Part shown: positions 1 through 64,000 of the stretch, piece after piece | How positions within the stretch are numbered: the first letter of the stretch is position 1 | Layout of the letters: each line of letters begins with the position of its first letter | Assembly: GCA_963774665.1 (NCBI GenBank) | Contig: CAVZGB010000015.1 | Location: 68,823-132,822, forward strand | Direction of reading: 5' to 3' | DNA from: an uncultured delta proteobacterium | GTDB taxonomy: Bacteria > Desulfobacterota > Binatia > Binatales > Binataceae | DNA: 64,000 bases | Notes under the pieces: generated by a model | Database searches by the model: none | What the model was told of the DNA's origin: nothing | The model's input: the letters and a program-made list of their open reading frames with translations, nothing else | Translations under genes and position numbers: made by a program

Positions 1-75
1 GGTACGCGAATGGCGGCGCGCGAAAGGTCGCGCGCTCGAGAAGCACGAAAAGATCGAACGTGTCGGACAGGGGGC

Positions 76-411
76 TTAGAGCGTTACAGGAGGAGCGCGC
101 ACGCGCGCGGCCGAGAAGACCGGCGACTCGGAACGGCTCGGCGCGGTGACAAATATCGTCTCGGCGATAGCAGGTGCCCGCGCGACAGTCGTTGCTTGCG
201 CCATCGAGCCCGGCGAATGCAGCGCGAGCTGACAAATCGGGCACAATCCAGCGTCGGTGCTGATCTGCGCGGCCGCGACACCGTTATGGGAGACTGCGCT
301 CTCGTGAAAATGAGCGACGCCAATGAGTTGCGAGACGAGGATCAGCGCCGCGCCGAAAATTGAGATCGCGCGTGCCAGCAGTCTGTTAGTCTTGTGGATG
401 CGATACGCCAT
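76..411 (-). CDS. hypothetical small protein with an N-terminal hydrophobic helix and a CPICQ motif
   Basis: ORF-track ORF of 111 aa; contains a predicted TM segment (LLARAISIFGAALILVSQLI). No family recognised. Confidence 0.3.
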   Translation of the reverse strand: MAYRIHKTNRLLARAISIFGAALILVSQLIGVAHFHESAVSHNGVAAAQISTDAGLCPICQLALHSPGSMAQATTVARAPAIAETIFVTAPSRSESPVFSAARVRAPPVTL

Positions 412-482
412 CAGAACTTAGCCGAACAAAACGCTTATTTTTACCTTACCCTATTGAGCCTGCCGTGTATTTCGCAGATCTG

Positions 483-941
483 TCAACCCGCCAAGGCTGC
501 GATCTGGCCGAACACACTCAGTGTCGCCGCGGTGCTCGCCAACTCAGCCGGCTCGTAGTGGATAGCAATGGCAAAATGCGCGACCGGAGCAGTCGCCAAA
601 TCCGGGACATCGCCGTTCCATGAGTTGAAACGAATCGTCAGCGGAAGTCCGCCGTTTGAAGCCTGGCTGATAGCCGTCTCCAATACACGGTTCATCTCCG
701 ACCATGGGCAGGCGTACGCAATATACATCTCGCCGGCCGTGTGCGATCCCCACCGCCGGCCGGTGCCATCCGAATCGATAGCGTGGTCGTCGGGCATGCC
801 GGAACAGCTGAACTCGGTTCGCAGCCACTGCGATCGATTGGTGGCTTCGACGACATCTCGCAGCAAGGGGTCGACCAGGCTGAGATCAAGCGCAGTTGCG
901 GGCGATGAACCCGCCAATATTCCAGAGACGTCAGTTAGCAT
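483..941 (-). CDS. hypothetical protein
   Basis: 152-aa ORF with non-repetitive composition. No recognisable motif. Confidence 0.3.
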   Translation of the reverse strand: MLTDVSGILAGSSPATALDLSLVDPLLRDVVEATNRSQWLRTEFSCSGMPDDHAIDSDGTGRRWGSHTAGEMYIAYACPWSEMNRVLETAISQASNGGLPLTIRFNSWNGDVPDLATAPVAHFAIAIHYEPAELASTAATLSVFGQIAALAG

Positions 942-1079
942 TTCTCTCCCCTTAATGATATTGATAAATCGTAATCGTTAAGTCAAATGCCGAGATTCAA
1001 ATTGCGACTGAATTCTCTTCCCGTCTCCAGAAGGGAGAGGGGCCAGGAAGAGGTTGATCGTCGAGGACATCACCCCGCC

Positions 1080-1535
1080 ATGCCTTCTTCCGCCTCCTTG
1101 AAATCGCCGCAGACTTTTCGCCGCAATACCCAGCAGCGTCGTCAGATATGCGACGTGTTCGAGCGCAACGATCGCCCCCTGGCCGCCGACGAAGTCTTGC
1201 AGCTCGCCCAGCAGAAGATGGCGGGACTTGGAATTGCGACCGTCTATCGAACGATAAAGGCTCTCACCGGCGAAGGCTGGCTGGTCTCAGTGGAAGTGCC
1301 GGGCGAGCCGCCGCGCTACGAGATTCGCGGCAAGGTCCATCATCACCACTTTCACTGCCTGAATTGCCGCCGGATGTTCGAGCTCGAGGGATGCCTCGAG
1401 CAACTGGGCAAAATGATTCCGCCGAGCTTTCGCGTGGTCGATCACGTCGTGCTCATTTACGGATTGTGCTCGAGCTGCGCTCGCGCCGGTAAAACGCCGT
1501 CCGTACGCGGCAAACGCAAAGCCCCCAAATCCTGA
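1080..1535 (+). CDS. Fur-family metal-responsive transcriptional regulator (Fur/Zur/Nur type)
   Basis: The C-terminal half has a HHHHFHC...C metal-site pattern, a dimerisation region and CxxC (LCSSC), typical of the Fur family. The start was taken at internal Met 32 of the track ORF (ATG at 1080). The upstream extension is Arg-rich and unlikely to be real. Confidence 0.8.
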   Translation: MPSSASLKSPQTFRRNTQQRRQICDVFERNDRPLAADEVLQLAQQKMAGLGIATVYRTIKALTGEGWLVSVEVPGEPPRYEIRGKVHHHHFHCLNCRRMFELEGCLEQLGKMIPPSFRVVDHVVLIYGLCSSCARAGKTPSVRGKRKAPKS

Positions 1536-1584
1536 TTCCTCGATCCGACGCTCGCATCGCAGCGCCTGCTCATCGGACGGCTTT

Positions 1585-1615
1585 CCCTATATAGCATAGG
1601 GGGTATACTATGGGG
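1585..1615 (+). promoter_or_regulatory. candidate RcnR/CsoR-type operator: G-tract-flanked AT-rich inverted repeats (ccctatatagcatagggggtatactatgggg)
   Basis: Lies 15-45 nt upstream of the RcnR-like start. Known RcnR/CsoR operators are G/C-tract plus AT-rich palindromes of the TACT-G6-N-AGTA type. This site contains ccctat/ataggg and gtatac palindromes with G5 and G4 tracts. Confidence 0.35.
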
Positions 1616-1631
1616 AAATTCGGGAGGCGAC

Positions 1632-1910
1632 ATGAGTCACACCATCAAGGAAAAAACCAAACTACTGAACAGGGTAAGGCGTATCCGCGGTCAAATCGAG
1701 GCATTGGAGCGGACCCTCGAAGAGGAAAAGGGATGCTCCGACGTGCTTCACCTGGCAGTCGCGGCGCGCGGCGCGATCAACAGCCTGGTGGCGGAAGTCA
1801 TCGAGGATCACATCCGGGTTCACGTCGTCGATCCCGCACGTGAACGCAATTCCGCCAGATCCCGAGGCGCGGAAGAGTTGATCGACATTGTTCAGGCGTA
1901 TCTGAAATGA
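1632..1910 (+). CDS. RcnR/CsoR-family metal-sensing transcriptional repressor (RcnR-like H-C-H-H fingerprint)
   Basis: 92 aa. The N-terminal MSHT (His3), Cys35 (KGCSDV) and His60/His64 (EDHIRVH) match the RcnR W-X-Y-Z fingerprint. The DUF156 fold is recognisable throughout. Its 3' end overlaps the downstream ATPase start (ATGA). Confidence 0.85.
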   Translation: MSHTIKEKTKLLNRVRRIRGQIEALERTLEEEKGCSDVLHLAVAARGAINSLVAEVIEDHIRVHVVDPARERNSARSRGAEELIDIVQAYLK

Positions 1911-3907
1911 GCGGGGGAGTTCGCGCTATGAATCAGCCGCAAGTTATTGAAAATCCGAAATCAAACTCGCAAGAACATGCCGACGCCGAGTCCGCGATCG
2001 TCGAAGATAGCGCCGAGAGTGCCATCAGCTGGATTGAGATTCTGCGGATCGGCCTGGTCGCACTGTGCGCGATAGCTGTGTGGTTCCGCGTCTGGGAGCC
2101 GTTCCCGCGGATTAGTCTCATCGGCTTGGCCGGCGTCATGATCGGCGGCTGGCCAATCTTCAAAGAGGCAATCGAGAACATCGCCGCGCGCCGGATGACG
2201 ATGGAACTCTCGATGTCGCTGGCGCTGCTGGCCGCCGCGGCGATTTCCGAGTTCTTCACCGCGCTCATCATCACCTTGTTCGTGCTGATCGCCGAAATAC
2301 TCGAGCACTTGACCGTTTCGCGCGGCCGTCGGGCGATTCGCGACTTGCTCGACTTTCTGCCGCGCTCCGTGACCATCCGCGGTGCCGATGGCGCCCGCGA
2401 GGTCTCAGCCGATGAATTGCGTGTGGGCGATCGCGTCCTGGTCAATCCCGGCGGCCTGGTGCCGGTCGACGGTTTCGTCATCACCGGTCACTCATTCGTC
2501 GATCAGTCGCGAATCACCGGCGAGTCGATGCCGGTCGAGAAGCTGCCGAATTCGATCGTGTTCGCGGGGACCATCAACCAGTCAGGTGCGCTGGAAATCA
2601 GAGCCGATCGAGTCGGCCGCGACTCGAGCTTCGGCAAGATAATCGAGGCGGTCGAGAGCGCCGAGCATTCGCGCGCACCGGTGCAGCGCCTCGCAGATCA
2701 AGCCGCCGGCTACCTGGTTTATTTCGCATTGTTCTCGGCGGCGATCACATTCCTTCTGACGCGCGATATCCGTTCGACGATCTCCGTCGTTATCGTCGCC
2801 GGCGCATGCGGAATCGCCGCCGGCACGCCTCTCGCGATTCTCGGTGGTATCGGTCGCGCCGCACGGCTCGGCGCAATCATCAAAGGCGGCCTGTACCTCG
2901 AGACTCTTGGACGCGTGAACACTGTAGTGCTCGACAAAACTGGCACGCTCACGTTTGGCCGCATGGAGGTGCAGTCGGTTGCTCCCGTCGCGGGGCTTCC
3001 CGAAGCAGACGTGGTTGAAGCTGCGGCGTCCGCCGAAATGCGCTCGGAACATCCGCTCGGCAAAGCGATCGTCGCCTACGCCTCGAGCAGGGGCTACTCG
3101 CTGAAAGAACCCGAGCAGTTTGACTACGCGCCCGGGAAAGGCATCACGTCAGTGATCAACGGCTCGACCGTAATCGTGGGCAATCGCGCCCTGATGGCCG
3201 ATCATCGAGTCGACGTCCCGGATAAATTCGCCACGACCGCAAACCCGTCGTCACGGCTGATGGTCGCGCGCGACGGACGATTTCTCGGCAGCGTCGCGAT
3301 CGCCGATATCGTGCGTCCCGAGGCACGCAGCGCCATCGAGTCGTTCTGCACCATGGGCATGCGCACCTTTTTACTAACCGGAGATACCGGCGAGGTCGCC
3401 AAGTCCGTCGCCGATCAACTCGGCATCAGTGACGTCGAAGCTGAACTATTGCCCGACGCGAAGTTCGACAGAGTCAAACAATTGGTCGCGAGCGGCCGGG
3501 TCGTCGCGATGGTTGGTGATGGGATCAACGACGCTCCCGCACTGGCGCAAGCAAGCGTGGGGGTCGCGATGGGCTCGGGCACCGACGTCGCGCGCGAGAC
3601 CTCCGACGTCGTGCTGCTTGGCAACGATCTGGCCAAGTTCGCGGAGACGGTGCGAATAGCGCGATGGACTCGACGGGTTATCAGGCAGAACTTCGCAGGC
3701 ACCATCGTAGTAGACCTCGTCGGCATCGCGATGGCCGCTTCCGGGCTGCTCCATCCCGCTCTGGCAGCGTTAATCCACGTCACATCCGAGATGACCTTCA
3801 TCCTTAACTCAGCTCGTCTTCTGCCACGCCGCGAACAACCGAAAAAGATACTTTCGGCTGAATCACCTATCGTCGGTGCTCGCGCCGGGACTGTTGCATC
3901 ACGTTGA
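1907..3907 (+). CDS. P-type (P1B-like) cation-translocating ATPase lacking an N-terminal HMA domain and lacking the canonical CPx membrane motif
   Basis: 666 aa with DKTGTLT, TGD and GDGINDAP motifs. The TM region carries VVIVAGACGIAAGTPLA where CPC/SPC/CPH normally sits. Its start overlaps the RcnR-like stop, suggesting translational coupling. Confidence 0.9.
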   Translation: MSGGVRAMNQPQVIENPKSNSQEHADAESAIVEDSAESAISWIEILRIGLVALCAIAVWFRVWEPFPRISLIGLAGVMIGGWPIFKEAIENIAARRMTMELSMSLALLAAAAISEFFTALIITLFVLIAEILEHLTVSRGRRAIRDLLDFLPRSVTIRGADGAREVSADELRVGDRVLVNPGGLVPVDGFVITGHSFVDQSRITGESMPVEKLPNSIVFAGTINQSGALEIRADRVGRDSSFGKIIEAVESAEHSRAPVQRLADQAAGYLVYFALFSAAITFLLTRDIRSTISVVIVAGACGIAAGTPLAILGGIGRAARLGAIIKGGLYLETLGRVNTVVLDKTGTLTFGRMEVQSVAPVAGLPEADVVEAAASAEMRSEHPLGKAIVAYASSRGYSLKEPEQFDYAPGKGITSVINGSTVIVGNRALMADHRVDVPDKFATTANPSSRLMVARDGRFLGSVAIADIVRPEARSAIESFCTMGMRTFLLTGDTGEVAKSVADQLGISDVEAELLPDAKFDRVKQLVASGRVVAMVGDGINDAPALAQASVGVAMGSGTDVARETSDVVLLGNDLAKFAETVRIARWTRRVIRQNFAGTIVVDLVGIAMAASGLLHPALAALIHVTSEMTFILNSARLLPRREQPKKILSAESPIVGARAGTVASR

Positions 3908-3928
3908 TTATTAACTATAGTTAAGTAC

Positions 3929-4693
3929 ATGACGACGACCAATCAGAGCTGGGACCCCGACGGATACGCACGCAACGCCCGCTTCGTCTCCGACCTCGGC
4001 GCGCCGGTGGTCGAGCTGCTCGCGCCGCAGGTGGGCGAGCGAATCCTCGACCTCGGATGCGGTGACGGTGCGCTGACGATCAAGCTCGCCGCCATGGGCT
4101 GCGACGTGGTCGGCGTCGACGCGAGCGCGCCCCAGATCGAAGCTGCCCGACGCCTCGGTCTCGACGCGCGTGTCGCCGAGGGCGAGCGCCTTGCCTTCGA
4201 TGCCGAGTTCGACGCCGTCTTCAGCAACGCCGCTATCCATTGGATGAAACCGCCTGACGACGTGATCGCCGGCGTATGGCGCGCGCTCCGTCCCGGCGGC
4301 CGCTTCGTCGGCGAGTTCGGCGGCCACGGATGCGTCGAAACGATCAAGCGTGCACTGATCGACGCGCTCCGGCGCCGCGGCATCGATGGTGACGCGCTCA
4401 ATCCCTGGTATTTCCCGACCGTCGAGGATTACTCTGCGCGGCTCGCGCGCCGCGGGTTCGCCATCAGGTATATCGCATTGATTCCCCGCCCGACTCCGCT
4501 GCCGACCGAAATCAACGGATGGCTCGAAACTTTCGCGCAAAGCTTCATGGCGCCGCTGGCGGACGGCGATCGGTCCGATTTTATCGACGAGGTGCGCGAA
4601 GCATTGCGGCCTAATCTCTGCGATGCCAACGGCGGCAAATGGTTCGCCGACTACGTTCGCCTGCGATTCGCCGCCGACAAGCCGCGTGACTGA
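3929..4693 (+). CDS. class I SAM-dependent methyltransferase (trans-aconitate methyltransferase-like)
   Basis: Motif I ILDLGCGDGALT plus a downstream acidic motif. 254 aa. Confidence 0.8.
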   Translation: MTTTNQSWDPDGYARNARFVSDLGAPVVELLAPQVGERILDLGCGDGALTIKLAAMGCDVVGVDASAPQIEAARRLGLDARVAEGERLAFDAEFDAVFSNAAIHWMKPPDDVIAGVWRALRPGGRFVGEFGGHGCVETIKRALIDALRRRGIDGDALNPWYFPTVEDYSARLARRGFAIRYIALIPRPTPLPTEINGWLETFAQSFMAPLADGDRSDFIDEVREALRPNLCDANGGKWFADYVRLRFAADKPRD

Positions 4694-4746
4694 CAGTTGG
4701 AGCGTTTGAGTTCCCTCGCGTCCAGCGGCAGTATTCCTCGGGCGAG

Positions 4747-5490
4747 ATGAGTATTTTTCGGGAATTAACAGAAGGACTCCCGCGACAGGCACCCGGCTCC
4801 GCCGCGGCAACGCTGCGCGCGCTCGGCCTGGTCCGCGGCCTGCCAACGAGTCCGCGAATCCTCGACGTCGGATGCGGTCCCGGCGCGCAGACTATTGAGC
4901 TCGCGCGCGCGACCGGCGGATGGATCGTCGCACTCGATATCCGCCAGCGCTTCCTCGACGAACTGACCGAACGCGCCGACGCAGCGGGAATCCTGCCACA
5001 GGTGACGACGGTCAACACCTCGATGTTCGACATGGATTTCGAAGACGGGTCATTCGATCTGATCTGGTCCGAAGGCGCCATCTATATCCAGGGATTCGCC
5101 GATGGTCTGACAGCATGGCACCGCTTCCTCAAGCCTGGAGGATGGCTAGCAGTATCCGAACTGACCTGGCTGGTGCCCAATCCGCCGCCTGAAGCCGCCG
5201 AATATTGGGCGCGGAACTATCCCGGCATGGGCTCGATCGAGCGCAACTGCCAGATCGTCGCGGAAGCCGGTTACGTGAGCATGGACGGTTTCGTGCTCCC
5301 CGAGCAGGACTGGTGGAAAAACTACTACGAGCCGGCCGAGCGCCGGGTCGAGGAGCTGCGGGAAAAGTACGCCGAGGATCGCGATGTGCTCGCAACTCTC
5401 GACGAGACGAGCCGCGAGCACGATCTCTTCCGCGCCTACCACGACTCCTACGGCTACGTCTTCTACGTAATGCGCAAACCCCTCGTGTGA
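4747..5490 (+). CDS. class I SAM-dependent methyltransferase
   Basis: ILDVGCGPGAQT glycine-rich SAM-binding motif. 247 aa. Confidence 0.8.
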   Translation: MSIFRELTEGLPRQAPGSAAATLRALGLVRGLPTSPRILDVGCGPGAQTIELARATGGWIVALDIRQRFLDELTERADAAGILPQVTTVNTSMFDMDFEDGSFDLIWSEGAIYIQGFADGLTAWHRFLKPGGWLAVSELTWLVPNPPPEAAEYWARNYPGMGSIERNCQIVAEAGYVSMDGFVLPEQDWWKNYYEPAERRVEELREKYAEDRDVLATLDETSREHDLFRAYHDSYGYVFYVMRKPLV

Positions 5491-5496
5491 AAATCC

Positions 5497-5534
5497 GGTT
5501 CCCCTTCCCTCGAGGGAAGGGGTTAGGGGTTAGG
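5497..5534. repeat. REP-like extragenic palindrome (family copy 1): ggttccccttccc-tcgag-gggaagggg-ttaggggttagg
   Basis: Perfect 9-bp stem immediately after the methyltransferase stop. It shares the tail motif t(t/c)a(g/a)ggt(t/g)agggt with copies at about 6838, 17258, 18413 and 36696. Confidence 0.6.
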
Positions 5535-5608
5535 TTCCTCGCTTTCATTTCCCCCCAATCTGGGTTACCTGTTGCCATACAAATCATTAAGACCTCGCGA
5601 GGATCGAA

Positions 5609-6799
5609 ATGGACTTTTCGCTGACCCCCAAGACCGAACAGTTGCGCAAGCGCGTCTCCGACTTCATGGACCAGTATGTCTTCCCCATCGAAAAAGATGT
5701 TCAGCGCGCGATGGGCGAGAGCGGCAATACTGAGCCGCAATCGCTGAAAGACGTCCGCAAAAAAGCCAAGGCCGAAGGCCTGTGGAACCTCTTCCTGCCC
5801 GACGAAAAATACGGCGCCGGCCTCAAGAACTACGAATACGCTCCGCTGTGCGAGCTGATGGGCCGCAGCCCGATCGGCGCGCGCGCGTTCAACTGCATGG
5901 CGCCCGACACCGGCAACATGGAAATCCTGGCCGAGTTCGGTACGCCGGATCAGAAAAAGCAGTGGCTGCAGAAATGTCTCGACGGCGAGATTCGCACCTG
6001 CTTCTCGATGACCGAGCCTGACACTCCGGGCTCCGATCCCACCCAGCTCAAGACCCGCGCGGTTCGCGACGGCGACAACTACGTGATCAACGGTCACAAG
6101 TGGTTCACCTCGAATGCGATCGGATCGGCCTTCGCGATCGCGATGGTCGTGACCGACCCCGAAGCGGAACCGCATCGCCGCGCCAGCCAGATAATCGTTC
6201 CGACCGACACCCCCGGATTCAACCTGATTCGTCCCGTGCCCGTGATGGGCCATACCGGCGGCGGCGGGCATTGCGAAATTATTTATAAAGATTGCCGCGT
6301 GCCGGTTACCAACCTGCTCGGCGAGGAAGGCGGCGGCTTCGCAATCTCGCAGGCACGCCTCGGTCCGGGACGCATCCACCATTGCATGCGCACGATCGGA
6401 ATCGCGGAACGCGCGCTCGAGCTGATGTGCAAGCGGGCGAGCACGCGCTTCACCCACGGCAGCTTTCTCGCCGACAAGTCGAACATCCAGGAATGGATCG
6501 CCAACTCGCGCATCGAGATCGATTCGTGCCGCCTGATGGTCATGCACGCGGCGTGGAAAATGGACACCGTGGGCAAGCGCGACTCGCGCAACGAGATCGC
6601 AATGATCAAAGTGATGTGCGCGAACATGGTGATGGTCGTGCTCGATCGCGCAATCCAGGTGTTCGGCGCGGCCGGCGTCAGCGACGACTTCCCGCTCGCG
6701 CGGATGTGGCGCGACAGCCGCGCACTTCGAATCGCCGACGGCCCCGACGAAGTGCATCGCATGACGATCGCGCGCCGCGAACTGCGCAAGTACAAGTGA
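5609..6799 (+). CDS. acyl-CoA dehydrogenase (ACAD10/ACAD11-type C-terminal domain family)
   Basis: 396 aa with typical ACAD blocks (FSMTEPDTPGSD, GHKWFTSNA, C-terminal QVFGAAGVSDDFPLARMWRD). An APH-like kinase gene follows it, as in the eukaryotic ACAD10/11 fusions. Confidence 0.9.
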   Translation: MDFSLTPKTEQLRKRVSDFMDQYVFPIEKDVQRAMGESGNTEPQSLKDVRKKAKAEGLWNLFLPDEKYGAGLKNYEYAPLCELMGRSPIGARAFNCMAPDTGNMEILAEFGTPDQKKQWLQKCLDGEIRTCFSMTEPDTPGSDPTQLKTRAVRDGDNYVINGHKWFTSNAIGSAFAIAMVVTDPEAEPHRRASQIIVPTDTPGFNLIRPVPVMGHTGGGGHCEIIYKDCRVPVTNLLGEEGGGFAISQARLGPGRIHHCMRTIGIAERALELMCKRASTRFTHGSFLADKSNIQEWIANSRIEIDSCRLMVMHAAWKMDTVGKRDSRNEIAMIKVMCANMVMVVLDRAIQVFGAAGVSDDFPLARMWRDSRALRIADGPDEVHRMTIARRELRKYK

Positions 6800-6837
6800 C
6801 CTTGAGGCAGACGCCGCATTGACGGTCTAATCCTGAT

Positions 6838-6872
6838 TGTTCCCTTCCCTCGCGGAAGGGATCTGGGGTTGG
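6838..6872. repeat. REP-like extragenic palindrome (family copy 2)
   Basis: cccttccc-tcgc-gggaaggg stem-loop followed by atctggggttgg. Lies between the ACAD stop and the phosphotransferase start. Confidence 0.55.
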
Positions 6873-6884
6873 CTGCATCGACGC

Positions 6885-7984
6885 ATGGCTGAACCGATAT
6901 CGATCTCGCCGTCGAATTCGGCGACGTCCGCGACGAGGAGCAACTCGACTGGAGCAAGCTCGTCGCGTATCTGCGCGAGAAACAACTGCCCGGCGCCGAC
7001 GCCCCAATGACCGTCAAGCAGTTCCGCGGCGGCTCGTCGAATCTCACCTACCTGCTGTGCTTCGGTGACCGCGAATGGGTGATGCGCCGGCCGCCGTTCG
7101 GCCCGCTGCCCGTGGGCGGTCACGACATGGGCCGCGAGTACCGCGTGCTCTCGCGCCTGTGGGAAGTCTTCAAGCCGGCGCCGCGCGGGATGCTCTACAG
7201 CGACGACGTATCGATCGTCGGCGCGCCATTCTTCGTGATGGAACGTCGCACCGGCATCGTAATCAAGAACCGCCAGCCGCTGCCGCTCGAGCTCGGCAAC
7301 GATCCTGCGATGTTCCGTGCGATGTCAGAAGGATTCATCGACACGCTCGCCGATTTGCACGGCGTCGACTACGCGTCGATCGGACTCGCGTCGCTCGGCA
7401 AGCCCGACGGATTCCTGAAGCGCCAGATAACCGGCTGGATGGGCCGATGGGAGAAAGCCAAGACGCGCGAAGTGCCGCTGATGGAAAAACTCGGCACATG
7501 GTTTCTCGACAACATGCCGGTGTCGCCGCCGCCCGTGCTCGTGCATAACGATTTCTACCTGCACAACGTCATGGTCGGTGCGGTTAATCACGGCGAGATA
7601 GTCGGCGTCTTCGACTGGGAGATGTCGACCATCGGCGATCCGTTGGTCGATCTCGGCATCGTGATGAACTACTGGCGCGACAAGAACGACCCGCCCGAGC
7701 TGCTGGGCACCTCACAGGGAGAAGCGCACACGCTGCGCCCCGGCTTCCTGACCCGCGACGAACTGCTGCATCGTTACGCGACACGCACCGGCCGCGACGT
7801 AAGCGCGATGCCGTATTACTGGGCCTGGGCGCACTGGAAAACCGCGACGGTGGTCGAGCAAATCTACGTCCGCTACGTCCGCGGCCAAACCACTGATCCG
7901 CGCTTCGCGCTGATGGGCCCAATGGCCCCAGCCCTAGCCCTCGCCGCCGCCCAAGTAGCCTCGCGACTAGGGTTCAGCGTTTAA
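6885..7984 (+). CDS. phosphotransferase-family protein (APH-like, ACAD10/11 N-terminal kinase-domain type), with an apparent 1-nt frameshift just after the start codon
   Basis: Track ORF 7007..7984 (325 aa) has APH motifs (GGSSNLTY, HNDFYLHNVM, DWEMSTIGDP). The conserved N-terminus EFGDVRDEEQLDWSKLVAYLREKQLPGADAP continues upstream in the same frame with no start codon. An ATG with MAEP lies at about 6885 in another frame, implying an indel near 6895-6905. Confidence 0.75.
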
Positions 7985-7990
7985 GCAGTA

Positions 7991-8455
7991 ATGGAACAAA
8001 TGAACCCGAACTCTGCAAATACGAAAAAAGGCCGAGATTTTCAGTTACGAGTACAGCAGGCTCTGGAGAGGATTGTCGGCGTCGAATTCGATCTAGAAGT
8101 CAAGATTCCGATTGGTGATCCACCGAAGGCTCGCCCGTTCGATTTGGCTTCCAGGAGTAGAGCGATCGTGGCCGAATGCAAGGCGTATGCGTGGACTGAG
8201 AGTGGAAATGTGCCTTCCGCAAAAATCACCACGCTCAGGGAGGCCGCCAACTATCTTCTTCAACTTCCTGCGAGCACGACCACGTTAATTGTGATGGACC
8301 GTCATTGTCATCCGAGAAGGGGAGAGGCGCTCGCTAACTACTTCGTCCGACTAAATTCGCATCTTCTTGGGCGAGTTTCGCTGCTGGAGTTGTCGAGTGA
8401 CGACACCCTCCGATTAATTCACGGCAAATTTCCCTCCTCAGGAAGTGAAACTTGA
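7991..8455 (+). CDS. small PD-(D/E)xK-like (restriction-endonuclease-fold) protein, candidate nuclease; hypothetical
   Basis: 154 aa encoded in the roughly 50% GC islet. It contains a hFD...(11 aa)...ExK pattern (RPFDLASRSRAIVAECKAY) preceded by acidic residues (EFDLEVK). No other family recognised. Confidence 0.45.
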   Translation: MEQMNPNSANTKKGRDFQLRVQQALERIVGVEFDLEVKIPIGDPPKARPFDLASRSRAIVAECKAYAWTESGNVPSAKITTLREAANYLLQLPASTTTLIVMDRHCHPRRGEALANYFVRLNSHLLGRVSLLELSSDDTLRLIHGKFPSSGSET

Positions 8456-8524
8456 CGGCTACGCTGTCACTGGAACTCGTTTCTGATTGCTTTTGCGAGG
8501 CTTAGTGAGCTCCAGCAATGAAAC

Positions 8525-9841
8525 TCATGCCTCAATCAAAAAGCTGCTGATCGCTCTTGACCAGTCTCTCTGCGAACTGAGATTTCGAGAAAGATCCGCT
8601 CGCTCAATCCAACTGGTTTTGACGTATCGATCAGGCCGTTCTCGAATTGTCTTGTTTTCGAAAGCTGCGACATTGGCCGGACCGGAGAATGACACCTGGA
8701 ATACTACGCCAACATGGCGAGCCGCCCGTTTATCTTCCGAGCTATGGACAATCCCAATTGGATGTAGATGGGGCAAATCTTCCAACGAGAGTTCTTCATG
8801 TAGTTCTCTTCGGAGACCTGTCAGGACGCTCTCCCACTTCGACTTGGCTTGATCCCTATCTTGCTTTCTTACGTGTCCCCCGGCCCAATTTCCGAAGGCT
8901 TCGTGAAGCGACTCGCCTGGTTCGAACCGAACGTTCGTCAGAAAGCGATTGCCATTTCGAATGATACAGACGGGGACGACCTGCAGGAGATCGTCCGAAG
9001 TCTCCGCAATCGATCTGGCCACGTACGTGCCTTTGCTATTTACCAGCTTTGAGAGCGTTTTCCACTTCGGCGTAATCATCTTCTTATCAGAAAGCTTGAT
9101 CTGTCCTTCGAGAGATTTACGCGGAATACAGAGAACCTCCTCGTCTGCGAATTTGCCAAAGCACCTCAGAAGGGTCTTTGCGATATCTGTGATCGTTTTC
9201 ATTTCCGGACCTCGACTGTTCTCGATAACTGTAATCGATTTGAAATCTGCTTTATATCTACGGGCCGCCTCCAAGTAGTGCCGGCGCAACTGGGTTAAAG
9301 TACCAATGTTCATTATGGCTCCATGGCGGAGCGTGATTTGCCTAGCGTACTCTCTGTCGATGGAGGTTTTTGCGTCGCAATGCATGACGAAAACCATATC
9401 GATCAGCCCGCGCCACCGTGGCGTCAATACAAAGCTGCGAAACCCTTCCGCTTCAGCTTTGGATACTCGGTGCGTTTTTTCCTGCCAGTCGATCCAAACT
9501 AGCCCGTCGAAAAGCCCTCTATCCAAGATAAGAACATCGAGTTTTTCGTCTTCGAGAGCTTCAATTATTCCGTTGAGCGTAGCGCATGTCACCCACGTGT
9601 TGAAGAAAGCGGTGCCCTTGTCCAATAACGGAGCAACCGAAGCGCGCTCCTGGAAAGTGCGGACCATAACGCCATTCCTTTTGAAGAACTGGTGTATTGC
9701 ACCAATCGTGGTCGTCTTTCCAGACTTCGGAGTGCCAGCAAACTCGATAATAAAAGGTCGGCGCTTGTCGGACAATCTTGGACGAATTAGGGAGATCTGT
9801 TTTTCGAGACGCGCGCGAACCTGCTGCATCGATCCATCCAT
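8525..9841 (-). CDS. fusion protein: N-terminal P-loop nucleotide/nucleoside-kinase-like domain (Walker A AGTPKSGKTT; hhhhDRG Walker B/DRx) plus C-terminal Nudix-like hydrolase domain (divergent Nudix box ...GGHV...E-x7-RELHEELSL)
   Basis: The track ORF is 8525..10150, but its first 103 codons are antisense to the high-GC HigA-like gene. Met104/Met108 (MDGSMQQ) at 9841 is preceded by ggggATGG and marks the drop to about 50% GC, so it is the more likely start. The DRG motif after a hydrophobic strand resembles dNK/TMPK-type kinases. The REUxEE core of the Nudix box is present, with a long insertion between GG and the Glu. Confidence 0.6.
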   Translation of the reverse strand: MDGSMQQVRARLEKQISLIRPRLSDKRRPFIIEFAGTPKSGKTTTIGAIHQFFKRNGVMVRTFQERASVAPLLDKGTAFFNTWVTCATLNGIIEALEDEKLDVLILDRGLFDGLVWIDWQEKTHRVSKAEAEGFRSFVLTPRWRGLIDMVFVMHCDAKTSIDREYARQITLRHGAIMNIGTLTQLRRHYLEAARRYKADFKSITVIENSRGPEMKTITDIAKTLLRCFGKFADEEVLCIPRKSLEGQIKLSDKKMITPKWKTLSKLVNSKGTYVARSIAETSDDLLQVVPVCIIRNGNRFLTNVRFEPGESLHEAFGNWAGGHVRKQDRDQAKSKWESVLTGLRRELHEELSLEDLPHLHPIGIVHSSEDKRAARHVGVVFQVSFSGPANVAAFENKTIRERPDRYVKTSWIERADLSRNLSSQRDWSRAISSFLIEA

Positions 9842-9963
9842 CCCCAATACCCCTATGTTTGCCGCCCTGTGGCGGCGCGACACCGGCGCATCAGGAAGCG
9901 GTCCGTTCCAATCTTCGACAAACGATAAGCGGCATAATAGTTTGGAAGAAGAGGCAAGCAAAG

Positions 9964-10327
9964 ATGGTTCGCTGAAACAAAATACCGCCTGCTTCACCCC
10001 GGGGTGGTCCTCTACGAGGACTTCATCGTGCCGACCGGCATCAGCATCCACCGACTTGCGATGGATCTGCGTGTGCCGGCCAATCGCATCGCGGAAATCG
10101 TGAAGGGCGAGCGCGCCATCTCGGCTGACACCGCACTTCGCCTCGCTCATTATCTCGGTACGTCTGCGGAATTCTGGCTTGGCTTGCAGAGCGATTGCGA
10201 TCTCGAAAAAGCCAGGGACGAGCTGGCGCCAAAAATTGAGTGCGAGGTTCAGCCACCAAACGTGCGGCGTAGTTCGCGTTCATCCGGCTCTTTTCAGCGA
10301 GCGGCAAGTACGCTATCCAAGGTATAA
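9964..10327 (+). CDS. higA: HigA-family (VapI-type) XRE antitoxin-like HTH protein, orphan, with an apparent frameshift right after the ATG
   Basis: The LLHPGVVLYEDF...GERAISADTALRLAHYLGTSAEFWLGLQSDCDL region matches the HigA antitoxin family (HPGEIL, HTH, FWLNLQ). The in-frame region upstream has no ATG. An SD (gaagagg) plus ATG at 9964 is in the -1 frame, and one extra G after the ATG would give MFAETKYRLLHPG. The track ORF starts at a GTG at 10004. Confidence 0.7.
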
Positions 10328-10368
10328 AGGCGGGTATAATCTTAGCCCGATCTGGAGGTTTTCCAACC

Positions 10369-11238
10369 TTGCACGCTATCAATTACGAAGCTCCAAGCAC
10401 GCTCGACCAGGCCGTCAGTATCCTCAAAACCCACGGCGAGAATGCGCGCCCGCTCTGCGGTGGCACCGATATCCTCATCCAGCTCCGCGCCGGAGTCCGC
10501 CGCACCGAGCACCTGGTTGACGTAAAGAAAATCAAAGAGCTGCAGACTCTCTCCTTCGATGCGAAGAAGGGGTTACGTCTCGGCGCCGCCGTCCCCTGCA
10601 TCGATATCAGCGAGAGCGACGTGATGCGCCGACACTACCCCGGCCTGACCGAGGCGGCTCATCTCATCGGCTCGCTGCAAATTCAGAATCGCGCCTCGGT
10701 CGGCGGCAATCTGTGCAACGGATCGCCGGCCGCGGACACGACGCCTGCCCTTATTGCCCTCGGTGCGCGCGCCCGAATCGTCGGCCCGAGCGGCGAGCGC
10801 GAAGTTCCCGTCGAGTCGTTCGTCGTATCTCCCGGACGCACTGTGCTCAAGCCCGGCGAGCTGCTGGTCGAATTGCTGATTCCCGCGCCCGCGCCGCATT
10901 CGAGCGACGCGTATCTGCGCTTCATCCCGCGCAACGAGATGGATATCGCGGTCGTCGGCGTCGGCGCGTCGGTCACTCTCGACGGCGACAAGGTGAAGGC
11001 GGCGCGCATCGGTCTTGGCGCAGTTGCGGCGACTCCGTTGCTCGCGACCAAAGCCGCCGACGCGCTCGTCGGCAAGAAATTCGACGACGCCTCACTCGAG
11101 GCCGCCGGACGCGCGGCGAGCGAGACCTGCAAACCAATCGACGACATGCGCGGGACAGCGGAATTTCGGCTGCACATCGCCGGCGTGCTCACCCGCCGCG
11201 CGCTGACAATCGCCGCCGAACGCGCGAAAAAGGCCTGA
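10369..11238 (+). CDS. molybdenum hydroxylase FAD-binding subunit (CoxM/CutM-like, xanthine dehydrogenase family medium subunit)
   Basis: 289 aa with LCGGTDILIQL, a FAD-binding fold and a CO-dehydrogenase flavoprotein C-terminal domain. TTG start with ggagg upstream. Confidence 0.85.
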   Translation: MHAINYEAPSTLDQAVSILKTHGENARPLCGGTDILIQLRAGVRRTEHLVDVKKIKELQTLSFDAKKGLRLGAAVPCIDISESDVMRRHYPGLTEAAHLIGSLQIQNRASVGGNLCNGSPAADTTPALIALGARARIVGPSGEREVPVESFVVSPGRTVLKPGELLVELLIPAPAPHSSDAYLRFIPRNEMDIAVVGVGASVTLDGDKVKAARIGLGAVAATPLLATKAADALVGKKFDDASLEAAGRAASETCKPIDDMRGTAEFRLHIAGVLTRRALTIAAERAKKA

Positions 11239-11270
11239 ATCACAGCAATCAAAAAATACGGCATATAGTT

Positions 11271-11771
11271 ATGAAAAAAACCCTGGTAGAAGCGACGATC
11301 AACGGCGAAAACGTCGAGTTCCTGTGCGAACCGCGACAAAGTCTGCTCGAAACCCTGCGCGACGTGCTCGAGCTGACCGGCTCTAAAGAGGGATGCCTGA
11401 CCGGCGATTGCGGCGCATGCACCGTTATAGTCGATGGCCGCGCGGTCGACTCGTGCCTGATGCTCGGCGTCGAGGCGCAAGGCAAGAACATCTCGACCGT
11501 CGAGGGACTCGCCACGCAGGGCGTACTTAGCGTCTTGCAAAACAAATTTCTCGAGCACGCCAGCCTGCAATGCGGCATCTGCACTCCGGGCTTTTTGATT
11601 TCGGCGAAATCACTGCTCGATCGCAATCCGAAACCGACCGAGCCCGAAGTTCGCTACGCGCTGGCCGGGAATCTTTGCCGATGCACCGGTTACGACAAAA
11701 TTGTAAAAGCAGTGCTCGACGCTGCTGCGGATATTCGCTCTCAGGGCGAAGGCAAAGTCGCCGCACGTTAG
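11271..11771 (+). CDS. (2Fe-2S)-binding small subunit of a molybdenum hydroxylase (CoxS/CutS-like)
   Basis: MKKTLVEATINGENVEF...C-x4-C-x2-C and QCGICTPGF...CRCTGY are the two [2Fe-2S] motifs. The long track ORF 10713..11771 is a spurious upstream extension. Confidence 0.9.
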   Translation: MKKTLVEATINGENVEFLCEPRQSLLETLRDVLELTGSKEGCLTGDCGACTVIVDGRAVDSCLMLGVEAQGKNISTVEGLATQGVLSVLQNKFLEHASLQCGICTPGFLISAKSLLDRNPKPTEPEVRYALAGNLCRCTGYDKIVKAVLDAAADIRSQGEGKVAAR

Positions 11772-11811
11772 AGCGTAGCAACGACGTGAGATTCGAGAGG
11801 TAAAAAAAGCC

Positions 11812-14101
11812 ATGGCGGCATCAACCACGACAGACAATTTCAAAGTTATCGGCACGCGTCCGATTCGGCACGACGGCGTTGATAAGGTCACCGGCCGCGC
11901 CAAGTACGGCGCTGACTACGCGTTCCCCGGAATGTTGCACGGCAAAGTGCTGCGCAGCCCGCACGCTCACGCGAATATCAAATCGATCAATATCGACAAG
12001 GCGCTTAAGCTCCCCGGCGTCAAGGCTATCGTCACCGGAAAGGATCTGCCGAAGGCCGAGAACAAGCTCGAGCAGGCCGGCGAAATGGTCATCAATCCGA
12101 TGTACCTGTCGATGAACATCCTCGCGCACGACAAGGTCCTGTATGACGGCCATGCGATCGCCGCCGTCGCCGCGACCAGCCCGCATATCGCCGAGGAAGC
12201 TTTGCGGCTGATCGAAGTCGAATACGAAGTGTTGCCGCCTGTCATGACTGTCGATGTCGCGACCAAGCCTGGCGCGCCGATTCTGCTGAAGGACCTGCGC
12301 AACAAGGAAGAGGGCGACAAGCCGACCAACGTCGCGCAGCACTACCAGTTCAAACGCGGCGACGTCGAAGCAGGATTCAAGGGCGCCGACTACGTGATCG
12401 AGCGCGAGTTCAATACCGCGATGGTCCACCAGGGATACATCGAGCCGCACAATGCCGTCGGCATCTACAACTCCGATGGACAGGCGACGATTTACTGCTC
12501 GACGCAGGGCGCCTTCGACGTGCGCTCGCTGAGCGCGCAGGTACTCGGGATGCCGGTCGGCCATATCAAAGTCGTGCCGGCTGAGATCGGCGGCGGCTTC
12601 GGCGGCAAGACTACCATCTATCTCGAGCCGCTCTCCGTCCTGCTGTCGAAGAAGACCGGCGCCCCGGTCAAGCTGGTGATGTCGCGCTCGGAAGTTCTCC
12701 GTGCGAGCGGCCCGACCTCGGGCTCCAAGATCAAAGTGAAGATGGGCGCGAGCAAGGACGGCAAACTCGTCGCCGCCGAAATCTGGATGGCCTACGAGGC
12801 TGGCGCGTTCCCCGGATCGCCGGTAGGCGCGGGCGCGATGTGCATCATCGCTCCTTACACCATCGAGAATTTCGTAATCGACGCGTACGACGTTGTCGTC
12901 AATCGCCCCAAGACCGCGGCCTATCGCGCGCCGGGCGCAACCAACGCCGCGTTCGCCTCCGAGACGATCATCGACGAGCTCGCCGAAAAGTGCGGAATCG
13001 ATCCGATCGATTTCCGCCTCAAGAACGCGGTCAAAGAGGGCGATGCGCAGGTTGTCGGTCCTCCGTTCAAGCGCATCGGATTGATCCAGACGCTCGAAGG
13101 GAATCAAGAACAGCCCGCACTACAAGTCCAAAGTGACCGGCAAGTTCCGTGGACGCGGCGTCGCATCGGGCTTCTGGTTCAACGCCGGGATGCAATCGTC
13201 GGCCACGGTGAATATCCATGCCGACGGAACCGCCAGCGTCGTGACCGGCTCGCCGGATATCGGCGGCTCGCGCGCTTCGATGGCGATGATCACCGCCGAA
13301 GTTCTCGGACTTCCGGTGACGGACGTCCGCCCGATCACCGCCGACACCGATTCGATCGGGCATACCGACGTCACTGGCGGCAGCCGCGTGACCTTCGCAA
13401 CCGGCATGGCGGTGTACGAGGCAGCCAAGGACGCCGAGCGCCAGCTGATCGAGCGCGCCGCCAAGGTCTGGGAGAAAAAGCCCGACGAGGTGGAATTCCG
13501 CGACGGCATGCTTCACGCGAAAGGCAACGGCGTGCCGCCGATGTCGCTCAAGCAGCTCGCGCCCCGCTTTGCGCGCACGGGCGGTCCGATCACCGGTCGT
13601 GCGAGCGTGAACGCCCGCGGCGTAGGTCCCGGGTTCGCGACGACGCTCGTCGACGTCGAGGTCGATCCCGATACCGGCAAAGTACAAATCCTGCGATGCA
13701 CCGTCGCGCAAGATGCGGGCAAGGCGATTCATCCGAGCTACGTCGAAGGACAGATGCAGGGCGGCACCGCGCAGGGACTCGGATGGGCGCTCAACGAGGA
13801 ATACTTTTACGACGACAAGGGCACGCTGCGTAACTCCGGATTTCTCGACTACCGTATGCCCACCTGCCTCGACCTGCCGATGATCGAAACCGTCGTGGTC
13901 GAGGAAGCAAACCCCGGTCATCCGCTGGGCGTGCGCGGCGTCGGCGAGGTATCGATCGTGCCGCCGGTCGCAGCGGTAGCCAACGCTATCTATCGTGCGG
14001 TCGGCGTCAGGATGACGGAGACCCCGATGTCGCCGCCGAAGCTGCTGAAAGCGATGCTGAAGCATCGTGACTCGACAAAACATTCCGCTGCGGCGGATTG
14101 A
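11812..14101 (+). CDS. molybdopterin-binding large subunit of a xanthine dehydrogenase/CO-dehydrogenase-family enzyme (form II-like AYRAPG motif, not bona fide CO dehydrogenase), with an apparent frameshift near 13095-13110
   Basis: N-terminal 430 aa in frame 1 (track ORF 11812..) and C-terminal 322 aa in frame 2 (13133..14101). Both are CoxL/XdhA-like. Frame 2 already reads ...NSPHYKSKVTGKFRGRGVASGFWFN upstream of 13133, so one indel near gaagggaatcaag explains the split. Confidence 0.8.
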
Positions 14102-14155
14102 TCAGGAGTGATTGATTTGGGGGCGGGCTAATGCTCGCCCCCATTCATTTTTGCA

Positions 14156-14425
14156 ATGCCGACGGTCGTCGTCCCTGCTCTGCTACGCAAGTTCACTGGT
14201 GGCATCGAGCGCGTTGACGTCCCGGGAAAATCGATTCGCGAGCTGGTTCGGAATCTTGGCGAGCAGTTTCCGGGACTTGACCAGCAGTTACTCCAGGACG
14301 GCGACATCCGTCCGTCGATCGCAGTTTCCATCGACGGCGAGATCGCGACCGGCGGCGTACTCGACGCCGTCAGCGAAAACAGCGAGGTACATTTCATTCC
14401 CGCGCTTGGCGGCGGCGAGGGCTGA
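14156..14425 (+). CDS. MoaD/ThiS-family ubiquitin-like sulfur-carrier protein
   Basis: 89 aa with a beta-grasp-like composition, ending ...ALGGGEG. It immediately follows the Mo-hydroxylase operon. Confidence 0.55.
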   Translation: MPTVVVPALLRKFTGGIERVDVPGKSIRELVRNLGEQFPGLDQQLLQDGDIRPSIAVSIDGEIATGGVLDAVSENSEVHFIPALGGGEG

Positions 14426-14499
14426 CCGCTCAGAAAATTGCATTCAAAAAAGGCGAAATTCGTTCCGGATGTGACAAATAGTTCTGAGCCTGACCGATC

Positions 14500-14527
14500 T
14501 TGCAACTCACCGGCAGTTTAGTACAAT
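14500..14527 (+). promoter_or_regulatory. near-consensus sigma70-like promoter (TTGCAA, 16-nt spacer, TACAAT) with no downstream CDS on this strand
   Basis: Direct reading. It is followed by a GC-rich region that can be folded and a ccggggtttgcccccctttt hairpin plus T-tract. Confidence 0.3.
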
Positions 14528-14807
14528 GCGGGTTGCTGGCCGGGGTTTGCCCCCCTTTTCCCGGTTGGCTACGGGCCGGGTAGAGCAATCTGCCTGGCCC
14601 TTATCATTCATTAAAAAACATTAAGAAACGAATCGCTGACCGACTCGCGCGAGCCAGTCATACTTGATGCAGAGTGTCAGATGGCTGGTCAGATCATTTG
14701 ATCTGACCTGACGGATAGAACCTCCGCGGCGTAGCACCCATCAGTAGTGCTAATTCATCGCGGCGGGGAACGTGCTTCGTACTCAGGTTGAAACGGGCGC
14801 GCGCCGA

Positions 14808-15207
14808 CTAGCTCATGAAGACTTCGCGCACGTGGTTCACGTCGTTGTACTCGCGGACCTGCGCGATCTTGTCGCCCTTGAACAGGAAGTAGAAATGATA
14901 GCGGTTGGCGTATTTCTTCCCGTTACCGGCGGTCGTATCCGATTCGGCCTGGATCGCGACATGGGGACCCTCGGCGATGGTCGAATGAAACTTCATGTTC
15001 AGCCCGTTGGGGAACATCGCCTTTAGCAGTCTTTGGCGTCGTTCTTCAGTACGCATCTTTGCCGCGCATCGGCGCGACGCCAGGCAGCCGGCCCATCATC
15101 TCGAACTCGAAATCGTCGGTGATCAAATCTTCGAAAACCTTCGGGTCGGGCTTCTCGAAATTCTTGAGAAAAGTGAGCGCGCGTTCCTTCTGTTGTTCCA
15201 GGTTCAT
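14808..15207 (-). CDS. NTF2-like/SnoaL-like small protein (ketosteroid-isomerase fold), with an apparent frameshift near 15050
   Basis: N-terminal part MNLEQQKERALTFLKNFE...GRLPGVAPMRGKDAY (frame of 15046..15246) and C-terminal part ...KAMFPNGLNMKFHS...YANRYHFYFLFKGDKIAQVREYNDV (14808..15056) read as one protein only across a 1-nt shift. SD ggaga lies upstream of ATG 15207. Confidence 0.55.
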
Positions 15208-15282
15208 TTCCAGATCTCCAATGACGAGCCGGCGGCCGCGCGCCACAACGCACGCACCGCCGGGAATGACGCGAATCTTCGG

Positions 15283-15744
15283 TTACTGCTTGCGACGGAT
15301 CACGAGGACCGAACACGGCGCGTTGCGCACAATTTTCTCGGTCGTTCCACCGAGCAGTGCATGCTCGATACCGCTGCGTCCGTGCGTCGCCATCACGATC
15401 AGATCGATGCCCTGTTCCTTGGCGTAGTCGACCAGTTTCTGAACCGGATGACCGATCACCGCGAAAGTGAATACTTTATTCGAATCGCCGAACTCGTCCT
15501 TCTTGAGGTGCGCGAGTTCCTCTTCCGCCTGCTCGAGCATCGCGGCTTCGCGTGCGAGCTCGCGGCTCTGTTCGGCGCTGGTCGCCAACGGCAGCGGGAT
15601 GAAAGTGTGATGCGGCGCGATTACGTGCACCAGGTGGACTTCGGCGCCGACGTCCTTCGCCAGCTCCATCGCCGAGCGCATCGCTTCCATCGAGTGCGGT
15701 GAAAAGTCGATTGGCGCAAGAATTTTCTTCACGTTCTGAATCAT
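15283..15744 (-). CDS. universal stress protein (UspA family)
   Basis: 153 aa with ILAPIDFSPHS ... GRSG...G(S/T) ATP-binding motif and VLVI at the C-terminus. Confidence 0.85.
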   Translation of the reverse strand: MIQNVKKILAPIDFSPHSMEAMRSAMELAKDVGAEVHLVHVIAPHHTFIPLPLATSAEQSRELAREAAMLEQAEEELAHLKKDEFGDSNKVFTFAVIGHPVQKLVDYAKEQGIDLIVMATHGRSGIEHALLGGTTEKIVRNAPCSVLVIRRKQ

Positions 15745-15901
15745 AGCGACCTCCGGGTCAGAAACTCTGCAATTACCACGCCCCTCGCCGCCTCTGCAAA
15801 CCGCCCCAAGTTAGAATGTAGCGTTCCGCGCCACAGATCGCGACCTTTGTCGACGCTGGGCGTCGCTCAGTTGATGCCGCCTCTTGCTTGAGCCTGGTAT
15901 C

Positions 15902-16570
15902 TCAATAGTAGGCGATGCCGATGACTTGCTTGATCGTTTCGGGTTGCTTGAGCACTCGCAGCATAAGATCGGCGACATCGGCGCGTGAAATGAAAACGCC
16001 ACCCCGCAGATTCTGCCCGTATGCCGTCCGGTAGCTTCCGCTGCGTGGCTTGTCAGTCAGCCGTGGTGGTCGCACGATGGTCCAGTCAAGGCCGCTGTCA
16101 CGAACGACGTCCTCCATCAGAGCGAGATCGGCATAGAGCTTCTTGAGCGCGGCCTTTATAAGCGGACTGAACAGGTTCCGCATGAAGAAGCCGTCGCCCG
16201 GATCGCTCTTGGGCGGTGTTGGACGGCCGGGCGAAGGCACCGTCCCTAAAGGCGCCGCGCTGACCACGACGATTCGCCGCACCCCCGTCGCTTTCATCGC
16301 TTTGACTATGGACCGGGTGCCGTCCGCAGCGATTCCCGCGTCGGACTTTAATCGTTGACCAAGGCCGGAGAGTACGGCGTCGGCTCCCGCCACCGAGGAC
16401 TCGAGCACCGCCGGATCCGGAGCTGCCAGGTCGGCCGCGACAATGCGTACCTCGCGGGACAGCTTGTTCGGGTTTCGGACGACTGCGGTGACGTCATGAC
16501 CGGCGGCGACGGCCTGCTCGAGCGCCTGCCGGCCGATGCCCCCGGTCGCTGCGAATATCGTCAGTTTCAT
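15902..16570 (-). CDS. NAD(P)H-binding oxidoreductase (NmrA/BVR-B-like atypical SDR)
   Basis: MKLTIFAATGGIGRQ Rossmann motif. Start chosen at Met20 (ggagctgggcATG). 222 aa. Confidence 0.8.
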   Translation of the reverse strand: MKLTIFAATGGIGRQALEQAVAAGHDVTAVVRNPNKLSREVRIVAADLAAPDPAVLESSVAGADAVLSGLGQRLKSDAGIAADGTRSIVKAMKATGVRRIVVVSAAPLGTVPSPGRPTPPKSDPGDGFFMRNLFSPLIKAALKKLYADLALMEDVVRDSGLDWTIVRPPRLTDKPRSGSYRTAYGQNLRGGVFISRADVADLMLRVLKQPETIKQVIGIAYY

Positions 16571-16632
16571 GCCCAGCTCCTTGATCAGATATGTTGTCTT
16601 CAGCATACGAGAATATATCGAAACCATATTAT

Positions 16633-17148
16633 ATGGAAATCAAATCATCTGTAAAATCATCTGCGAAATCATCTGATCGTCCGGAGACGGCGCGGCGTCG
16701 AAAACAATTGAACTTCGCCATCCGGCAATCGCTGCGCGAGCTGAGCATCCAACTGTCCGTGCTCAATCATCACGTGGGCGCCCACCTCGACCTCAAGGAC
16801 GTCGACCTCGCTTGCCTCGATCTCGTCGCTCGTCACGGTCCGCTAAGCCCGACCGCCCTTGCACGACGCGCCGGCCTGCACCCCGCCACCATGACCGGCA
16901 TCCTGGACCGACTGGAACGGGGAGGATGGGTGGGGCGCGGCCGCGATCCGTCCGACCGTCGCGCAGTTGTTGTTCGGGTTCTACGGCCCCGGATCGCGGA
17001 GCTGATGCGTCTTTACTCGGGAATGAATACCTCGATGGACGAGATCTGCGCTGGATATGGGGAAACCGAACTCGAACTGCTCGCCGACTTCCTCCACCGC
17101 ACCGCAAACGCCGGCCGCAGCGCGACCGACAAGTTGGTCGCCGAATAA
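16633..17148 (+). CDS. MarR-family transcriptional regulator
   Basis: Winged-HTH region LSPTALARRAGLHPATMTGILDRLERGGWVGRGRDPSDRRAV. Start at ATG 16633, downstream of the track start that overlaps the divergent gene. Confidence 0.8.
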   Translation: MEIKSSVKSSAKSSDRPETARRRKQLNFAIRQSLRELSIQLSVLNHHVGAHLDLKDVDLACLDLVARHGPLSPTALARRAGLHPATMTGILDRLERGGWVGRGRDPSDRRAVVVRVLRPRIAELMRLYSGMNTSMDEICAGYGETELELLADFLHRTANAGRSATDKLVAE

Positions 17149-17257
17149 AATGATTGGCGTGGGCCGCCTCTGCAAACCGGCCCTCATGTATGCCATCATC
17201 CCGCCAGAAACGCGGCGTCTGTCGACAAGGACGTTAAGGAAGGAGACTTCCCAGAAT

Positions 17258-17295
17258 CCGGTTCCCCTTCCCGCTCGGGAAGGGGTTAGGGTTCG
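17258..17295. repeat. REP-like extragenic palindrome (family copy 3): ccccttccc-gctc-gggaagggg-ttagggtt
   Basis: Direct reading; intergenic between marR and adh. Confidence 0.55.
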
Positions 17296-17356
17296 TTCGC
17301 ATCGAGCGCAAATTCGGTTACACCCAGCTGCGCAGACGATAGGAACGGTGAACAAA

Positions 17357-18412
17357 ATGAAAGGAACAGTCTTCCACGGACCCCACGACGTGCGCGTCGA
17401 GCGCGTCGACGACCCCGCGCTCAAAACTCCCACCGACGCGCTCGTGCGAATCACGCGCGCCGGCATCTGCGGCTCCGACCTGCACTTCTATCACGGCGCG
17501 CTCCCCATCGAGCCCGGCTTCGTGCTCGGCCATGAAGGCGTCGGCGTGATCGAGGAAGTCGGCGCCGGCGTCGATCGCCTGAAGAAGGGCCAGCGCGTCG
17601 TCGTGTCCGGCCTGGTCGCATGCGGCCGATGCTTCTTCTGCCGCCGCGGCCAGCCCTCGCAATGCGCCGAGAGCGGCTCCGCAGTTTTCGGCTACGGCTC
17701 GACCTCCGCGGGCAAACTCGGATGGCTGGGCGGCGAGCAATCCGAAGCGGTGCGCGTCCCGATGGCCGACTACACCTGCTACCCTCTCCCCGACGCGATC
17801 GACGATGACGCCGCAGTCTTCCTCGCCGACATCCTGCCGACGGCTTACTTCGGTGCGACCAACGGCAACATCCGCCCCGGCGACACCGTCGCGATCTTCG
17901 GATGCGGCCCGGTAGGCCTATGCGCCGTGATGAGCGCAAAGCTCTTCGGCCCCGCCGAAATAATCGCCGTCGACAGCATCCCGTATCGGCTCGAGATGGC
18001 GCGCAAGCTCGGCGCAACCCCGGTGACTGCCGAGAACGCACAACAAACGATCCTCGATCGCACCGAAGGCCGCGGCGCCGACGTCACGATCGAAGCAGTA
18101 GGCAACGAAGCAGCCCTGACATCCGCAATCATGGCCGCCCGCGGCGGCGGCACAGTCTCAGTAATAGGAGTTTTCGCCGCGCAGTCATTCAATTTCCCAA
18201 TCGGCTACGCCTTTGGCCGCGACCTGACGTTCAAAATCGGCCTGGCCAACATCAACGCCCACATCCCGGCGCTATCCAGCCTGATAGAGAAAGGCACCCT
18301 GAACCCGCGCCCCCTGATAAGCCACGTCATGCCTCTGGGGGACGCCCCCAAAGCCTACGAAATCTTCAACGCCAAAAAAGACAACGCAATGAAGGTGCTA
18401 CTGAAGCCGTAG
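17357..18412 (+). CDS. zinc-dependent alcohol dehydrogenase (MDR family, formaldehyde/threonine dehydrogenase-like)
   Basis: GICGSDLHFYHG, GHEGVGVIEEVG, structural-zinc CGRCFFCRRGQPSQC, NAD motif GCGPVGL. Start at Met101 of the track ORF (aggaacggtgaacaaaATG). 351 aa. Confidence 0.9.
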   Translation: MKGTVFHGPHDVRVERVDDPALKTPTDALVRITRAGICGSDLHFYHGALPIEPGFVLGHEGVGVIEEVGAGVDRLKKGQRVVVSGLVACGRCFFCRRGQPSQCAESGSAVFGYGSTSAGKLGWLGGEQSEAVRVPMADYTCYPLPDAIDDDAAVFLADILPTAYFGATNGNIRPGDTVAIFGCGPVGLCAVMSAKLFGPAEIIAVDSIPYRLEMARKLGATPVTAENAQQTILDRTEGRGADVTIEAVGNEAALTSAIMAARGGGTVSVIGVFAAQSFNFPIGYAFGRDLTFKIGLANINAHIPALSSLIEKGTLNPRPLISHVMPLGDAPKAYEIFNAKKDNAMKVLLKP

Positions 18413-18510
18413 AGTTTCTTCCCTCTCGCGCAAGAGAGAGGATCAAAGGTAAGGGTCCTAATCCAGGGCGTGTTTTGTTCGCGCGCGATTGAAGATTCCT
18501 CTCTTGCCCT
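18413..18510. repeat. composite REP-like element (family copy 4, long form, about 95 nt); paralogous to 36696-36790
   Basis: tccctctc-gcgcaa-gagagagga hairpin plus tcaaaggtaagggtcc plus ...gttttgttcgcgcgcgattgaagattc. It aligns over about 90 nt with the element after sixA (36696-36790). A second short hairpin cccttcc-accag-ggaagg follows at about 18505-18530. Confidence 0.6.
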
Positions 18511-18868
18511 TCCACCAGGGAAGGCTGGTAACCGGCAGCCATCGATGTGCTTAGCGAGTTGCCACCCTCTCGATTCTGTCGAGCGCCTCGCGAGTTTCTA
18601 CGAGCGTATTGTTCGAGTTCCGCCAATCGAAGCTATCTCAATCGCGTGCCGGTTTGACTCAGGGTTGTAAATTTCGGTAGTAGATAGCTACTTTCTGTAG
18701 CAGACCCACAACCAGTTGTTGCATCACTGCGCTTTTGTGAAGAGTGCGCAAGAGTGCGATTAGCGAGAAAACTGAATGTTAACGTGAATAACTTACGGTG
18801 GCACAAAACATGCTGCGAATCTTACGGCCAATTTCGGCCAACAACTGATCCAAGGAGGACATGAGAAA

Positions 18869-19039
18869 GTGGACAAGATCGCGAGGTTGTTTGTAAAGAT
18901 GCGCGAGTATCAGCGCGGCCAGACGATGGCGGAATACGCGTTGATCATGGCGGCAGTCGCGGTAGTGGTTTTCGTCGGCTACCAGACGATGGGCTCGACC
19001 ATCACCACGCTGCTTACCACGGTGGACGCTAGCCTGTAA
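18869..19039 (+). CDS. flp: Flp-family type IVb pilin (Flp/Fap), orphan
   Basis: Not in the ORF track (56 aa). Translation VDKIARLFVKMREYQRGQTMAEYALIMAAVAVVVFVGYQTMGSTITTLLTTVDASL contains the Flp motif G-x4-EYALI and a hydrophobic stretch. SD aggagga lies upstream of GTG 18869. An alternative ATG is at 18899. Confidence 0.6.
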   Translation: MDKIARLFVKMREYQRGQTMAEYALIMAAVAVVVFVGYQTMGSTITTLLTTVDASL

Positions 19040-19062
19040 GCACGTTGAACGGTCCGGAGTGG

Positions 19063-19108
19063 TCTCTTAGCGGGGGCGCACGCCAAATCAAGCCCCCGCT
19101 AGGAGACT
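19063..19108 (+). terminator. strong GC hairpin (about 15-bp stem) downstream of flp, candidate intrinsic terminator
   Basis: gtctcttagcgggggc-(14 nt loop)-gcccccgctaggagac, followed by a U-containing tail (tacactctccgattatcctcttttctg). Confidence 0.5.
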
Positions 19109-19397
19109 ACACTCTCCGATTATCCTCTTTTCTGACTCGATTCCCATCCGTCCATATCTGATAAGAGCGGAACAGCACACCTGTACGACGCGTCGAGCCA
19201 CCGTCCTTGAGAGCAAAGTAGCGCGCTGCGCGCAACTTTGCGATTCATACTGGGTGCAGAGCCTGTCCTGAGCTAAGCCGAAGGAGGTCGCCCCTGCCGC
19301 CCGCCGCGCAGGCGATTATTCTCGCATAGAGATTCCACCGCAGTTGCGCGCTTCTCGCGGTTACGCGATACCTTCAATAACAATCGAGGTTTAAGCC

Positions 19398-20207
19398 ATG
19401 GCGGAAAATGCAATCAAAGTTCGAGTCGAGGGTGAGATCGCGTACATCGCGCTCAACCGGCCCGAGAAGCGCAATGCGATTAACCAGGCGATGCTCCGCG
19501 CGCTGCCCGAGGCGATCGATGAGGTCGATCGCAACGACATTCGCGCGATCATCATTTATGGCGAGGGCCAGGCGTTCTCGGCGGGGATCGATTTCACCTC
19601 GCTCAGCAACGACAGCGGCGCGCAAAGCGGGCAGGGCGGCGGACCCGACATGCAGCGGTTTCGGCGCTTCGTCGCAGAGTCGCAGGCGTCGTTGAATCGG
19701 ATCGAGAGTATCGAGAAGCCGGTCATCGGCGCGCTGCACGGATTCGTCGGCGGACTCGGCCTCGAGCTCGCGCTCGCCTGCGACGCGAGAATCGCGTCTG
19801 TCGGCGCGCGGCTCGGGATGCCGGAGGTGCGCATCGGTTTGGTGCCCGACGTCGGCGGTACCACCCGGCTTACGCGGACAGTCGGATACGCGCGCTCGAA
19901 GGAACTGATCATGACGGCGCGAATGATCGAAGCGGCAGACGCTGAAAAAATCGGGCTGGTGAATCGCGTCGTCGCTGAAGGGACGCATCTTGCGGCGGCC
20001 GAAGAGCTTGCGCGCGAGATGGCGCGGAACGCACCGCTCGCAGTCGGACTCGCGAAACGGATCATCGACAAGGGTCACGGCCTCGACAAGATGACGTTCC
20101 AGGAGCTCGAGGTGCTGGCGCAGAGCTCTCTCCTGCTCACCGAGGATTTTCGCGAGGGCGCGGCAGCCTTGGCGCAGCGGCGCGATCCGCGTTTCAAGGG
20201 ACGCTGA
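19398..20207 (+). CDS. enoyl-CoA hydratase/isomerase family protein (crotonase fold)
   Basis: 269 aa with YIALNRPEKRNA, GEGQAFSAGIDF and oxyanion-hole GGGLELALACD motifs. Confidence 0.85.
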   Translation: MAENAIKVRVEGEIAYIALNRPEKRNAINQAMLRALPEAIDEVDRNDIRAIIIYGEGQAFSAGIDFTSLSNDSGAQSGQGGGPDMQRFRRFVAESQASLNRIESIEKPVIGALHGFVGGLGLELALACDARIASVGARLGMPEVRIGLVPDVGGTTRLTRTVGYARSKELIMTARMIEAADAEKIGLVNRVVAEGTHLAAAEELAREMARNAPLAVGLAKRIIDKGHGLDKMTFQELEVLAQSSLLLTEDFREGAAALAQRRDPRFKGR

Positions 20208-21132
20208 CGCGAATCTCGAAGCCGGCTTCGAATGTCTGGCCGGGTGCGAGTTCTCGCATCCCGGCCGCGACGCCGCGAGCGGCGAGATTGAAAGCGTCGG
20301 GCGCGCACGTATACGGCTCGAGCGCGACCACCGGATTGTTCGGCGGCGCGAAGACCACGAACTCCTCGAACGCGGCGTCGGCGCGAACCTCGACTGCGAT
20401 TTTGAGCGACGGATCGATTAGCCGCGCACGCGGTGTCGACGCATCTTCCTTCGAGACGGGCGCCATGCGGAATACATCATCGTAAGTCTCGGCACCAATC
20501 ACGCGCGGCGCACTAAGATCGAACTTGCCGGCCAACGGCTCGAGCTTGCCAGTCGGAACGAGCCGCGCGTCGAGTGGCCACCGAGCGTCGGCGTCGAGTT
20601 GGATCAGCATCGCGTCGCGCGAGCCCTTGGGGTTCAACGGTGCGTGAAAATAGGGATGCGCGCCGAAGCCGAACGGCATTACCGAGTCGCCGGTGTTGGT
20701 GATGCGCGCCTTCAATCTCAGTCCATTACCTACTTCGTAGTCTATTTCGAGCGCGAACGGCCACGGCCAGATCGCATTGAGATCCGAATAGTCAGAAGAG
20801 TCGAGAATCGCCGTAACGAAATACGGCCCGCGACGTGTCACGCGAAAGGCGCGCTCGCATGCGAAGCCATGAATCGCGTTGCCATGCCCGGCATCGTTCA
20901 CCGGCAGCCGATATTCGCGTCCATCGAAAGTGAAGCGAGCGCCGCCGACGCGGCCTGGCCATGGAAAGAGAATCGGAATGCCGCCGCGATGCGGATGCTC
21001 GCGCCATGCGTCGGGATTGGCAGGGCCCGCGATGACGTCGAGCGACCCGGCGCGATAGCTGAGGCACTGGCACCCTGCGCCCGGTACGATTACCGCGCGT
21101 TCGCTCTGAACTTCAAGCGTGATCAATTCCAC
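20194..21132 (-). CDS. aldose 1-epimerase (galactose mutarotase-like) family protein
   Basis: 312 aa with characteristic HGF...GAHPYF motifs (NAIHGFACERAF, FGFGAHPYFHAP). Confidence 0.8.
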   Translation of the reverse strand: MELITLEVQSERAVIVPGAGCQCLSYRAGSLDVIAGPANPDAWREHPHRGGIPILFPWPGRVGGARFTFDGREYRLPVNDAGHGNAIHGFACERAFRVTRRGPYFVTAILDSSDYSDLNAIWPWPFALEIDYEVGNGLRLKARITNTGDSVMPFGFGAHPYFHAPLNPKGSRDAMLIQLDADARWPLDARLVPTGKLEPLAGKFDLSAPRVIGAETYDDVFRMAPVSKEDASTPRARLIDPSLKIAVEVRADAAFEEFVVFAPPNNPVVALEPYTCAPDAFNLAARGVAAGMRELAPGQTFEAGFEIRVSVP

Positions 21133-21277
21133 AGTTATGATTTAGCGCGACGAGCGTACCAAGCGCGAGGGTTCGGCCCAAGAATCGGGCGTACCCTCAG
21201 GTGGGTTAAGTATACTTTGCCGCGCTACGAAAAGAGCGAAACTACAATCGCGGCACTATTCCGAATCCGGGAACTGA

Positions 21278-21577
21278 CTAATGGTCGCGTCCGCCTCGGC
21301 GTTCGCCACCGCCGCCACCGGCTCCGCCGCTGCGCGCCTGTGCTTCGTTGACGCGGATCGGGCGGCCCTTGATGTCGCGGCCGTTCAGTTTCTTGATTGC
21401 GCCTTCGGCCGCTTCATCGGTTCCCATCTCGACGAAACCGAATCCTCGTGAGCGGTTGGTGGCGCGGTCGATGATGACTTGCGAGCTGTCCACCTTTCCT
21501 GCTTCTGAAAATACGTCGAGCAGATCCTGGTCGGTCACAGTCCAAGCCAGATTCCCAACATACAGTCTGCGGCCCAT
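21278..21577 (-). CDS. glycine-rich RNA-binding protein with a single RRM domain
   Basis: RNP2 LYVGNL and RNP1 RGFGFVEM with a Gly/Arg-rich tail. Start at Met8 of the track ORF, preceded by aaggagag. Confidence 0.85.
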   Translation of the reverse strand: MGRRLYVGNLAWTVTDQDLLDVFSEAGKVDSSQVIIDRATNRSRGFGFVEMGTDEAAEGAIKKLNGRDIKGRPIRVNEAQARSGGAGGGGGERRGGRDH

Positions 21578-22230
21578 TACCCCTCTCCTTGCGCGCAACC
21601 CCTGAGTGTGTCTCGGGGCGTCCGGCGTTTGCGGCTATACCAAGAGCGCGCATCTGGTCAAAATTCCGAGATGCTTATACCATCGCACCAATCGCAAACA
21701 TAGGGCTTTTTTGATCCTATTCACTGCGTTTGTTGCCCGATTTGCCCTAACAAAAACCGACCCGCCAGGCAGTCACTTAGGATCAAAATACGAATGCTAA
21801 TACGTAGTATTGGAAGCATTGAGCTTTCTGGATGACTCTAAAATCGTTTTGACGTACGCCTTCAGCGGCTATGGTTGCAAATGTGCCTGAAGTTAAAGGC
21901 TGATGCGGTTCTCGCAAAGGGTAGAACACCTGCAGTTAGTGTCATCGACAAGGGATAGGGGCCGTCGCCGCGCACTTCACAAGATCGAGGCCTCTTTCCC
22001 GTTCGCGAACCTGTTGGTGCGGTAACCTGGCATCGATGACTAAGAAAACTTTCCAGCGTGTGACTATATGGCTGCATAAGCCAAACATCAATTCGAAACA
22101 CTACCGGCTATATGCAGTTGGACGATGTTGATAGTGCACAAAATGACTTTGATACTTGTAGCTGCGGGATCGATTGTGTATGTTCAAATTTGATTTGTAC
22201 TGATCACTTCCCGGAAAAGGAGATAGCTAC

Positions 22231-22614
22231 ATGCCTCGCAAAGATACTTCTCGCGGAGCCGCATCTGCCTTCCAGCAAGTACAGCGGCAAGCGCGCACCT
22301 TGTTACTCAATCTACGCAAGGAGATCCGCCTGAAGGAATCGGTACTGAGTAAACTGAAACAAGAGGAAGCGCGACTTGGATCCTTGATCGGCAGAGTGGG
22401 CGGTTCGGCAAAGTCTGTAAGCAGCGGACCGACCGGCCGGGTCAATTGGCGCGCGGTGCTTTCGGCACTACCCAAGCAGTTCAAGGCCGCCGACGTGCGA
22501 AATGTGCGGGGACTTAAAGGGAAGCGGCCGTCGGAAATTTTCGCGGCAATTACGCGATGGATCGATGCAGGCGCTGCAAAACGCAAAGCACGCGGAGTAT
22601 ACGAAAAAGTTTAA
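22231..22614 (+). CDS. hypothetical basic protein (coiled-coil N-terminus)
   Basis: 127-aa ORF with a good SD (aaaaggagat). No family recognised. Confidence 0.4.
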   Translation: MPRKDTSRGAASAFQQVQRQARTLLLNLRKEIRLKESVLSKLKQEEARLGSLIGRVGGSAKSVSSGPTGRVNWRAVLSALPKQFKAADVRNVRGLKGKRPSEIFAAITRWIDAGAAKRKARGVYEKV

Positions 22615-22762
22615 CTGAAGATTCGCGCGAGCCGCCTCCAATGCGGTATCGTGCTATCGAAACTGGTTGAGCGGCGCCGCGCCTGATCCGCAGCGCCGTT
22701 TTCTATTGCTCAACTCAATGCAGAATTTGAAACCTCAGGCGCGGGCGAAAAAGTCAGGCAAC

Positions 22763-23803
22763 ATGGCTGTGATGACTATTGAATGGCGGGCGGACACCGT
22801 TCGCATGATCGATCAGCGCCTGCTCCCGGCGCGCGAGGTGATCCGAACCTATCGCGACTACCGCGGCGTCGCGGATGCAATCCGCACGATGGTGATTCGC
22901 GGCGCGCCCGCGATTGGCGTCGCTGCTGCGATGGGGGTCGCACTCGGAATCAAAGGCACTGCGGGCGCCAAGGCGAAAAAACGCTTCGCACTCGTCGCGA
23001 AGGCTCTCAAAGCCACCCGGCCCACCGCGGTTAACCTGGCGTGGGCTGTGGATCGGATGGGACGCGTGCTCGACGAGAACGATTCGCTGGATGCGGCAGA
23101 ACTGTTCGCTCGCATGCGCGCGGAGGCGATCGCGATTTACACGGAAGACGTGGCCGCGAATCGCGCGATGGGTCAGTTCGGCGCGGAACTCATCGGAGAT
23201 CCGGCGACGGTGCTGACGCATTGCAATGCCGGCGCGTTGGCGACCGCTGGATACGGCACGGCGCTCGGCGTGGTCCGCGCAGCGCGTGACTCGGGCAAAA
23301 AGATCCAGGTGTTCGCCGACGAGACACGGCCATTTTTGCAGGGCTCGCGCCTCACCGCATGGGAACTGCACAAGGATCGGATACCGGTCACGGTGATCGC
23401 CGACAACATGGCGGCGACTGTCCTCTCGCAAAACAAGATCGATTGCGTGGTGGTAGGAACCGATCGCACGGCGGCCAACGGCGACGTCGCGAATAAAATC
23501 GGAACCTACCCGCTCGCGGTAATGGCCCGGCGGCACGGCGTACCCTTTTATGTCGCTGCTCCGCTGTCGTCGATCGATCTGGACTGTCCTGACGGCGCGT
23601 CGATTCCGATCGAAGAGCGCTCGGGCCGCGAACTCACCGAGTACGGCGGCACACAGATCACCCCAAAGGGCGTGCGCACATTCAATCCCGCGTTCGACGT
23701 CACTCCGGCCGAATTGGTAACCGCAATTATCACCGAGCGCGGCGTCGCATATCCGCCCTACACGGAAAGTTTGCGTGCGCTCAAAAGCAAACGCTCCGAC
23801 TGA
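22763..23803 (+). CDS. mtnA: S-methyl-5-thioribose-1-phosphate isomerase (MtnA; eIF-2B alpha/beta/delta-like family)
   Basis: TIEWRADTVRMIDQRLLP N-terminus, GAPAIGVAAAMG, and VVGTDRTAANGDVANKIGTY active-site region. Start at Met33 of the track ORF. Confidence 0.8.
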   Translation: MAVMTIEWRADTVRMIDQRLLPAREVIRTYRDYRGVADAIRTMVIRGAPAIGVAAAMGVALGIKGTAGAKAKKRFALVAKALKATRPTAVNLAWAVDRMGRVLDENDSLDAAELFARMRAEAIAIYTEDVAANRAMGQFGAELIGDPATVLTHCNAGALATAGYGTALGVVRAARDSGKKIQVFADETRPFLQGSRLTAWELHKDRIPVTVIADNMAATVLSQNKIDCVVVGTDRTAANGDVANKIGTYPLAVMARRHGVPFYVAAPLSSIDLDCPDGASIPIEERSGRELTEYGGTQITPKGVRTFNPAFDVTPAELVTAIITERGVAYPPYTESLRALKSKRSD

Positions 23804-24823
23804 CTATTCATCGAAGTGATCGAGATACTCAGAAAGTCCATAGCCAATCTTGCCATCCCAGTTCCACTCAGTCATACCTTCCGCGATTCGAGTGACTATA
23901 CCCGCGCGACGGTTGCGTAACGGAATCATCGACAGCACCTTGCCCGTAATGACTATTGGCGCTCCGCCATCGGAGGTCTGACAGGTCGCCTTGATCTTGT
24001 CGTGGAGCTGCTGATCGCCGGCAAATTCCGTCTGCACGTCGACCTTCACAATATTGAGAAAGGGCTTGCCCTTGCGCGCGACGAAACCGCCCGGGCGTTC
24101 GCTACCGTCGCGATTCACCGTGATCGTCGCCATCCCGCCGAGATCCTGGTCGAAGTTCATCGTGAGCCATCGGTAGAACTTCGGCGCCTGCCAATATCGC
24201 GGTCCCCAGCTATGGTCGCGCAGACCCAGCGCGTCGATCTTGAACTCGCGCTCGTTGCCGTCGGTCGTGAGAACAAGTTTCCCGGTTGCGTGGCCGAGCT
24301 GCTCCAGGTGCCCCTTCGCGAACTGAGCCTCGGGATTGCCGGATGGCTTGGGCGAGACCCATTGGTCTCCACTCTTTTCACGCAGCTCGCCGCCCCAGCC
24401 CGGAGACGTCGCGACGTAGTCAATTTCGAGAGCAGCTTTCGAGTAGGGATTGGTTTTGAACGCCTTGGCTGGATCGGCCATCTCGAGCGGATTCTTTAAG
24501 ATGCAGAGTTTGCCGTGATAGCTGACGCGATGGCGCTCGAACGGTTTGACTACTTCGAATTTTGCGCCGCCTGCGTTGTGAGCGTCGTTGTTCTTGATCT
24601 CAGGGCGCTGGAACATGAAGCCGACGGTTCCGTCGGGCAGGTAGAGGCACGCCGTCATCTCCGCATAGCCTTCGTTCGCGCGATTACCCAGTCGGATAAA
24701 ACCGCCGAGACGCTGAGAGCGATCGTAAAAATTGTAATATGCACTTTCGTTGAAATTGGACTCGCCGGTGTTGGGATGCATCAGGTCGTCCTGCTCAAGC
24801 AGTACTACTTTGGTTTCAGGCAT
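23804..24823 (-). CDS. conserved hypothetical protein (DHSWGPRYW motif; possibly lipocalin/AttH-CrtC-like fold)
   Basis: 339-aa ORF with non-repetitive composition. It lies in an operon-like array with DUF and APH genes. I could not assign a function with confidence. Confidence 0.45.
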   Translation of the reverse strand: MPETKVVLLEQDDLMHPNTGESNFNESAYYNFYDRSQRLGGFIRLGNRANEGYAEMTACLYLPDGTVGFMFQRPEIKNNDAHNAGGAKFEVVKPFERHRVSYHGKLCILKNPLEMADPAKAFKTNPYSKAALEIDYVATSPGWGGELREKSGDQWVSPKPSGNPEAQFAKGHLEQLGHATGKLVLTTDGNEREFKIDALGLRDHSWGPRYWQAPKFYRWLTMNFDQDLGGMATITVNRDGSERPGGFVARKGKPFLNIVKVDVQTEFAGDQQLHDKIKATCQTSDGGAPIVITGKVLSMIPLRNRRAGIVTRIAEGMTEWNWDGKIGYGLSEYLDHFDE

Positions 24824-24826
24824 TAG

Positions 24827-25252
24827 TCAGATCTCCTTTTTGGAGTTGCGAATAGCAATATCGTTTTCGAGGTAGCGTGGATTCGCGATACGCAGTTTGT
24901 CTTCGACGCTCTGACGCACAACCGCAAGCACTTCGCGGCGCCAATCGCCGTCGTCAGCCTCGCCCGCGCGAATTTTCGTAGTCAGCTCTGCGCCCATGCT
25001 CACAGCGGCAGCGCATAGATCGTTGAGGCTATGGAGATGCGGCGAGTCGTGTCCGAGCAGACGCGCCAGTGCTTTTACCTCGCTCCGAACAAATGGATCT
25101 TCCAGTTTTATTTCGCGCGCCACGACGCGCATCACGTTGGCGACTACTCGGGCCTGGAATTGGCGCGCGCCCTGGATTGCGGGCACGAGTTCGCTCTCGA
25201 CAAAGTCGGCGGCCGCTTCGAGCAATTCAACTGAGGTCGGTCGGTCCTGCAT
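24827..25252 (-). CDS. small helical protein of unknown function (DUF, partner of phosphotransferase genes)
   Basis: 141-aa ORF, 4 nt upstream of the previous gene and 39 nt downstream of the APH-like gene. Confidence 0.45.
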   Translation of the reverse strand: MQDRPTSVELLEAAADFVESELVPAIQGARQFQARVVANVMRVVAREIKLEDPFVRSEVKALARLLGHDSPHLHSLNDLCAAAVSMGAELTTKIRAGEADDGDWRREVLAVVRQSVEDKLRIANPRYLENDIAIRNSKKEI

Positions 25253-25290
25253 ATCGATTACTCACATTGCTATTCGACTCTACCATGTTA

Positions 25291-26310
25291 CTACTCAATG
25301 AGATTCAACAGCTCCAGTTCAGTTTCTGCCGTCCGCCGTCCGATGCTGGCCAGTTCGACACTCTTCACGAATCCGTCGATATGAGTACGCGCCTGACTGA
25401 TGGTGATTATGCCCCAGCGCAAATTGCCGAAGACCTCCCAGAAGCGCGCAGCTTCAGGATCGACGGCGGTGCCGCTGGCTTTTTCGTACGCGCGAAAGAA
25501 ATCCTCGCGAGCGCCGAGCCCTCCGACCGGTTTCTGATCGTTGCCGAAACGCCAGGCACGCACGCACATCCATCCGACGTCCTCCATCGGATCGCCGAGA
25601 TGCGCCAACTCCCAATCGAGGATCGATCGCACGCCTTCGGGACCGAAAATGACATTGCCGATCCTGTAGTCGCCGTGGACGAGCGTCTTTCGCGGAGTCC
25701 TTGGAATGCGCTTCAGAAGCCATCGGAAGGCGAGTTCGAACGCAGGATGTGGTTCGAGCGCGAGGCGTCGAAAGTTTTCCTCGTAGCGCTTGACCTCGGT
25801 CAGCGCTGCACTGTCGCCCGGCTCCGCCAGGAAGTCGAGTTTGTGTTTGACCGGATCGATCCGATGAATCTTCGCGAGAATTTCGGCGAGCTGCGTGGGC
25901 ATCGCGTCTCGCGCGCGGGCATAGGTGTCGTCGCGGAGCAGTCGGCGCGCAATAGTTTCGCCATCGACGCGCTCCATGATGAAAAACGCGGAACCGAGCA
26001 CTGCGGGATCTTCGGAAACCCAGAACACTTCGGGCACCGGAATGCGTTCTTCGAAAGCTGCTCGGATCACCATGAACTCGTGGCGGCGATTGGTGGAGAT
26101 GTTGTGAGCGCCCGGATCGCGCCGCAACACCATCGCGCGTCGAGTAGTTTCGCCGCCACGCTCCATCGCGCAATCGAACGACCAGATCTCGCGCGACGCG
26201 CCACCCGGCATCTTGCGAAAATTGTCGATCGCGACACTATCGAAGTGGCCTTCAGTGCGAATGAAGCCGGTCAGACGGCGGACCATTTCGCTGGGTTCGA
26301 TTCTCTCCAC
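25291..26310 (-). CDS. phosphotransferase-family protein (aminoglycoside-phosphotransferase/APH-like kinase fold)
   Basis: 339 aa with catalytic HGDYRIGNVIF and DWELAHLGDPMEDVG motifs. This is a second APH-like paralog in the window. Confidence 0.8.
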   Translation of the reverse strand: MERIEPSEMVRRLTGFIRTEGHFDSVAIDNFRKMPGGASREIWSFDCAMERGGETTRRAMVLRRDPGAHNISTNRRHEFMVIRAAFEERIPVPEVFWVSEDPAVLGSAFFIMERVDGETIARRLLRDDTYARARDAMPTQLAEILAKIHRIDPVKHKLDFLAEPGDSAALTEVKRYEENFRRLALEPHPAFELAFRWLLKRIPRTPRKTLVHGDYRIGNVIFGPEGVRSILDWELAHLGDPMEDVGWMCVRAWRFGNDQKPVGGLGAREDFFRAYEKASGTAVDPEAARFWEVFGNLRWGIITISQARTHIDGFVKSVELASIGRRTAETELELLNLIE

Positions 26311-26373
26311 TACGCGCGCTCACTTCCGATCAAAATGAGTATCATGAAATTTCGCCGCTCCGCATACGTCGAC

Positions 26374-27186
26374 TCAGGTGCGATAGCCGACCTTCTGCGC
26401 AATTCCGTCGCCGAGCAGATTGAAGCCGAGAATCGAAAAGCCGATCGCGAGTCCCGGCGCAGTCGTGAGATGCGGTGCGACGAGCAGGAACGCGCGGCCG
26501 GCGTCGAGCATGTTGCCCCACGTGGGAGTGGGCGGGAGCGCGCCGAGACCCAGGAACGAAAGCGCGGCTTCGGCGCCGATTATTCCGCCGACTCCGAACG
26601 TCGCCTGCACCGCAAGCGGTCCGACGACTCCGGGCAGAATATGGCGCATCAGCAGTCGCGAGCGGCCGGCGCCGAGAGTTTCGGCCGCGAGCACATACTC
26701 GCGCTCGCGCAAGGTCAGCACTTCACCTCGCACGATGCGCGCGTAGCCGGTCCATCCCATCGCGGTCAGCGCGATCACTAGATCGATCAGTCCCGGTCCA
26801 AGAATCGCGGCTAACGCAATAGCGAGCAGGATTCCTGGAAAGGCGAGAACGATATCCACCCCGCGCATTATCAGGTTGTCGATTCGACCGCCCGACAACG
26901 CGGCGGTAGCGCCAATCAGGCTGCCGACAACGAGCGAGATCGCAACCACGATGGTGGAAACCGAGAGAGAGAGACGCGCGCCCCACAGGATACGGGCAAG
27001 AATGTCGCGGCCGAGTGCGTCGCAACCGAACGGATGCGCACGGCTGGGTCCGGCGAGAATGTTTGCAAGATCGATCGAAAGGGGATCGGTGCTGAACACA
27101 ATCGGACCGATAATCGCTGCTACGACTGTCGCGACGACAATAGTCACTCCAATAGCCAGTGACGGATTGCGGAAGGGCGCTCTCAC
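26374..27186 (-). CDS. ABC transporter permease (DppC/OppC-like, peptide/nickel family)
   Basis: TMs and an EAA-like loop, with C-terminal ...LGFNLLGDGIAQKVGYRT. The likely GTG start overlaps the upstream stop (GTGA). Confidence 0.8.
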   Translation of the reverse strand: MRAPFRNPSLAIGVTIVVATVVAAIIGPIVFSTDPLSIDLANILAGPSRAHPFGCDALGRDILARILWGARLSLSVSTIVVAISLVVGSLIGATAALSGGRIDNLIMRGVDIVLAFPGILLAIALAAILGPGLIDLVIALTAMGWTGYARIVRGEVLTLREREYVLAAETLGAGRSRLLMRHILPGVVGPLAVQATFGVGGIIGAEAALSFLGLGALPPTPTWGNMLDAGRAFLLVAPHLTTAPGLAIGFSILGFNLLGDGIAQKVGYRT

Positions 27187-28103
27187 GAGATTCTTACTCG
27201 CGGATCGACCATCGCATAAACCAGGTCGGTCGCCATGTTCACCACGACGTAAGTCATCGCGAACGTGAGGACGCATCCCTCGACGACAGGATAGTCGCGC
27301 GCACCGATCGCGGTGATGAGCAGTCGGCCGATCCCCGGCCACGAAAAAATTATCTCGGTGATAAGCGTGCCGCTCAGCAGCGCGCCCATCTGAAGCCCGA
27401 TGATCGTGACGACGGATGTGAGCGCGTTCTTGAGGCCGTGGCGAAAGAGGGCGGCGCTCGCGCTCAATCCCTTGCTGAGCGCGGTGCGCATGTAGTCGCT
27501 CTCGCGCACGCGAATCAGGCTCTGGCGCAGCATCCGCGCGAGGATCGCGGCCAGCGCGGTGCCAAGTGTGATTGCGGGCAGGACGAGATGCGCGATTCCG
27601 CCGCGGCCGGTCAGCGGCAGCCAGCGCAAATCCAGTGAAAACAAAATCATGAGCAACGGGCCGAGGTAGATGTGTGGAACCGAAATGCCAACGATCGCAA
27701 ATCCCATCGCGCTCAGATCGCCGGCGCCGCCAGGATTCGAGCCCGCAATGATTCCCAGCGGGAATGCCAACAGAATAGCGACGAGCATTCCTGCCGCGGC
27801 GAGTTCGATCGTTGCGGGGAAACGTTCAGCGATGAGGCGCGCGACGGGCTTGCGATACGAAATCGACTCGCCCAAATCACCGACGGCGAGTCCGCCCAGA
27901 TACGACGCGTACTGCGCAAAGAGAGGGCGGTCGAGGCCGAGCTGACGGCGCATCCCGACGATGTCGGCGGGCGCGGCGGTCTCGCCGAGCATCGCGATCA
28001 CTGGATCGCCGGGCACCAGGTGGATGATCGCGAATGTCAGCGTCGCGACACCAATCGCGACAGGTACCAGCGCGAGCAGCCGCCGCATGAGATGTTTGAT
28101 CAC
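27183..28103 (-). CDS. ABC transporter permease (DppB/OppB-like)
   Basis: MRRLLALVPVAIGVATLTF N-terminus ... IVGISVPHIYLGPLLMILFSLDLRWLP. Start at GTG 28103 or ATG 28088. Confidence 0.8.
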   Translation of the reverse strand: MIKHLMRRLLALVPVAIGVATLTFAIIHLVPGDPVIAMLGETAAPADIVGMRRQLGLDRPLFAQYASYLGGLAVGDLGESISYRKPVARLIAERFPATIELAAAGMLVAILLAFPLGIIAGSNPGGAGDLSAMGFAIVGISVPHIYLGPLLMILFSLDLRWLPLTGRGGIAHLVLPAITLGTALAAILARMLRQSLIRVRESDYMRTALSKGLSASAALFRHGLKNALTSVVTIIGLQMGALLSGTLITEIIFSWPGIGRLLITAIGARDYPVVEGCVLTFAMTYVVVNMATDLVYAMVDPRVRIS

Positions 28104-29683
28104 TTCACCATTGCGACGGGTTGTCCGCCGCCGCCGGGTACAGCGAGCTTCAGTGTCGCGAGCGAGCGGAGGCTGCCGTTCGGATACGCCTCGAAGCCCA
28201 CCAGTCGTCGATTCATCACGGCGACGTTGTCGACCCACCACAGCGACACATACGGCAGTTCATCGGCGGCGAGTTGCTGCACCTGCGCGTAGATTTTTTT
28301 CCGAGCCTCGGGATCGACAGTAGTTTTTCCCGCTTCGACGAGACGGTCCATCTGCAGGATTTGAATAGTAGCCACGATTTTCTCCGTGCGGCGGCGTCTT
28401 CTTCGAATCGAACACTCTGTAGTACTGGTTCGGATCGTTGATACCGACCCATTGCAGCGACGTCAGATCGAAGTTACCGGCCTGGATATCGGCATAGTAG
28501 GTAGCAAACTCGAGCGTGCGTATAGTCACTTCGATACCCACTCGCTTAAGCATCGCTTGAAAGATTTCGCCCATCCGCGCCGTTTCGGCAGACGCCTTTA
28601 ATTCGAATCGAAGGCCGCGCATCCCATCTTTGCCGACAGGATAGCCCGCTTGATCGAGAAGCTGGCGTGCCTTTTCCGGGTCATACGGATAGGTAGTGAC
28701 ATTGCCTTCGTACGCCCAACTCTCAGGCGAGAGCATGCCAGTAGCTATTCGCCCATTACCAAGCAAGACGCTACTGACTATTGCATTGCGGTCAATCGCG
28801 TAGGCGATCGCGCGCCGCACACGCAGATCGCGTAACAGTGGATTTCGAAAATTGAAAGCCAGATATCGATAGGTGCTACCCGGCGTCTTGCTGATCTCGA
28901 GCGATCGATGTGCAGCAAGCCACGGCAAGACGTCGTTCTGGATGTTATTCCCCGAGAGATCGCAGACGCCTTCTGCCAGTTCGAGCGCACGCACTGTGGG
29001 GTCGGGTACTATTTTGAAAAGGATCGACTGGGCCGCGTCTGGCAGGATGCGGATAGTACGGACTGCGCTCAAGCTGCAAGAATTCGTCGCGCGAGTAGGC
29101 GACCATCTTGAAAGGGCCGCTGCCCACCGGCGCGGCGCCGCTCGCTTGCGCTGGCATAGGAGTCCCAACTGGCACGATGCCCTCAGTCGCAATCTCGACT
29201 GCGGGCGCATACTGGATGTGCCACGGTTATGACAACCGTGTAATCGTCGGGCGCCTCGATTGATTTCAACTCCTCGAGACTGGCGCGCTTAGGCGACATC
29301 GATTCGGGAGCGAGTATCGAGTTGTAGGTGAACAGCACATCGCGTGCCGTAAGTTCCCGACCGTCGCTGAAGCGCACTCCGTGATTGAGATGGTAGACGG
29401 TCCTGGTTGGGGAGGGATGCTCAATGCTTTGCGCAAGACGATTCTCGAACTGGCCGTTGCGATCGTTCCTAACGAGAGAATCGAAAATCAGTTCGTTGAC
29501 GCGCGAGGAAGTCGCGTCGGTGCCAAAACGCGGGTCGGTCGACGTCGGCGAGGTCTCGAGATCGACCTGGATCGTTCCGGGCGAACGATCGCTGCGACGA
29601 CTATCGCATCCCGCGAGCGCGACGAGCGCCGCAGTAATCTGCGTGAGCAATAGGAGCCGCCGGGTTGTCTTCCGCGTCCACAC
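28100..29683 (-). pseudogene. ABC transporter substrate-binding protein (family 5, lipoprotein signal LVALAGC), fragmented by at least 3 frameshifts
   Basis: Four consecutive ORF pieces in different frames read as one family-5 substrate-binding protein: 29183..29683 (signal plus N-terminus), 28945..29175 (PVGSGPFKMVAYSRDEFLQLERSPYY), 28260..about 29060 (middle), and 28100..28375 (C-terminus ...LPYVSLWWVDNVAV). No ATPase genes follow the permeases. Confidence 0.6.
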
Positions 29684-29701
29684 CGTTGGCGCGATAATAA
29701 C

Positions 29702-30229
29702 ATGACGATGAGTAAAAATTGGCGCGACAAGATTACTTTGCGGCAGGGCGACCTGACGGAAGCGGACGTTGACGCGATCGTGAACGCCGCGAACAACGAC
29801 CTGATGTTGGGCGGCGGCGTAGCGGGCGCGATTCGCGTCAAAGGCGGTCCGGCGATTCAGCAGGAGTGCGACAGGATAGGCACAATTCCTCTCGGTGAGG
29901 CAGCGATCACGGGCGCAGGACTGCTGCGCGCGCGGCACGTGATTCACGCGGCGAGTATGCGGCTGGGAGAATCGACATCGGAGGCGAATCTACGCGCGGC
30001 GGCCCGCAACTCGCTGATGCGCGCCAACGAGAACTCGCTCAAGACGATCGCGTTTCCAGCGATTGGTACCGGCATCGCAGGTTTCCCAATCGAGCGATGC
30101 GCCCAGGTGATGCTCGAGGAAGTGCGCGCGCATCTCAATGGTACGACGGCGCTGGAGCGAATCGAATTCGTGCTGTTCGACCGCCGCTCGCTTGAGGTAT
30201 TCGAGCGAGTGCTCGCAGACATGCAATAG
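29702..30229 (+). CDS. macro-domain protein (O-acetyl-ADP-ribose deacetylase/ADP-ribose-binding, YmdB-like)
   Basis: 175 aa with DVDAIVNAANNDLMLGGGVAGAI and GFPAIGTGIAGFP motifs. Confidence 0.85.
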   Translation: MTMSKNWRDKITLRQGDLTEADVDAIVNAANNDLMLGGGVAGAIRVKGGPAIQQECDRIGTIPLGEAAITGAGLLRARHVIHAASMRLGESTSEANLRAAARNSLMRANENSLKTIAFPAIGTGIAGFPIERCAQVMLEEVRAHLNGTTALERIEFVLFDRRSLEVFERVLADMQ

Positions 30230-31834
30230 CTAGTGCGCGGCCATGCCGCCGGCTGGTTGCGCGCGACGCAATAGTAAGAAGGTCGGAATCAGAATCATCA
30301 TTACAATAGCCAGTGTGCGGTAGATGTCGTTGAACGACAGCATCATCGCCTGGCGCTGAATCATCGCGTACACCATCCCAAGCCCCTGCTTCTGGCCGGT
30401 GAGCATTTGCGGCATATAGTCAAAACTGCGCGCGCCGGGAGTGAGCCGCGCAGCATCGCTCATTTTCCATGCGTCGAAAACTGTGAAATGAGCGACCAGG
30501 TACGACTGATGGGTCTGCTCATGATTCACGAGCACCGTCGTCATGTACGAAATGCCGATCGCGGCCCCCGTGTTGCGCATCATGTTGTAGAGGCTCGCGG
30601 CGTAGCCGACGCGCTCGCGGCTGACGCATGAAAGCGTGGTGGCTGACAGGGTAGGGAAGATCATGCCCATCCCGACGCCCATGACGAGGCTCGGCCACGT
30701 CACCGTCCAGGTGCTCACCTGAGTGTTCCAGCCCGCCATCTGCCACAGTGCAACTGCCATGATGACGAAGCCGACGCCGATCAGCGGGCGCGTGTCGTAA
30801 CGGTAGCGCGCGAGCTGCCCTACGATCAGCATCGCCGCCATCGTGCCGAGCCCTCGTGGAGCGAGCACCAGGCCGGCCTTCCACGCGCTGTAGCCCATGA
30901 CTTCCTGCAGAAAAATCGGATTCAACAGACCGGTGCCGAACAGCGCGAAACTCATCGCGACCATAAGCATCACGGACATCGTGAAGACGGGAATTCCGAG
31001 GATTGAAAGATCGAGAATCGGATCCGGCGTGCGCAACTCGTTGATCGTAAGTCCGATGATGCAGAGCGCTGCGAAAATCGTGCACCAAACAACCCACGGC
31101 GAACTGAACCAATCGGCGCGCTGTCCGCGATCGAGTACGAGCTGCGCCAGGCCGAGCCCGACGACCAGCAGTATGATGCCGGTGTAATCGGTTTTGCCGC
31201 CCTTGGCGCGGCGGTTGCGCAAGTAAGCGGGATCGTGGACGAACGTCCAGACCATCAGGAACGCGGCAGCTCCAATCGGCAGGTTGATGTAAAAATTCCA
31301 GCGCCAGTTCCAATTGTCGGTGATCCATCCGCCTAGCGTCGGCCCCATGATCGGCGCGACCATCAGGCCCATGCCCCACGTCGCCATCGCGAGCTGCTGT
31401 TCGTTGGGCGGGAAGGTTTCCATCAGGATCGCCTGCGACGACGGAACCATCGCAGCGCCCGCCGCACCCTGTATCAATCGGAAGACGACCATCTGATCCA
31501 GCGATCGAGCTGCGCCGCACAGTCCCGACGCCGCGACGAACACCGCGACCGACATCAGGAAGTAGCGCTTGCGGCCGAAGCGCGACGAGATCCACCCCGT
31601 CATCGGAATCATGATGCCGTTGGCGACCAGGTAGCTGGTGAGCACCCACGCGATCTCGTCGACGCTCGCAGAAAAGCTGCCCTGCATATGCGGCAGCGCG
31701 ACGTTGACGATCGACGTGTCGAGGACCTCGAGCGTCGTGCCGAGCATCACGGCCAGCGCGATCAGCCACTTATGGCTGGAAGATCCGTACTCGGGAAAGT
31801 CGGTTCCAATCGGGGTTGAGGCTGCGACTGCCAA
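30230..31834 (-). CDS. MFS transporter, DHA2 (EmrB/QacA) family, 14 TMS
   Basis: 534 aa with LDTSIVNVALP, motif A GWISSRFGRKR and a typical DHA2 C-terminus. The start is TTG per the track. An out-of-frame ATG at 31859 precedes a T6 run. Confidence 0.85.
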   Translation of the reverse strand: MAVAASTPIGTDFPEYGSSSHKWLIALAVMLGTTLEVLDTSIVNVALPHMQGSFSASVDEIAWVLTSYLVANGIMIPMTGWISSRFGRKRYFLMSVAVFVAASGLCGAARSLDQMVVFRLIQGAAGAAMVPSSQAILMETFPPNEQQLAMATWGMGLMVAPIMGPTLGGWITDNWNWRWNFYINLPIGAAAFLMVWTFVHDPAYLRNRRAKGGKTDYTGIILLVVGLGLAQLVLDRGQRADWFSSPWVVWCTIFAALCIIGLTINELRTPDPILDLSILGIPVFTMSVMLMVAMSFALFGTGLLNPIFLQEVMGYSAWKAGLVLAPRGLGTMAAMLIVGQLARYRYDTRPLIGVGFVIMAVALWQMAGWNTQVSTWTVTWPSLVMGVGMGMIFPTLSATTLSCVSRERVGYAASLYNMMRNTGAAIGISYMTTVLVNHEQTHQSYLVAHFTVFDAWKMSDAARLTPGARSFDYMPQMLTGQKQGLGMVYAMIQRQAMMLSFNDIYRTLAIVMMILIPTFLLLRRAQPAGGMAAH

Positions 31835-32007
31835 AAAATTCGTCCGTGCGGCGTGCTCATTTCAGATTAGACGCGATGGATTTCCGATGATACCGCGAAC
31901 ACAAATTCGACACGCGGTGTTCATCGGGTGGTAACGCGGGTACGCTTCTAATCGTCATTGGGTGAGTGCGCGAATTCTTTACCGCGCGGGTGCGGATGTG
32001 GGGCAAC

Positions 32008-33561
32008 ATGGATGACATCGAGCGCCTGGGACGTTACCTTCTAACGATGCGGCTGGGCGCCATCGACGTCGGATCCAACTCCGTACATATGATCGTGGCC
32101 GACGTTAGCCGTGAGGGCCACCTCGAGGTCGTGGACCGCGTCAAGGAGATGGTGCGGCTGGGCCGGCGCTCGTTCACAACGGGGCGCCTCACGACAGAAT
32201 CGATGGACCTCGCGGTGCGCGCGCTGATGAATTTCAAGCGGCTGCTGCGAGTGCGCCGCGTCGTCCGTCTGCGCGCGGTGGCTACCAGCGCGGTGCGCGA
32301 GGCGCGCAATCGGACAGAATTCATCCGCCGCATCAAGCGCGAGACCGGCCTCACCGTCGAAGTGATCTCCGGCCTCGACGAGGCTCGCCTGATCTTCCAG
32401 GCTGCTCGTCATGCGCTCGGCCTCGACGGCGGACCTCATCTGCTCGTCGACGTCGGCGGCGGCAGCGTGGAGTTGGTGCTGGTGCGCGACGGCAAGCCGC
32501 TGTGGATGCGCAGTGTGAAGCTGGGCGCCGCGCGTCTGGCCGAGCGGTTTCTGCTTGACGATCCCCCAACGCGCGATCAGTTGAGCAAGCTCGACGCGCA
32601 TCTCGAGCGCGTGATCGGCCCGTTGATGCGGAAGGCGCGGCGCGCAGGCGTAATCCGCGCAATCGGAACCTCGGGGACGATCAACACTCTGGTCGCGATG
32701 GCGCGATCGTCACGCGGCGAGGAGCTCGGCCGATTGCACGGCGCGAGCGCGTCGGCCGGCGAAATTTCCGATCTATCGCGCGACCTGGTCGAGGCCAACG
32801 CTGCGCTGCGCGTCGATCTCCCCGGAATGGATGCCAAGCGGGTCGACCTGATGCCGGCAGCCGCGACACTGGTGAACTTCATCCTGAAAAATTCTGGCGC
32901 GCCCGAGCTGGTCGCATGCACCTGGGCGCTACGCGAGGGCGTGCTGCTCGGGCTCGCGCACAAGATCGACTCGCGCTCCGCCGTCGACGCGCGTCGCCGA
33001 TCGGTCAACGCGCTGGCTGCTCGATTCACGGGCGCCAACGAGCACGGCAAACAGGTGGCGAAGCTTGCGCTGAAGCTCTTCGACGCGACCGCGCCGGTTT
33101 TGGGCCTGCCCAAGTCCTCGCGAGAACTCCTTGAATTCGGGGCTCTACTGCACGATATAGGCCACGCGATTGATCATGACCGGCATAATCGCCATTCTTA
33201 CTACCTGATTAAGAATGCGGAGCTGTTCGGCTTCGACACTGACGAAATCGAGGTCATCGCGCAGGCGGCTCGCGGGCATCGCAAGCAGGCCCCGAAACTC
33301 GATTCGCCGGATTTGAAATCGCTCAGCCCCGCCAAGCGCCGTGTGATCAGGGGCCTCGCCGCGATTCTCCGTGTCGCTGACGCGCTGGATCGAAGCCACT
33401 TCGGTGTGGTTAAGAATATTGAGGTCAGATATTCACCGGGCCGCGTAATCGTCGGAGTCGATTCGAAGCGCGAAAAGGCCGACCTCGAACTATGGACATG
33501 CGAGAGAAGGACCGACCTGTTATCGAGACTGCTGGATCGCCAGGTAGTCCTCCAGCGCTAG
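32008..33561 (+). CDS. Ppx/GppA-family phosphatase (exopolyphosphatase/guanosine pentaphosphate phosphohydrolase) with C-terminal HD domain
   Basis: AIDVGSNSVHMIVAD, VDVGGGSVEL, and an HD region (LLHDIGHAIDHDRHNRHSYYLI). The start is ambiguous (32008 or 32047). Confidence 0.8.
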   Translation: MDDIERLGRYLLTMRLGAIDVGSNSVHMIVADVSREGHLEVVDRVKEMVRLGRRSFTTGRLTTESMDLAVRALMNFKRLLRVRRVVRLRAVATSAVREARNRTEFIRRIKRETGLTVEVISGLDEARLIFQAARHALGLDGGPHLLVDVGGGSVELVLVRDGKPLWMRSVKLGAARLAERFLLDDPPTRDQLSKLDAHLERVIGPLMRKARRAGVIRAIGTSGTINTLVAMARSSRGEELGRLHGASASAGEISDLSRDLVEANAALRVDLPGMDAKRVDLMPAAATLVNFILKNSGAPELVACTWALREGVLLGLAHKIDSRSAVDARRRSVNALAARFTGANEHGKQVAKLALKLFDATAPVLGLPKSSRELLEFGALLHDIGHAIDHDRHNRHSYYLIKNAELFGFDTDEIEVIAQAARGHRKQAPKLDSPDLKSLSPAKRRVIRGLAAILRVADALDRSHFGVVKNIEVRYSPGRVIVGVDSKREKADLELWTCERRTDLLSRLLDRQVVLQR

Positions 33562-34355
33562 AGACGCCTGCCGCGGTTCCTTTGTCCAACGGCCACGCTC
33601 CATCCTCGACTTCGTCCAAGCCCGCAACTCGCACCGCGCCCAAGACTCTGCTCGAAACTCCGCATCCTTATAAGGGTCGTTTGATTTGCGTTGAGGGTAT
33701 CGACGGCTCGGGCAAATCGACGCAACTGCTGCTGCTCGAGCGATGGCTGCGAGCGCGCGGCTACCCGGTCCATTTCACGGAGTGGAACTCGTCGCGGCTG
33801 GTGCGTCGCTCGATGCAGCGCGGCAAGAAAAAGAATCTGCTGACGCCGACGACCTTCTCGCTCCTGCATGCGGTCGATTTCGCCGATCGGCTGACGTATC
33901 AGATCCTGCCGCCGCTGAAGGCCGGCATGATAGTGCTCGCCGACCGCTACGTTTACACCGCCTTTGCGCGTGACGTCGCGCGCGGCGTGCATCCCGATTG
34001 GGTCCGTGCCGTTTACAGCCCTGCGCTGCGGCCGGATTTGACGCTCTACTTCCGCGTGCCGATCGATATTTCGCTCGAACGCCTGCTGTCGGGACGCGCC
34101 AAGCTCAAGTACCATGAGGCCGGCATGGACGTGGGACTGTCAGCGGATCCCGTCGAGAGTTTCCGGATGTTCCAAAGCCGGGTGCTCGAAATATACGATC
34201 AACTGACGACCGAGTTTGGGATGCGCCCGATCGACGCGACGGCCGAAATCCCGAATCAGCAGAAGGTCGTGCGCACGATGGTCCAGGAAATTCTCAGTGA
34301 CTACGACCTCAAACGGGCGAACGGAAAAAATGGGTCCACACCGCAGCCGCGCTAA
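33492..34355 (+). CDS. thymidylate-kinase-like P-loop kinase with about 60-aa Pro/Ser/Thr-rich N-terminal extension
   Basis: CVEGIDGSGKST (Walker A), ADRYVYTAFA (DRY motif), LID-like region. Its 5' end overlaps the ppx 3' end. Confidence 0.75.
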   Translation: MDMREKDRPVIETAGSPGSPPALETPAAVPLSNGHAPSSTSSKPATRTAPKTLLETPHPYKGRLICVEGIDGSGKSTQLLLLERWLRARGYPVHFTEWNSSRLVRRSMQRGKKKNLLTPTTFSLLHAVDFADRLTYQILPPLKAGMIVLADRYVYTAFARDVARGVHPDWVRAVYSPALRPDLTLYFRVPIDISLERLLSGRAKLKYHEAGMDVGLSADPVESFRMFQSRVLEIYDQLTTEFGMRPIDATAEIPNQQKVVRTMVQEILSDYDLKRANGKNGSTPQPR

Positions 34356-35088
34356 ATCCTGGTACGGGCACGGCCTGCCGTACGTCGCGAAAAAACGCCT
34401 GCCCGGCCATCTGATCGCAATCGAAGGAACCGACGGCGTCGGTCGCTCGGCGCAAATCGAATTGCTCCGCCCATGGCTCGAGCTCGAAGGCTACGCCGTC
34501 AGCAACACCGGATGGACCCGCTCCCCCTTGCTCTCCGAGACCATCAACGAGGCCAAGGCGGGGCATCAGCTCACGGTAACGACCTTCTCGCTGCTCTATG
34601 CCGCGGATTTTGCAGATCGCCTCGAGCACGAAATCCTGCCGGCGCTGCAGGCGGGGTTCATCGTGATCGCGGATCGGTACATGTACACGGCGTTCGCGCG
34701 CAACTCCGTGATGGGCGCCGACCCGGATTGGACGCGCGAAGTCTTCGGCATGGCGCTCGTGCCCGACCTTGTCCTCTACCTCGACATCGACGTCGAGTCG
34801 CTCATTCCTCGCGTGATCATGGGCAAGGGGATGGACTACTGGGAATCCGGGATGCATCTCGCGCTCGGCACCGACCTGTTCGATTCGTTCGAGCATTACC
34901 AGGGCCGGCTGATAGACGAGTACCGGCGACTGTCCAGTGAGTTCGGTTTCGTCTCCGTCGATGCGCGCATGCCGATCGAGGAAGTTCAAAACGAGCTCAG
35001 AAAACACATTGCCGAATATTTGTCGCGCTCGAACAGTAAGTCTCATCCCGATACCGCCGAGAACGGAGTATCGACACGCAAGGAATAG
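34330..35088 (+). CDS. thymidylate-kinase-like paralog with a degenerate P-loop (GTDGVGRS; Lys to Arg, no GK[ST])
   Basis: AIEGTDGVGRSAQ ... ADRYMYTAFA. Overlaps the upstream paralog by 26 nt. 252 aa. Confidence 0.65.
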   Translation: MGPHRSRAKSWYGHGLPYVAKKRLPGHLIAIEGTDGVGRSAQIELLRPWLELEGYAVSNTGWTRSPLLSETINEAKAGHQLTVTTFSLLYAADFADRLEHEILPALQAGFIVIADRYMYTAFARNSVMGADPDWTREVFGMALVPDLVLYLDIDVESLIPRVIMGKGMDYWESGMHLALGTDLFDSFEHYQGRLIDEYRRLSSEFGFVSVDARMPIEEVQNELRKHIAEYLSRSNSKSHPDTAENGVSTRKE

Positions 35089-35093
35089 CAACG

Positions 35094-36194
35094 GTGGTAG
35101 ATGAGCCGCGCTCCGATGCACCGCCGCGCAAGGTGACGCTTTCCCCCGGGGAAACCGTAGCCGACGCCGCGCGCAAAGCGATCGCGTTAGGAGTCGAATC
35201 CCTGGTACGGCATCAGAGCGCGGCGGAGTCCGGAGAAGCGGAGCCGCTTCATCAACTTCGCGTCGCCACGCGGCGTCTGCGTGCCACGATCGAATTGTTC
35301 TCGAGCGTCATTTACGCCGCGCAGCTCAAAATCTTCCGGCGTGATCTTCCGTGGATTGGCAGCATGGCCGGCGGCGCCCGCGAATGCGACGTAACATCGG
35401 CCTTGATAACTGCTCGCGCTGCCAGAATCGATCCCGCTCTGAAAGACGCGATCGCGCCCATGATTGCGGCGCTCGGCGAAGGGCGACAGTCGGAGCACAC
35501 CCGGCTTCACGAGCTGCTGGCGTCGAAGCGTTATCGGGCTTTGCTCGCGAAACTGGCGCGGCCGGCGATCAAGAAAGTCGGCGCCGACCGCCGGCTGGGC
35601 ATCGTCGCCGCTCAATTGGTCCGTCCTGCTTCGCGCGGCGCAGCTCGCCTTGGTGGAAAACTCGCCGCCGACGCGCCGGATCCGGTTTTTCACAAGCTCC
35701 GCGTTCGCATCAAGCGTCTCCGCTACGAACTCGAGATGATTGCGCCGCTCGGCGCCAAGCGCCATCGAAAAACCCTGAGGCGGCTCGAGGAGCTGCAGGA
35801 ACTGCTCGGGACCTATCACGACGTATCGGTGGCATCGGCATGGCTGCTGTCGTATGCGGAAACGTCGTCGGCGCCGCCCAAAACGATGCTCGCGGCCGGC
35901 GCATTGATCCAGTCGCTGAGCAGCCGCGAAAGTAAATTGCGCAGACAATGCATGCGAGCGTGGCGGCGGTTCGAGCGCTCCGACGCGATGCACGACACGC
36001 TCGAGGAAATTCGGCGTGCCGGCAGATTGGCGCTGAAGCCTGTCAGCTCGCCTCCTCCAGTCAGTGAAAAAACTGAAAAGAGCGAGTTCGGTTCGCCGAA
36101 TCAGTCGCCGGTCGCGGACCCGGACCTCGAAGACGCACCGGATTCCAATCGCCACTCGATGCACTCGCATTCCGCAACGGAAACAAATCCATGA
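35094..36194 (+). CDS. CHAD-domain protein (conserved histidine alpha-helical domain; polyphosphate-granule associated family)
   Basis: LHQLRVATRRLRATIELF, FHKLRVRIKRLRYELE and YHDVSVA are repeats characteristic of CHAD. GTG start. Confidence 0.75.
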   Translation: MVDEPRSDAPPRKVTLSPGETVADAARKAIALGVESLVRHQSAAESGEAEPLHQLRVATRRLRATIELFSSVIYAAQLKIFRRDLPWIGSMAGGARECDVTSALITARAARIDPALKDAIAPMIAALGEGRQSEHTRLHELLASKRYRALLAKLARPAIKKVGADRRLGIVAAQLVRPASRGAARLGGKLAADAPDPVFHKLRVRIKRLRYELEMIAPLGAKRHRKTLRRLEELQELLGTYHDVSVASAWLLSYAETSSAPPKTMLAAGALIQSLSSRESKLRRQCMRAWRRFERSDAMHDTLEEIRRAGRLALKPVSSPPPVSEKTEKSEFGSPNQSPVADPDLEDAPDSNRHSMHSHSATETNP

Positions 36195-36691
36195 GGTTGT
36201 ACATTCTGCGTCACGCGACCGCCGAAGAGGCTGCTTCGAGCGGCGACGACGGCGCGCGCAAGCTGACTGAGCGCTCGAAGGAAAAAATGCGCGGAGCCGC
36301 TGCCGGCCTTCGTGCGATGGGCTTGAAGTTCCACGTGATACTGACCAGCCCACTCGCGCGCGCGGCCGAGACTGCCGAGATCGTTTCTGCGGCCTATGAG
36401 AACATCCCGCCGCCCCAGGTCCTGCCCGCGCTTGCGACGGGAGTAGCAGCGACCGACGCGGTGAACGCACTCCGCGCATTTTCAAAGCATGAGGACGTGA
36501 TGATCGTTGGTCACGAGCCTCAACTCAGCGCCGTCGCGTCGATTCTGCTGACGGGAGCAAGCGACGTCGTGCATCTGAAATTGAAAACCGGCGGATGTAT
36601 CGCGATCGACCTTCCCGCCCGCTTCGAACGCGGTGGCGGCGAGCTGCGCTGGATGCTAACCCATCGCCAACTCCGCACGATGCGCAAATAA
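36191..36691 (+). CDS. sixA: phosphohistidine phosphatase SixA-like (histidine phosphatase superfamily)
   Basis: LYILRHATAE (RHG-type motif) and a conserved His in VGHEPQL. 166 aa. ATGA overlap with the CHAD stop. Confidence 0.75.
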   Translation: MRLYILRHATAEEAASSGDDGARKLTERSKEKMRGAAAGLRAMGLKFHVILTSPLARAAETAEIVSAAYENIPPPQVLPALATGVAATDAVNALRAFSKHEDVMIVGHEPQLSAVASILLTGASDVVHLKLKTGGCIAIDLPARFERGGGELRWMLTHRQLRTMRK

Positions 36692-36695
36692 TCTT

Positions 36696-36790
36696 GGTTT
36701 CCCCTCTCCCAGTATGGGAGAGGATGAAGGTGAGGGTCCTTATGCAGCGCGCGATTTTTTTCGCGCGCGATTCAAGATTCTGTGCCCGCG
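36696..36790. repeat. composite REP-like element (family copy 5, long form); paralog of 18413-18510
   Basis: cccctctccc-agtat-gggagagg plus atgaaggtgagggtcc plus ...ttttttcgcgcgcgattcaagattc. It lies 5 nt after the sixA stop. Confidence 0.6.
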
Positions 36791-36804
36791 ATAAATCCGC
36801 GCGC

Positions 36805-37413
36805 TTACTCCCAGATCACCTTCACCGGAACTTTCACTGGCGTGACTCCCCGAGTTCCGATCGCGCTCTCCGGAAATTTATCCGCCAGCCAGATCTTTCC
36901 CGGCGTGAGCTCCGTGACTACTCCCGCCGGCCTGACCTGGTCGCGAATATAAATCGAGCACGACCATCGCGCAGGCTCACCGTTCACTGCCGACAACGTC
37001 CCCGTCATCTTCTCGCATATCGAATTGTCCGCCAGCCGGAAAATCCACGGCTCGGGTTTACGATTGGGATGCGACGACCTGGGCAGCGGCTTCTTCAGCT
37101 TCAGAACAAAGCCGTCGGTTTTCACCGCGGGATTGGCGCCGCAGACTAGTTCTTCGCGATTCCCCGGAGTCATGAAACATGGATCGCTGATGCCGTTGCC
37201 CACCATGCATCGCCATGCGCCGCTTCGGTTAACGGCAATCGACTCCGTCCAGCACACGCCTTCGCGCACATCGCCCTTCGGGACCGTTGGCGTGAACCGA
37301 ATCACGCTGGTCTCCGACACCGTCAAAGAACTGGCCGGCAGCTGAGCGTGCACGGAGGTCGCGCACAACATCAATACGAAGCTGGCGAGGAATGCGTTGG
37401 CTCTGAGCAACAT
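36805..37413 (-). CDS. secreted Cys-containing hypothetical protein (signal peptide MLLRANAFLASFVLMLCATSVHA)
   Basis: Start chosen at Met36 of the track ORF. Its ATG overlaps the upstream stop (ATGA), suggesting translational coupling to the GH-like gene. Confidence 0.5.
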   Translation of the reverse strand: MLLRANAFLASFVLMLCATSVHAQLPASSLTVSETSVIRFTPTVPKGDVREGVCWTESIAVNRSGAWRCMVGNGISDPCFMTPGNREELVCGANPAVKTDGFVLKLKKPLPRSSHPNRKPEPWIFRLADNSICEKMTGTLSAVNGEPARWSCSIYIRDQVRPAGVVTELTPGKIWLADKFPESAIGTRGVTPVKVPVKVIWE

Positions 37414-38693
37414 CACGGCAACGGCAGCGGCAAATTGGGAGAGGGTTGCATGCCGGAATGTACCGCCGCAGTGGCGGCACCTGCCAGGCTCAGATACCAG
37501 TCGCTCGGCAGCGCGCAACCGTCGGCATCAAGCGTGACGAACGAATATCCCGGCGGTATCCCCGTCACGGGAGCCCCTGCCGCATCGGGCAGCATCTTGA
37601 ACATTGCGGTGCCCTCATTGACCTCGTCGAACATCGCGCCGTAGAGCATTGTCGCCCCCGCCCCCAGCGCGTCATATACCTGCCGCCAGTAGAAGCGTCC
37701 GCATGCGCGCGGAATCTGATTGCTAATCGGAGTCCCCTGGCCCAGTGCACGATTCGTGTTGGCGAAGGAATAGCCTGGAAACAGCACCGGCAAGTAGTCT
37801 ACGCCCATCGCATGCGTGGCCGCTAAATCCGGCACCCACACGGTGCTGGCGTACGTATCCGCCGAGGCATTGCCGGTGAAACGGCCGACCGACCAGGGGC
37901 TAAGCACGCCGAGCTTGGGCCAGACTTTCTTCCATTTGGGATCGGACGAGGCATCGCCGGTTCCCGTCCGCCAATACGACGGCACGCCACCCATAATTGT
38001 CACACCGCCGAACTTCGCGCTGGCCTTGTCGAGCGATTTGAGCATGTTCAACGTTGCCGATGGAGTTAGAGATCGGCCCGCGAAGCCTAACCCCCAGACC
38101 GCGAGGAGCGGATGCCCGCGATGGTGCAGGTAGGCCGGACTGCTCGTGATCCCTTCTTGCTCGAGCTTCTTCCAGTCCTTCGCGACCGTGTTCAGCTTGG
38201 AGTCGGGCAGGCCGCTAAGGTCGTACATCACGAAAAACACCCGCCCGTTGTCCTCCGCCGCCTGACGAACATTGGCCAGCACGATGTTGCGCGCCTGAAG
38301 CGTCGCCGGGTTCAACAGGTCTACCGAGAACCGCTGCAGCGCGACGCCGTCCAGCCCGTATTGTTGCATCCAGGCGAATTGCGTCTCGACCGTTGCCGGA
38401 TTCGCGTCGCTGAAAAGATTCACCGGATTGCTGGCAGCGTCGAGCATTGTGGTGACGCACTGCTGCGCCGTTGGATAATCGGCGGCGTTCGGCAGATTGT
38501 CCACCGTCGGATCAACTCCCGTGAACCAGTGCCACCAGCCAACCGTAGTGCCATCGCCCGGGCAATTGAACCAGCCCTGGTAGCCCATGATCAGCTTGCC
38601 GGTAAGAGAGATGAGGTGTCGGCGATCGACGAGTGCCTTGGTATTGCATGCCCTGCGCATGGGCGGGGCCGGATGGGATCGCCAGGCATCCAA
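37413..38693 (-). CDS. putative secreted glycoside-hydrolase-like (TIM-barrel) protein; family uncertain
   Basis: 426-aa ORF with Trp/aromatic-rich motifs (MGYQGWFNCPG, WWHWF). A canonical signal peptide (MIFSIRKRLWLLALAAFGCLAIPSGPAHAQ) is encoded immediately upstream in another frame (38653..38742), suggesting an N-terminal frameshift. Confidence 0.5.
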   Translation of the reverse strand: MDAWRSHPAPPMRRACNTKALVDRRHLISLTGKLIMGYQGWFNCPGDGTTVGWWHWFTGVDPTVDNLPNAADYPTAQQCVTTMLDAASNPVNLFSDANPATVETQFAWMQQYGLDGVALQRFSVDLLNPATLQARNIVLANVRQAAEDNGRVFFVMYDLSGLPDSKLNTVAKDWKKLEQEGITSSPAYLHHRGHPLLAVWGLGFAGRSLTPSATLNMLKSLDKASAKFGGVTIMGGVPSYWRTGTGDASSDPKWKKVWPKLGVLSPWSVGRFTGNASADTYASTVWVPDLAATHAMGVDYLPVLFPGYSFANTNRALGQGTPISNQIPRACGRFYWRQVYDALGAGATMLYGAMFDEVNEGTAMFKMLPDAAGAPVTGIPPGYSFVTLDADGCALPSDWYLSLAGAATAAVHSGMQPSPNLPLPLP

Positions 38694-38809
38694 AGGCGGC
38701 GAGAGCCAACAGCCAGAGGCGTTTTCGGATAGAGAAGATCATAGCCTAACGATCGGTAGACGAACGTACTATGCGCTTGGAGATTACGCATCCGCAACCT
38801 CGTCAGGTT

Positions 38810-40360
38810 TCAGGATTCAAGCAGCCATCTCGCAATTCGCTCGCCGACGACCAGTGCGGGCAGGTTGGTATTGGCGCGCGGTATCACGGGCATGATCGAT
38901 GCGTCAGCGACGTAAGCATTGTCGAGCCCGTGAATCCTCCCGCGCGCGTCGACTACCGTGAATCTGTCCCTTGCGGGTCCCATCCTGCATGTTCCCACCG
39001 GATGGCAGTAGTGCAGGCAATTGGACCTGACGAATGATTCGGTCTCGGTGCGCGTCTGGTTCGAGCCGCCGGACGAAATCTCACTGCCCAGAAATCGGCA
39101 CAGCGCCGGCTTCGCGGCAATCTCGCGGGCAAGCTCGACACCGTCCGCAAGCACTCGCAAATCATCGTCGTCAGGATCGGACAGATAGCGATGGTCAATG
39201 ATCGGCGGCGATTCCACGTCCGCGCTCGCAATCCTGAGCGCGCCTCGCGAGAGTGGCGTCAAACACGCGACTTCGAGGGTCCATTGCCAACTCGTTCGAG
39301 CTGTACGGTCGGGTCCGCCAACTGGATAGATGTGCAGATCAAACGCCTGCGCGCATTGCGAGGATCGCGCCTTGGCGATCGTCTGCTCCTCGGGCATCCA
39401 ATGATCGCGCGCAAACGCCGCCATCATCTCTTCGAGCTCGCGCGTTCCCGCGTAGTTCAGTGAAATGCGCGGATGATCATGCAGGCTGCGGCCGACTCCG
39501 GGCAAATCGTGCACTGGCGTGATGCCGGCGGCGCGAAGGTCGGACGGATCGCCGATACCTGAGCGAAGAAGGATCGCAGGAGAGCCATAGGTTCCCGCCG
39601 CGACGACTACGCGGTCTGCTTCGATTCGGACTGGGCCGTCACGTCCTACTACGACGACAGCGCGCACTCGTCCTGAGCTGATCTCGAGACGGTCGCACGG
39701 TGAGTCGCCGACGATCGTCAGGTTAGATTGCTCGCGGACCGGATCGAGATACGCGAATGCGGTGTTCCAGCGGACTCCGTTCGCGATATTCGCCGGACTG
39801 GGCGCCATCCCGAGGTTCTCATCGAGATTGTTAAGGTCGGCGACGCGCGGAATTCCGGCGTCAGCAGCGGCGTCCATTGCGATGCGCTGGAAAGGAGTGG
39901 CCTCACCCGGCTCGGGAATTCGAACCCGCAGGCGCTCGGAGGCAGCGCGGAACAGTGGACGCAGTTCGTTCGTCGACCATCCCGGATTTCCGAGCGCGGC
40001 CCATCCGTCGTAATCGGCGCTGCTGCCCCAAATCGCGGCGCATCCGTTATGCGACGAGCATCCACCGATAACGCGAGCGCGCTCGAAAGCGGATGACGCG
40101 CGATGCATACTGCTTCCCACTGTCGTAACCCCAGTCGTGCGTGACCGGAATCGCGCCGGCATCGATGAGTTCCGCGGGCCAACGTCCCTCTCGAACGGAC
40201 CATAGTCTGGGCCGGCCTCGAGCAGCAGCACCGTCTGATCCGAATTCTCCGCGAGAAGACCCGCGACTGCAGCTCCCGCAGTGCCGCCACCGATCACGAT
40301 GGTATCTGCGAACTTCGGAAGCGCCTTATTTGTTCGAGACTGATTTTGTTTTGGTGTCAT
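38810..40360 (-). CDS. GMC-family FAD-dependent oxidoreductase (choline dehydrogenase-like)
   Basis: 516 aa with TIVIGGGTAGAAVAGLL, GGCSSHNG, and C-terminal HPVGTCRMG...NLPALVVGERIA. Confidence 0.85.
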   Translation of the reverse strand: MTPKQNQSRTNKALPKFADTIVIGGGTAGAAVAGLLAENSDQTVLLLEAGPDYGPFERDVGPRNSSMPARFRSRTTGVTTVGSSMHRASSAFERARVIGGCSSHNGCAAIWGSSADYDGWAALGNPGWSTNELRPLFRAASERLRVRIPEPGEATPFQRIAMDAAADAGIPRVADLNNLDENLGMAPSPANIANGVRWNTAFAYLDPVREQSNLTIVGDSPCDRLEISSGRVRAVVVVGRDGPVRIEADRVVVAAGTYGSPAILLRSGIGDPSDLRAAGITPVHDLPGVGRSLHDHPRISLNYAGTRELEEMMAAFARDHWMPEEQTIAKARSSQCAQAFDLHIYPVGGPDRTARTSWQWTLEVACLTPLSRGALRIASADVESPPIIDHRYLSDPDDDDLRVLADGVELAREIAAKPALCRFLGSEISSGGSNQTRTETESFVRSNCLHYCHPVGTCRMGPARDRFTVVDARGRIHGLDNAYVADASIMPVIPRANTNLPALVVGERIARWLLES

Positions 40361-40370
40361 GTGAGTCAGA

Positions 40371-42185
40371 TCAGAAAATCGGCAGCTTGATTCCTGCCGT
40401 GACCATCGCGCCGCTGGCGACGCCCATCAGCGCCTCGCCTGCTACCAGGCCGGCTGCGAGCAGAATCCCGGGTCCGCTCTCGGCTTCATCCTGGGATCCA
40501 AAAAGCGAATGCGCCAGCGCGCCGATAAAAATCGCCACGCTGAGTCCGAACGGAAGATAGAGACCGATCGCGGCAGGCATGATCGGGGTGCGCCACTTCG
40601 ATCCGATTCTTTCAAGGTAGCGATCGGTGAATCCGAGAATCGCCGCGAGTGCTGCGCCCGTCGCGATCGTCCCGAGCGGCAAGCCGCCATGGAAAACTCC
40701 CTGCGTCACTTTCGCCATCAGAAACGCCTGCGGAGCGGCCAAAGCACCGGCCCGCGCGGTCGGAGTGCCTGCGATTCCGTAGCCAGCGATCAGCAGGTTC
40801 AGAATTGGCGCCATCAGGAACGAAGAGGCGATCGCACCGACCAGCACTCCGATTTCGAGCGATCGCGGCGTCGCGCCAACGTGAAACCCAGTCGCGAGAT
40901 CGTGCGTCGAATCACCAGCCATCGCCGCCGCCGTACATACGATCGCGCCCGAGAGAATCGCCAGTTGAGGTCCGACGCTTTGCGACACGCCGACCAGTTT
41001 GAGAAACAGCGCCACGGCGAGCAATACGATCACCGTCACGCCCGAAACCGGATTGTTTGACGCGCCGACTATTCCGGTCAGGTAGCCTGCGATTGCCGTC
41101 GCGAAGAAACAGATCAGGGTCAGCAGGATTGCGAGCGCGGCGCTGAGCGCGATTTGTCCACTCAGCCCGAGGCAGATGGCAAAGATCACAGGAACGCAAA
41201 GCGCCACCGCGGTCAGCACGGCGCGCGCTGACAGATCAGTGTCTTCGCGCGCCGTTGCGACGGCTTGCGTCGATCGCACGACGCGGATGCTGTCGGCGAT
41301 CGCGGACGCGATTCGCGTGCGCAGCTTCCACAGCGTCACGACTCCGCCGGTCAGCATCGCGCCAACGCCGAGATAGCGCACCTGCCCGCTCCACAGTTGC
41401 TGCGCGGTCGTCGCGGCGTCGCCCGATCCGCCGGAGTGAAATACAGTGAGCACGGGAATCGCGACCAGCCATGCGAATGCGCCGCCGGCGAATACCAGTG
41501 CCGCGATCCTGATTCCTATGATGTAGCCGACGCCGAGCAGCGCCGCCGAAATGTCGAGCGACCCGGCGACCGCCGCGCTGCCGATCCATCGCGCGCCCGA
41601 AACCGCGCCGGGAATAACTCCTGCCATGTCCTGAAGCGCTTTCAGAGCCGCCGAGATCAAACCGCCTATTACGAGCGGCCGAACATTCGCCTGCGCATCG
41701 CCAGCGCGAAGCACCTGCGCGCATGCGACGCCTTCGGGAAACGGCAGCCGCTCCTCGACGATGTACGCGCGGCGCAGAAACACCACCAGCAGCGCGCCCA
41801 TCGTCGCGCCCACGACGCATAGCGCCGTCACCTCGACGTACGGCAGCGTTCGCACGCCGCCGCCTAAAATAACCAGCGCCGGAAACGTGAAGATCGCGCC
41901 GGCCGCGACCGCCTCGCCCGCCGACGCAATCGTCTGCACCACGTTGTTCTCGAGAATCGTCGAGCCGCCGAGAATCCGGAGAATCGCCATCGAGATGACG
42001 GCCGCCGGGATGCTCGCGGACACGGTCAGGCCCGCATACAAACCGAGGTAGGCATTCGCCGCACCGAGAATCAGCGCCAGCGCGATACCAAGCACGACAC
42101 TCCGCGGCGTCAGTTCGCGAAAAGCTGGTGTGGATACTAAAAACGAAGGATCGTCGCGCTGCACGCCGACACTATATGGCATCAA
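40371..42185 (-). CDS. OPT-family oligopeptide transporter
   Basis: 604 aa and polytopic, with an N-terminus typical of the bacterial OPT superfamily. 10 nt upstream of the GMC gene. Confidence 0.8.
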   Translation of the reverse strand: MMPYSVGVQRDDPSFLVSTPAFRELTPRSVVLGIALALILGAANAYLGLYAGLTVSASIPAAVISMAILRILGGSTILENNVVQTIASAGEAVAAGAIFTFPALVILGGGVRTLPYVEVTALCVVGATMGALLVVFLRRAYIVEERLPFPEGVACAQVLRAGDAQANVRPLVIGGLISAALKALQDMAGVIPGAVSGARWIGSAAVAGSLDISAALLGVGYIIGIRIAALVFAGGAFAWLVAIPVLTVFHSGGSGDAATTAQQLWSGQVRYLGVGAMLTGGVVTLWKLRTRIASAIADSIRVVRSTQAVATAREDTDLSARAVLTAVALCVPVIFAICLGLSGQIALSAALAILLTLICFFATAIAGYLTGIVGASNNPVSGVTVIVLLAVALFLKLVGVSQSVGPQLAILSGAIVCTAAAMAGDSTHDLATGFHVGATPRSLEIGVLVGAIASSFLMAPILNLLIAGYGIAGTPTARAGALAAPQAFLMAKVTQGVFHGGLPLGTIATGAALAAILGFTDRYLERIGSKWRTPIMPAAIGLYLPFGLSVAIFIGALAHSLFGSQDEAESGPGILLAAGLVAGEALMGVASGAMVTAGIKLPIF

Positions 42186-42294
42186 GCGGCGGCGAGCGCG
42201 ACGCCCTTGGTCATCCTGACCGATGCGAGCAACGCGAGCTGAGGAAGGAGCCTTCGGACAGCTTGCGCGCTCTGCAGAAGCCGGTACCGGTGCC

Positions 42295-42786
42295 TCAGCT
42301 GTTCTTCGATTCTGCGAGCTTCGGATAATCCACCGGCTTGCCGGCTTGCTTCCAACCTTCGATGCCGTCGCTCATCACGCTCACGTCGCTGTAACCGGCA
42401 GCTTCCGCCCGACGGGCGGCTTCATGCGACGCCGTTCAATGCAAGTCGGCGCAGTAGAATACGAGCTTCGCATTTTTGGCGGGTGGCAACTCTTTCTCGA
42501 CATCGTACTTGTCGTCACTCGTGAGCAGGTGCGCGCCCGGAATCACGCCGGCCGTCGAACGCAGCCCCCATCCGTTCGCATCGTAAATATTTACGTGCGA
42601 ATTCGGATCGGCCATCAACGACGCAAGCTTATCGACGCGGATGACGGAGAACTTGTCCGGCTCTTTCGGCTTGTTGTTGAGCAGTGACGCGAGGTCGAAC
42701 GCAAATGCCGACCCGGCGGCCGAAAAAAGAATCACACCGACAATCGCGGAGACGATCGAGCGGCGCGTGCGCAAATTCATACTCAT
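42295..42786 (-). CDS. periplasmic single-domain rhodanese-like sulfurtransferase interrupted by an in-frame TGA inside the active-site loop (FYCADLH-TGA-TASHEAARRAEAAGY...)
   Basis: Track ORF 42436..42786 (signal peptide plus rhodanese fold through the catalytic FYC) stops at TGA 42436-42438. The same frame continues for 46 more codons that complete the rhodanese domain (...SDVSVMSDGIEGWKQAGKPV). A GC hairpin gccgccc-gtc-gggcgg starts about 14 nt after the TGA. Confidence 0.6.
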
Positions 42787-42852
42787 ACCTACAAGCGTAC
42801 CAAACGAATGGATGCCGTCAAAGATTGAATATTTTCAAGATTAATCGGACTG

Positions 42853-43904
42853 CTACACCGCGTCGAATACTCGCGCCCAATCGTCCAGCGCGGACTCATT
42901 TCCGGGCACGAGCTGAATCACGAACTGGTTGAAGCCTCCATCGCGGAGTGCTCGGATTCGTTCGCGCAGTTCGGTCGCGGTCGCGGTGAAGGTGGTCGCT
43001 GCGATGAATTCCGGGGTGAGGAATTTCTGCTCTTCGGGCCGCACCCCAATCAAATGCATCTTGTGCATTTGAAGATAGCGCACGTCTGCGGGCTCGTAGG
43101 TCGCATGCTGCTTGCGATATGCGTCGAGCACCGGCGCAACTTCAGGCGGCAGTTGCAGGCCCAGGCTCGCCTCGACCAGTCCATGCAGGAACACCACCGA
43201 CATCGGACCCGCTTGTGCCTTCGCGCGCGCGCTCGCGGCAGATTCGCCGTCGGCCAAGACGCATCCGAGCGCAAACGCAGTGCGATAGAGACTCTCCGGC
43301 GAGCGACCTGACTCTCGACACGATTTCGCCAGCTCGTCAGCCTCGTGCAGCGCACGCGGGATGGAAGAGCTGAACGTCATCCAGCCGTCGGCGATCTCCG
43401 CCGTCAGCTTGCGCGCTTTTGGCGCGAACGCCGAAATATGGAGTGGTATGCGATCGCTTATGTTGATCATTCCCGCCTCGGGATTGAGAAATCGAATCTT
43501 GTGCTTCGCCCCTCGGTTTCCCACTCTACGGTCTCTCCCGCCAGCAGCCCGCGCACCACGCGCAAGTATTCGCGCAGCTCGGACAGGCGCATCGGGCCGA
43601 GGCCCATCGTGTTGCGAGCGGTGAAGCCCGTGCCGACTCCAAAAATAATTCTTCCTGGCGCAAGTTTGTTCAGCGATGCGAGCGCGTTGGCGGCAACCGG
43701 CGCGATCCGATTGGTTGGTACCATCACTCCCATGCCGAGCTTGATCTTCGAGGTCTTGTCGGCCGCCAGAGCCATCGTGACGAGGATATCCGGGACCAGC
43801 ATTTGCGAATCGTAGAACCACGCGTGGGTGAAACCCAGCTCCTCAGCGCGCTTCACCGTCTTCCAGGCGTCGAGGTTCGAAGCCAGAGCGATTCCAAAAT
43901 CCAT
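42853..43904 (-). CDS. LLM-class flavin (possibly F420)-dependent oxidoreductase, with an apparent frameshift near 43480-43500
   Basis: N-terminal 145-aa ORF (43467..43904) and C-terminal ORF (42853..) together form a luciferase-like monooxygenase. Confidence 0.7.
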
Positions 43905-44045
43905 CGTCCTTCACCTCAAATGGTTTTGTCGCGATCCACTTCGGCCGCTAATGATTCATGCAGTATCATCATTTCCGCGGACCTGAAATGTGCGTATCGT
44001 CCGAGATTGTCAACTCGATGCGTCAATCGAGCCAGGAGGAGAGTA

Positions 44046-44825
44046 ATGATGAAACTATACGAGCATCCGTTCTCGCCGTACGTGCAGAAGGTCAAAATCG
44101 CGCTCTACGAAAAGAACGTAGCGTTCGAAGTCGAAGTCCCCGACGCATTCAGCGGCGCGCCAACCCAATTCGGCAAGACCAACCCGCGGCTCGAAGTGCC
44201 TGCGCTGGTGGACGACGGCTTTGCGATTTTCGACTCGACCATCATCCTCGATTACATCGAAGATAAATGGCCGGCGCCCGCGCTCCTGCCGTCGACACCG
44301 CGCGAACGCGCGCGGGTGCGGATGATCGAAGACGTCTGCGACACATACTACGAGGCGATCAACTGGGGATTGATGGAAGTTCGCGCGTGGAAGCGCGTGA
44401 CGGGAGACGCCGCGAAACAGCTTGAAGCGAAAGCGTCCGAACAAACGGCCGGTGTGTTCGCATGGCTCGAGCGCGAACTCGGCACGGCGAACTATTTCAA
44501 TGGTGCATCATTCGGCTACGGCGATTTGAGCGTTTATCCGCACGTGCGCGGTTCGATCGTATGGGGCAATCCGCCAAAAGCCGGAACGCGCCTGGCCGAA
44601 TGGCTCACTCGCGTCGAAGAACGCCCGAGCGTCCGCAAGACGATCGAGGCGGCTCAACAGTTCACGGGCTCAATGGATTCGTTGCCGCAGATTCTCGAGT
44701 CGGGCGCATTCGCCCGCCAGTACCGCGACCATCGCCTCGAATGGATGATTCGCAGCGGCGGCGTCGAGGTCGTGCTGGCCGGTTTGAAAAAGAAGACGAT
44801 TCGATTTTCGAGCGAAGTATCCTAG
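44046..44825 (+). CDS. glutathione S-transferase
   Basis: MMKLYEHPFSPYVQKV..., thioredoxin-like N-domain and helical C-domain. SD aggaggagagtaATG. Confidence 0.85.
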   Translation: MMKLYEHPFSPYVQKVKIALYEKNVAFEVEVPDAFSGAPTQFGKTNPRLEVPALVDDGFAIFDSTIILDYIEDKWPAPALLPSTPRERARVRMIEDVCDTYYEAINWGLMEVRAWKRVTGDAAKQLEAKASEQTAGVFAWLERELGTANYFNGASFGYGDLSVYPHVRGSIVWGNPPKAGTRLAEWLTRVEERPSVRKTIEAAQQFTGSMDSLPQILESGAFARQYRDHRLEWMIRSGGVEVVLAGLKKKTIRFSSEVS

Positions 44826-45484
44826 CTGGCGGTCGCGCGCGGCGAAGAGACGAATCCCGAAATGTCGCGGACGATCTCGCCGCGCTCGATCGGTATGCAT
44901 TCGGCGGGAAACTCCGGCGTCATGCGATGCCCCGCGTCAACCAGCGCGCCGATGAAGCGATCGAGATGGCTCATCGCGCGCGGCAGGATGTCGTGCATCA
45001 CGACCAGGGTGTGCGATCGCGTCGACGCGTCGCGAAGCGCGCGATCGACCCACGCATCCTGATCGATCCAATCCTCGGGCACGCAATTCCACAGCACGCA
45101 GGTGTAGTGGTTCGCGACCAGGTGATCGACGGCGATGCGGCTCAGCAGATGCGGCCCAATCTTGCCGCCGCCGCCGAACGGACGAAACAGTTTGGGCGCT
45201 TCAGCGAGCGCGCCGATCAACTGCTCGGTCTTTGCGATTTCCGAATCGACCGCGTCTGGCGCCGGGTCGTCGCCGAGCGGGATGCGATGCGTGTACGAAT
45301 GGTTGCCGATTCGATGCCCCTCGGCTGCCGCACGCTGCGTCAGCTTCATCCGCTCGGGCGATGCGAGATTCTTGCCGAGCACGAAGAACGAAGCCTTGAC
45401 GCCGCGGCGCGCGAGCACGTCTAGCACTATCGGCGTCACCGCCGGGTCGGGCCCGTTATCGAACGAGAGTGCGACGTCACCCAT
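44822..45484 (-). CDS. polysaccharide deacetylase (NodB-homology domain) family protein
   Basis: ALSFDNGPDP, HRIGNHSYTH and other NodB motifs. Start at Met103 of the track ORF. Confidence 0.7.
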   Translation of the reverse strand: MGDVALSFDNGPDPAVTPIVLDVLARRGVKASFFVLGKNLASPERMKLTQRAAAEGHRIGNHSYTHRIPLGDDPAPDAVDSEIAKTEQLIGALAEAPKLFRPFGGGGKIGPHLLSRIAVDHLVANHYTCVLWNCVPEDWIDQDAWVDRALRDASTRSHTLVVMHDILPRAMSHLDRFIGALVDAGHRMTPEFPAECIPIERGEIVRDISGFVSSPRATAS

Positions 45485-45522
45485 AGAGCAGTTACTGCTT
45501 GGCCGCTGTGAACCTGAACGAG

Positions 45523-46353
45523 TCACCGTTCTTGGAGATCTTTCCCGCCGACGGCGTCGCGAAATGCGTCCCAAAAACGACGACGTTGCGTGTCCGCGTA
45601 TTTCTCGCAGAATGCGCGCCGCGTCTTCTTGGCCATCGCGCCGTCGGAATCGAAGGCGTCGTCCCATTCCGGGTATCTGCATTGAATCGGGTGATGCATC
45701 AGGTCGCCGGTGATGACTGCGTCCTGTCCCTTCGACGAAATCCGCACGCTGTGATGCCCGGGAGTATGTCCGGGCGACGGCTCGAGCCACACTTCGTCGG
45801 TAATGCGAAAGTTCGAATCAACCAGATCGGCAACGCCCGCCTCGACCACTGGCCGCACCGAATCCTCGACCGGATCGCGCATGTCCTTGCCGTCGAAGGT
45901 CGAGAAGAAATCCCACTCAGTGCCGCCAATCAGATAGCGCGCGTTGGGGAACGTCGGCACCCACTTGCCATTCTTAAGCGTCGTGTTCCATCCGACGTGA
46001 TCGACGTGCAGATGTGTGCAGACCACGCGATCGATCTTGTCTGCCCCATGTCCCGCCTTTTCCAGATCGCTCAGGAACGGCAGCTTGAGATTGCTCCACA
46101 CCGGGTTCGATCGGACCTTGTCGTTGCCGATGCAGGTGTCGACGATGATGCGCTTGCCTTGCGACTCGACGATCAGCGCGTGGATGCTCATCCGGAGCTT
46201 GCCCTTCTCGTCGGAAAAAATCGGGTAGAGCCAGTCCGCTTCCTTCTTGACGTTCTCGGCGGTGGCGTCGGGCATGATGAAAGTACCCGGCCATGGCGAC
46301 TCGCTTTCGATGATGCGGGTTATCTTGACGTCGCCAACTTTGAACTGGTTCAT
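45523..46353 (-). CDS. MBL-fold metallo-hydrolase (N-acyl-homoserine-lactonase-like)
   Basis: 276 aa with VVCTHLHVDHVGWN (HxHxDH motif). Confidence 0.8.
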   Translation of the reverse strand: MNQFKVGDVKITRIIESESPWPGTFIMPDATAENVKKEADWLYPIFSDEKGKLRMSIHALIVESQGKRIIVDTCIGNDKVRSNPVWSNLKLPFLSDLEKAGHGADKIDRVVCTHLHVDHVGWNTTLKNGKWVPTFPNARYLIGGTEWDFFSTFDGKDMRDPVEDSVRPVVEAGVADLVDSNFRITDEVWLEPSPGHTPGHHSVRISSKGQDAVITGDLMHHPIQCRYPEWDDAFDSDGAMAKKTRRAFCEKYADTQRRRFWDAFRDAVGGKDLQER

Positions 46354-46487
46354 CGCTCGATCCTCCTGTCCTTCTCGCAGCCAACTTAGCCCGAAATTTG
46401 GAGATTCGCCAAGCGTGAATGTTTGACGCGAACTGAGGTATAGCTACTCGCGTACGAACAACGAACACGCTCGAGGGAGAAATCGCG

Positions 46488-46955
46488 ATGGCAAAGATTC
46501 GTGGCGAAGGCCCGCAGCCGGATATCGACGAGATCATGCGCCTGCACAATCTATGGGTGAAGGCGAATCGCACCGGCAGCATCCCGATGATGCGCGACGC
46601 GTTCGTCGGCGGCGAAAAGTTCTTCGGATGGAACCTCAACGGCTTTTCTTACGACGGCATCGAAGAGTGGGCGACGCTGTGGGAATGGCTGGCCAGGTTC
46701 AAAGCGAAAGCTACCCTCGGTCAAGATGAAGACCTGCGCGTGCGCGTCCGCGGCGACATGGGATGGCTCTCGTGCACCGCGCCTTTCACGATCACGCTCG
46801 AAGACGGCCAGCCTCTGCCGGGCAGCGGCAAGTTCCGCAGCACCGAGGTCTACGTTCGCGAGGACGACAAGGGCAAGCCGGTCTGGAAGATGTGGCATTG
46901 TCACTTTTCCTGGTGTGCGCAAGGTCCGCGAATGGCTTTCGAGAACGAGGCTTAA
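46488..46955 (+). CDS. NTF2-like/SnoaL-like domain protein (hypothetical)
   Basis: 155-aa ORF with a Trp-rich small alpha+beta composition. Low certainty. Confidence 0.45.
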   Translation: MAKIRGEGPQPDIDEIMRLHNLWVKANRTGSIPMMRDAFVGGEKFFGWNLNGFSYDGIEEWATLWEWLARFKAKATLGQDEDLRVRVRGDMGWLSCTAPFTITLEDGQPLPGSGKFRSTEVYVREDDKGKPVWKMWHCHFSWCAQGPRMAFENEA

Positions 46956-46959
46956 GGCG

Positions 46960-47975
46960 ATGGCCAAGGTTCGCGAGTTCGGCGTCGGTTTCGAAAGCCC
47001 CCACGCGCGCGAGTTCGCCGCGCATGCCAGGCGCGCCGAAGAATTGGGCTTTGGGACGTTTTGGGTGCCGGAAGATCCTTTCTACCGTGGCGCATTCACG
47101 GTCGCATCGGCGATCGCGTGCAACACCTCGAAAATCAAGATTGGTCTCGGCATCGTGAATCCCTATTTGCGGCATCCGGCGTTGACCGCGATGGAATTCG
47201 CAGCGCTCGACGAGATTTCAGAAGGACGCGCGATTCTCGGAATCGGGGCGGGACTGAAGGACTGGATCGAGGGACGGCTTAAAATTCCATACACAAAGCC
47301 GACCGCGGCGATGCGCGAGACGATCGAGATCATCCGCGCGATTTTTCCGCGGCGAAGAAGTCACCTATGCGGGAAAGGTGTTTCAGGCCGAGCGGATCAA
47401 GCTCAGCTTCAAGCCGTTGCGGACCGAAATTCCCATCTATCTCGGCATTCTCGGCCCCAAAAATTGTGAGCTCACGGGCGAGGCGGCCGACGGCCTTTTG
47501 CTCAGCATCATGTCCTCGCCCGCATACGTGAAATTCGCGATGGAGCACGTGCGCCGCGGGCTTGCGAAGTCGGGCCGCGAAGAGCGCGCTTTCAACGTTG
47601 GTGCGTACATCTTTTCTTCGATTTCAGAAGATGAGCGCGCTGCGCGCGACCGTTTGCGTCCGATCGTAGCGATGATGATCTCGCTGATGGCGCCGCAGCC
47701 GAACACACCGATCTTCGCGGCGGCCGGATTGCCGGCTGATGACGATTCGCGCGTTCGGCGCGAGTTTCGCTCAAGGAAAATTGCCGGTGGATATGGTCAC
47801 CGACGAGATGCTCGATACGTTTACGATCGCCGGCAGCCCCGCGCGATGCCGCGAGAACCTCTCGCGCCTGATCGAAGCGGGAGTGACGGCGCCAGTATTT
47901 TTCGAAGTGCCGGGCGTGCCTCCACAACAAACAATGGATGACGCGCATCGGCATCTCATGCCGTATTTCACCTGA
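46960..47975 (+). CDS. LLM-class flavin-dependent oxidoreductase, with two apparent frameshifts (about 47352 in a T5/CC run; about 47740)
   Basis: Three consecutive ORF pieces in frames 1, 2 and 0 read through as one luciferase-like protein (MAKVREFGVGF...IRAIF / GEEVTYAGKVFQAERIKL... / ...MTIRAFGASFAQGKLPVD...APVFFEV). Confidence 0.65.
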
Positions 47976-47989
47976 GAGAGGAGTCCACC

Positions 47990-49487
47990 ATGGCATTTGA
48001 AGTTCCCTCAGCAGAAGAATTGAAGAAAATCGCGCGCGCAAATCATATCGAGCTGAACGACGGAGAACTCGCGGCGCTCCAGGGCATGATGCCCGGGCAG
48101 ATGGCGATCTTCGAGAAGATCGACGCGATTGAAATTGCGCCGCAGGAATCGGTCACCCGTTACCGCGATCGCAAGGCGGGTGAACGCCCGTCGCCGAAGG
48201 ACGATCCGCTGAACGCAATCGTCACGCGATGCGTCGTCAAGGGCGCGGCGAGCGGTCCGCTCAAGGGCAAGCGCGTGGGGGTGAAGGACAGCGTTTGCGT
48301 AGCGGGGATTCCCGCGAGCGGCGGATCCTCGGTGCTGAAGGGCCACGTGGCCTCGAGCGACGCGACGATCGTTTCGCGGATGCTCGACGCGGGTGCGGAA
48401 ATTGTCGCGACTCTGAACATGGACGACTTTGCGCTGTCAGGCGACGGCCGCACCAGCTTTTATGGACCGTCGCGCAATCCGCACAACCCGGAATACTGCG
48501 CCGGCGGTTCGTCGTGCGGATCGGCGGCGGCGCTGTACTACGACGATATCGATCTGACTATCGGCACCGACCAGGGCGGCTCGATCAGAATTCCCGCGTC
48601 GTGGTCTGGCGTCGTCGGTATCAAGCCGACCTACGGTCTCGTGCCTTACACGGGCGTGATGAGTATCGACCCGACTCTCGATCATGTCGGCCCGATGGCG
48701 CGTAGCGTGAGCGATGTTGCGCTGCTGCTCGAAGTGCTCGCGGGCAAGGACCACGCACGATCCTCGACAGCGCGAGGTCACGACCGCGCCATATCGCGAG
48801 GCGCTCGGCAAGTCGCTCGACGGAATCAAGCTGGGTGTCGTGCGCGAGGGCTTTACCCACGCGGGCGCCGAGGCCGACGTGAATGCCGCGGTGAATCGCG
48901 CAGTCGCGGCGCTCGGCAAACTCGGCGCGCGCGCGACCGAGATTTCTATCCCGGCGCATCGCGACGCCTCCGATCTGCTCTACGCGATCGTGCCCGAGGG
49001 AATGGCGATGCTGGCGCGGACGAATCTGCAAGGGACCCATCACACCGGCGCGTACATGCCCGAACTCGCCGCGCATTTCGGCCAGCACTTTCCGGAGCGG
49101 GCCAACGACGTCGCGCTGACCGTGAAGTTCATGCTGGTGTTCGGCAACCTGATGCGCGAGCGCTATCACGGAACGTTTTATGCGAAGGTGCAGAATTATC
49201 GGCCCGTGCTGACGGCGAAATACGATGCGGCGCTGGCCGAGTATGACGCGCTCGTGATGCCCTCGACGCCGATGAAGGCGCATCGCCTCGACGAACGCGC
49301 GCCTTATTCGATGATCACCAACACCGCTCCATTCGATATCACAGGGCATCCGGCGATCAGCGTTCCGTGCGCCAAGTCCAATGGACTTCCGGTCGGCTTG
49401 ATGATCGTCGGGCGGCATTTCGACGACTCGACGCCGCTGAAGATTGCGTATGCGTACGAGCAGAGCGTCGATTGGTTGAGGCAGTAG
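47990..49487 (+). CDS. amidase (amidase-signature family), with an apparent frameshift near 48770
   Basis: GKRVGVKDSVCVAGIP and GGSSCGSAAAL...GTDQGGSIRIPAS signature in frame 2. The C-terminal 257 aa are in frame 0 (track ORF 48714..49487). Confidence 0.75.
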
Positions 49488-49491
49488 AAAA

Positions 49492-50208
49492 GTGGAACTG
49501 GCAAAGCGATTCGTGGACGTCGGGATTTTCACTAACCGGCTGGACGAGATGCGCGCGTTTTACGCCGAACGAATCCGGCTGCCTTACGAGGAGCTGCTGC
49601 CGGTCGGAGGCGGTGTCAGGCAGTATCGCTACGGATTGCTCGGCTCGGTGCTGAAGATAAATCACTCGCGCGATCCTCTGCCGGCTCGAATCGCGGGCGG
49701 CTACCGGATGCTCTCGATTTCCGATCCGCGCACTCCTATGCCGATTCCGATGCAGGACCCCGACGGCAATGACATCGAGCTGCTGCCGACCGGGCACCGC
49801 GGGGTCAATCAGATCGAAATCCATATCGGCGTAACCGACGAAGCCGCCTTCGAGCACTTCTATGCCGACGCGCTCCAGGCCGAGCGACTGGCGGCCGGCC
49901 GCTTCAAGCTCGGCGAGACGATCATAAGCTTCAAGCAAGATCCCGCGGCCGCAAGCGCGCCTAAATCGCCGTCTGCCCGCGCTACGGACGTGATCGCGTC
50001 GATGCGCGCAGTCGGGATGCGTTACATCACGGTGCAGGTGCGGGACGTTGACGCGGAGCATCGACGCTTCATGGCGAGGCGCGTGTGGGAAGGCGCCGCG
50101 CCGGTTTCGCTCGGCGCAGTTGCGCGGATTTCATTCATCCGCGACCCCGACGGTAACTTCATTGAGATTTCGCAGCGGGCGTCCCTGACGGGGCCGATCC
50201 CGGGCTAG
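49492..50208 (+). CDS. VOC-family (glyoxalase/bleomycin-resistance/dioxygenase) two-domain protein
   Basis: 238 aa from a GTG start, with two beta-alpha-beta-beta-beta modules (IEIHIGV..., ITVQVRDVD). Confidence 0.65.
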   Translation: MELAKRFVDVGIFTNRLDEMRAFYAERIRLPYEELLPVGGGVRQYRYGLLGSVLKINHSRDPLPARIAGGYRMLSISDPRTPMPIPMQDPDGNDIELLPTGHRGVNQIEIHIGVTDEAAFEHFYADALQAERLAAGRFKLGETIISFKQDPAAASAPKSPSARATDVIASMRAVGMRYITVQVRDVDAEHRRFMARRVWEGAAPVSLGAVARISFIRDPDGNFIEISQRASLTGPIPG

Positions 50209-51910
50209 CCGGCGGCGGGCGGGCGCCGGCGGCTGCAGGTCGGTCGCGAGCAGGGAAAGTACGATCGGCACCAGCGATAGATGCGATGGATTCGGGCCCG
50301 CGACCTCGTCGACGATCTCTTTGAGTTTGGCGGCCGGATAGTTCTGCCGCGCAACGATCAGCGGTATGTGGCTGTCCTGCCACGACGCGCTGCCGTGCCA
50401 CGAGTGATACGGGCCTGAGAAGTAGTAACGTTTTTGGATAGGAATGTTCAGTCCCGACTTGGAGAGCAGCAGGACGTCGCCGCTGCGATTGCCGTACGGC
50501 CCCGCGCTCAGCCATTGCATCCGCCGATCGAGCTGGATCAGGTCGGGTCGCGGATGCGCTGTCAGGTAATCCGAAATAGACACCAGCCGATGGCCATCGA
50601 AGATTTGGTACTCCATCGTCGGTTTGCCCGCCGGCGTCGGAACCCGAGCGAAGATCAAGTCGAGCGTATCCTTCATCTGCGGAACCGGCTGGCCGGTTTT
50701 GTTCGAGTTGTAGAATGCCCGCGCAACCGGCAGCACGTCCTGTTTGTATCTGGGCGGGCGCTTCCAATCGCAAGTCGTACCGGGACTCTTGCAGGTCGAG
50801 CGATCGGCCAGGTAGACGTAGGCGATCGCGCCCTGGTACGCGACGGCAGACTGGTAGTCCTGTTCGTTAGGGCCAGGATTCAGGACAAGTTTCCTCGGCC
50901 TGAAACCGGCGGATTTCAGAGCCGCGTCGGGACCGTCGTTGGAGTCGGAACCCAAGGCATGCTTCGGGTCTCGCAACACCGGAGTATGCCCATGGTCGGC
51001 GATTACCATTACGTAGGTCTGATCGAGGACGCCCAGGTTCTGGTAGTAGGCTAGCACCTGGCCGACCAGCGGATCGGTCACCCTTTCGAGATAGTCCACC
51101 TCCATCCTGAGCGGATGGTCGGCCAGATGCGTGTACAAATCGATCCCCGGGAAGTACACAACCTGGATTTTCGAAAGGCCATGATCCTCGATGCCATCGA
51201 GCAGCTTGGGCACTGATTTCTTGTCGAGGTCTTCGTAGATATCCATCTTTTCCGGGCGAATTCTCGCCACCGCCCCGCGCGATGAATTCCGTGTACAGAG
51301 TGACCATCGAGATCGGATCGACGAGGGTGAAATAGTCTGCGCGCCGGTAAATCGGATTCAACGAGACGGACGACTTCACTCCGGCTTGCTCAAATAGCGT
51401 GGGGGTCTTGAGCTGCTTGCCGACCAGATCGGAGATTATCATGGCGCGGTTGTCATCCATCTCTTCAACCGATACCGGCACCGGCGCATAGAATTTCATC
51501 TCCTCGCGCACGAACCATTCGTTGCCCGACACCGAATTCCAGGCCGTAGGCGCGCCAGTGAAGATGGCCGACCATGCGGCGATGGTGGTCGACGGCAGAA
51601 TGGTCACCGCGTTGGGCACGGAGTAGGCATGCTCGTACAATCCGCCCCCTTCGGACTTGCCAAGCATCCCGGCCATTGCGGGCGCTTTGCCCGAGTTGAT
51701 CGCTTCCATCAACTGGTCGTAGCCGGCTCCGTCAAAAGCGAAGATCAAAACGTACGGCCCCGGCTGTTCCGGCCGAATATGCTTTTTGGCGCGTTCGCCG
51801 CCGTGCAGGATGAATTCGGCGGTGGTGCAGGAAGCCAGGAGAGACAATGCGACGCACGTCGAGATCAGCGCGCAGCGGGTGAGGTTTGACACAGGATTAT
51901 GGCGCATCAT
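50131..51910 (-). CDS. alkaline-phosphatase-superfamily enzyme (type I phosphodiesterase/nucleotide pyrophosphatase-like), lipoprotein, with an apparent frameshift near 51270
   Basis: The N-terminal ORF (50867..51910) has a lipobox LLASC and a FAFDGAGYD metal-site motif. The C-terminal ORF (50131..51270) has VMVIADHGHT. Together they make about 590 aa. Confidence 0.7.
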
Positions 51911-51995
51911 CTGTTTTGATTCTGAAACTCTAACTCAACACGTTGGTCGGAAAAAGGAACAGATCGCCATCACAGCACTTGCGGCGGAAGTCGAA

Positions 51996-52550
51996 TCAGT
52001 GCACGGATTTTTCGTATTGGCGCGCGAAGAAACGGCGGGTCGATAGGGGAACGGTCGGGTCGTCGCGACCATCAACCTCGACGTCGGCGACACGGACGAA
52101 TCCGGCCCGCTCGTAGTAACTGCAAAGGGCGGCGTTGCCAGCGAAGCAATCGAGCCGAAGCAGCTTGCGGTCCATATCCGCAGTCATCCGTTCGGCAAAC
52201 TTCAATAGTTCGATACCCAAGCCGTGCGCGTCACGACGCACTGCGATCCGGTGGATATAGCCTGCCTCTTCCGCAGCGCCCGGCCAGAACAACTCGTCAC
52301 TCCATTGGAGCGTGAAGGTTCCAGCAGCGCGCCGATCGCGTTTGGCGACGTACACCTCGCCGCGCGCGATGTCGCCTGCGATCAACTCGCGCGTAAATCC
52401 GTCGACGCGCCACTGATTGATCCCGCGTGACGCGAGCCATCGCGCCGCCTCGTTCAGGACGTCGAGCACATCGTCGATGTCAGCTGAAACTGCGAGCGTA
52501 ATTTCCACCGAGCCTATCGCGGTTGCGATTGGCTCGGCGGTCGGCTTCAT
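51996..52550 (-). CDS. GNAT-family N-acetyltransferase
   Basis: Acetyl-CoA motif RRDAHGLGIELL. Start placed at Met24 to avoid overlap with the helicase gene. Confidence 0.7.
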   Translation of the reverse strand: MKPTAEPIATAIGSVEITLAVSADIDDVLDVLNEAARWLASRGINQWRVDGFTRELIAGDIARGEVYVAKRDRRAAGTFTLQWSDELFWPGAAEEAGYIHRIAVRRDAHGLGIELLKFAERMTADMDRKLLRLDCFAGNAALCSYYERAGFVRVADVEVDGRDDPTVPLSTRRFFARQYEKSVH

Positions 52551-52569
52551 CTTTAGGAAATTGCGGCGG

Positions 52570-53787
52570 TTACGCCCAGCGGGAACGCGGGCGATTGCGC
52601 GTCGAACGATTGCGCGCACCCGACGATCGGAACACGGTCACCGGCTTGGGCGCGTGAATTTCGATTTTCTCGAAACCCTCGACGTGCTCGCGATCGAGCG
52701 CGTTGCCGAGCGTGCGTTCCAGCCGCGCCAGGTTGACGCGTTCCTCCTGCGTGACCAGGCTGATCGCTTCGCCCGCCTTGCCCATCCTGGCCGTGCGCCC
52801 GATGCGATGGATATAGCCTTCGGTCTCGTCGGGCAGGTCGAAGTTAATCACGTGCGAAACGTCGGGGATGTCGAGTCCGCGGGCGGCCACGTCCGTCGCG
52901 ACCATCACGCGAAACTTGTGCGAGCGGAATCCCGCGAGCGCCGCGTTGCGCTGGCTCTGCGAGCGGTCGCCGTGAATCTGCACCGCCTTGATGTTGGCGC
53001 GTATCAGCAGCTTGGCGACCCGGTCCGCACGGCTCTTGGTGCGCGTGAAGACGATCGCGCTCTCCACTTCGGGACGCTTGAGAATCTCGAGCAGGACAGG
53101 TCCCTTGTTCTCGAGCGTGACCGGATAGATCGACTGGCGAATTTGCGACGGCGGCGCGGCTTTGGTGCCGCCGACCGTGACGCGCTCAGGCGAGGTCAGA
53201 AATTCGCGAGCGATCATTTCAGGACCGGACGCCATCGTCGCCGAGAACATCATGGTCTGGCGATTCTTCGGCACCATCTTCATGACCCGGCGCAACTGCG
53301 GCAGGAAGCCCATGTCGAGCAGCCGGTCGGCCTCGTCGATTATCACGACTTCGATTTTGTCGAGCTTGACGATGCCGCGCTCGATAAAATCGATAAGCCG
53401 CCCGGGACACGCAACCAGCACCTGCGCGCCTTTGCGAATCGCGTCGATTTGATGACGCTCGGACTCGCCACCAACCACAGTCGCGCAGCGGATGTGAGTG
53501 TGACGAGCGATCAGATCGAACTCGCGCGCAGCCTGCGCAGCAAGCTCTCGCGTCGGCATGATCACCAGCGCGGCGAGATGCCGCGTGTGCTTGCGATGCA
53601 ACCGGTCTATGGTCGGGATCAGAAAGGCCGCGGTCTTGCCGCTGCCGGTTTCAGCCGTGGCAACCACGTCGCGCCCGGTAAGCGCAACCGGGATAGCTCC
53701 GGCCTGGACCGGGGTCGCTGTATGATGACCGCGGTCTTTGATTGAACGATGGATCTCGGGCGATACGGAAAATTCAGAAAACGACAA
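52570..53787 (-). CDS. DEAD-box ATP-dependent RNA helicase
   Basis: Q-motif TPVQ, AETGSGKT, PTRELA, DEAD, SAT, HRIGRTAR. 405 aa. Long A/T-rich 5' leader. Confidence 0.9.
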   Translation of the reverse strand: MSFSEFSVSPEIHRSIKDRGHHTATPVQAGAIPVALTGRDVVATAETGSGKTAAFLIPTIDRLHRKHTRHLAALVIMPTRELAAQAAREFDLIARHTHIRCATVVGGESERHQIDAIRKGAQVLVACPGRLIDFIERGIVKLDKIEVVIIDEADRLLDMGFLPQLRRVMKMVPKNRQTMMFSATMASGPEMIAREFLTSPERVTVGGTKAAPPSQIRQSIYPVTLENKGPVLLEILKRPEVESAIVFTRTKSRADRVAKLLIRANIKAVQIHGDRSQSQRNAALAGFRSHKFRVMVATDVAARGLDIPDVSHVINFDLPDETEGYIHRIGRTARMGKAGEAISLVTQEERVNLARLERTLGNALDREHVEGFEKIEIHAPKPVTVFRSSGARNRSTRNRPRSRWA

Positions 53788-53981
53788 ACAGTATCCTATG
53801 GTTCAGTCCCCCGGATTCCAGTTCAGAAAAAAAACCGAACTTATGGGTCTGATGAGTTGAGAGGGTGGCGTCACGGAATCCGACGCGCGCATAAAGTCAC
53901 GATTGACTTGGCGAAAGGGTACAGGAATCAGCCAAGCGACACAATGGGGCCCCCACAGCCAGTGCGGGAACTTAATCATAT

Positions 53982-54005
53982 GTGAAACCCATGGAAGGGT
54001 TTCAC
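53982..54005. promoter_or_regulatory. perfect 9-bp inverted repeat gtgaaaccc-atggaa-gggtttcac (terminator of the upstream crotonase gene and/or operator in the helicase 5' region)
   Basis: Direct reading. On the minus strand it lies about 19 nt after the stop at 54024 and is followed by AU-rich sequence. Confidence 0.4.
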
Positions 54006-54023
54006 TACAATCAAGTTCCTCCT

Positions 54024-54789
54024 CTAAAACTTCCCATGCCTGCCGATCCCCGACGCGAACCTCGCCGCGCCCGCGCGCGTCTCGCCTGATTCAATCGTTG
54101 CAATGCCGTAGCGGTACTCATTCTTGAGCGCGTCATCGAGCGGCAGCGTCCACGCCTCGTACGCGGACATCCGATCACCGCGCATGCATCGTTGTGGGAA
54201 GCCGGCGATCTGCTTCGCGAGTTCGCGCGCATGCGCCAGCGCAGTGCCCGGCTCGACTACGCGATTCGCCAGGCCCATTGCGAATGCCTCTTCGCCGGAG
54301 ACGCCGCGTCCGGTGAGGATCATGTCCATCGCGCGGCTCATTCCGATCAGGCGCGGCAATCGAATCGTGCCTCCATCGCAGAGCGGCACGCCGAAGCGCC
54401 TGCAATACACGCCGAAGGTCGAGTCGCGCGCGGCGACACGCAGATCGCACCACAGCGCAAGCTCGATTCCGCCGGCGACGGCGAAACCCTCGACCGCCGC
54501 AATCACCGGCTTGCTCAGCAGCATCCTCGTGCATCCAAGCGGACCGTCGCCATTCTCAGTCACGCGATTGCCGCGGGCGGTCGCGACCGCCTTCAGATCG
54601 GCGCCGGCGCAAAACATTCCGCCGGTGCCCGTGAGAATTGCGACCGAGAGCGCGTTGTCGGCGTCGAAGCGGCGGAACGCGTCGGCGAGCGCGGAGGCAG
54701 TAGGCTGATCGACGGCGTTGCGTGCCTCCGGCCGGTTGATAGTGACGATCTGCGATTTCGTTTTCGACTGCGAATTCGATCAGGCTCAT
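54024..54789 (-). CDS. enoyl-CoA hydratase/isomerase family protein, with an apparent frameshift near 54745
   Basis: The track ORF 54024..54617 lacks the crotonase N-terminus. That N-terminus (MSLIEFAVENEIA / IVTINRPEARNAVDQPTASALADAFRRFDADNALSVAILTGTGGMFCAGADL) is encoded upstream across a 1-nt shift. Confidence 0.75.
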
Positions 54790-54817
54790 CGAATGACCTC
54801 CGCGCTGAGTGGAATTT

Positions 54818-55372
54818 CTAAAAAGACATTTTGCTTGTCGAGGAACGGAGATGCACCACGCCCGAGTCCAAAGTTCGGAGGCTCTTGAAGCCGCTGTGCG
54901 CGAATACTTCCAGCATCTGGCGGTTCTCGCCGAGCACGTCGGCCTCGAATTCCGTGACTCCGTTCGCGTCGGCGATGAGCCTCAGATGTTCGAGCAGCAG
55001 CGTCCCGATGCCGCGGCCCTGGAAGCCGTCGAGAATCGCGAACGCGACTTCCGCGCGATGCGGATCGGCGCCGCAAATATAACGGCCGACGCCGATGAAC
55101 CGCTCGCGTCCATTCTCAGTCAGCGTCGCGGCCAGTCCCACGTGATTTTTGAAATCGAGTTCGGTCAGACGCTTCAGATCCTGCGGCGACAGGTCGCGCC
55201 TGATACCCATGAATCGAAAGTAGACAGACTTCTCGCTGAGCCCCTTGAAATGATCGTGCAGGCGTTCCTGATCGTCGGGACGAATTGCGCGGATCACAAT
55301 CGAGGCGCCATCGAGCATCGGAACCTCGACGCGATAGTTCCACGCGTCGATCAGCATTTCGTGATCTGCCAT
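54818..55372 (-). CDS. GNAT-family N-acetyltransferase
   Basis: 184 aa with GFQGRGIGTLLL motif A. The remainder of the 566-aa track ORF is antisense to the thiolase gene and spurious. Confidence 0.75.
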   Translation of the reverse strand: MADHEMLIDAWNYRVEVPMLDGASIVIRAIRPDDQERLHDHFKGLSEKSVYFRFMGIRRDLSPQDLKRLTELDFKNHVGLAATLTENGRERFIGVGRYICGADPHRAEVAFAILDGFQGRGIGTLLLEHLRLIADANGVTEFEADVLGENRQMLEVFAHSGFKSLRTLDSGVVHLRSSTSKMSF

Positions 55373-55450
55373 ATCGGCCGTCGAGTATAGCGTCGATTCC
55401 GCTTGGAATCTTGCGCGCGTTTCGCTAAGCCGATCAGCAGCGGCGCAACG

Positions 55451-56620
55451 ATGAGTGAATTTACAATCAAGGATAAGGTCGCGATCGCCGGGCTCGGCGA
55501 GACGCAGTACTACAAACGCGGCGGGGCTCCCGTCAGCGAATTCCGGCTCGCGCTCGAAGCGATCCAGCGCGCAGCCGACGATGCCGGATTGCCGGTGACA
55601 GCTATCGACGGTATCGCGTCGTACAGCAACGATCGCAACGATTCGATCCGCGTCGCGACTGCGCTCGGCCTGCCGGAGTTGCGCTTCACCAACATGTTCT
55701 GGGGCGGCGGCGGCGGTGGAGGCTCGGGTGCTATAGGCAATGCTGCGGCCGCGATCGTGGCCGGTTTCGCGACCACCGTCGTCGTGTATCGAGCGCTGGC
55801 GCAGGGCCAGTTTGGCCGCTTCGGAGCGACGCCCCCGGTGCGCACGATTTCCGGCCCTATCGCGTATACCTGGCCATATGGAATGTCGACGCCCGCGCAA
55901 TGGATCGCGCTGCGCACCCGCCGCTTCATGCACGATCATCACATCACGCAGGACCCGCTCGCCGCGATCGCGATGGCCTGCTATCACCACGCGCAATCCA
56001 ATCCGCGCGCGATCATGTACGGCCGCCCGCTGACGCGCCAGGCTTACGACGACTCGCGATGGATCGTCGAGCCGTTTCATCTCTACGACTGCTGCCTCGA
56101 GAACGACGGCGCCGCCGCGGTGATCGTCACCAGCGCCGAGCGTGCGCGCGATCTCAAGCAGAAGCCCGCGTACGTGATGGCATCTGCGCAAGGCTCCGAC
56201 TTCCGACAGGGCGCCACGGCAGAGAACGGTCCCGACTACGCGACCTCCAATTTCAAGACGCTCGCGCCGCGCCTGTACGCGATGGCGGGAATCGAGCCCA
56301 AGGACGTCGACGTCGCGCAGGTCTACGAAAACTTCACCGGCGCCGTGATGACCAGTATCGTCGAGCATGGTTTCTGCCATCCCGACGAAGTGATGGACTT
56401 CTGCACCTTCGAAAATCTGACCGCGCCCAATGGCAAGCTCCCGATCAACACCAGCGGCGGAAATCTTGCTGAATGCTACATGCACGGCCTTGAGTTGATC
56501 ATCGAAGCTGCTCGGCAAGTCCGAGGTACGTCTACGTGCCAGGTGAAGGACGCCGAGATCTCGATGGTCGTGTCAGGACCGATGGTCGCGCCAGTGAGCG
56601 ATCTGATCCTGCGCAGGTAA
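55451..56620 (+). CDS. thiolase-like protein, SCP-x/nonspecific lipid-transfer-protein type (3-ketoacyl-CoA thiolase-like)
   Basis: GLGETQYYKRG, thiolase fold, and C-terminal CQVKDAEISMVVSGP. Followed by a DUF35 OB-fold partner gene. Confidence 0.85.
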   Translation: MSEFTIKDKVAIAGLGETQYYKRGGAPVSEFRLALEAIQRAADDAGLPVTAIDGIASYSNDRNDSIRVATALGLPELRFTNMFWGGGGGGGSGAIGNAAAAIVAGFATTVVVYRALAQGQFGRFGATPPVRTISGPIAYTWPYGMSTPAQWIALRTRRFMHDHHITQDPLAAIAMACYHHAQSNPRAIMYGRPLTRQAYDDSRWIVEPFHLYDCCLENDGAAAVIVTSAERARDLKQKPAYVMASAQGSDFRQGATAENGPDYATSNFKTLAPRLYAMAGIEPKDVDVAQVYENFTGAVMTSIVEHGFCHPDEVMDFCTFENLTAPNGKLPINTSGGNLAECYMHGLELIIEAARQVRGTSTCQVKDAEISMVVSGPMVAPVSDLILRR

Positions 56621-56625
56621 GCGCG

Positions 56626-57084
56626 ATGGCGAACAACGAAAACACAGAATCGAAAACGTACCTGCCCACCGGGATGCCGGCGCCCGAAGCGACGCGCGAC
56701 GGATTGGATCGCGAATTCTGGGACGCGGCGAAGCGTCACGAGCTGGTCGTTCAGAAATGCAATTCATGCGGGACGTTTCAATTCGGCCCCGAATGGATTT
56801 GTCACAAGTGCCACACCCTCGACGTCGGATGGCATCGCGTATCCGGCCGCGGCCGCGTCTACAGTTGGGAACGGGTATGGCACCCAGCCCACCCCGCATT
56901 GAAATCCGCGTGCCCCTATCTAGTAGTAGTGGTGGAACTCCCCGACGCCGGCAACGTCCGCATGGTGGGCAACCTGCTAGGCGACCCAGCCCGCGAAGTC
57001 CCCTTCGATGCCCCGGTCGAGGTCGTCTTCGAAGATCACCCCGAAGGCTTCACATTGATTCAATGGAAACTGGCGAAGCGCTGA
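56626..57084 (+). CDS. DUF35 OB-fold/Zn-ribbon protein (partner of SCP-x-type thiolases)
   Basis: Rubredoxin-like CNSCGTFQFGPEWICHKCH and an OB fold. Start at Met31 of the track ORF. Confidence 0.8.
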   Translation: MANNENTESKTYLPTGMPAPEATRDGLDREFWDAAKRHELVVQKCNSCGTFQFGPEWICHKCHTLDVGWHRVSGRGRVYSWERVWHPAHPALKSACPYLVVVVELPDAGNVRMVGNLLGDPAREVPFDAPVEVVFEDHPEGFTLIQWKLAKR

Positions 57085-57085
57085 C

Positions 57086-57748
57086 TCAGGTCTTGTCCGG
57101 TGCGTCGCCCTTGATGAACTTCAGCGACGCGGAGTTCATGCAGTAGCGGAGGCCGGTCGGGCGCGGGCCGTCGTCGAAGACGTGGCCGAGATGCGCGTCG
57201 CATTGCGCGCACATCACCTCGGTCCGCTTCATGAAGAGTGAGCGGTCGGTCTCGGTCTTGACGTTCTCAGGCGCGATCGGCTGATAGAAGCTCGGCCATC
57301 CTGTGCCCGATTCGAATTTGGTGTCTGAGCTGAAGAGAGCGTTGCCGCAGCAGATGCATCGATAGAGACCCTTGTCGTGATTCTCAGCGTACAGGTTCTG
57401 GAACGGGCGCTCGGTGCCCTTTTTCCGCGTGACATCGTACTGCTCGGGGGTCAGTTCCTTGCGCCATTCCTCATCCGTCTTGACGACTTTATCTACCATC
57501 ACGAGTCCCTTTCTCTGGCCGGCATCAGTGAACTCAACGATCGAGACTTTGACTATACCTGAGGCGCCCGAATCCGGCGAATCGCCGGACGCATCCGCTG
57601 TGACGCCTCTCTCAACGTAGCCGAATGCGATGATCGCAGGTATCGCGGCAATCGCGGCGACGAACGCACGCCGCCCGATGATGTGCGCGTTCTGACTATT
57701 CGATTGAGTACTAATTTCAGCCAACTTCAGATCCGTCGTCTTGATCAT
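57086..57748 (-). CDS. msrB: peptide-methionine (R)-S-oxide reductase MsrB with TAT-type signal ([11 protein letters not shown])
   Basis: Two CxxC zinc motifs, GWPSF, and catalytic RYCMNS. Confidence 0.85.
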
Positions 57749-57806
57749 TGCATATTAGAAAACAGCTTCGAAGCCCGCGAGGTTCCCGGCGCGAGTTGAC
57801 GCAAGT

Positions 57807-58877
57807 CTAGATCTGATAGACGAACAGCTTCTGTTCCTTTGGCCTTAGGAACACGTTGGCGCCGGTCTCCAGGTGCAGCGTCTGGTAGCGCTCGTGGCTG
57901 ATTTCGACCTGCACCATGTCGCCCCATGCGGCGACCAACTCGACTTTGACTTGTGGCCCGGCCGGGTTGATCGATTTCACCGTTGCGGGGAAGGTCTGCT
58001 TGCCGTTTGGCCTCAGCACGATTTCCAGCAGATGCGGCCGCACGTAGAGGACCGCCTTACCGGTCTCAGGATGCGCATGCGCGTGAGTGTTCTCGAGCTC
58101 GACGGCGGTGTCGCCGATAAACACGCGGCCGTTCTCGATTCGGCCGTGGAACAGATTCACGTTGCCCAGGAAGTTGTACACGAACGCGTTGGCGGGATGA
58201 TGATAGACTTCCTCGGCCGTGCCGATTTGCTCGATGTGTCCCTGGTTCATCACGACGATGCGGTTGGCGAGCTCGAGCGCCTCTTCCTGATCGTGCGTGA
58301 CGAAGACGCTGGTGATCTTGATCTCGTCATGCAGCCGCCGCAGCCATCGGCGGAGTTCCTGCCGCACCTTGGCGTCGAGCGCGCCGAACGGCTCGTCCAG
58401 TAGCAGGACTTTCGGCTCGACTGCGAGCGTGCGCGCAAGTGCAACGCGCTGGCGCTGGCCGCCGGAGAGCTGCGAGGGGTAGCGATCGGCAAGAAAATCG
58501 AGCTGCACGAGTTTCAGCAGCTCATGCACGCGGCGCGCGACTTCGGGCTCGGCGGGACGTTCGCGCCGGGGCAGCACGCGCATTCCGAACGCGACGTTCT
58601 CGAACACCGTCATGTGGCGGAACAGCGCGTAATGCTGAAATACGAAACCGACCTTGCGCTTGCGGACGCTGACGGCGCTCGCATCCTCGCCATGGAACAG
58701 TACTTCGCCGGTGTCGGGAGTCTCGAGTCCCGCGATTATTCTCAGCAGCGTGGTCTTGCCCGAGCCCGACAGCCCCAGCAACGCGACCAGTTCGCCGGTT
58801 TCGATATGCAGGCTGATATTGTCAACCGCGACGAAGTCGCCGAACCTCTTGCTGATGTTCTTGAGCTCGATACTCAT
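57807..58877 (-). CDS. cysA: sulfate/thiosulfate (or molybdate) ABC transporter ATP-binding protein CysA
   Basis: Walker [23 protein letters not shown], Walker B LLLDEP, and a TOBE C-terminal domain. Confidence 0.9.
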
Positions 58878-59758
58878 GCCGCAACTTTGACCGCCATGTC
58901 GTCCTGTTCCTGCTTTACGGGCACCACCTGGCGCTCGAGGTAGTACTTGGCGATGAGCGTCGCAATCGCGAGCAGGGTGAGCAGCGACGAGACCGCAAAC
59001 GCGGCCGCGAATTGGTAGTCATTGTACAGAATCTCGATGTACAGCGGCATCGTGTTGGTATGCCCGCGGATATGCCCCGATACGACAGAGACCGCGCCGA
59101 ACTCGCCCATCGCGCGCGCGTTGCACAGCACCATCCCGTACAGCAGGCCCCATTTGACGTTGGGAATCGTCACGCGAAAAAACATTTGCCATCCGCCGGC
59201 GCCCAGCACGATCGCGGCTTCCTCTTCCTCGCTGCCGACCGCCTGCATGATCGGAATCAGCTCGCGCGCGGCGAGCGGAAACGTGACGAAGATCGTCGCG
59301 AGCACGATTCCCGGCTCCGCGAAGATAATTCTGATTCCGTGGTCGGCGAGCCATCCGCCGAGCGGCGCGCGCACCCCGAGCAGCAGCACGAACAGCATCC
59401 CCGCGATCACCGGCGAGACCGAGAACGGGATGTCGATAAGCGTCAGCAGCATTTGCTTGCCGGGAAAATCGAAGCGCGCGATCGCCCACGACGCGGCGAT
59501 TCCGAAAATGACGTTGAGCGGCACCGCGATCGCGGCAGTCATCAGCGTCAGGCGGATTGCGGCGCGCGCCTCGGGATCTGTGATCGCGGCGAAGTACGCG
59601 CCGATTCCCTTCTGCAGCGCCTCGGTGAAGACCGCGATGACCGGGATGAAAATGAATAGCGCGACAAATACCAGCGCGATCGTGATCAACGCGATTCTGA
59701 CCGCCGGCGGATCGGCAGTCCCGGGTTTTTTCGGCGCGCTTTGCGTTTGAGTGGCCAT
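58874..59758 (-). CDS. cysW: sulfate ABC transporter permease CysW
   Basis: EAA-type permease with characteristic CysTW blocks. Start at Met13 of the track ORF. Confidence 0.85.
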
Positions 59759-59766
59759 CTGGAACG

Positions 59767-60609
59767 TCAGGCCGCCAGGCGGCGGCTGCTCCACCTTTGC
59801 AGCACGTTGATGCCGAGCAGAATGACGAATGACGCCGTCAGCATCACCACCGCGATCGCGGTCGCGCCGGCGTAGTCGAACTGCTCGAGCTTGCTCATGA
59901 TCAGCAGCGGAACAACTTCGGTATGCATCGGCATGTTGCCCGAGATGAATACCACCGAGCCGTATTCGCCGAGCGCGCGCGCAAACGCAAGTGCGAAGCC
60001 AGTCAGCAGCGCGGGAATCAGCGCAGGCGCGATTACCAATATGAAGGTCTGCAATCGGCTCGCGCCGAGCGTCGCCGCCGCTTCCTCGTACTCCTGATCG
60101 AGATCCTCAAGCACGGGCTGAATCGTGCGGACCACGAATGGCAGTCCGACGAAAGTAAGCGCGACGATCACGCCAAGCGGCGCGTACGCGACTTTGATTC
60201 CGAGCGGCGCGAGGTATCGGCCGATCCATCCGTTGCCCGCATAAATCGCAGTGAGAGTGATTCCCGCCACCGATGTCGGCAGCGCGAACGGCAGATCGAC
60301 CATCACGTCGATCAGCGTCTTGCCGGGAAATTCGTAGCGGACCAGGCTCCACGCCACGACGAAGCCGAACACCGAGTTGATTAGCGCGCCCGCGATCGAG
60401 GCGCCGAAGCTCAGCTTGTACGCCGCTATCGTGCGCGGACTTGCGACCGCGGCCCAGAACTGCGGCCAGGTCAGGGTGAAGGTCTTGAAGAAGATCGTCG
60501 AGATCGGAATCAGCACGACGATTCCGAGATAGGCGAGCGTGAAGCCGAGGGTCAGGCCGAATCCCGGCAGCACGTTCTTATTTCTCGGTTTCGTTTTCGT
60601 AGCCATCAC
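59767..60609 (-). CDS. cysT: sulfate ABC transporter permease CysT
   Basis: 280 aa with CysT-like TMs and an EAA loop (ATLGASRLQTF). Confidence 0.85.
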   Translation of the reverse strand: MMATKTKPRNKNVLPGFGLTLGFTLAYLGIVVLIPISTIFFKTFTLTWPQFWAAVASPRTIAAYKLSFGASIAGALINSVFGFVVAWSLVRYEFPGKTLIDVMVDLPFALPTSVAGITLTAIYAGNGWIGRYLAPLGIKVAYAPLGVIVALTFVGLPFVVRTIQPVLEDLDQEYEEAAATLGASRLQTFILVIAPALIPALLTGFALAFARALGEYGSVVFISGNMPMHTEVVPLLIMSKLEQFDYAGATAIAVVMLTASFVILLGINVLQRWSSRRLAA

Positions 60610-61641
60610 TTAACTTCCCGGCTGATAGATCTTGTCGAACACGCCGCCGTCGCCGAAGAACTTCGGCTGCGCCTGTTTCCATCCACCGAAATCCGCGTCG
60701 ATCGTCAGCAGGGGCAGGTTTGGGAACTGGCTCGCATACTTGGCGGCGACCGCCTGGTCTTGAGGACGGAAAAAATTCTGCGCGATTATTTCCTGGCCTG
60801 TTGGCGTGTACAGAAATTCCAGGTACGCCTTCGAGATGTCAGCCGTGCCATGGCGGCGGTCGACCTTGTCGATCCACGCGACCGGAGGCTCGGCCCGGAT
60901 GCTCAGCGACGGGTAGATGACCTCGTATTTGTCGGCGCCGAATTGCTTGATCGCCATCCGCGCCTCGTTTTCCCACGCGATCAGCACGTCGCCGATTTCG
61001 CGCTCGACGAAAGTAGTCGTCGAGCCGCGAGCACCGGAATCGAGCACCGGCACGTTTTTGTAGAGTGCGCTCACAAACGTCGCCGCCTTGGCCTCGTCGC
61101 CGCCGTTCTTCTTCAGGCCGTAGCCCCACGCCGCGAGAAAGTTCCATCGCGCGCCGCCCGAGGTCTTCGGATTCGGCGTGATCACCGCGATGCCCGGTTT
61201 CACCAGGTCATCCCAGTCGTGGATTTTTTTCGGATTTCCCTTGCGCACCAGCAGCACGATGGTCGAGGTGTAGGGGCAACTGTTGTCGGGCAGGCGCGAT
61301 TGCCAGCTTTTCGGCAACAAGTCGGCCTTCTCGACGATCGCATCGATGTCGCCGGCGAGGCCGAGCGTCACCACGTCGGCCTCGAGGCCGTCGATGACAG
61401 CGCGCGCCTGCTTGCCGGAGCCGCCGTGAGATTGGTTGATCGTTACGTCGTCGCCGGTCTTCGCTTTCCAATCCTTCGCGAACTGGGCGTTGACAGCTTC
61501 GTAGAGTTCGCGAGTGGGATCGTACGATACGTTAAGGAGTGTGATTTGAGCTGCGCGTGATTGCCCAACTCCGAGAGCGACGCTGGCCGCCACAACTATG
61601 GCGGCGAGCGCGTGCGTCATTTTTAATCTTTGAAGAGACAT
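60610..61641 (-). CDS. sbp: sulfate/thiosulfate-binding periplasmic protein (Sbp/CysP)
   Basis: Signal peptide plus [25 protein letters not shown] and other Sbp motifs. Start at aggaacaggaATG. Confidence 0.85.
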
Positions 61642-61649
61642 TCCTGTTC

Positions 61650-63134
61650 CTAGCTCCCGAAGGAGATTTGCAGTTGCGACTCGAAGACGCTTTCGTTCGG
61701 GCGGTCCCTGGGCGCGCCTTTCACGCCGGCGCCGCCGTCGAAGTAAGTGTTCGCATAGTCGAACTGCCACTTGATGTTGGGGGTCAGGTACCAGTTGATG
61801 CCCGCCGCCAACTCGGTCGCGGTTTGCGCGGCCACGTTCGGAGCGGCGAAACCGAGCTGGAACTGGCGCGTATCCGCGGCGACATTGCTGATCCTGGCTG
61901 CCACCTCAAATGCGCCATAGAATCCATTGCGCGGGTCGAATGAATGATAAGGCTTGACCCAGCCGTAGGACGCGTCCTCCCCGGTCAAGTATGTAGGAAG
62001 CCTGCGCCATATAGCCGGTGTCGGTGAAGGTATCGGTCCGATTAATTAGCATTGGGGTTGGATTGCGCCCCTTTCTTAGTGAACAGGTTCAGCGAGTGCT
62101 GGTCCTGCGCATATTCGGCCATCAAGCCCAGGCCCCGCCAGTAGTAGTAAGCCTGCGGCTCGAGACGCGCGCGCAAGCCCGACGCGGTCACGCCCGAGTT
62201 GTAGGTGAACCAGGTACTCATGCCGTAGGTCCTGTAGATCGAGATCGTGCTGCCGCGTTCGTCGCCATAGGAACCGGCGAAACCGAAGCCCAGCCCCTTG
62301 AGGTATTCGTTTTCGCTAAGTACGAATGGGTTGGCGAAGATACGGCCGACGAAATCCTTGCCGTCATTGGTGTCGAGGTCGGTAGTGTCCGCGGCAGTGT
62401 TATTAGGCTACGCCATTCATTAGCGCGGCGTCATAGAAGAGGCGGCCGTCCAGCAGTCTGCCGTGCATGTCGAAACCCGTGTCGCGGTTCGGGACAATGT
62501 TCTGGATCTCCGAACGTTCGCTGAACATCAGGTCGCGGTCCGACTGCAAGCGCTCGAGATCAAGCGGCGCCTTGAACTTCCCGGCCCTCAGGCTGGCATA
62601 GTCCCAGTAGGTCATATTGATGTAGGCGTCCTGCAGCGTGACCCTGCCCTGGCCGAAGTCGGGCGTGATGTTGAAGTTGTAGTACTTGCCGAGCGAGCCG
62701 GTGAAAATCGGGCGCACCCGGTTCAGGAAGAATGTGCTGCCGATGTTTTTGTCGCTGCCGCTGGTGAAGAAGCGGCCGTCGCCCTGGATGATTCCACTCA
62801 AATTGAGATTGTAATCGTGGTTGGGTGAAGACAGAGAGAATCCCTCCGGGCCGACCGAGACCACAGGCATCGAGAGCGCCTTCTGATGCTCGGCCTGCGC
62901 GGTCTCTTGCTGGACTTCCAGCTTGCGGTCGATCACGTTCACTTTCTGGTCAAGTCCTTCCAGCGTGTCGACCCGGCTCTCGAGCCGGTTGATTTCGGTC
63001 TTGAGCAGTTGGATTTCCTGATCCTTCGGATCTGCGGATGCGGACTGTGCGCGCGCCGGCCGGGCGGCGAAGACCACCCCGATAATTACCGCCGCCAGCA
63101 GCACCGGCAGAATCGGCAAACTGAATTTTCTCAT
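61650..63134 (-). CDS. phosphate-selective porin O/P-family outer-membrane protein, fragmented by about 3 frameshifts (near 62400, 62050 and 61990)
   Basis: N-terminal ORF 62403..63134 has a signal peptide, a coiled coil and porin strands. The middle is readable in another frame ([23 protein letters not shown]...[13 protein letters not shown]). The C-terminal ORF 61650..61988 ends in a terminal Phe. It lies directly upstream of sbp-cysTWA. Confidence 0.7.
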
Positions 63135-63254
63135 CTCGGAAGCCCCTCATCGTTTGGGGAACTTCCGGATGTCCGGTCAGCTCGCGGTTGGAAATTATCT
63201 TTGTCATGGTGCAGCCGGATCCTTCCCTGGTCCGGGCCCCGTCATGGCCCTTGG

Positions 63255-64000
63255 TCATTTGATGCAGCCGCCGGGCTGGTTGTTGGTCGCCGTCGAATCG
63301 TTGGCGAACCATTTGTTGCTGCCGCAACTCGAGTTCGCGTCAAACAGGTCATTCTTCGAGTTGTGCGCGCCGCCGCCCAGCGTCTGATTGGTGACGATCG
63401 AGGTCTTGGCGCCGATGTCGAGCGCGACGCCGTAGTTGGTATTTCCGGCGATGCCACCGGTGAAAATGTAGTTGCCCGGCGACGGGCCGCTGCTGCATCC
63501 GCTGCCGGTAGGCCCGATGTTCGAGCATCCGACATAGAGCCCGATGTTTCCGTTGGTGAGAGTCTTGGAATTAGTGATGTCGCTGATCGACGTCTGCTTC
63601 ACCCATATTCCGTAATTGAGATTGGTCGACGCGGTCTGATTGGTCAGCTCGACAGCTTCTGCGTTGTTGAGTTCAACGCCTGCGGTGCCGTTGGTATTCG
63701 CAGTGAAGTCGTCCGCGACGACTTGTCGACCCTGGATGAGCAAGCCGACATCCCAGCCGCTTATCACCGTGCCCCGTCCTTCGAGGAAAATTGAACGGAA
63801 GGGATGGTGCACCCAGATGCCGATTCCCGTAGGCGTTACGCCCCCCGGACCGGTGACGGTTTTCTTGCCGGCATCCAGGATCACGAAGCTCGAGGCGATC
63901 TCGATGCATGCGCCGGCTGGTGTGAGTCCCTGGGTCGAATCGATTGCCAGCCCGATCTTGTAGGATCCAGGCTTGACGATCGTGCATCCGCACTGGTTGA
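63255..64000 (-). CDS. secreted Cys/Gly/Asn/Thr-rich parallel beta-helix repeat protein (3' part; gene continues beyond the window end)
   Basis: Repetitive G-N/T-x motifs (NTNGTAGV, TNGNIGLY, GNTNYGV) are typical of right-handed beta-helix proteins. The reading frame stays open to position 64000. Confidence 0.5.
   Translation of the reverse strand, partial: NQCGCTIVKPGSYKIGLAIDSTQGLTPAGACIEIASSFVILDAGKKTVTGPGGVTPTGIGIWVHHPFRSIFLEGRGTVISGWDVGLLIQGRQVVADDFTANTNGTAGVELNNAEAVELTNQTASTNLNYGIWVKQTSISDITNSKTLTNGNIGLYVGCSNIGPTGSGCSSGPSPGNYIFTGGIAGNTNYGVALDIGAKTSIVTNQTLGGGAHNSKNDLFDANSSCGSNKWFANDSTATNNQPGGCIK

Follow-up and report, generated by a model that had tools for sequence, protein, structure and literature searches.

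Do two genes belong to one system because they share an islet of foreign DNA? The question is raised by the window, by which we mean the whole 64-kb stretch of DNA analysed here. Between a gene for a phosphotransferase and a CoxM-like gene, the window holds two convergent genes, as the initial annotation had said and as the sequence bears out. One, here called SMALL, encodes a protein with a nuclease fold. The other, here called KINNUD, encodes a kinase fused to a Nudix module. The initial annotation took the two as a pair, acquired horizontally as defence or addiction cargo. The evidence set out below argues for the acquisition and against the pairing. The features to be discussed are these:

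7007..7984, plus strand: APH-family phosphotransferase, the left flank (Pfam APH, 4.4e-42)
7985..9945, no strand: low-GC islet, proposed to be two stacked cassettes, in the variable gap from APH to higA/CoxM (from GC and from edges aligned to relatives)
7991..8455, plus strand: SMALL, a PD-(D/E)xK-fold nuclease-like protein of an unnamed family, 154 aa
8456..8524, no strand: spacer between the convergent stop codons of SMALL and KINNUD, 69 nt, read off the sequence
8525..9841, minus strand: KINNUD, a putative nucleotide kinase fused to a Nudix module, 438 aa (alternative start at 9829, giving 434 aa)
9152..9841, minus strand: kinase domain of KINNUD (about aa 1-230), with a thymidylate-kinase/deoxynucleoside-kinase-like P-loop fold
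8528..9145, minus strand: TM1382-type Nudix module of KINNUD (about aa 233-438)
9842..9945, minus strand: 5' region of KINNUD, including a 6-bp hairpin at 9861-9876
9964..10327, plus strand: orphan higA antitoxin gene with a damaged 5' end (TIGR02607, HTH_3)
10369..11238, plus strand: CoxM-like FAD-binding subunit, the right flank (Pfam FAD_binding_5, 6e-47; CO_deh_flav_C, 1e-29)

The islet stands out by its composition. GC is 50.7% at 7985-9990 against 60.5% across the 64-kb window, and GC in a 2-kb sliding frame falls to 0.5085 at 7951, the lowest value in the 64 kb and about 4.5 standard deviations below the mean (mean 0.606, sd 0.021). The sharp drop to about 50% that had been reported is therefore real. 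The contrast with the flanks is real as well, but these range over 60-67% and are not uniformly at 65-67%, as first described. Alignment with relatives puts the left edge at the APH stop codon, 7984, exactly where it had been drawn, and the right edge at about 9945, immediately before the ribosome-binding site of higA and slightly beyond the 9850-9900 originally given. A scan for promoters and terminators found no terminator-like site in the spacer between the convergent stop codons, and across 7800-10400 its matches to either kind of signal show no excess over shuffled expectation. A mechanical 541-aa open reading frame that reaches 10150 is an artefact, running antisense through higA.

Might this be a classical genomic island or integrative element? 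That candidate is rejected, since an integrase, a tRNA target and flanking direct repeats are all missing. The whole 64-kb window has no tRNA, no integrase reading frame lies near the islet, and no convincing or significant direct or inverted repeat flanks its borders; here the scans agree with the initial annotation. An Rfam scan of 7000-10500 gave zero matches.

Relatives tell more about the site. The APH gene and the ACAD gene upstream of it are kept in all relatives (80 orthologous loci were found), and CoxM, the first gene of a cox/xanthine-dehydrogenase-like operon, is kept in relatives also. The 40 conserved N-terminal residues of APH are encoded before 7007, and no canonical start codon goes with them. 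In 29 close Candidatus Binatus loci showing both genes, the APH-to-CoxM gap varies from 163 to 5603 bp. Its cargo in relatives may be a DUF1329-like secreted protein, higBA, a second RelE/XRE pair, an SDR, a TetR regulator, an aldo-keto reductase, or nothing at all. The islet is missing from most close Binatus relatives, which show empty sites or other cargo in the same gap. As these alignments read, the spacer is a fast-changing, hypervariable gap between conserved gene sets of Candidatus Binatus, a soil bacterium.

A foreign composition of the islet is thus supported at the level of sequence, but one could still argue that its low GC is native, the outcome of local selection (for example, on expression) or of the amino-acid composition of the genes themselves. 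KINNUD homologues do, after all, stay at about 50-52% GC even in Binatus lineages so far apart that synonymous changes are saturated (dS >2), and this could mean constraint instead of a recent arrival. This would be a more compelling reading if close relatives did not have empty sites and different cargo at the same position. Further, the deficit is concentrated at third codon positions, where GC is 0.53 in SMALL and 0.55 in KINNUD against about 0.8 outside (ACAD 0.82, APH 0.82, CoxM 0.78), and the edges of the islet coincide with gene-cassette junctions. A native origin of the low GC is accordingly judged extremely improbable, and the horizontal acquisition originally proposed is favoured both by composition and by the comparison with close relatives.

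The initial annotation did not mention the adjacent HigA antitoxin gene, nor the replacement of higB by the islet. The higA product matches TIGR02607 (antidote_HigA) at 86 bits against a cut-off of 47.7, the match beginning only at profile position 10, and HTH_3 at 3.9e-7. Compared with intact higBA loci, codon 4 of the gene (9973) reads TGA and one extra nucleotide lies near 9988; translation could restart at the GTG at 10004. Alignment with those loci also shows that higB is missing upstream of higA in the window and that the islet is in its place. The gene occupies the matching position in five relatives (L018, L035, L038, L041, L043), and in another (L019) a 3' remnant of higB lies beside a KINNUD pseudogene. 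An intact HigBA type II toxin-antitoxin module can therefore be rejected here: the helix-turn-helix of HigA is present, but higB has been replaced and higA is damaged. The conserved CoxL gene of the window carries at least one frameshift, at about 13100, and so assembly indels may contribute to the higA lesion.

With the site described, one can ask whether the two genes work together. A single two-gene defence or addiction system is easily imagined, with the nuclease as effector and the kinase-Nudix protein sensing, making or destroying a nucleotide signal. The genes are adjacent, convergent and both GC-poor, they have been retained together in the window and in L001/L002, and purifying selection acts on both. 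Nudix and nuclease domains are, of course, both known in nucleotide-signalling immunity (general knowledge; PMC9503650). What speaks against such a system is, above all, where the two genes occur. SMALL is missing from all 80 genome loci and from the 80 metagenome KINNUD loci, the syntenic L001 being the sole exception. KINNUD without SMALL is found also at L019, L047 and L101-L104, and thus at every other locus examined; in four of these (L101, L103, L104 and L047) the APH stop is followed by 14 nt and then by the KINNUD stop. Conversely, KINNUD is absent from L183/L184, where a deletion has joined SMALL to the 3' part of higA, and in no non-Binatus context does a SMALL homologue have KINNUD alongside. 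Both genes together are seen only in two lineages, that of the window and that of L001/L002. Candidate partners in two other loci were rejected: the 135-aa gene beside KINNUD in L003 is not a SMALL homologue, nor do the 533-aa and Nudix genes beside a SMALL homologue in L016 make up a split KINNUD.

The two genes also differ in age at the locus. Between the window and L001, dS is 0.26 for KINNUD and 0.28 for ACAD, while it is 1.6 for SMALL, a sixfold difference between neighbouring genes in the same two genomes. The divergent block is limited to 7985-8500. For KINNUD, dS equal to that of the flanks means that the gene has been inherited vertically at this locus for some time. Values of dN/dS, in comparisons that leave out L103, are 0.05 and 0.09 for the two islet genes, with a range of 0.04-0.06 for KINNUD. 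These low ratios, together with conserved catalytic residues, indicate that both genes are functional and under purifying selection. Convergent orientation excludes an operon, and PADLOC offers no match. The distribution data largely refute the two-gene reading, and we regard it as very improbable. By their separate distributions, ages and insertion points, SMALL and KINNUD are not a pair, and on this point the initial annotation does not hold.

What, then, might each gene do alone? For SMALL, homologues suggest a start at 8000, which probably makes the protein 151 aa long. Its predicted model has a confident restriction-endonuclease-like fold with a core of helix, three strands, helix and strand. 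Among 82 homologues E62 and K64 never vary and D51 hardly does; these residues lie on strands E46-54 and E59-64, giving the pattern D ... (D/E)-x-K on strands 2 and 3. The PD-(D/E)xK-like character assigned to SMALL at the outset is thereby upheld, and a metal-dependent PD-(D/E)xK endonuclease is suggested by the fold and the conserved residues. The family is rare (752 clusters among 1.84 billion representatives). A Pfam search at E<=0.1 matched no family, XisH included, and PADLOC, NCBIfam and PHROGs gave no usable match. Scans of viral contigs found no relative, and tblastn against cultured phages and plasmids returned three distant plasmid matches labelled "hypothetical".

Homologues of SMALL lie among genes for TIR, PLD, restriction-enzyme-like and STAND-like NTPase proteins and for integrases. 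From these neighbours a defence role is plausible, and SMALL would most likely be a solitary conflict-related nuclease. Two more specific identities were rejected. SMALL as XisH (PF08814) has neither a sequence match nor an adjacent partner gene, the likeness being structural only. SMALL as the nuclease of a type II restriction-modification system would need company, and SMALL has the stretch from the APH stop to the KINNUD stop to itself. Some 2.5-4 kb upstream there are methyltransferase genes, which relatives without SMALL keep as well, and no recurrent methyltransferase was seen near SMALL homologues in the contexts examined.

KINNUD belongs to a widespread family, with 263 homologues at E<=0.001 among 8,000 scored candidates; full-length homologues, among the matches listed, mostly have 438-460 aa. 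The JGI label of these homologues, "predicted NUDIX family phosphoesterase/thymidylate kinase", fits the kinase-Nudix fusion first read from the translation, which is borne out by these matches and by the predicted fold (pLDDT 91.5). In that model the N-terminal half is a P-loop kinase fold with Walker A, a D-R-x motif and a lid. It scores far under the family cut-offs (PF02223, 20.2 against 27 bits; TIGR00041, 16.8 against 83 bits), so that KINNUD as a dTMP kinase equivalog is rejected, the relationship being one of fold only. The C-terminal half has a Nudix fold resembling the uncharacterised TM1382 (PDB 3e57). Its Nudix box has invariant R345, E346, E349 and E350 but is atypical: the upstream G/E spacing is non-canonical and the G of EExGU is missing (R-E-L-H-E-E-L-S-L). 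Pfam NUDIX scores 17.3 bits against a cut-off of 21.1.

Other collections say little. PADLOC at E<=1 has no match to KINNUD. NCBIfam and PHROGs give sub-threshold kinase or Nudix matches and two PHROG matches, viral contig scans found only two relatives, both with the kinase domain alone, and tblastn against cultured phages and plasmids found none. That no named system is present here, as had been stated, agrees with the lack of any above-threshold match in PADLOC, NCBIfam and Pfam. We take the TM1382 family to be COG4112, the family of B. subtilis YmaB. A search of the literature on TM1382, COG4112 and Nudix domains with thymidylate or P-loop kinases found no description of a kinase-Nudix fusion.

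Fold and conserved residues suggest that KINNUD is a bifunctional nucleotide enzyme. Here, the kinase domain would phosphorylate a (deoxy)nucleoside monophosphate or a nucleoside, and the Nudix module would hydrolyse a nucleoside di- or triphosphate derivative. By analogy with DcdV/AvcD, KINNUD would most likely reshape or deplete the (deoxy)nucleotide pool. For what end? A role in conflict is held tentatively, the support for defence being circumstantial, and a role in nucleotide sanitation or salvage is held to be only slightly less likely. The defence or addiction label given at first is equally circumstantial: it draws support from the conflict-type genes near SMALL homologues, while distant KINNUD homologues lie mostly among housekeeping genes (nuo, carboxyltransferase, hemB, gyrase) with single, sporadic PADLOC matches nearby, which argues against KINNUD as a typical defence-island gene. 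A HigA-like regulator as partner of KINNUD is rejected, being present at only 1 of about 70 non-Binatus loci.

The housekeeping neighbours invite a more ordinary explanation, in which neither gene has a conflict role. KINNUD would be a patchily distributed enzyme of nucleotide metabolism, its Nudix module cleaning up or converting non-canonical or surplus (d)NTP to the monophosphate and its kinase salvaging (d)NMP, and SMALL a nuclease gene unrelated to it, selfish or in decay. The vertical inheritance of KINNUD between the window and L001 is in keeping with this, and in 19 of 80 loci a second Nudix-like gene just downstream suggests a metabolic module. Further, dNTP pyrophosphohydrolase activity has been reported, as a preliminary result, for YmaB, a Nudix protein of the B. 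subtilis nrd operon (PMC5960316). The behaviour of KINNUD is, however, unusual for a housekeeping enzyme. The gene replaced a toxin gene in a variable spacer, most close Binatus relatives lack it, and in L019 and L047 it is a pseudogene. In 44 of 49 loci across lineages its GC falls more than 3 points short of that of the flanks (7.5 points on average); it also lies on a mobile-element-like region in L003 and has integrases nearby in 5 loci. This purely metabolic explanation is considered unlikely. A bolder proposal makes KINNUD the founder of an as yet undescribed family of single-protein effectors against phages or mobile elements, SMALL a separate solitary-nuclease defence gene, and the APH-to-CoxM spacer a miniature defence hotspot. 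On infection, the TM1382-type Nudix module would cut (deoxy)nucleoside triphosphates back to monophosphates, controlled by the thymidylate-kinase-like domain to which it is fused, and KINNUD would be the Nudix equivalent of the kinase-deaminase DcdV/AvcD. We judge this quite improbable.

The history that we favour, and hold to be reasonably probable, makes the islet a mosaic: two single-gene cassettes, acquired independently, would have been stacked in the hypervariable spacer between ACAD-APH and the cox-like genes, and each gene would act separately. The order of events is drawn from comparisons with relatives. The spacer would once have held a higBA toxin-antitoxin pair. A KINNUD cassette, comprising the gene and about 100 nt upstream, would then have replaced higB and orphaned higA, now damaged. 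Ahead of the KINNUD start, some 45 nt are common to KINNUD loci in differing contexts, but have diverged in the window and L001. The SMALL cassette, of about 525 bp, would have been placed later between the convergent stops of APH and KINNUD, where the spacer of relatives is 14 nt, and its allele would since have been exchanged between lineages. As neither integrase, tRNA nor repeats are present, the turnover presumably proceeds by homologous recombination through the conserved flanks.

The locus thus offers a caution: a shared islet does not make two genes a system, and the attractive two-gene inference appears to be wrong. It is also a natural record, in the little-studied soil phylum Binatia, of how single genes may be stacked, swapped and deleted in a spacer without mobility machinery. 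Two uncharacterised families, a rare PD-(D/E)xK family and a widespread kinase-Nudix fusion, now have confident structural models and named catalytic residues. If KINNUD turns out to act during infection by depleting or editing nucleotide pools, nucleotide-depletion immunity would gain a Nudix-based branch; should it be a sanitation enzyme, it would supply a function for the structural-genomics orphan TM1382.

How do these elements compare with known systems? The site resembles variable spacers between core genes in its conserved flanks, its variable GC-poor cargo that includes toxin-antitoxin pairs, its empty sites and its lack of mobility genes. It differs in the small size of the Binatus spacer (no more than about 6 kb) and in that much of what relatives carry there is metabolic, not defensive. 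Set beside solitary PD-(D/E)xK nucleases such as XisH, CdiA-CT toxin nucleases and small restriction endonucleases, SMALL has no XisI, immunity or methyltransferase partner, matches no Pfam family, and has a motif, PSAKITTLRE, specific to its own family. TM1382 is a stand-alone single-domain Nudix protein, whereas in KINNUD the module is fused to a kinase domain. Thymidylate and deoxynucleoside kinases, for their part, do not have a Nudix fusion as a feature of their families. Bifunctional NAD enzymes (NadM-Nudix and NadR) differ from KINNUD, which has no NMN adenylyltransferase domain and whose Nudix module is TM1382-like and not of the kind found in ADP-ribose pyrophosphatases.

The closest parallel is DcdV/AvcD, an anti-phage nucleotide-depletion protein that joins a P-loop kinase to a dCMP/dCTP deaminase and is accompanied by a small RNA (DifV/AvcI). 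DcdV is the precedent for a P-loop kinase with a nucleotide-degrading domain in phage defence (bioRxiv 10.1101/2021.03.31.437871). KINNUD, known from sequence and model, ends in a Nudix module and has no deaminase domain; 5' of it a search for an inhibitory small RNA gave no Rfam match in 7000-10500, the upstream segment of about 45 nt being only partly conserved. What the two share is the plan: a single polypeptide, found in genomic islands, with an N-terminal P-loop kinase-like domain and a C-terminal domain for free nucleotides.

The low-GC islet between the gene for an APH-family phosphotransferase and the genes for higA and CoxM is real, as the initial annotation held. The GC content drops from 0.60-0.67 to 0.47-0.55 over about 7950-10000. 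The 2-kb window at 7951 has the lowest GC in the 64 kb (0.5085, with a mean of 0.606 and a standard deviation of 0.021), and 7985-9990 has 50.7% GC versus 60.5% window-wide. The third-codon-position GC is 0.53 and 0.55 in the two islet genes (SMALL and KINNUD), versus 0.82 in ACAD, 0.82 in APH and 0.78 in CoxM. Here, then, the deficit is located at the third codon positions of the islet genes. These two genes are convergent, also as first described:

7991-8455, plus strand, SMALL, a 154-aa PD-(D/E)xK-like protein; homologues start at the second Met, 8000
8525-9841, minus strand, KINNUD, a 438-aa P-loop nucleotide kinase fused to a TM1382-type Nudix domain

A 541-aa mechanical ORF reaching 10150 is not credible, as it would cover the following gene in antisense. 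After the islet, GC in the window is lowest over 21501-22500 (0.51). This dip belongs to a region, 21278-22230, with a long non-coding stretch and the gene for a 106-aa, glycine-rich RNA-binding protein of the RRM type; it is no obvious islet.

Alignments with relatives place the left junction at the APH stop codon itself (A1, the left-edge alignment) and the right junction just 5' of the higA ribosome-binding site (A2, the right-edge alignment). The borders are as bare as had been claimed: no integrase and no meaningful flanking repeats were found at the islet, and no tRNA in the whole 64-kb window. An Rfam scan of 7000-10500 gave no match.

What the islet occupies is a hypervariable spacer. 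A scan with the APH protein, one genome per species, returned 80 loci, nearly all in metagenome-assembled genomes of Candidatus Binatus or Binataceae, with ACAD-APH to the left and the CoxM-led operon to the right kept throughout. The spacer between them varies: among the 29 close relatives with both flanks visible (APH identity 85-97%), L040 has the shortest, 163 bp, and L035 the longest, 5603 bp. More distant Binataceae frequently have just 120-250 bp. Relatives most often carry the gene for a secreted DUF1329-like protein (~450 aa) there. Further cargo comprises higB-higA, a second RelE/XRE pair, an SDR, a TetR regulator, an aldo-keto reductase and a catalase-related protein, and some spacers are empty. 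Among the loci L017-L048, intact higBA was also found in the spacer, and the DUF1329-like gene is fragmented in L017 and L019. SMALL is absent from all 80 loci. KINNUD is present in two, both times broken: by many frameshifts in L019, and in L047 by loss of the first 74 residues, including the P-loop, plus a frameshift. In L019 the last codons of higB are still present, adjoining the KINNUD pseudogene (A2). By these comparisons, the islet is variable, foreign-looking cargo in place of higB. Its foreign appearance is borne out by the other cargo, or no cargo, that close relatives have at the same spacer.

The conserved flanking ACAD and APH-kinase pair (5609-7984) is housekeeping metabolism unrelated to the islet; it shows the domain pairing of the eukaryotic fusions ACAD10/ACAD11 and of bacterial hydroxy-acid catabolic clusters. 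The N-terminal ~40 residues of APH (EFGDVRDEEQLDWSKL..., window 6890-7007) are conserved with L001, a syntenic relative. In the window, no ATG, GTG or TTG lies between an in-frame stop and 7007; this suggests that the gene starts at an unusual codon, is truncated, or contains a sequence error.

Overlooked in the initial annotation was a HigA antitoxin gene directly right of the islet (TIGR02607, 86 bits), whose profile match starts only at position 10. No higB lies beside it in the window. Alignment A2 shows that the ATG is kept at 9964, that TGA stands at codon 4 in place of the CGA of relatives, and that one nucleotide has been inserted near 9988. This, in turn, means that only a restart at GTG 10004 could yield a HigA protein. 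The orphan is intact in L001 (102 aa); in the window it seems to have been decaying since higB was lost. The conserved CoxL-like gene (11812-14098), which encodes a large cox/xanthine-dehydrogenase-like subunit, changes reading frame near 13100 (13090-13120), with 96% identity to L001 on either side of the break. The cause is a true frameshift or an indel from assembly. Small indels in the window may therefore be assembly errors, which limits the trust they deserve; the higA nonsense substitution is a lesion separate from these.

The two islet genes had been read as a pairing. The same gene arrangement does occur in L001, on a 328-kb contig. Here, DNA identity to the window is a flank-like 91-95% for KINNUD versus only 68-79% for SMALL; dS is 0.26 for KINNUD, 0.28 for ACAD, 0.46 for APH, 0.52 for CoxM and 1.6 for SMALL. 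The divergent block extends from the APH stop to the spacer ahead of the KINNUD stop. Thus, the SMALL allele was exchanged without the genes around it. When metagenomes were scanned with the KINNUD profile, relatives were encoded in 310 stretches, and none of the 80 loci retrieved carries SMALL except the already known L001. In four Binatus loci (L101, L103, L104, L047) the APH stop is followed by 14 nt and the KINNUD stop; thus, the 525-bp SMALL cassette fills a site at which relatives have just a 14-nt spacer. In L183/L184 (4001-4471), from another Binatus population, APH is followed by a SMALL gene truncated near residue 107, which continues out of frame into the 3' end of higA. This deletion derivative of the islet has lost KINNUD. 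Outside Binatus, KINNUD never stands beside SMALL homologues in the contexts examined. These are two cassettes with independent histories, and both genes are intact and under purifying selection (dN/dS 0.09 for SMALL). The separate distributions, the sixfold contrast in dS (1.6 versus 0.26) and the 14-nt spacer of relatives overturn the pairing and make a single two-gene system very improbable.

SMALL was recognised by none of the libraries Pfam, PADLOC, NCBIfam and PHROGs. The family is a rare one, with 752 clusters reaching E<=0.001 out of 1.84 billion representative proteins; most members stand alone at 140-155 aa, and some are fused to DUF7669 or DUF2971. The confident alignment-based model (pLDDT 92.7) has a helix-strand-strand-strand-helix-strand core, with D51 on strand 2 and E62/K64 on strand 3. 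Across 82 homologues F50, E62, K64 and the family-specific motif P-S-A-K-I (75-79) are invariant, and D51 nearly so. The core fold and the conserved D51/E62/K64 uphold the PD-(D/E)xK assignment; from sequence and model, we conclude that SMALL is probably a functional solitary nuclease of this kind.

Its homologues have the kind of neighbours expected in conflict or mobile regions. In L010 these include DUF429, a PLD-like gene overlapping by 4 bp, Mom and a restriction-enzyme-like gene; L181 has a TIR protein, L179 has Pnkp/Hen1 and a large AAA_16 NTPase, L014 has integrases and a resolvase, and L016 has a UvrD-like helicase. The copies on plasmids are found in accessory regions. No recurrent methyltransferase or fixed partner appeared among these contexts. 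These contexts and the allele exchange suggest that SMALL may have a conflict-related role. A divergent DUF429 gene lies ~95 bp upstream of the homologues in L010-L013 (4219-5456) and L181/L182 (3217-4456), and the PLD-like gene overlaps the SMALL stop by 4 bp throughout L010-L013; this may be a real association or mere lineage synteny.

The fusion in KINNUD is already in public annotation, as a "predicted NUDIX family phosphoesterase/thymidylate kinase"; we found no literature description of it. Viral structure matches cover one domain each time, either the Nudix module, in stand-alone TM1382-like proteins from jumbo phages, or the kinase, in viral dTMP or deoxynucleoside kinases; none has both. 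In Binatus, synonymous divergence between copies is saturated, yet their GC remains near 52%.

The islet had been called typical defence or addiction cargo, and for KINNUD the evidence on this is circumstantial. Of the 49 loci whose flanks are long enough to compare, 44 have the gene more than 3 points below its flanks in GC, with a mean deficit of 7.5 points; this holds in many lineages (L099-L178 and others), even beside the nuo operon. It is patchy in Binatus and repeatedly pseudogenised, it took the place of a toxin gene here, and integrases lie near homologues in 5 loci. In another Binataceae genome (L003) it lies 350 kb from the APH locus, in what looks like a mobile element (HTH_17, clamp-like and AAA_25 genes, many small ORFs). 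All this is evidence that KINNUD is mobile and accessory. Against a classical defence-island gene, KINNUD has no PADLOC match, matches among 146 neighbour proteins of its homologues are single and scattered, and distant homologues have mostly housekeeping neighbours (nuo operon in 11 loci; also carboxyltransferase, gyrase, hemB). In 19 of the 80 metagenome loci (L120, L122, L123, L127, L128, L131, L133, L135-L137, L141-L143, L147, L148, L162, L165, L172, L175) a second Nudix-like protein of ~200 aa (GGH...RELWEE) is encoded just downstream on the same strand, possibly forming a two-gene module with the distant homologue; the window has no such gene. A conflict role by depletion or editing of the nucleotide pool is a tentative reading, and sanitation or salvage a slightly less probable one. 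The sole biochemical hint, an indirect one, comes from YmaB of B. subtilis, a putative TM1382 family member. For this Nudix protein, whose gene belongs to the nrd operon, preliminary data indicate dNTP pyrophosphohydrolase activity (PMC5960316).

A plausible history is that KINNUD arrived first, replacing higB, and SMALL second, with spacer turnover proceeding by homologous recombination through the conserved flanks. SMALL would cut nucleic acid. KINNUD would phosphorylate a (deoxy)nucleoside monophosphate or nucleoside and hydrolyse a nucleoside polyphosphate, and would therefore act on the nucleotide pool. The islet is real and was correctly spotted, but is no system; it brings together two protein families, uncharacterised though already catalogued, in a variable locus of an ordinary kind. 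Of moderate interest overall, it offers in the kinase-Nudix fusion a sensible target for experiments.

The closest functional precedent for KINNUD is DcdV/AvcD, a P-loop kinase domain fused to a dCMP/dCTP deaminase, where collapse of the deoxycytidine pool needs both domains and a small RNA encoded upstream keeps the protein in check (bioRxiv 10.1101/2021.03.31.437871). KINNUD, in contrast, has no deaminase domain, and no RNA partner was detected for it (Rfam, upstream region). It is not a member of the DcdV family; it may, by this analogy, work as DcdV does.

Follow-up and report, generated by a model that had tools for sequence, protein, structure and literature searches.

A minimal PD-(D/E)xK-fold protein on a single-gene cassette as a candidate defence-type DNA endonuclease

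Main finding

The small gene described in this study lies in a 64,000-nucleotide stretch of DNA, which was analysed as a whole and is referred to as the window. As judged from sequence comparison and the predicted fold, its product belongs to a previously unnamed family inside the well-known PD-(D/E)xK superfamily, with the catalytic motif intact. It is best explained as an autonomous, horizontally exchanged, defence-type Mg-dependent DNA endonuclease, a reading to which a probability of roughly 55 to 60% is given. The small gene is not co-evolving with the kinase-Nudix gene next to it, for which it had been put forward as a nuclease partner in the initial annotation. With this family, a sizeable group of minimal PD-(D/E)xK nucleases is defined that comprises hundreds of sequence clusters from bacteria and archaea and behaves as a portable single-gene cassette.

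A single-gene cassette in a low-GC islet

The coordinates of the gene, its cassette, and the residues predicted to be of functional importance are collected in Table 1. An alternative in-frame ATG at position 8000 would give a protein of 151 aa, the same length as the closest homologues. The reading frame, the two peptides quoted in the initial annotation (RPFDLASRSRAIVAECKAY, residues 48-66, and EFDLEVK, residues 32-38), and the convergent orientation to the kinase-Nudix ORF (8525-10150, minus strand) were all present as described, with 69 nt between the two stop codons. The low-GC islet that both genes had been said to share was borne out as well. GC and GC3 amount to 51.2 and 52.9% in the small gene and 50.3 and 55.1% in the kinase-Nudix gene, respectively, whereas the flanking genes for an acyl-CoA dehydrogenase, an APH-family phosphotransferase, and a CO-dehydrogenase flavoprotein range from 62-65% in GC and 78-82% in GC3. 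The 3' tail of the cassette folds only mildly better than shuffled sequences (z = -2.06), and the canonical terminator looked for in it was absent.

Table 1. Position and strand of the small gene, its cassette, and predicted key residues in the window.
Feature	Position	Strand	Remarks
Small PD-(D/E)xK-fold nuclease ORF	7991..8455	+	ATG start, 154 aa
3' tail of cassette between convergent stops	8456..8524	+	moderately structured
Single-gene low-GC cassette, ~535 bp	7985..8520	.	in window and L001; replaced by short spacer in L032, L034, L035
E36 codon, strand beta1, possible extra carboxylate	8096..8098	+	conserved in close subfamily only
D51 codon, predicted metal-binding Asp, strand beta2 (FD motif)	8141..8143	+	at least 90% conserved; in E46-54
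E62-C63-K64 codons, (D/E)xK motif, strand beta3	8174..8182	+	E62 and K64 conserved; strand E59-64
P75-S76-A77-K78 codons, family signature motif, N-terminus of helix alpha2	8213..8224	+	from conservation and model
E133 codon, near-invariant acidic residue in C-terminal beta-hairpin	8387..8389	+	from conservation and model

In three syntenic loci (L032, L034, and L035), the CO-dehydrogenase flavoprotein, kinase-Nudix, and aph genes are all kept in the order of the window and the small gene is absent. Synteny in L034 reaches past the acyl-CoA dehydrogenase to the methyltransferase. Compared to the window, the proteins encoded at these loci are 78-80% identical for kinase-Nudix and 84-98% identical for the flanking genes, and the kinase-Nudix reading frame is intact in L032. 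The stop codons of aph and kinase-Nudix are separated by about 16-25 bp in all three. Since aph and kinase-Nudix nearly abut in these relatives, the small gene represents an insertion of ~535 bp. On the left it joins aph within the final two codons, and on the right it ends a few bases ahead of the kinase-Nudix stop codon, with an uncertainty of a few bases at either boundary. Terminal repeats and target-site duplications were looked for around the cassette, and only short repeats at chance level turned up.

Between the window and the syntenic relative L001, DNA identity is 90-96% in the flanks and 57-81% in the small gene, with the lowest values at its 5' end. The same discrepancy appears in dS: the small gene reaches 1.60, whereas kinase-Nudix has a value of 0.26 and the remaining neighbours range from 0.28-0.72. 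Given that the divergence of the small gene is far above that of its flanks, its allele was either replaced or is of much older coalescence. The dN/dS of the small gene in this comparison is 0.09, indicating strong purifying selection, and it is therefore regarded as a functional gene. A decaying or non-catalytic remnant, either a DNA-binding protein devoid of nuclease activity or a pseudogene-like passenger, would be in line with the small size of the protein and its lack of a partner and of a known function. Such a remnant is nevertheless highly improbable, as the low dN/dS is maintained despite saturated synonymous divergence, all motif residues are intact, and the AF2 model is compact and of high confidence.

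A presence/absence polymorphism between conserved genes, seen here as ~535 bp against a spacer of ~16 bp, is a feature of homing endonucleases. The small gene could accordingly be read as a selfish, free-standing homing-type endonuclease that cuts the empty aph/kinase-Nudix site (or a similar one), would spread by recombinational repair after cleavage of the empty site, and brings no benefit to the host. The precision of the one-gene insertion, a history discordant with the flanks in which divergence peaks at the 5' end, the lack of a partner gene across loci, the tight abutment or overlap with adjacent ORFs in several of them, and the annotation of some viral fold matches as homing endonucleases all agree with this. 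On balance it is considered quite unlikely, since every insertion context is different with no common target evident, terminal repeats are absent, and family members were found neither in introns or inteins nor in any of the 50,697 phage records. Furthermore, the conserved PSAK and DNA-facing region speaks against diversified sequence recognition, and the fusions to sensor and HEPN domains found in relatives are typical of defence proteins and not of homing enzymes.

Relation to the kinase-Nudix gene

The partnership initially suggested would make the small nuclease the effector of the adjacent kinase-Nudix protein, in a two-gene system located in one low-GC islet. The two genes are indeed adjacent, convergent, and alike in their low GC, and the pair is retained in one syntenic relative (L001/L002). 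These two loci correspond to the window's own chromosomal region in a related organism and are the sole small-gene context with a kinase-Nudix gene (1 of ~25), so that across genomes the pair was seen in a single syntenic lineage only. In the reverse search, six-frame translations of 80 metagenomic kinase-Nudix loci, of which 59 had a downstream flank and 61 an upstream flank of 600 bp or more, were compared to the HMM of the small family. No family member was found in any of the 80 loci, and all positive-control loci were detected with E-values of 1e-31 or better.

The proposed partnership is refuted by this co-occurrence of 0/80 together with the empty-site alleles, where an intact kinase-Nudix gene lies near aph and the small gene is missing (L032, and likewise L034 and L035), and the discordant dS of the two genes in the same genome pair. 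The ~25 small-gene loci that carry no kinase-Nudix gene, and the kinase-Nudix gene of L031, whose surroundings are unrelated and which adjoins an IS-type transposase, argue in the same direction. There is thus hardly any probability left for an effector role. With the false functional link removed, the kinase-Nudix gene is to be read on its own.

Fold and predicted active site

The AF2 model of the small protein, built on an 82-sequence alignment, has a mean pLDDT of 92.7 and a pTM of 0.86. Its elements follow the order H6-29, E33-41, E46-54, E59-64, H76-90, E97-103, H114-125, E130-134, and E140-144. In this model, H6-29 to E97-103 make up the alpha-beta-beta-beta-alpha-beta core of restriction-endonuclease-like nucleases, followed by a small C-terminal alpha-beta-beta unit. 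The PD-(D/E)xK or restriction-endonuclease fold that had been proposed from a short motif is supported by the predicted core, by the Foldseek matches, and by the conserved D/E/K residues.

Named Foldseek matches in the PDB and in BFVD, a collection of viral predicted structures, were predominantly PD-(D/E)xK nucleases. The top PDB matches, mostly of this type, comprised VC1899, McrC, Cdn1, the R2 retrotransposon endonuclease, and AF1548, as well as Can2, AF2093, OkrAI, BbvCI, and NucC. Their probabilities reached 0.99 with modest E-values (best 5.5e-3). In BFVD, a cyanophage restriction endonuclease was the best match (6e-5), and MmcB-like, DUF559, and PD-(D/E)XK domain proteins also occurred among the named matches, six having E <= 1e-3. 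Some of the BFVD fold matches are annotated as homing endonucleases. For the Foldseek matches, TM was 0.45-0.55. Among known systems, the fold of the small protein matches those of McrC, Can2/VC1899, AF1548, and Type II REases.

The Asp on beta2 and the (D/E)xK on beta3 that characterise the superfamily are represented by D51 and E62-x-K64. Judging from the strand limits of the model, E36 is probably placed opposite D51 in the beta1-beta2 hairpin, and the hairpin registry suggests that E36, D51, and E62 share one face of the sheet. D51 and E62, along with E36 in the close subfamily, are predicted to bind Mg2+, and the attacking water would be activated or positioned by K64. K78 at the N-terminus of helix alpha2 may contact a phosphate of the DNA backbone. 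The stand-alone protein of ~150 aa is predicted to be a catalytically competent minimal PD-(D/E)xK nuclease, probably acting as a homodimer on double-stranded DNA.

Conservation and definition of the family

Among 82 close homologues, there is no variation at F50, E62, K64, or in the run P75-S76-A77-K78-I79, while conservation at D51 and E36 is at least 90%. A divergent set of 65 members shares 29-75% identity with the window protein at a mean column identity of 25%. In these members, D51, E62, and K64 are still at least 90% conserved, and the conserved positions comprise G14, F17, F50, D51, E62, K64, P75, S76, A77, L114, and E133. K78 is the sole fully invariant residue across all 65. The idea that an acidic residue of EFDLEVK supplies a third carboxylate holds for the close subfamily, where E36 is at least 90% conserved, but not for the broad family, where this position is variable. 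As a bare string, D-x10-E-x-K could occur by chance; it is lifted above chance because its residues are conserved across the family. The family signature reads G-x2-F-(Q/E) ... FD ... ExK ... GNxPSAK ... E. Since the region following ExK is very highly conserved, a constant feature of the substrate (a structure, lesion, or modification) is favoured over diversified sequence recognition.

In a collection of 5.8 billion proteins, 91 homologues were found at E <= 1e-3, all of them unnamed. When 1.84 billion cluster representatives were searched with the family profile, 752 clusters at 50% identity were obtained, 487 of which had E <= 1e-10. The family is distributed over many bacterial phyla and one haloarchaeal plasmid, which accounts for one of only three plasmid matches, and no copies were found in the 50,697 phage records searched. 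The absence from phage records, the restriction to three plasmids, and the lack of a PADLOC model for the stand-alone form are counted against a role in defence.

The window protein had no match in Pfam, NCBIfam, PADLOC, or PHROGs, and none to the Pfam families Mrr_cat (PF04471) and PDDEXK_15 (PF24608) at E <= 1. Neither the protein nor the family profile had a meaningful sequence match in the PDB, where the one match, to L30e (E 0.48), was spurious. When the 65 members were scanned singly, 5 of 65 matched Mrr_cat and 5 of 65 PDDEXK_15, all sub-threshold with best E-values of 6.6e-4 and 1.6e-3, respectively. P0224 scored 16.3 bits against a cut-off of 21, and the Pfam gathering threshold was reached by no member scanned. 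The nuclease-type families among the weak Pfam matches were PDDEXK_15, Mrr_cat, NERD, HSDR_N_2, and Mrr_cat_2, all sub-threshold and all of the PD-(D/E)xK clan. As far as such profile matches indicate, Mrr/PDDEXK_15 is the nearest group to the family. With hhalign, no significant alignment of the family profile to single E. coli Mrr and McrC sequences was obtained (Prob 0.07). For McrC, the D...DxK region is loosely covered, which carries no evidential weight.

With Mrr_cat/PDDEXK_15 (clan CL0236) of the PD-(D/E)xK superfamily, the family has in common the core with D on beta2 and ExK on beta3, as well as the G-x-x-F-(Q/E) of an N-terminal helix. Some family members also have the Mrr-like layout of an N-terminal wHTH-like domain and a C-terminal nuclease. 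In contrast to this group, the family is marked by an invariant GNxPSAK of its own and by the conservation of a C-terminal alpha-beta-beta unit that includes E133, and the window protein is devoid of a DNA-recognition domain.

Domain fusions in relatives

Extended members account for 44 of 235 (~19%), divided evenly between 22 N-terminal and 22 C-terminal extensions. The N-terminal extensions include the wHTH-like DUF7669 and DUF7662, a GntR/MarR-like wHTH (sub-threshold match), a Swt1-type HEPN domain (HEPN_Swt1) in P0157, and an HNH-like segment recognised by eye. The largest cluster of C-terminal extensions, with seven members, is DUF4145-like according to a sub-threshold Pfam match in P0140. 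DUF4145 is a HEPN family known to be fused to REase domains and to occur in R-M operons (PMC3710099). PDC-S31/DUF2971, which PADLOC lists as a candidate-defence domain, is present in one further member.

Two different C-terminal extensions have the fold of HhH-GPD glycosylases. For the extension of P0131, the OGG model of PADLOC was matched at 2.4e-5 and structures of Ogg/AP-lyases at E 0.006. Its alignment with E. coli endonuclease III extends across the catalytic aspartate of DTH and all four Fe-S cysteines. The extension of P0117, P0125, and P0356 belongs to a separate family with 734 matches, and its AF2 model (pLDDT 89) was matched by Foldseek mainly to the HhH-GPD glycosylases MjOgg, OGG1, Mig, EndoIII, and MutY. 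The glycosylase-fold domains fused to family members keep the conserved Asp and are thus not necessarily inactive. NCBIfam searches with ten fusion proteins yielded nothing useful, and PDB sequence searches with two C-terminal extensions gave no match, the first of the two being resolved only through a predicted structure and Foldseek. In such relatives, the same module would serve as an interchangeable cleavage domain joined to HEPN domains or to DNA-binding or modified-base-sensing partners, namely the wHTH-like DUF7669/DUF7662 and HhH-GPD glycosylase folds as in END nucleases.

Genomic neighbourhoods

Across ~21-25 independent small-gene loci, no conserved neighbour gene was detectable by sequence. 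In Erythrobacter (L018), the start of the small gene overlaps the end of hsdS in a Type I R-M operon, and a DNA methylase and a GHKL ATPase are located near the family member of L025. TIR-domain proteins occur near family members in four loci (L013, L018, L027, and L117). A PLD-like gene and a REase-ARP/PDDEXK_13 gene, adjoining DUF3800 and Mom, are found in L003-L006. Other neighbours include Hen1-Pnkp, PIN, and AAA_16 (L010), a UvrD-type (AAA_30) helicase (L009), and BrxC/PglY, identified by a faint Pfam match, with DUF4007 (L029). Mobility genes are represented by integrases, IS256/ISL3 transposases, and a TrwC relaxase. Conflict and mobility genes thus appear to recur in otherwise heterogeneous contexts, as a qualitative impression formed without a background control. 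The loci L115 and L028 as well as the window itself are largely of housekeeping content.

The small gene tightly abuts or overlaps adjacent ORFs in several loci, and the genes that overlap it downstream in L003 and L116 show no relation to each other. The two methyltransferases upstream in the window match generic SAM-MTase Pfam families only, and at least one of them is also present in an empty-site relative. An adjacent cognate MTase, as is the feature of Type II R-M systems, was not found, and no MTase is conserved across loci. The window protein likewise has no sensor or DNA-binding extension, MTase partner, or evident immunity factor.

In L029 and L111, which are unrelated loci, the small gene is immediately followed by a gene of the UDG superfamily. 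The two UDG-superfamily neighbours show no detectable homology to each other, so that their recurrence is taken to be at superfamily level, in 2 of ~25 loci, and a UDG-superfamily gene was rejected as a conserved partner on these grounds. The position of these genes, the fusions to two different HhH-GPD glycosylase-fold domains, and an MmcB-like repair protein among the BFVD fold matches would nonetheless suit a host DNA-repair nuclease that acts downstream of glycosylases on base-excision intermediates, by nicking at abasic sites or mismatches like Vsr or an AP endonuclease. This alternative is judged unlikely, because the patchy, strain-variable distribution and foreign composition of the small gene differ from those of core repair genes and most members have no glycosylase nearby. 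In addition, the layout of glycosylase fold plus nuclease has an experimentally supported role in defence (PMC12191111), and other defence-type fusions (HEPN, PDC-S31) exist.

Comparison with known defence systems

The defence-type endonuclease favoured here would, in the window, be a one-gene cassette inserted between aph and kinase-Nudix that works independently of both. Its substrate could also be RNA or damaged DNA instead of foreign DNA. The family is tied by its domain architecture to END nucleases, which sense modification, and also to defence contexts with HEPN and TIR.

END nucleases combine a PLD or "NucS-like PD-DExK" nuclease with an inactive EndoIII/Ogg sensor and restrict hypermodified phages (Yee et al. 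2025, bioRxiv 10.1101/2025.03.31.646159; PMC12191111). END-Mag (MDV2503288.1), a PD-DExK-iEndoIII version, was shown to restrict phages with modified G (PMC12191111). P0131 and the group of P0117, P0125, and P0356 have the same layout of an N-terminal PD-(D/E)xK domain and a C-terminal EndoIII/Ogg-fold (HhH-GPD) domain, a likeness at the level of architecture. The window protein differs from END nucleases in that its 154 aa represent the nuclease module only, with no sensor domain fused to it.

The stand-alone form might act in trans as the cleavage module of a split restriction system that is coupled to a glycosylase. A separate protein of HhH-GPD/UDG fold, of the kind that is fused to some relatives and encoded next to the small gene in L029 and L111, would find or excise modified bases in invading DNA, and the nuclease would cut the flagged or abasic site by means of its invariant PSAK/K78 surface. 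This proposal is speculative and has a low probability. If true, the nuclease would be a portable "executioner" common to sensors linked to glycosylase-fold, wHTH, and HEPN domains.

REase-HEPN fusions occur in R-M and abortive-infection contexts (Anantharaman et al. 2013, PMC3710099). Family members are likewise fused to Swt1-like (P0157) and DUF4145-like HEPN domains and found near R-M genes, whereas the REase-HEPN proteins described involve other REase families and the window protein carries no fusion. E. coli Mrr and other solitary, modification-dependent Type IV enzymes are similar in being encoded by a single gene with no cognate methylase, in the PD-(D/E)xK domain, and in their island location. 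Mrr, however, has an N-terminal DNA-binding domain, which the window protein does not possess. If active, the stand-alone form would rank with the smallest restriction-type enzymes that work autonomously, and it would offer a simple case in which to study how a nuclease without a sensor avoids damage to its own host. END-PaCF1 resembles the small gene in having no methyltransferase and no conserved neighbour and in its location in a variable island.

Surroundings of the small-nuclease relatives

In two unrelated loci, L029 and L111, a relative of the small nuclease is directly followed by a gene of the UDG superfamily, and no homology was detectable between the two UDG-superfamily proteins. 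One of these loci is a Methylobacter plasmid, on which IS256 copies lie on both sides of the nuclease-UDG pair. On the Erythrobacter chromosome (L018), the start codon of the nuclease gene overlaps the hsdS stop of a restriction-modification operon, suggesting that the two are co-translated, and a TIR-like gene occurs approximately 2 kb downstream. The loci carrying a DUF429 gene represent two Acidobacteriota-type loci that are partly syntenic (L003-L006 and L027). In L003, the nuclease gene also overlaps a downstream PLD-like gene, followed by a REase-ARP/PDDEXK_13 gene.

Coordinates of features in the window and in related metagenomic or genomic loci
Feature	Location	Position	Strand	Remarks
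Kinase-Nudix ORF as called	Window	8525-10150	-	541 aa
P-loop kinase (dNMP-kinase/AAA_28-like) and Nudix fusion	Window	8525-9841	-	Likely true gene, 438 aa
HigA-family antitoxin-like HTH gene	Window	10004-10327	+	TIGR02607, 1e-24
CoxL/xanthine-dehydrogenase-family molybdopterin subunit gene, frameshifted	Window	11812-14101	+	Break at ~13097-13116
UDG-superfamily gene	L029	5482-5928		Directly downstream of nuclease gene
UDG-superfamily gene	L111	6497-7114		Directly downstream of nuclease gene
Type I R-M operon (EcoEI-type hsdR, hsdS)	L018	3791-8435		Erythrobacter sp. HA6-11 chromosome; nuclease family member at 3' end
Region with a DUF429 (RNase-H-like) gene	L003-L006	5219-8314		Divergent, upstream of nuclease gene
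Region with a DUF429 (RNase-H-like) gene	L027	3897-5136		Divergent, upstream of nuclease gene

Helical family with a predicted Ogg-like fold

An unannotated all-helical family of about 210-245 aa yielded 734 matches (proteins P0357-P0474, including P0365; alignment A4). Its predicted fold is HhH-GPD/Ogg-like, and its invariant signature is GLGxAGASGLL...D. Most members stand alone, while others are fused to TIR_2, Cupin_2, DUF1653, acetyltransferase, or small-nuclease domains, a pattern resembling that of a sensor of modified bases whose effector can be exchanged.

Kinase-Nudix gene and its locus

The kinase-Nudix fusion neighboring the small nuclease belongs to a widespread, separate family with at least 310 protein matches and 372 metagenome stretches, which matches phrog_8902. 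Its settings vary across loci L030-L109, with an IS-type transposase adjoining in L031. The ORF as called is probably over-extended at its N-terminus: homologues measure about 438-450 aa compared to 541 aa in the window, and the 97% identity to the syntenic relative L001 begins only at residue ~100. These ~103 additional N-terminal codons are overlapped by a higA-like gene of the opposite strand.

This higA-like gene is divergent from the kinase-Nudix gene, and no HigB toxin gene was found beside it in the window. The window, L001, and L030 all carry it, whereas L032, L034, and L035 lack it despite their synteny in other respects; the locus therefore has a second presence/absence polymorphism. 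The source labels of the closest homologues, Candidatus Binataceae and 'uncultured delta proteobacterium' MAGs, point to a Binatia-like soil bacterium as the origin of the window.

Several metagenomic kinase-Nudix homologues matched in two frames (L034 at ~4491-4497, L035 at ~979-985, and L038/L039 near codon 189), which suggests frameshifts, as pseudogenes or sequencing errors, while the frame is unbroken in L032, L030, and L031. The CoxL-type gene of the window is split, with residues 1-435 of its intact 762-aa L001 orthologue in frame 1 and residues 429-762 in frame 2; either the gene is a pseudogene or the assembly is wrong at this point.

Follow-up and report, generated by a model that had tools for sequence, protein, structure and literature searches.

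Positions 31966-36691 of the DNA analysed here (a 64-kb stretch, hereafter the window) very probably constitute a polyphosphate-turnover operon centred on a family-3 polyphosphate kinase (PPK3) with a catalytic (cPPK3) and a regulatory (rPPK3) subunit. The DNA comes from an uncultured, mesophilic soil bacterium of the family Binataceae, candidate phylum Binatota. Five ORFs, all on the plus strand, encode a Ppx/GppA protein with an HD domain, two thymidylate-kinase-fold paralogs (TMK-A and TMK-B), a CHAD-domain protein and SixA (Table 1). In Sulfolobus acidocaldarius, the PPK3 operon contains sixA (Saci_2017), ppx (Saci_2018), cPPK3 (Saci_2019), rPPK3 (Saci_2020) and a CHAD gene (Saci_2021) (Höfmann et al., JBC 2026, PMC12995831). 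The archaeal enzyme, SaPPK3, is a heterotetrameric (alpha2beta2), reversible ATP:polyP phosphotransferase in which cPPK3 is catalytic and rPPK3 is inactive but activating (PMC12995831). The JBC paper, preceded by a preprint in 2024, explicitly predicts that bacteria, too, have PPK3 operons that include PPX, SixA and CHAD (PMC12995831). A preliminary description of this DNA had not recognised the arrangement as a characterised pathway; it had, however, already been characterised as the PPK3 operon (PMC12995831), and the cluster is best regarded as a bacterial member of this recently described system. Gene content, membership in the c and r clades, motif states, fold and conserved synteny were all observed directly.

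Table 1. Coordinates, in the window, of the five-gene unit, its borders and selected motifs
Feature	Position	Strand	Remarks
MFS transporter	30230-31834	-	Upstream border of the unit
ppx, long Ppx/GppA-family exopolyphosphatase, C-terminal domain III/HD	31966..33561	+	Pfam, NCBIfam
cPPK3 (TMK-A), predicted catalytic subunit, 287 aa	33492..34355	+	Pfam Thymidylate_kin 1e-19
Disordered N-terminal extension of cPPK3, ~58 aa, Pro/Ser/Thr/Ala-rich	33492..33665	+	
K75 of cPPK3 Walker A	33714-33716	+	GSGKST
DRY motif of cPPK3	33942-33950	+	ADRY
rPPK3 (TMK-B), predicted regulatory, non-catalytic subunit, 252 aa	34330..35088	+	Pfam Thymidylate_kin 4e-19 (ORF 34216/34330-35088)
R39 of rPPK3 Walker A	34444-34446	+	GVGRSA
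DRY motif of rPPK3	34672-34680	+	ADRY
CHAD-domain protein (polyphosphate-granule-binding module)	35094..36194	+	Pfam CHAD 9e-42, residues 29-251
SixA-type histidine phosphatase	36191..36691	+	TIGR00249, Pfam His_Phos_1
Minus-strand ORFs		-	Downstream border of the unit

Organisation and conservation of the gene cluster

Matches to Pfam and NCBIfam confirm the gene order first proposed from the letters, Ppx/GppA(HD)-TMPK-like-TMPK-like-CHAD-SixA, and the coordinates and junctions agree with its picture of overlapping or coupled genes on one strand. The junctions measure, in order, -70, -26, +5 and -4 nt. The 3′ end of ppx (stop at 33561) overlaps TMK-A (ATG at 33492) by 70 nt, and TMK-A (stop at 34355) overlaps TMK-B (ATG at 34330) by 26 nt. 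The stop of TMK-B at 35088 is followed, after a gap of 5 nt, by the GTG start of the CHAD gene at 35094, and the CHAD and SixA genes share an ATGA at 36191-36194. Strand switches flank the unit on both sides. Within the 64-kb window, no tmk, PPK1 or PPK2 gene was seen (~25 of the ~60 ORFs were scanned with Pfam and the others were judged by reading their translations). An ORF at 8525-10150 that combines a P-loop with a NUDIX domain was considered as a canonical tmk and rejected, its match to Thymidylate_kin being weak (E 5e-4).

A motif and synteny survey, a check that the preliminary description had suggested for the neighbourhood, covered 84 PPK3 loci from many phyla, with 80 r subunits scored. 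The c gene is followed directly by the r gene on the same strand in 82/84 loci, an arrangement far beyond chance. Genes for ppx lie nearby in 64 of the 84, sixA in 48 and CHAD in 41; 34 loci have all three. Natural fusions were also found that join c to r, join c, r and Ppx-HD, or link PPK3 domains to NUDIX, pyrophosphatase or SPX domains. Such fusions are evidence that c and r associate physically and that PPK3 functions in phosphate metabolism.

The genes around the kinase pair can be assigned to families. The product of ppx matches Ppx-GppA (9e-62), Ppx-GppA_III (3e-31) and HD (1e-11) in Pfam; its start codon is uncertain (GTG 31966, ATG 31996 or ATG 32008), and gene callers give it 521 or 517 aa on identical or near-identical contigs. 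The CHAD protein ends in a low-complexity C-terminal tail of ~110 aa. SixA scores 81.4 bits against TIGR00249 (cutoff 74.5) and 1e-10 against His_Phos_1, and it carries the RHA (residues 7-9) and GHEP motifs. Ppx and GppA cannot be told apart by sequence for the first gene, as every NCBIfam equivalog scores under its cutoff (for instance, 268.8 bits against a cutoff of 307 for the exopolyphosphatase model TIGR03706). This ambiguity would suit a pair that acts as a polyP-dependent kinase on a different acceptor (GDP, for example, or other NDPs or NMPs) and is tied to the GppA side of the family, and SaPPK3 does show some activity with GDP (PMC12995831). Such a specificity is nevertheless unlikely: SaPPK3 prefers ADP and does not use GTP as a donor, c and r are reported to share conserved ATP/ADP-binding residues (PMC12995831), and the co-occurrence of CHAD and Ppx points to polyP itself.

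The predicted catalytic subunit

TMK-A has the features of a cPPK3. Its Walker A motif is complete, and in addition to DRY it contains the TEWNSS motif and the basic cleft residues, namely an RGKKKN patch (KKK) and RAKLKY. Among PDB entries, S. tokodaii ST1543 (2plr/5h70) matches it best, at E 2e-57 versus 1e-13 for canonical dTMPKs. TMK-A falls in the cPPK3 clade of a neighbour-joining (NJ) tree together with Saci_2019 and STK_15430, and its core is modelled by AlphaFold2 with pLDDT > 90. Neither paralog matches the PPK2 profile (PF03976) at E<=0.01, and the leading fold matches are ST1543, followed by dTMPKs. All surveyed c subunits keep the Walker A lysine (84/84) and the DRX arginine (84/84).

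Both paralogs match Thymidylate_kin in Pfam and are annotated as dTMP kinases in the source databases, as would be expected if they were a plain duplication of a thymidylate kinase (dTMP to dTDP) located beside polyP genes by chance. This explanation is extremely improbable. TMK-A (76.7 bits) and TMK-B (82.5 bits) both stay under the curated cutoff of the dTMP kinase equivalog TIGR00041 (83.25), and TMK-B has no Walker A lysine. The (T)REPGG loop, the thymine-stacking Phe and the AYQG after DRY are the conserved dTMP contacts of canonical dTMP kinases. In an alignment with T. thermophilus TMK, TREPGG is replaced in TMK-A by TEWNSS, LLF by LLH and AYQG by FARD; the replacements in TMK-B are analogous. 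Moreover, the Sulfolobus orthologs of c and r have no dTMPK activity, which resides in a third paralog (PMC12995831), and synteny of the pair with ppx, CHAD and sixA extends across phyla. The related scenario of a sole housekeeping tmk accompanied by a duplicate unrelated to polyP is opposed by the closer match to 2plr/5h70, the sub-cutoff dTMPK scores and the presence of ppx at 64/84 loci.

The assignment of a PPK3 function to the pair is based on homology to the Sulfolobus proteins (49% identity for c, 28% for r), and the enzymatic reaction, r-subunit inactivity and oligomeric state are predicted from the characterised archaeal homolog. The intact P-loop, DRY motif and lid of TMK-A would form its binding site for ATP or ADP, and the polyP chain would lie in the basic cleft, which takes the place of the dTMP site found in true thymidylate kinases. 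The terminal phosphate would be transferred reversibly (ATP + polyP(n) <-> ADP + polyP(n+1)), and by analogy with SaPPK3 the regeneration of ATP may be favoured at a low ATP/ADP ratio. In this chemistry a phosphoryl group would pass between ATP/ADP and the polyP chain, in contrast to the use or production of polyP-linked nucleotides put forward earlier. Ppx, the CHAD protein and SixA would be co-translated with the kinase. Ppx may then hydrolyse polyP ends and the CHAD protein may bind polyP granules, while SixA would serve as a histidine phosphatase.

TMK-A begins with an extension that, over its first 23 codons, overlaps the 3′ end of ppx. The preliminary description had noted a disordered, Pro/Ser/Thr-rich N-terminal extension of roughly 60 aa, and three lines of evidence bear it out. 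In the relatives L008, L010 and L011, a conserved MD(M/L)REK ATG within the ppx 3′ end is the only in-frame start upstream of the P-loop. The linker varies in length while keeping its frame, and AlphaFold2 gives residues 1-41 a pLDDT of about 40 (37-45 over residues 1-40), far below that of the core. The extension is specific to Binataceae and absent in other phyla and archaea; it is a departure from the published description of PPK3.

The predicted regulatory subunit

TMK-B falls in the rPPK3 clade of the NJ tree. In the bootstrap, all r subunits, including the four from Sulfolobales, split from all c subunits plus outgroup in 159/200 replicates, and all c subunits split from all r subunits plus outgroup in 132/200. 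Its best PDB match is again 2plr (E 1e-43, versus 1e-12 for canonical dTMPKs), and its AlphaFold2 model (pLDDT 85) has 5h70/4rzx as the top fold match (TM 0.90). In Walker A, arginine (R39) replaces the lysine. The c-type basic cleft is gone: RGKKKN has become EAKAGH, TEWNSS has become TGWTRS and RAKLKYHE has become GKGMDYWE. In turn, TMK-B has an N-terminal SWYGHGLPY motif and an MDYWESGM lid motif, and the FYGxGLPY and (L/M)DYWESG forms of these motifs are common to it and to the r subunits of L006 and L007.

TMK-B, which has neither the catalytic Walker A lysine nor the basic cleft, would activate cPPK3 by assembling with it into a hetero-oligomer (alpha2beta2 in Sulfolobus). The two paralogs had been proposed to form a heterodimeric kinase and pseudokinase pair working on polyP. 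The division into kinase and pseudokinase fits the c and r clades and the Saci pair, whereas the heterodimer does not fit the published complex, which is a heterotetramer.

The published reason for the inactivity of rPPK3 is the loss of the DRX arginine (PMC12995831). TMK-B retains ADRY, and this cause is therefore inapplicable to it; its own inactivity is predicted from the Walker A Lys→Arg replacement and from the missing basic cleft. Among the surveyed r subunits, the DRX arginine is retained in 78/80, those of Nitrososphaerales included, and ADGY is found in all four Sulfolobales r subunits. Because retention is so widespread, the absence of this arginine seems to be a trait of Sulfolobales alone and is not taken as a criterion of the PPK3 family. 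The clade-wide mark is the Walker A Lys→Arg change, with arginine in 79/80 r subunits and in 119/120 among profile hits.

The strict conservation of this arginine argues for selection and not decay, and raises a tentative possibility, less favoured than an inactive activator, that rPPK3 in a PPK3-type complex is not a dead scaffold. It may bind a nucleotide or a polyP end, and might act as an allosteric sensor (e.g., of ATP/ADP) or as a slow second catalytic site. In P-loop NTPases, Walker A Lys→Arg mutants usually keep nucleotide binding and lose turnover, a precedent for such a state. The r subunits of the bacterial and Nitrososphaerales type combine the conserved arginine with DRY, and the sole r subunit assayed, Saci_2020 (GKTT, ADGY), is atypical. 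Against this possibility, the basic residues of the polyP cleft (KKK and the K-L-K of the lid) are missing in r.

Comparison with known systems

The Binataceae unit resembles the SaPPK3 operon in its five gene families, in forming one co-directional overlapping unit and in placing the c paralog before r. The c subunits share the Walker A lysine, DRY, TEWNSS and the KKK cleft, the r subunits fall in the same clade, and both subunits have the dTMPK fold. The operons differ in that sixA is last in Binataceae and first in Sulfolobus, and in that the Binataceae Ppx is long (531 aa, with domain III/HD), whereas the Sulfolobus Ppx has 411 aa and no HD domain. TMK-B combines DRY with a Walker A arginine, whereas Saci_2020 combines a Walker A lysine (GKTT) with ADGY. 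Only the Binataceae c subunit carries the disordered extension.

Canonical Tmk (PF02223, TIGR00041) has in common with the pair a P-loop kinase fold with P-loop, DRX and lid, and the best non-PPK3 structural matches reach TM 0.8-0.87. The pair is set apart from it by ~23-29% identity, sub-cutoff scores, replaced dTMP motifs, c/r pairing and polyP context. [quoted passage not shown] Two-domain class II PPK2 offers a further analogy, in that an active module is combined with an inactive paralogous one (the N-terminal domain) for oligomerisation and activation (PMC12995831); its modules are fused in one chain, whereas those of Binataceae are encoded by two separate genes. Finally, in the ppk1-ppx operon of E. 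coli and other bacteria, a polyP kinase gene likewise adjoins ppx, and SixA and CHAD lie near the Binataceae kinase as they do in PPK1 contexts. The Binataceae kinase, in contrast, is unrelated to PPK1 and lacks its His-autophosphorylating, PLD-type fold.

Gene content and predicted identity of the cluster

The five ORFs of the cluster are co-directional on the plus strand, flanked upstream by an MFS transporter in divergent orientation and downstream by minus-strand genes. The ppx gene overlaps TMK-A, the first thymidylate kinase-like gene, by 70 nt, and TMK-A overlaps the second, TMK-B, by 26 nt; the CHAD gene starts with GTG after a 5-nt gap and overlaps sixA at an ATGA. The gene order, strand and junctions given in the preliminary description were checked against the ORFs and their Pfam and NCBIfam domains and proved correct throughout. 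A promoter and terminator scan of 31500-37600 gave counts no different from those of shuffled sequences. The operon does not involve an RNA element: across the whole window, Rfam returned no match and ARAGORN no tRNA. Two metagenome contigs in ENA, of 270 kb and 217 kb, encode an identical SixA within the same gene order, and proteins 83-94% identical to TMK-A carry the names "Candidatus Binatus sp." or "Candidatus Binataceae bacterium" (candidate phylum Binatota). Gene calling at locus L002, on a near-identical contig, splits the CHAD gene into ORFs of 214 and 152 aa, pointing to a frameshift or a misassembly. The downstream GMC oxidoreductase of locus L001 is also split in two, and both split genes may reflect strain-level pseudogenization or sequencing errors.

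Coordinates of the features discussed, with Pfam domains or other properties (positions are in the window unless a locus is named)
Feature	Coordinates	Strand	Domains or properties
Predicted PPK3 operon	31966-36691	+	Five ORFs
ppx	31966-33561	+	Ppx-GppA, Ppx-GppA_III, HD
TMK-A	33492-34355	+	Thymidylate_kin; predicted cPPK3
TMK-B	34330-35088	+	Thymidylate_kin; predicted rPPK3
Codon of TMK-B R39	34444-34446	+	Walker A motif GVGRSA
CHAD gene	35094-36194	+	CHAD
sixA	36191-36691	+	His_Phos_1; NCBIfam score above SixA equivalog cutoff
Low-GC island	7991-10150		GC 0.51 (about 0.61 around it)
ORF adjoining the 541-aa ORF	7991-8455		No match, no GC3 bias
541-aa ORF	8525-10150	-	P-loop GTPKSGKTTT; weak matches to Thymidylate_kin (5e-4), AAA_28 (5e-4) and C-terminal NUDIX (5e-3)
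CoxL-like molybdopterin ORF	11812-13833	+	
570-aa ORF	25069-26781	+	No Pfam match
Sulfate/thiosulfate ABC transporter	57807-63134	-	CysA-, CysW-, CysT- and Sbp-like (translations inspected)
Split CHAD gene, L002 (contig ERZ25039465)	8905-10004		
Second paralog, L076 (Gastranaerophilales MAG)	10639-11325		Walker A GSGKST
Second paralog, L081 (uncultured bacterium)	10633-11325		Walker A GSGKST

Both kinases score just under the NCBIfam dTMP-kinase equivalog cutoff of 83.25 bits (TMK-A 76.7, TMK-B 82.5). The closest structure for both is ST1543 of S. tokodaii (2plr/5h70; E 2e-57 for TMK-A and 1e-43 for TMK-B), canonical thymidylate kinases reaching only about 1e-13, and ST1543 is again the top fold match (TM 0.90) of the AlphaFold2 model of TMK-B (pLDDT 85). 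Membership in the PPK2 family was ruled out, since neither protein matches the profile and the nearest folds are those of ST1543 and dTMP kinases. ST1543 is the S. tokodaii catalytic subunit (cPPK3) of the family 3 polyphosphate kinase, PPK3 (PMC12995831). In S. acidocaldarius, the ppx operon has the order sixA-ppx-Saci_2019-Saci_2020-CHAD (Höfmann et al., bioRxiv 2024; J Biol Chem 2026, PMC12995831), and neither of its two "dTMP kinases" is a thymidylate kinase: the pair assembles into a heterotetramer that acts as a reversible ATP:polyphosphate phosphotransferase and was named PPK3 (PMC12995831). Saci_2019 is the catalytic subunit, and Saci_2020 is the regulatory subunit (rPPK3), which is inactive alone yet boosts activity about ten-fold (PMC12995831). 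Because bacterial PPK3 operons have been predicted from PPX/SixA/CHAD neighborhoods (PMC12995831) and the archaeal operon matches, the cluster is assigned as a predicted bacterial PPK3 operon, a putative new member from candidate phylum Binatota with its function assigned by homology. The preliminary description had read it as a polyphosphate (polyP) gene cluster with a possible kinase/pseudokinase pair; that reading is supported, though PPK3 was already characterized in archaea and predicted in bacteria. For the window itself, the result mainly explains the cluster rather than revealing a new system.

By analogy with the archaeal enzyme, whose stoichiometry and inactive regulatory subunit would be shared, cPPK3 would catalyze ATP + polyP(n) <-> ADP + polyP(n+1). 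The ATP/ADP site would be formed by the P-loop, the DRY motif and the lid, and the polyP site by a basic cleft in place of the dTMP pocket, with rPPK3 assembling and activating the catalytic subunit. Ppx would trim polyP and CHAD would tether it to granules; at low energy charge, ATP could be regenerated from polyP, as proposed here by analogy with SaPPK3.

Catalytic and regulatory paralogs across genomes

The pair was aligned with those of three reference loci: the S. acidocaldarius operon, a Nitrososphaera locus (L006) and a bacterial locus (L007). TMK-A, 49% identical to Saci_2019, has the c-type features GSGKST, TEWNSS, RGKKKN, ADRY and RAKLKYHEAG, and TMK-B, like the second genes of L006 and L007, has an N-terminal (F/W)YGxGLPY and a lid (M/L)DYWESG and has lost the basic patch. 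The c-type alignment was then searched against one genome per GTDB species, which gave at least 80 loci, each at least 55% identical, in Binatia, Acidobacteriota, Nitrospirota, Planctomycetota, Bacteroidota and Ignavibacteriota, Chloroflexota, Verrucomicrobiota, Armatimonadota, Thermodesulfobacteriota, Melainabacteria and Nitrososphaerota. Only the best 80 of 567 relatives (all at least 55% identical) were counted as PPK3, and the 567 may contain some canonical TMKs because one search pattern is not PPK3-specific. Annotated with HMMs made from four reference operons, 82/84 loci have a second paralog directly after the catalytic gene on the same strand; an in-locus ppx is found in 64/84, sixA in 48/84, CHAD in 41/84 and all three in 34/84.

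In a neighbor-joining analysis of 170 sequences (outgroup T. thermophilus TMK, 200 bootstraps), all r sequences, including four from Sulfolobales, split from all c sequences and the outgroup in 159/200 bootstraps, and all c sequences split from all r sequences and the outgroup in 132/200. This separation makes TMK-A a predicted cPPK3 and TMK-B a predicted rPPK3. That one paralog is instead the housekeeping tmk was ruled out by the equivalog cutoffs, the replaced dTMP-binding motifs, clade membership and synteny. No tmk, PPK1 or PPK2 was seen among the approximately 60 ORFs of the window (about 25 scanned with Pfam, the translations of the rest read by eye). The second paralogs of two loci (L076 and L081) keep the Walker A lysine, score c-like and have SEWKTS where TEWNSS is expected; they cluster with r in 95/200 bootstraps and with c in 95/200, and may represent an intermediate or variant form of the regulatory subunit.

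The natural fusions c+r, c+r+Ppx domain III/HD, NUDIX+c, pyrophosphatase+c and SPX+c speak for a physical complex of c and r and for a function in phosphate metabolism. Single-chain fusions of the PPK3 module were found in seven proteins (P0379, P0393, P0404, P0432, P0362, P0422 and P0480). One type combines two TMK-like domains with Ppx-GppA domain III/HD (621-696 aa), and further types are a c-r two-domain protein (GK+GR) and NUDIX+c; as Rosetta-stone evidence, they support a c-r-Ppx functional unit. A eukaryotic protein of 794 aa from Ancoracysta twista (P0462; EukProt EP00164, transcript GFYU01001947.1) combines SPX at its N terminus with a PPK3 kinase domain of c type (GSGKST, CDRYFYTSLARD, TRWNSS) and APH/DUF2252-like regions. 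Related to it are P0454 (MFS + PPK3-like + APH + DUF2252, 1230 aa) and P0464 (inorganic pyrophosphatase + PPK3-like, 1610 aa), and the three are possible SPX-regulated polyP kinases in protists. The family extends over at least 80 species-level genomes in more than 10 phyla, with 249 clusters at 50% identity (E<=1e-30) and thousands of 90% clusters in metagenomes. In soils and waters, the lineages carrying the operon, among them Binataceae, Acidobacteriota, Nitrospirota, Verrucomicrobiota, Chloroflexota and Nitrososphaerota, are abundant; public databases mis-annotate their pairs as "dTMP kinase". Recognizing PPK3 provides a polyphosphate kinase for genomes that may otherwise seem to have none, which is of use for reading phosphorus storage and energy buffering from environmental metagenomes.

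In Binataceae, cPPK3 begins with a conserved MD(M/L)REK; 20-60 aa of variable, low-complexity sequence come next, and a conserved LLxxPHPYxGRL leads into strand 1. Residues 1-41 of TMK-A are disordered in the AlphaFold2 model (pLDDT about 40). Some gene callers start at TTG 33681, which would make the extension a gene-calling artifact. This was ruled out, as the MD(M/L)REK ATG is the sole in-frame start codon upstream of the P-loop in three relatives (L008, L010 and L011) and the conserved start shifts relative to the ppx stop (-70, -121 and -145 nt). Since this distance varies, the overlapping ppx frame does not account for the conservation of MD(M/L)REK. The N-terminal extension is real and specific to the Binataceae lineage.

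Other features of the window

The low-GC island may have been horizontally acquired, and PADLOC found nothing on its ORFs; the 541-aa ORF within it is not a canonical tmk. The sulfate/thiosulfate ABC transporter adjoins an ORF with a partial match to Porin_O_P (phosphate-selective porin; E 7e-9). The CoxL-like ORF may contain a frameshift, as its C-terminal third is Arg-rich and reads out-of-frame. By comparison with L002, the 570-aa ORF is probably spurious and lies antisense to ABC-permease and APH genes of the minus strand.

The P-loop of the regulatory subunit

The inactivity of rPPK3 has been attributed to replacement of the DRX arginine (PMC12995831). Within the survey, this arginine is replaced only in Sulfolobales (ADGY in 4/4 r subunits), and DRY is kept in 78/80 r subunits, including TMK-B. 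The Walker A lysine is replaced by arginine, giving GxGR(S/T)T, in 79/80 r subunits, and a search with the r profile found Walker A Arg in 119/120 proteins, the other being a GK+GR fusion. Among Sulfolobales r subunits, the position is Arg in S. tokodaii and M. sedula and Lys in S. acidocaldarius and S. islandicus. Neither the Walker A Lys nor the DRX Arg is replaced in any of the c subunits (84/84). Judged from these alignments, the hallmark of the regulatory subunit is the Walker A Lys-to-Arg replacement, and loss of the DRX arginine appears to be a Sulfolobales trait. The refined r-subunit signature, which sharpens the published family description, and the family breadth are the main gain of the survey.

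Strict conservation of the Walker A Arg points to selection on the r P-loop, which may still bind nucleotide or phosphate without turnover. A more tentative proposal, which we consider rather doubtful, is that the r subunit of most PPK3, TMK-B included, is more than a dead kinase of the Saci_2020 type and could be a conserved 'Walker A arginine' module (GxGR(S/T)T P-loop, intact DRY, lacking the polyP cleft) that may bind nucleotide or the end of the phosphate chain and may tune the polyP/ATP direction. If so, then PPK3, given its breadth, would count as a major family of bacterial polyP kinases whose regulatory logic had not been described before. The published regulatory subunit, Saci_2020, has lost the DRX arginine, whereas most of the surveyed r subunits, like TMK-B, keep DRY and have the Walker A Arg instead.

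Follow-up and report, generated by a model that had tools for sequence, protein, structure and literature searches.

Selenoproteins of the rhodanese type are well known, as are bacterial SECIS elements. In a 2026 review on the selenoproteomes of prokaryotes (PMC13188914), five rhodanese selenoprotein forms are listed with the motifs UxxS, UxxG, CxU, UxxG, and UxxxxU, U being selenocysteine (Sec). Form 1, Geobacter sulfurreducens WP_010941598.1 (UxxS), is credited there to Zhang & Gladyshev 2005 and is described by accession and motif both in that review and in PMC9312934. The "rhodanese form 5", TsoB (UxxxxU), is credited in PMC13188914 to Haft & Tolstoy 2025. Our analysis of a 64-kb window (the whole stretch of DNA under study) from a member of the Binatia revealed a rhodanese gene on the minus strand with one in-frame TGA inside the active-site loop, and the comparison of related sequences makes it very probable that this TGA is recoded and read as Sec (Table 1).

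Table 1. Positions of the rhodanese gene, its parts, and the adjoining transporter gene in the 64-kb window
Feature	Position	Strand	Remarks
OPT-family transporter gene	40371..42185	minus	PF03169, 286 bits; about 110 nt downstream of the rhodanese gene
Predicted exported rhodanese selenoprotein gene, complete	42295..42786	minus	163 codons; ATG at 42786, terminal TGA at 42297..42295
46 codons 3' of the internal TGA (TASHEAARRA...KLAESKNS), last third of the rhodanese domain	42298..42435	minus	pN/pS and conserved length
Rhodanese domain PF00581, aa 52-148	42343..42633	minus	E = 3.1e-10; 40.8 bits against a cut-off of 22.2
Putative SECIS-type hairpin, stem CCGCCC/GGGCGG, loop GUC	42405..42419	minus	15 nt, 6-bp stem, inside the coding sequence
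Codon 117, TGA, predicted Sec at loop position +5, motif C-A-D-L-H-U-T-A-S	42436..42438	minus	Codons of orthologs
Codon 112, TGC, retained catalytic Cys	42451..42453	minus	Aligned to YgaP and other solved rhodaneses
Predicted signal peptide, aa 1-29, MSMNLRTRRSIVSAIVGVILFSAAGSAFA, then FDL	42700..42786	minus	RR motif and AFA site, identified by eye

Among the NCBIfam models, TsoB (NF045694) was the top match to the product (E = 4e-12) and aligned with residues 92-158, which make up the half of the rhodanese domain that holds the active site. With the rhodanese half alone aligned, the score reached 44.9 bits against a cut-off of 805, and lower scores were obtained with rhodanese_LYCAU (NF041203; 31.2 bits against 115, the motif here being FYCADLHU) and with the PQQ-associated CXXCW rhodanese-like family, PQQ_CXXCW (TIGR03865; 38.1 bits against 128.05). 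The predicted protein resembles TsoB in the placement of Sec at loop position +5, in the four-residue spacing from the catalytic position, and in an extracytoplasmic redox context. However, TsoB has Sec at both positions, a 572-position model, a DsbD-like membrane domain, and Tso neighbourhoods, whereas the protein described here has Cys at position 0, consists of a single stand-alone domain of 163 residues that is predicted to be exported, and has a gene linked to that of an OPT transporter. A single-domain architecture with Sec in or beside the active-site loop is common to our protein, LYCAU (form 3, CxU), and forms 2 and 4 (UxxG), and the CxU form also retains the catalytic Cys beside Sec, but Sec is located at +2 in LYCAU and at 0 in the UxxG forms, in contrast to +5 here.

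Form 1 is possibly similar, as U-T-A-S in our protein reads as UxxS, and its Sec may be located at the same loop position as codon 117, the comparison being based on the listed motif alone. A search of 5.8 billion proteins yielded 377 homologs, with details taken from the best 120 clusters, and Geobacter was absent from the named sources in these best 120 of 377, most of which carried no source name. Judged at the level of sequence, the putative rhodanese selenoprotein with CxxxxU differs from each curated form compared, with form 1 assessed by its motif alone. It is distinguished by the combination of a +5 Sec beside the catalytic Cys, a stand-alone exported domain, a constant pairing with OPT, and annotation as a truncated fragment, and our literature search returned no earlier description of a periplasmic, OPT-linked rhodanese selenoprotein.

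Codon 117 and the reading frame around it

The preliminary description of this DNA had reported an in-frame TGA within an otherwise complete rhodanese, which was borne out by translation and by a PF00581 match running across the TGA. The conceptual product of the minus strand (42786-42295) reads MSMNLRTRRS...KLVFYCADLH-stop-TASHEAARRAEAAGYSDVSVMSDGIEGWKQAGKPVDYPKLAESKNS-stop, and the TGA at codon 117 is its single internal stop (...KLVFYCADLH-stop-TASHEAARRAEAAGYSDVSVMSDGIEGWKQAGKPV...), with the frame intact on both sides. When Cys was substituted at the TGA, the alignment with PF00581 took in positions 3-102 of the 102-position profile. The aligned orthologs shared the n-region Arg, the hydrophobic core, and the A-F-A ahead of FD, and we infer that the N-terminus is a signal peptide and that the mature protein is exported. 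A profile alignment against solved rhodaneses (YgaP, CQAGKRT; 6MXV) matched Cys112 with the catalytic Cys and codon 117 with loop position +5, in agreement with the preliminary description, and codon 112 was TGC in all 33 Sec-form sequences compared. In the AlphaFold model of a Cys ortholog, a poor model with a mean pLDDT of 60, a strand (107-111) is followed by the loop and by a helix (119-129).

The state of codon 117 was traced across relatives at three depths. Among the best 120 of the 377 homolog clusters, 109 were 106-154 residues in length, covered 65-71% of the query, and halted at codon 117, and the short clusters whose ends were inspected finished with ...FYCADLH. Full-length homologs (11 among the same best 120 of 377; 152-168 aa) carried Cys at the stop position within FYCAD[PTL][QK]C-TASHEAARRA, and the identity of full-length Cys orthologs of 161-167 aa was 74-82%. 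The homologs were labeled "hypothetical protein" or "rhodanese-related sulfurtransferase" and were assigned to Candidatus Binatus, Binataceae, and "Acidoferrales" MAGs. With every GTDB species represented by a single genome, a scan provided 35 Binatia loci with 10-kb flanks, in which codon 117 was TGA in 32 loci, TGC in three, and TAA or TAG in none. One locus (L016) harbored tandem paralogs with TGT in one and TGA in the other, and eight distinct Cys-form DNA sequences had TGC or TGT at this codon. Three lineages of less than 50% identity also possessed the TGA together with a matching downstream frame, their pre-stop ends being FYCADIH, FYCANTL, and FYCANWR. The ortholog alignment proposed in the preliminary description thus contained TGA or a Cys codon at this position, never CGx nor another stop. 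Since Cys codons are the sole alternative seen, codon 117 bears, at the sequence level, the signature of Sec/Cys exchange.

Distant homologs, the three lineages above among them, were collected from 1.84 billion representatives by a profile search, which identified 741 representatives at E < 1e-10. All of the full-length representatives inspected contained FYCxxxxC[TMG][AS]S, or a near variant, VVYCKGKECTDS, in a 700-residue fusion that combines three such rhodanese domains with a MauE membrane domain, and the single-domain representatives had a hydrophobic N-terminal leader. The second Cys thus defines an extracytoplasmic CxxxxC rhodanese clade and is probably redox-active, and in the Binatia, Sec would in all likelihood have taken the place of this second Cys while the catalytic Cys was kept. 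The preliminary description had regarded the +5 position as weakening the case for Sec. This argument was reversed by the wider family, in which the second Cys of FYCxxxxC[TM][AS]S is invariant at that position; as a conserved Cys site, +5 supports Sec, forming a classic Sec/Cys pair. The Sec form resembles its Cys paralogs and orthologs, as well as the CxxxxC family, in fold, signal peptide, and the FYCxxxxC[TM][AS]S loop, and the close Cys forms also adjoin an OPT gene wherever the locus reaches far enough. In contrast, the Cys forms have Cys in place of Sec and lack an intact hairpin, and the residue ahead of their second Cys is Gln, Lys, or Arg, where the Sec form has His.

An error in base calling or assembly, in which a true TGC or TGT was read as TGA, could be imagined for a source that seems to be a metagenome assembly and contains one or more indel-type defects. 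However, the TGA was common to assemblies made independently in many projects and with many technologies (MFD, SMAG, SPRUCE, palsa, JGI, ENA, and Logan), and the TGA forms differed systematically from the Cys forms at the adjoining codons (LH-U versus xQ/K-C) as well as in the hairpin, which renders such an error vanishingly improbable. A nonsense mutation that recently turned the gene into a pseudogene in this genome might be suspected from a disrupted neighbour, the adjoining luciferase-like monooxygenase (LLM) gene, which is frameshifted near 43479-43518. That frameshift is limited to the window, the gene being intact in four orthologous loci, whereas the TGA is shared by 32 species-level genomes and more than 100 protein clusters and is followed by sequence under purifying selection; we therefore regard a nonsense mutation as extremely unlikely. 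The LLM gene also confirmed the contrast drawn in the preliminary description between the TGA and indel-type disruptions elsewhere in the window. Of the three options raised there, nonsense mutation and base-call error were both contradicted by the cross-species TGA and by the purifying selection downstream of it, whereas the Sec-codon option gained support from the TGA in 32 species with TGC or TGT otherwise, from selection after the TGA, and from a TGA-specific hairpin.

Pairwise Nei-Gojobori counts over 36 Sec-form sequences gave a pN/pS of 0.171 upstream of the TGA (codons 46-116; pS, 0.44; pN, 0.075) and 0.173 downstream of it (codons 118-155; pS, 0.35; pN, 0.061). The open frame after the TGA extended for 45-48 residues in 33 of the 36 Sec forms and for 52, 57, and 85 residues in the remaining three. 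The equality of pN/pS on either side of the TGA suggests that the ribosome reads through it. If the TGA were instead a true terminator, the product would be a 116-residue N-terminal fragment, and the 46 downstream codons would be untranslated or form a separate small ORF, as could be gathered from public gene calls, all of which end at the TGA, and from some lineages in which an ATG follows the TGA and gene callers predict an ORF of 46-47 aa. Such termination is very unlikely, as pN/pS is 0.17 on both sides, the post-TGA length is conserved, the codon right after the TGA in most species is not a start codon (ACG, ACC, ACT, AGC, GGC, or CTC), and the rhodanese domain would be severed within its active-site loop. 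With the TGA read as Sec, over 100 clusters of proteins that NCBI, JGI, and ENA record as hypothetical or rhodanese fragments of 114-116 residues are probably full-length selenoproteins, and a family profile would let annotation pipelines call these proteins correctly.

A reassignment of UGA throughout the genetic code was also considered and ruled out, as UGA terminates 19 of the 36 Sec-form genes, including the gene in the window, by a second TGA. Because these genomes still use UGA as an ordinary stop codon, the recoding is local.

The hairpin and the decoding of the TGA

A GC hairpin beginning about 14 nt downstream had been mentioned in the preliminary description; the hairpin is present, but its stem begins 16 nt after the UGA and its loop 22 nt after. 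In most orthologs the loop is GGC, so that the general form is CCGCCC-GKC-GGGCGG, with the paired bases at C20-C25 and G29-G34 enclosing the loop G-K-C. The bacterial SECIS (bSECIS) model specifies a loop of 3-9 nt, a stem of 4-16 bp, a UGA-to-loop distance of 16-37 nt, an energy of -7.5 kcal/mol or lower, and a loop pattern of N1-G-[G/U]-N-N2, in which N1 and N2 are paired (PMC13188914). Our hairpin lies within all of these bounds, with a 3-nt loop on a 6-bp stem, a distance of 22 nt, an energy of -11.6 kcal/mol when folded alone, and the pattern C-G-[G/U]-C-G. In comparison with shuffled sequences, folding was unremarkable over 76 nt in DNA of 60% GC (z = 0.26), and for the 23-nt hairpin (z = -1.85), 10 of 200 shuffles folded equally well. 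The fold is not unusual for its GC content, and its significance therefore rests on comparative data.

Synonymous divergence among the 36 Sec forms was 0.19 over codons 118-128, compared with 0.44 elsewhere. Codons 123-128 read GCC GCC CGK CGG GCG G... in 33 Sec forms, although they specify Ala and Arg with four- and six-fold degeneracy, and synonymous change there was nearly limited to the middle of the loop, where codon 125 ends in G or T; the exceptions were L025, with GCT at codon 123, and L012, in which codon 125 is TGG (Trp). The full stem was found in 31 of 32 distinct Sec forms and in none of the eight distinct Cys forms encoding the identical AARRA peptide (Fisher p = 1e-7, a value that overstates independence because the sequences are related), and one Cys form (L011) kept five of the six stem pairs. 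In an alignment of 31 sequences, 185 of 186 core cells were paired, with one break, and the changes comprised one compensatory replacement of C-G by G-C (L044) and two C-to-U changes with the wobble pair retained. Covariation was thus thin, and synonymous sites frozen across related sequences are the main evidence for a role at the RNA level.

The hairpin resembles the SECIS of the E. coli fdhF type and the bSECISearch model in being a stem-loop in the coding sequence soon after the UGA, with G[G/U] opening a small apical loop. It differs from the fdhF-type element in its short, perfect 6-bp GC stem and 3-nt loop (alternatively described as 5 bp with a C-G-closed pentaloop) and in having neither a bulged U nor a demonstrated lower stem. 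A candidate lower stem (nt 7-12 with 51-56) was rejected, as changes at synonymous sites broke its pairs without compensation and the Cys forms shared the codons of its 5' arm. We infer that the 15-nt hairpin is a SECIS element that directs the recoding and is bound by SelB carrying Sec-tRNA.

Genes of the Sec machinery were sought in the 64-kb window and in about 750 kb of Binatia flanks, a scattered total of about 0.8 Mb that does not bear on absence from the genomes. ARAGORN detected no tRNA genes, including tRNA-Sec, in the window and 35 loci, Rfam detected no tRNA-Sec in the 64-kb window, and tblastn with E. coli queries detected no homolog of SelA, SelB, or SelD in the window and 46 loci. 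These results are compatible with a SelB-independent read-through, in which a near-cognate tRNA (Trp, Cys, or Arg) or another recoding event, perhaps stimulated by the hairpin, would yield a selenium-free full-length protein; frame conservation and a hairpin would also suit a generic read-through signal. Nevertheless, the alternatives at codon 117 are Cys codons alone, the signature of Sec/Cys exchange, the loop sequence, spacing, and energy of the hairpin all agree with the SelB-type bSECIS model, and TsoB, the nearest curated relative, is a selenoprotein with Sec at the equivalent loop position. We know of no hairpin-dependent UGA read-through established in bacteria other than Sec insertion, and we consider SelB-independent read-through unlikely.

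Reading of the TGA as Sec would imply Sec decoding in the Binatota, an abundant uncultured soil phylum for which our literature search found nothing that links it to selenoproteins or Sec use. Within the window, a filter based on GC content by codon position gave no second selenoprotein, leaving this TGA and some adjacent same-frame gene pairs. An all-against-all BLAST for Sec/Cys pairs over all loci was dominated by shadow-frame alignments.

Proposed loop chemistry and the OPT transporter

The product is predicted to be a 163-residue precursor with a signal peptide and one rhodanese domain, whose loop would read C112-A-D-L-H-U117. In the structural model, Cys112 and Sec117 would be positioned at opposite ends of the loop, just before the helix starting at residue 119. 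By analogy with the usual rhodanese chemistry, Cys112 may carry a persulfide or a mixed disulfide, and the selenol of Sec117 may act as the attacking or resolving nucleophile on Cys112 to form a selenylsulfide. Rhodanese chemistry and the CxxxxC and UxxxxU relatives suggest that Cys112 and Sec117 are probably a redox pair, and the Sec form could work faster than the Cys form as a module for sulfur transfer or reduction. This detailed mechanism is much less certain than the recoding itself. The use of Sec for a second, resolving-type Cys with the catalytic Cys kept would represent a natural experiment on selenium in extracytoplasmic persulfide and thiol-disulfide chemistry.

The OPT gene was the sole universal neighbour of the rhodanese gene. 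It followed on the same strand at all loci with enough downstream sequence (72-96% identity), covering the Sec-form and Cys-form loci of the synteny table as well as the distant lineages, and no terminator-like site was found in the 110-nt gap between the two genes in the window. The OPT gene is a probable operon partner, and the linkage suggests that the rhodanese is co-transcribed with the transporter and probably serves it, acting on something that OPT takes up or releases. To our knowledge, little function has been assigned to the OPT family in bacteria, and the constant linkage provides a testable lead on transporter function. In some genomes, a Cys paralog and the Sec form occur in tandem; one speculative explanation is that the Cys paralog serves as a back-up when selenium is scarce.

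A joint reading of these features, which we put forward tentatively and consider doubtful as a whole, is that the protein represents an uncatalogued sixth form (CxxxxU) and the obligate extracytoplasmic partner of OPT, combining substrate processing with a selenium-responsive isoform switch. In such a scheme, reduction or de-sulfuration by the Cys-Sec loop would precede uptake of the OPT substrate, the candidates being an adduct of glutathione, persulfide, or selenium, or else a metal chelate, and the tandem Cys and Sec paralogs would constitute an isoform switch answering to selenium supply. If true, this reading would offer a first way into the function of OPT transporters in bacteria and would show Sec use in the Binatota.

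Two further genes were observed near the rhodanese-OPT pair. A divergent GST gene was located upstream in about one third of the loci, and a FUR-family gene followed OPT in two distant lineages; both provide hints at the candidate substrates named above.

Residues and gene copies at the Sec/Cys site

The residue encoded by codon 116 (42439-42441) co-varied among orthologs with the selenocysteine (Sec) or cysteine at the following position. Histidine preceded the site in most TGA forms (LH-U, TH-U, IH-U, and RH-U), and glutamine, lysine, or arginine preceded it in the Cys forms (xQ-C, xK-C, and xR-C). In some Binatia genomes (loci L016, L036, L037, and L038), a Cys-form rhodanese gene (161 aa) was directly followed by the Sec form, with both copies located upstream of the OPT-family transporter (OPT) gene. 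These tandem rhodaneses may represent an isoform pair responsive to selenium supply.

Partners and neighbors of the rhodanese gene

The profile search of representative proteins returned P0202 (700 aa), in which a MauE membrane domain forms the C-terminal part of a fusion with three tandem CxxxxC rhodanese domains. This architecture suggests that the CxxxxC rhodanese clade has an extracytoplasmic role in concert with redox proteins of the membrane. In two distant lineages with identity below 50% (L045 and L046), OPT again came next after the TGA-containing rhodanese gene, and a gene for a FUR-family regulator came after OPT. This order is a hint that the genes belong to a regulon related to metals or redox. 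The upstream, opposite-strand slot was held by a GST gene in approximately one-third of the orthologous loci, and this gene lay directly adjacent to the rhodanese-OPT pair in loci without the LLM gene.

Features in the window and in orthologous loci (L)
Feature	Location	Strand	Remark
LLM/Bac_luciferase (luciferase-like) oxidoreductase gene	42853-43904	minus	directly upstream of rhodanese gene
GST-family gene	44043-44825	plus	upstream of rhodanese-OPT pair, opposite strand, past frameshifted LLM gene
Second Bac_luciferase ORF	46726-47469	plus	247 aa
Amidase ORF	47990-49246	plus	matches profile positions 41-218 of 445
Cys-form + Sec-form rhodanese pair	L016 3074-3790
Cys-form + Sec-form rhodanese pair	L036 4681-5714
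Rhodanese-OPT-FUR	L045 3001-5928
Rhodanese-OPT-FUR	L046 2482-5517

Split and partial genes in the window

The LLM gene occupied two overlapping frames, with the shift near 43479-43518, and its orthologs in L001, L004, L018, and L021 were single ORFs of approximately 350 aa. The split is a window-specific indel, which reflects a fault in the assembly or a gene that has recently become a pseudogene. No tRNA genes were found across the whole 64-kb window, which also gave no match to Rfam families at the gathering threshold. The second Bac_luciferase ORF reached only 247 aa, and the profile match of the amidase ORF was limited to positions 41-218 of a 445-position model; both may be additional disrupted genes.
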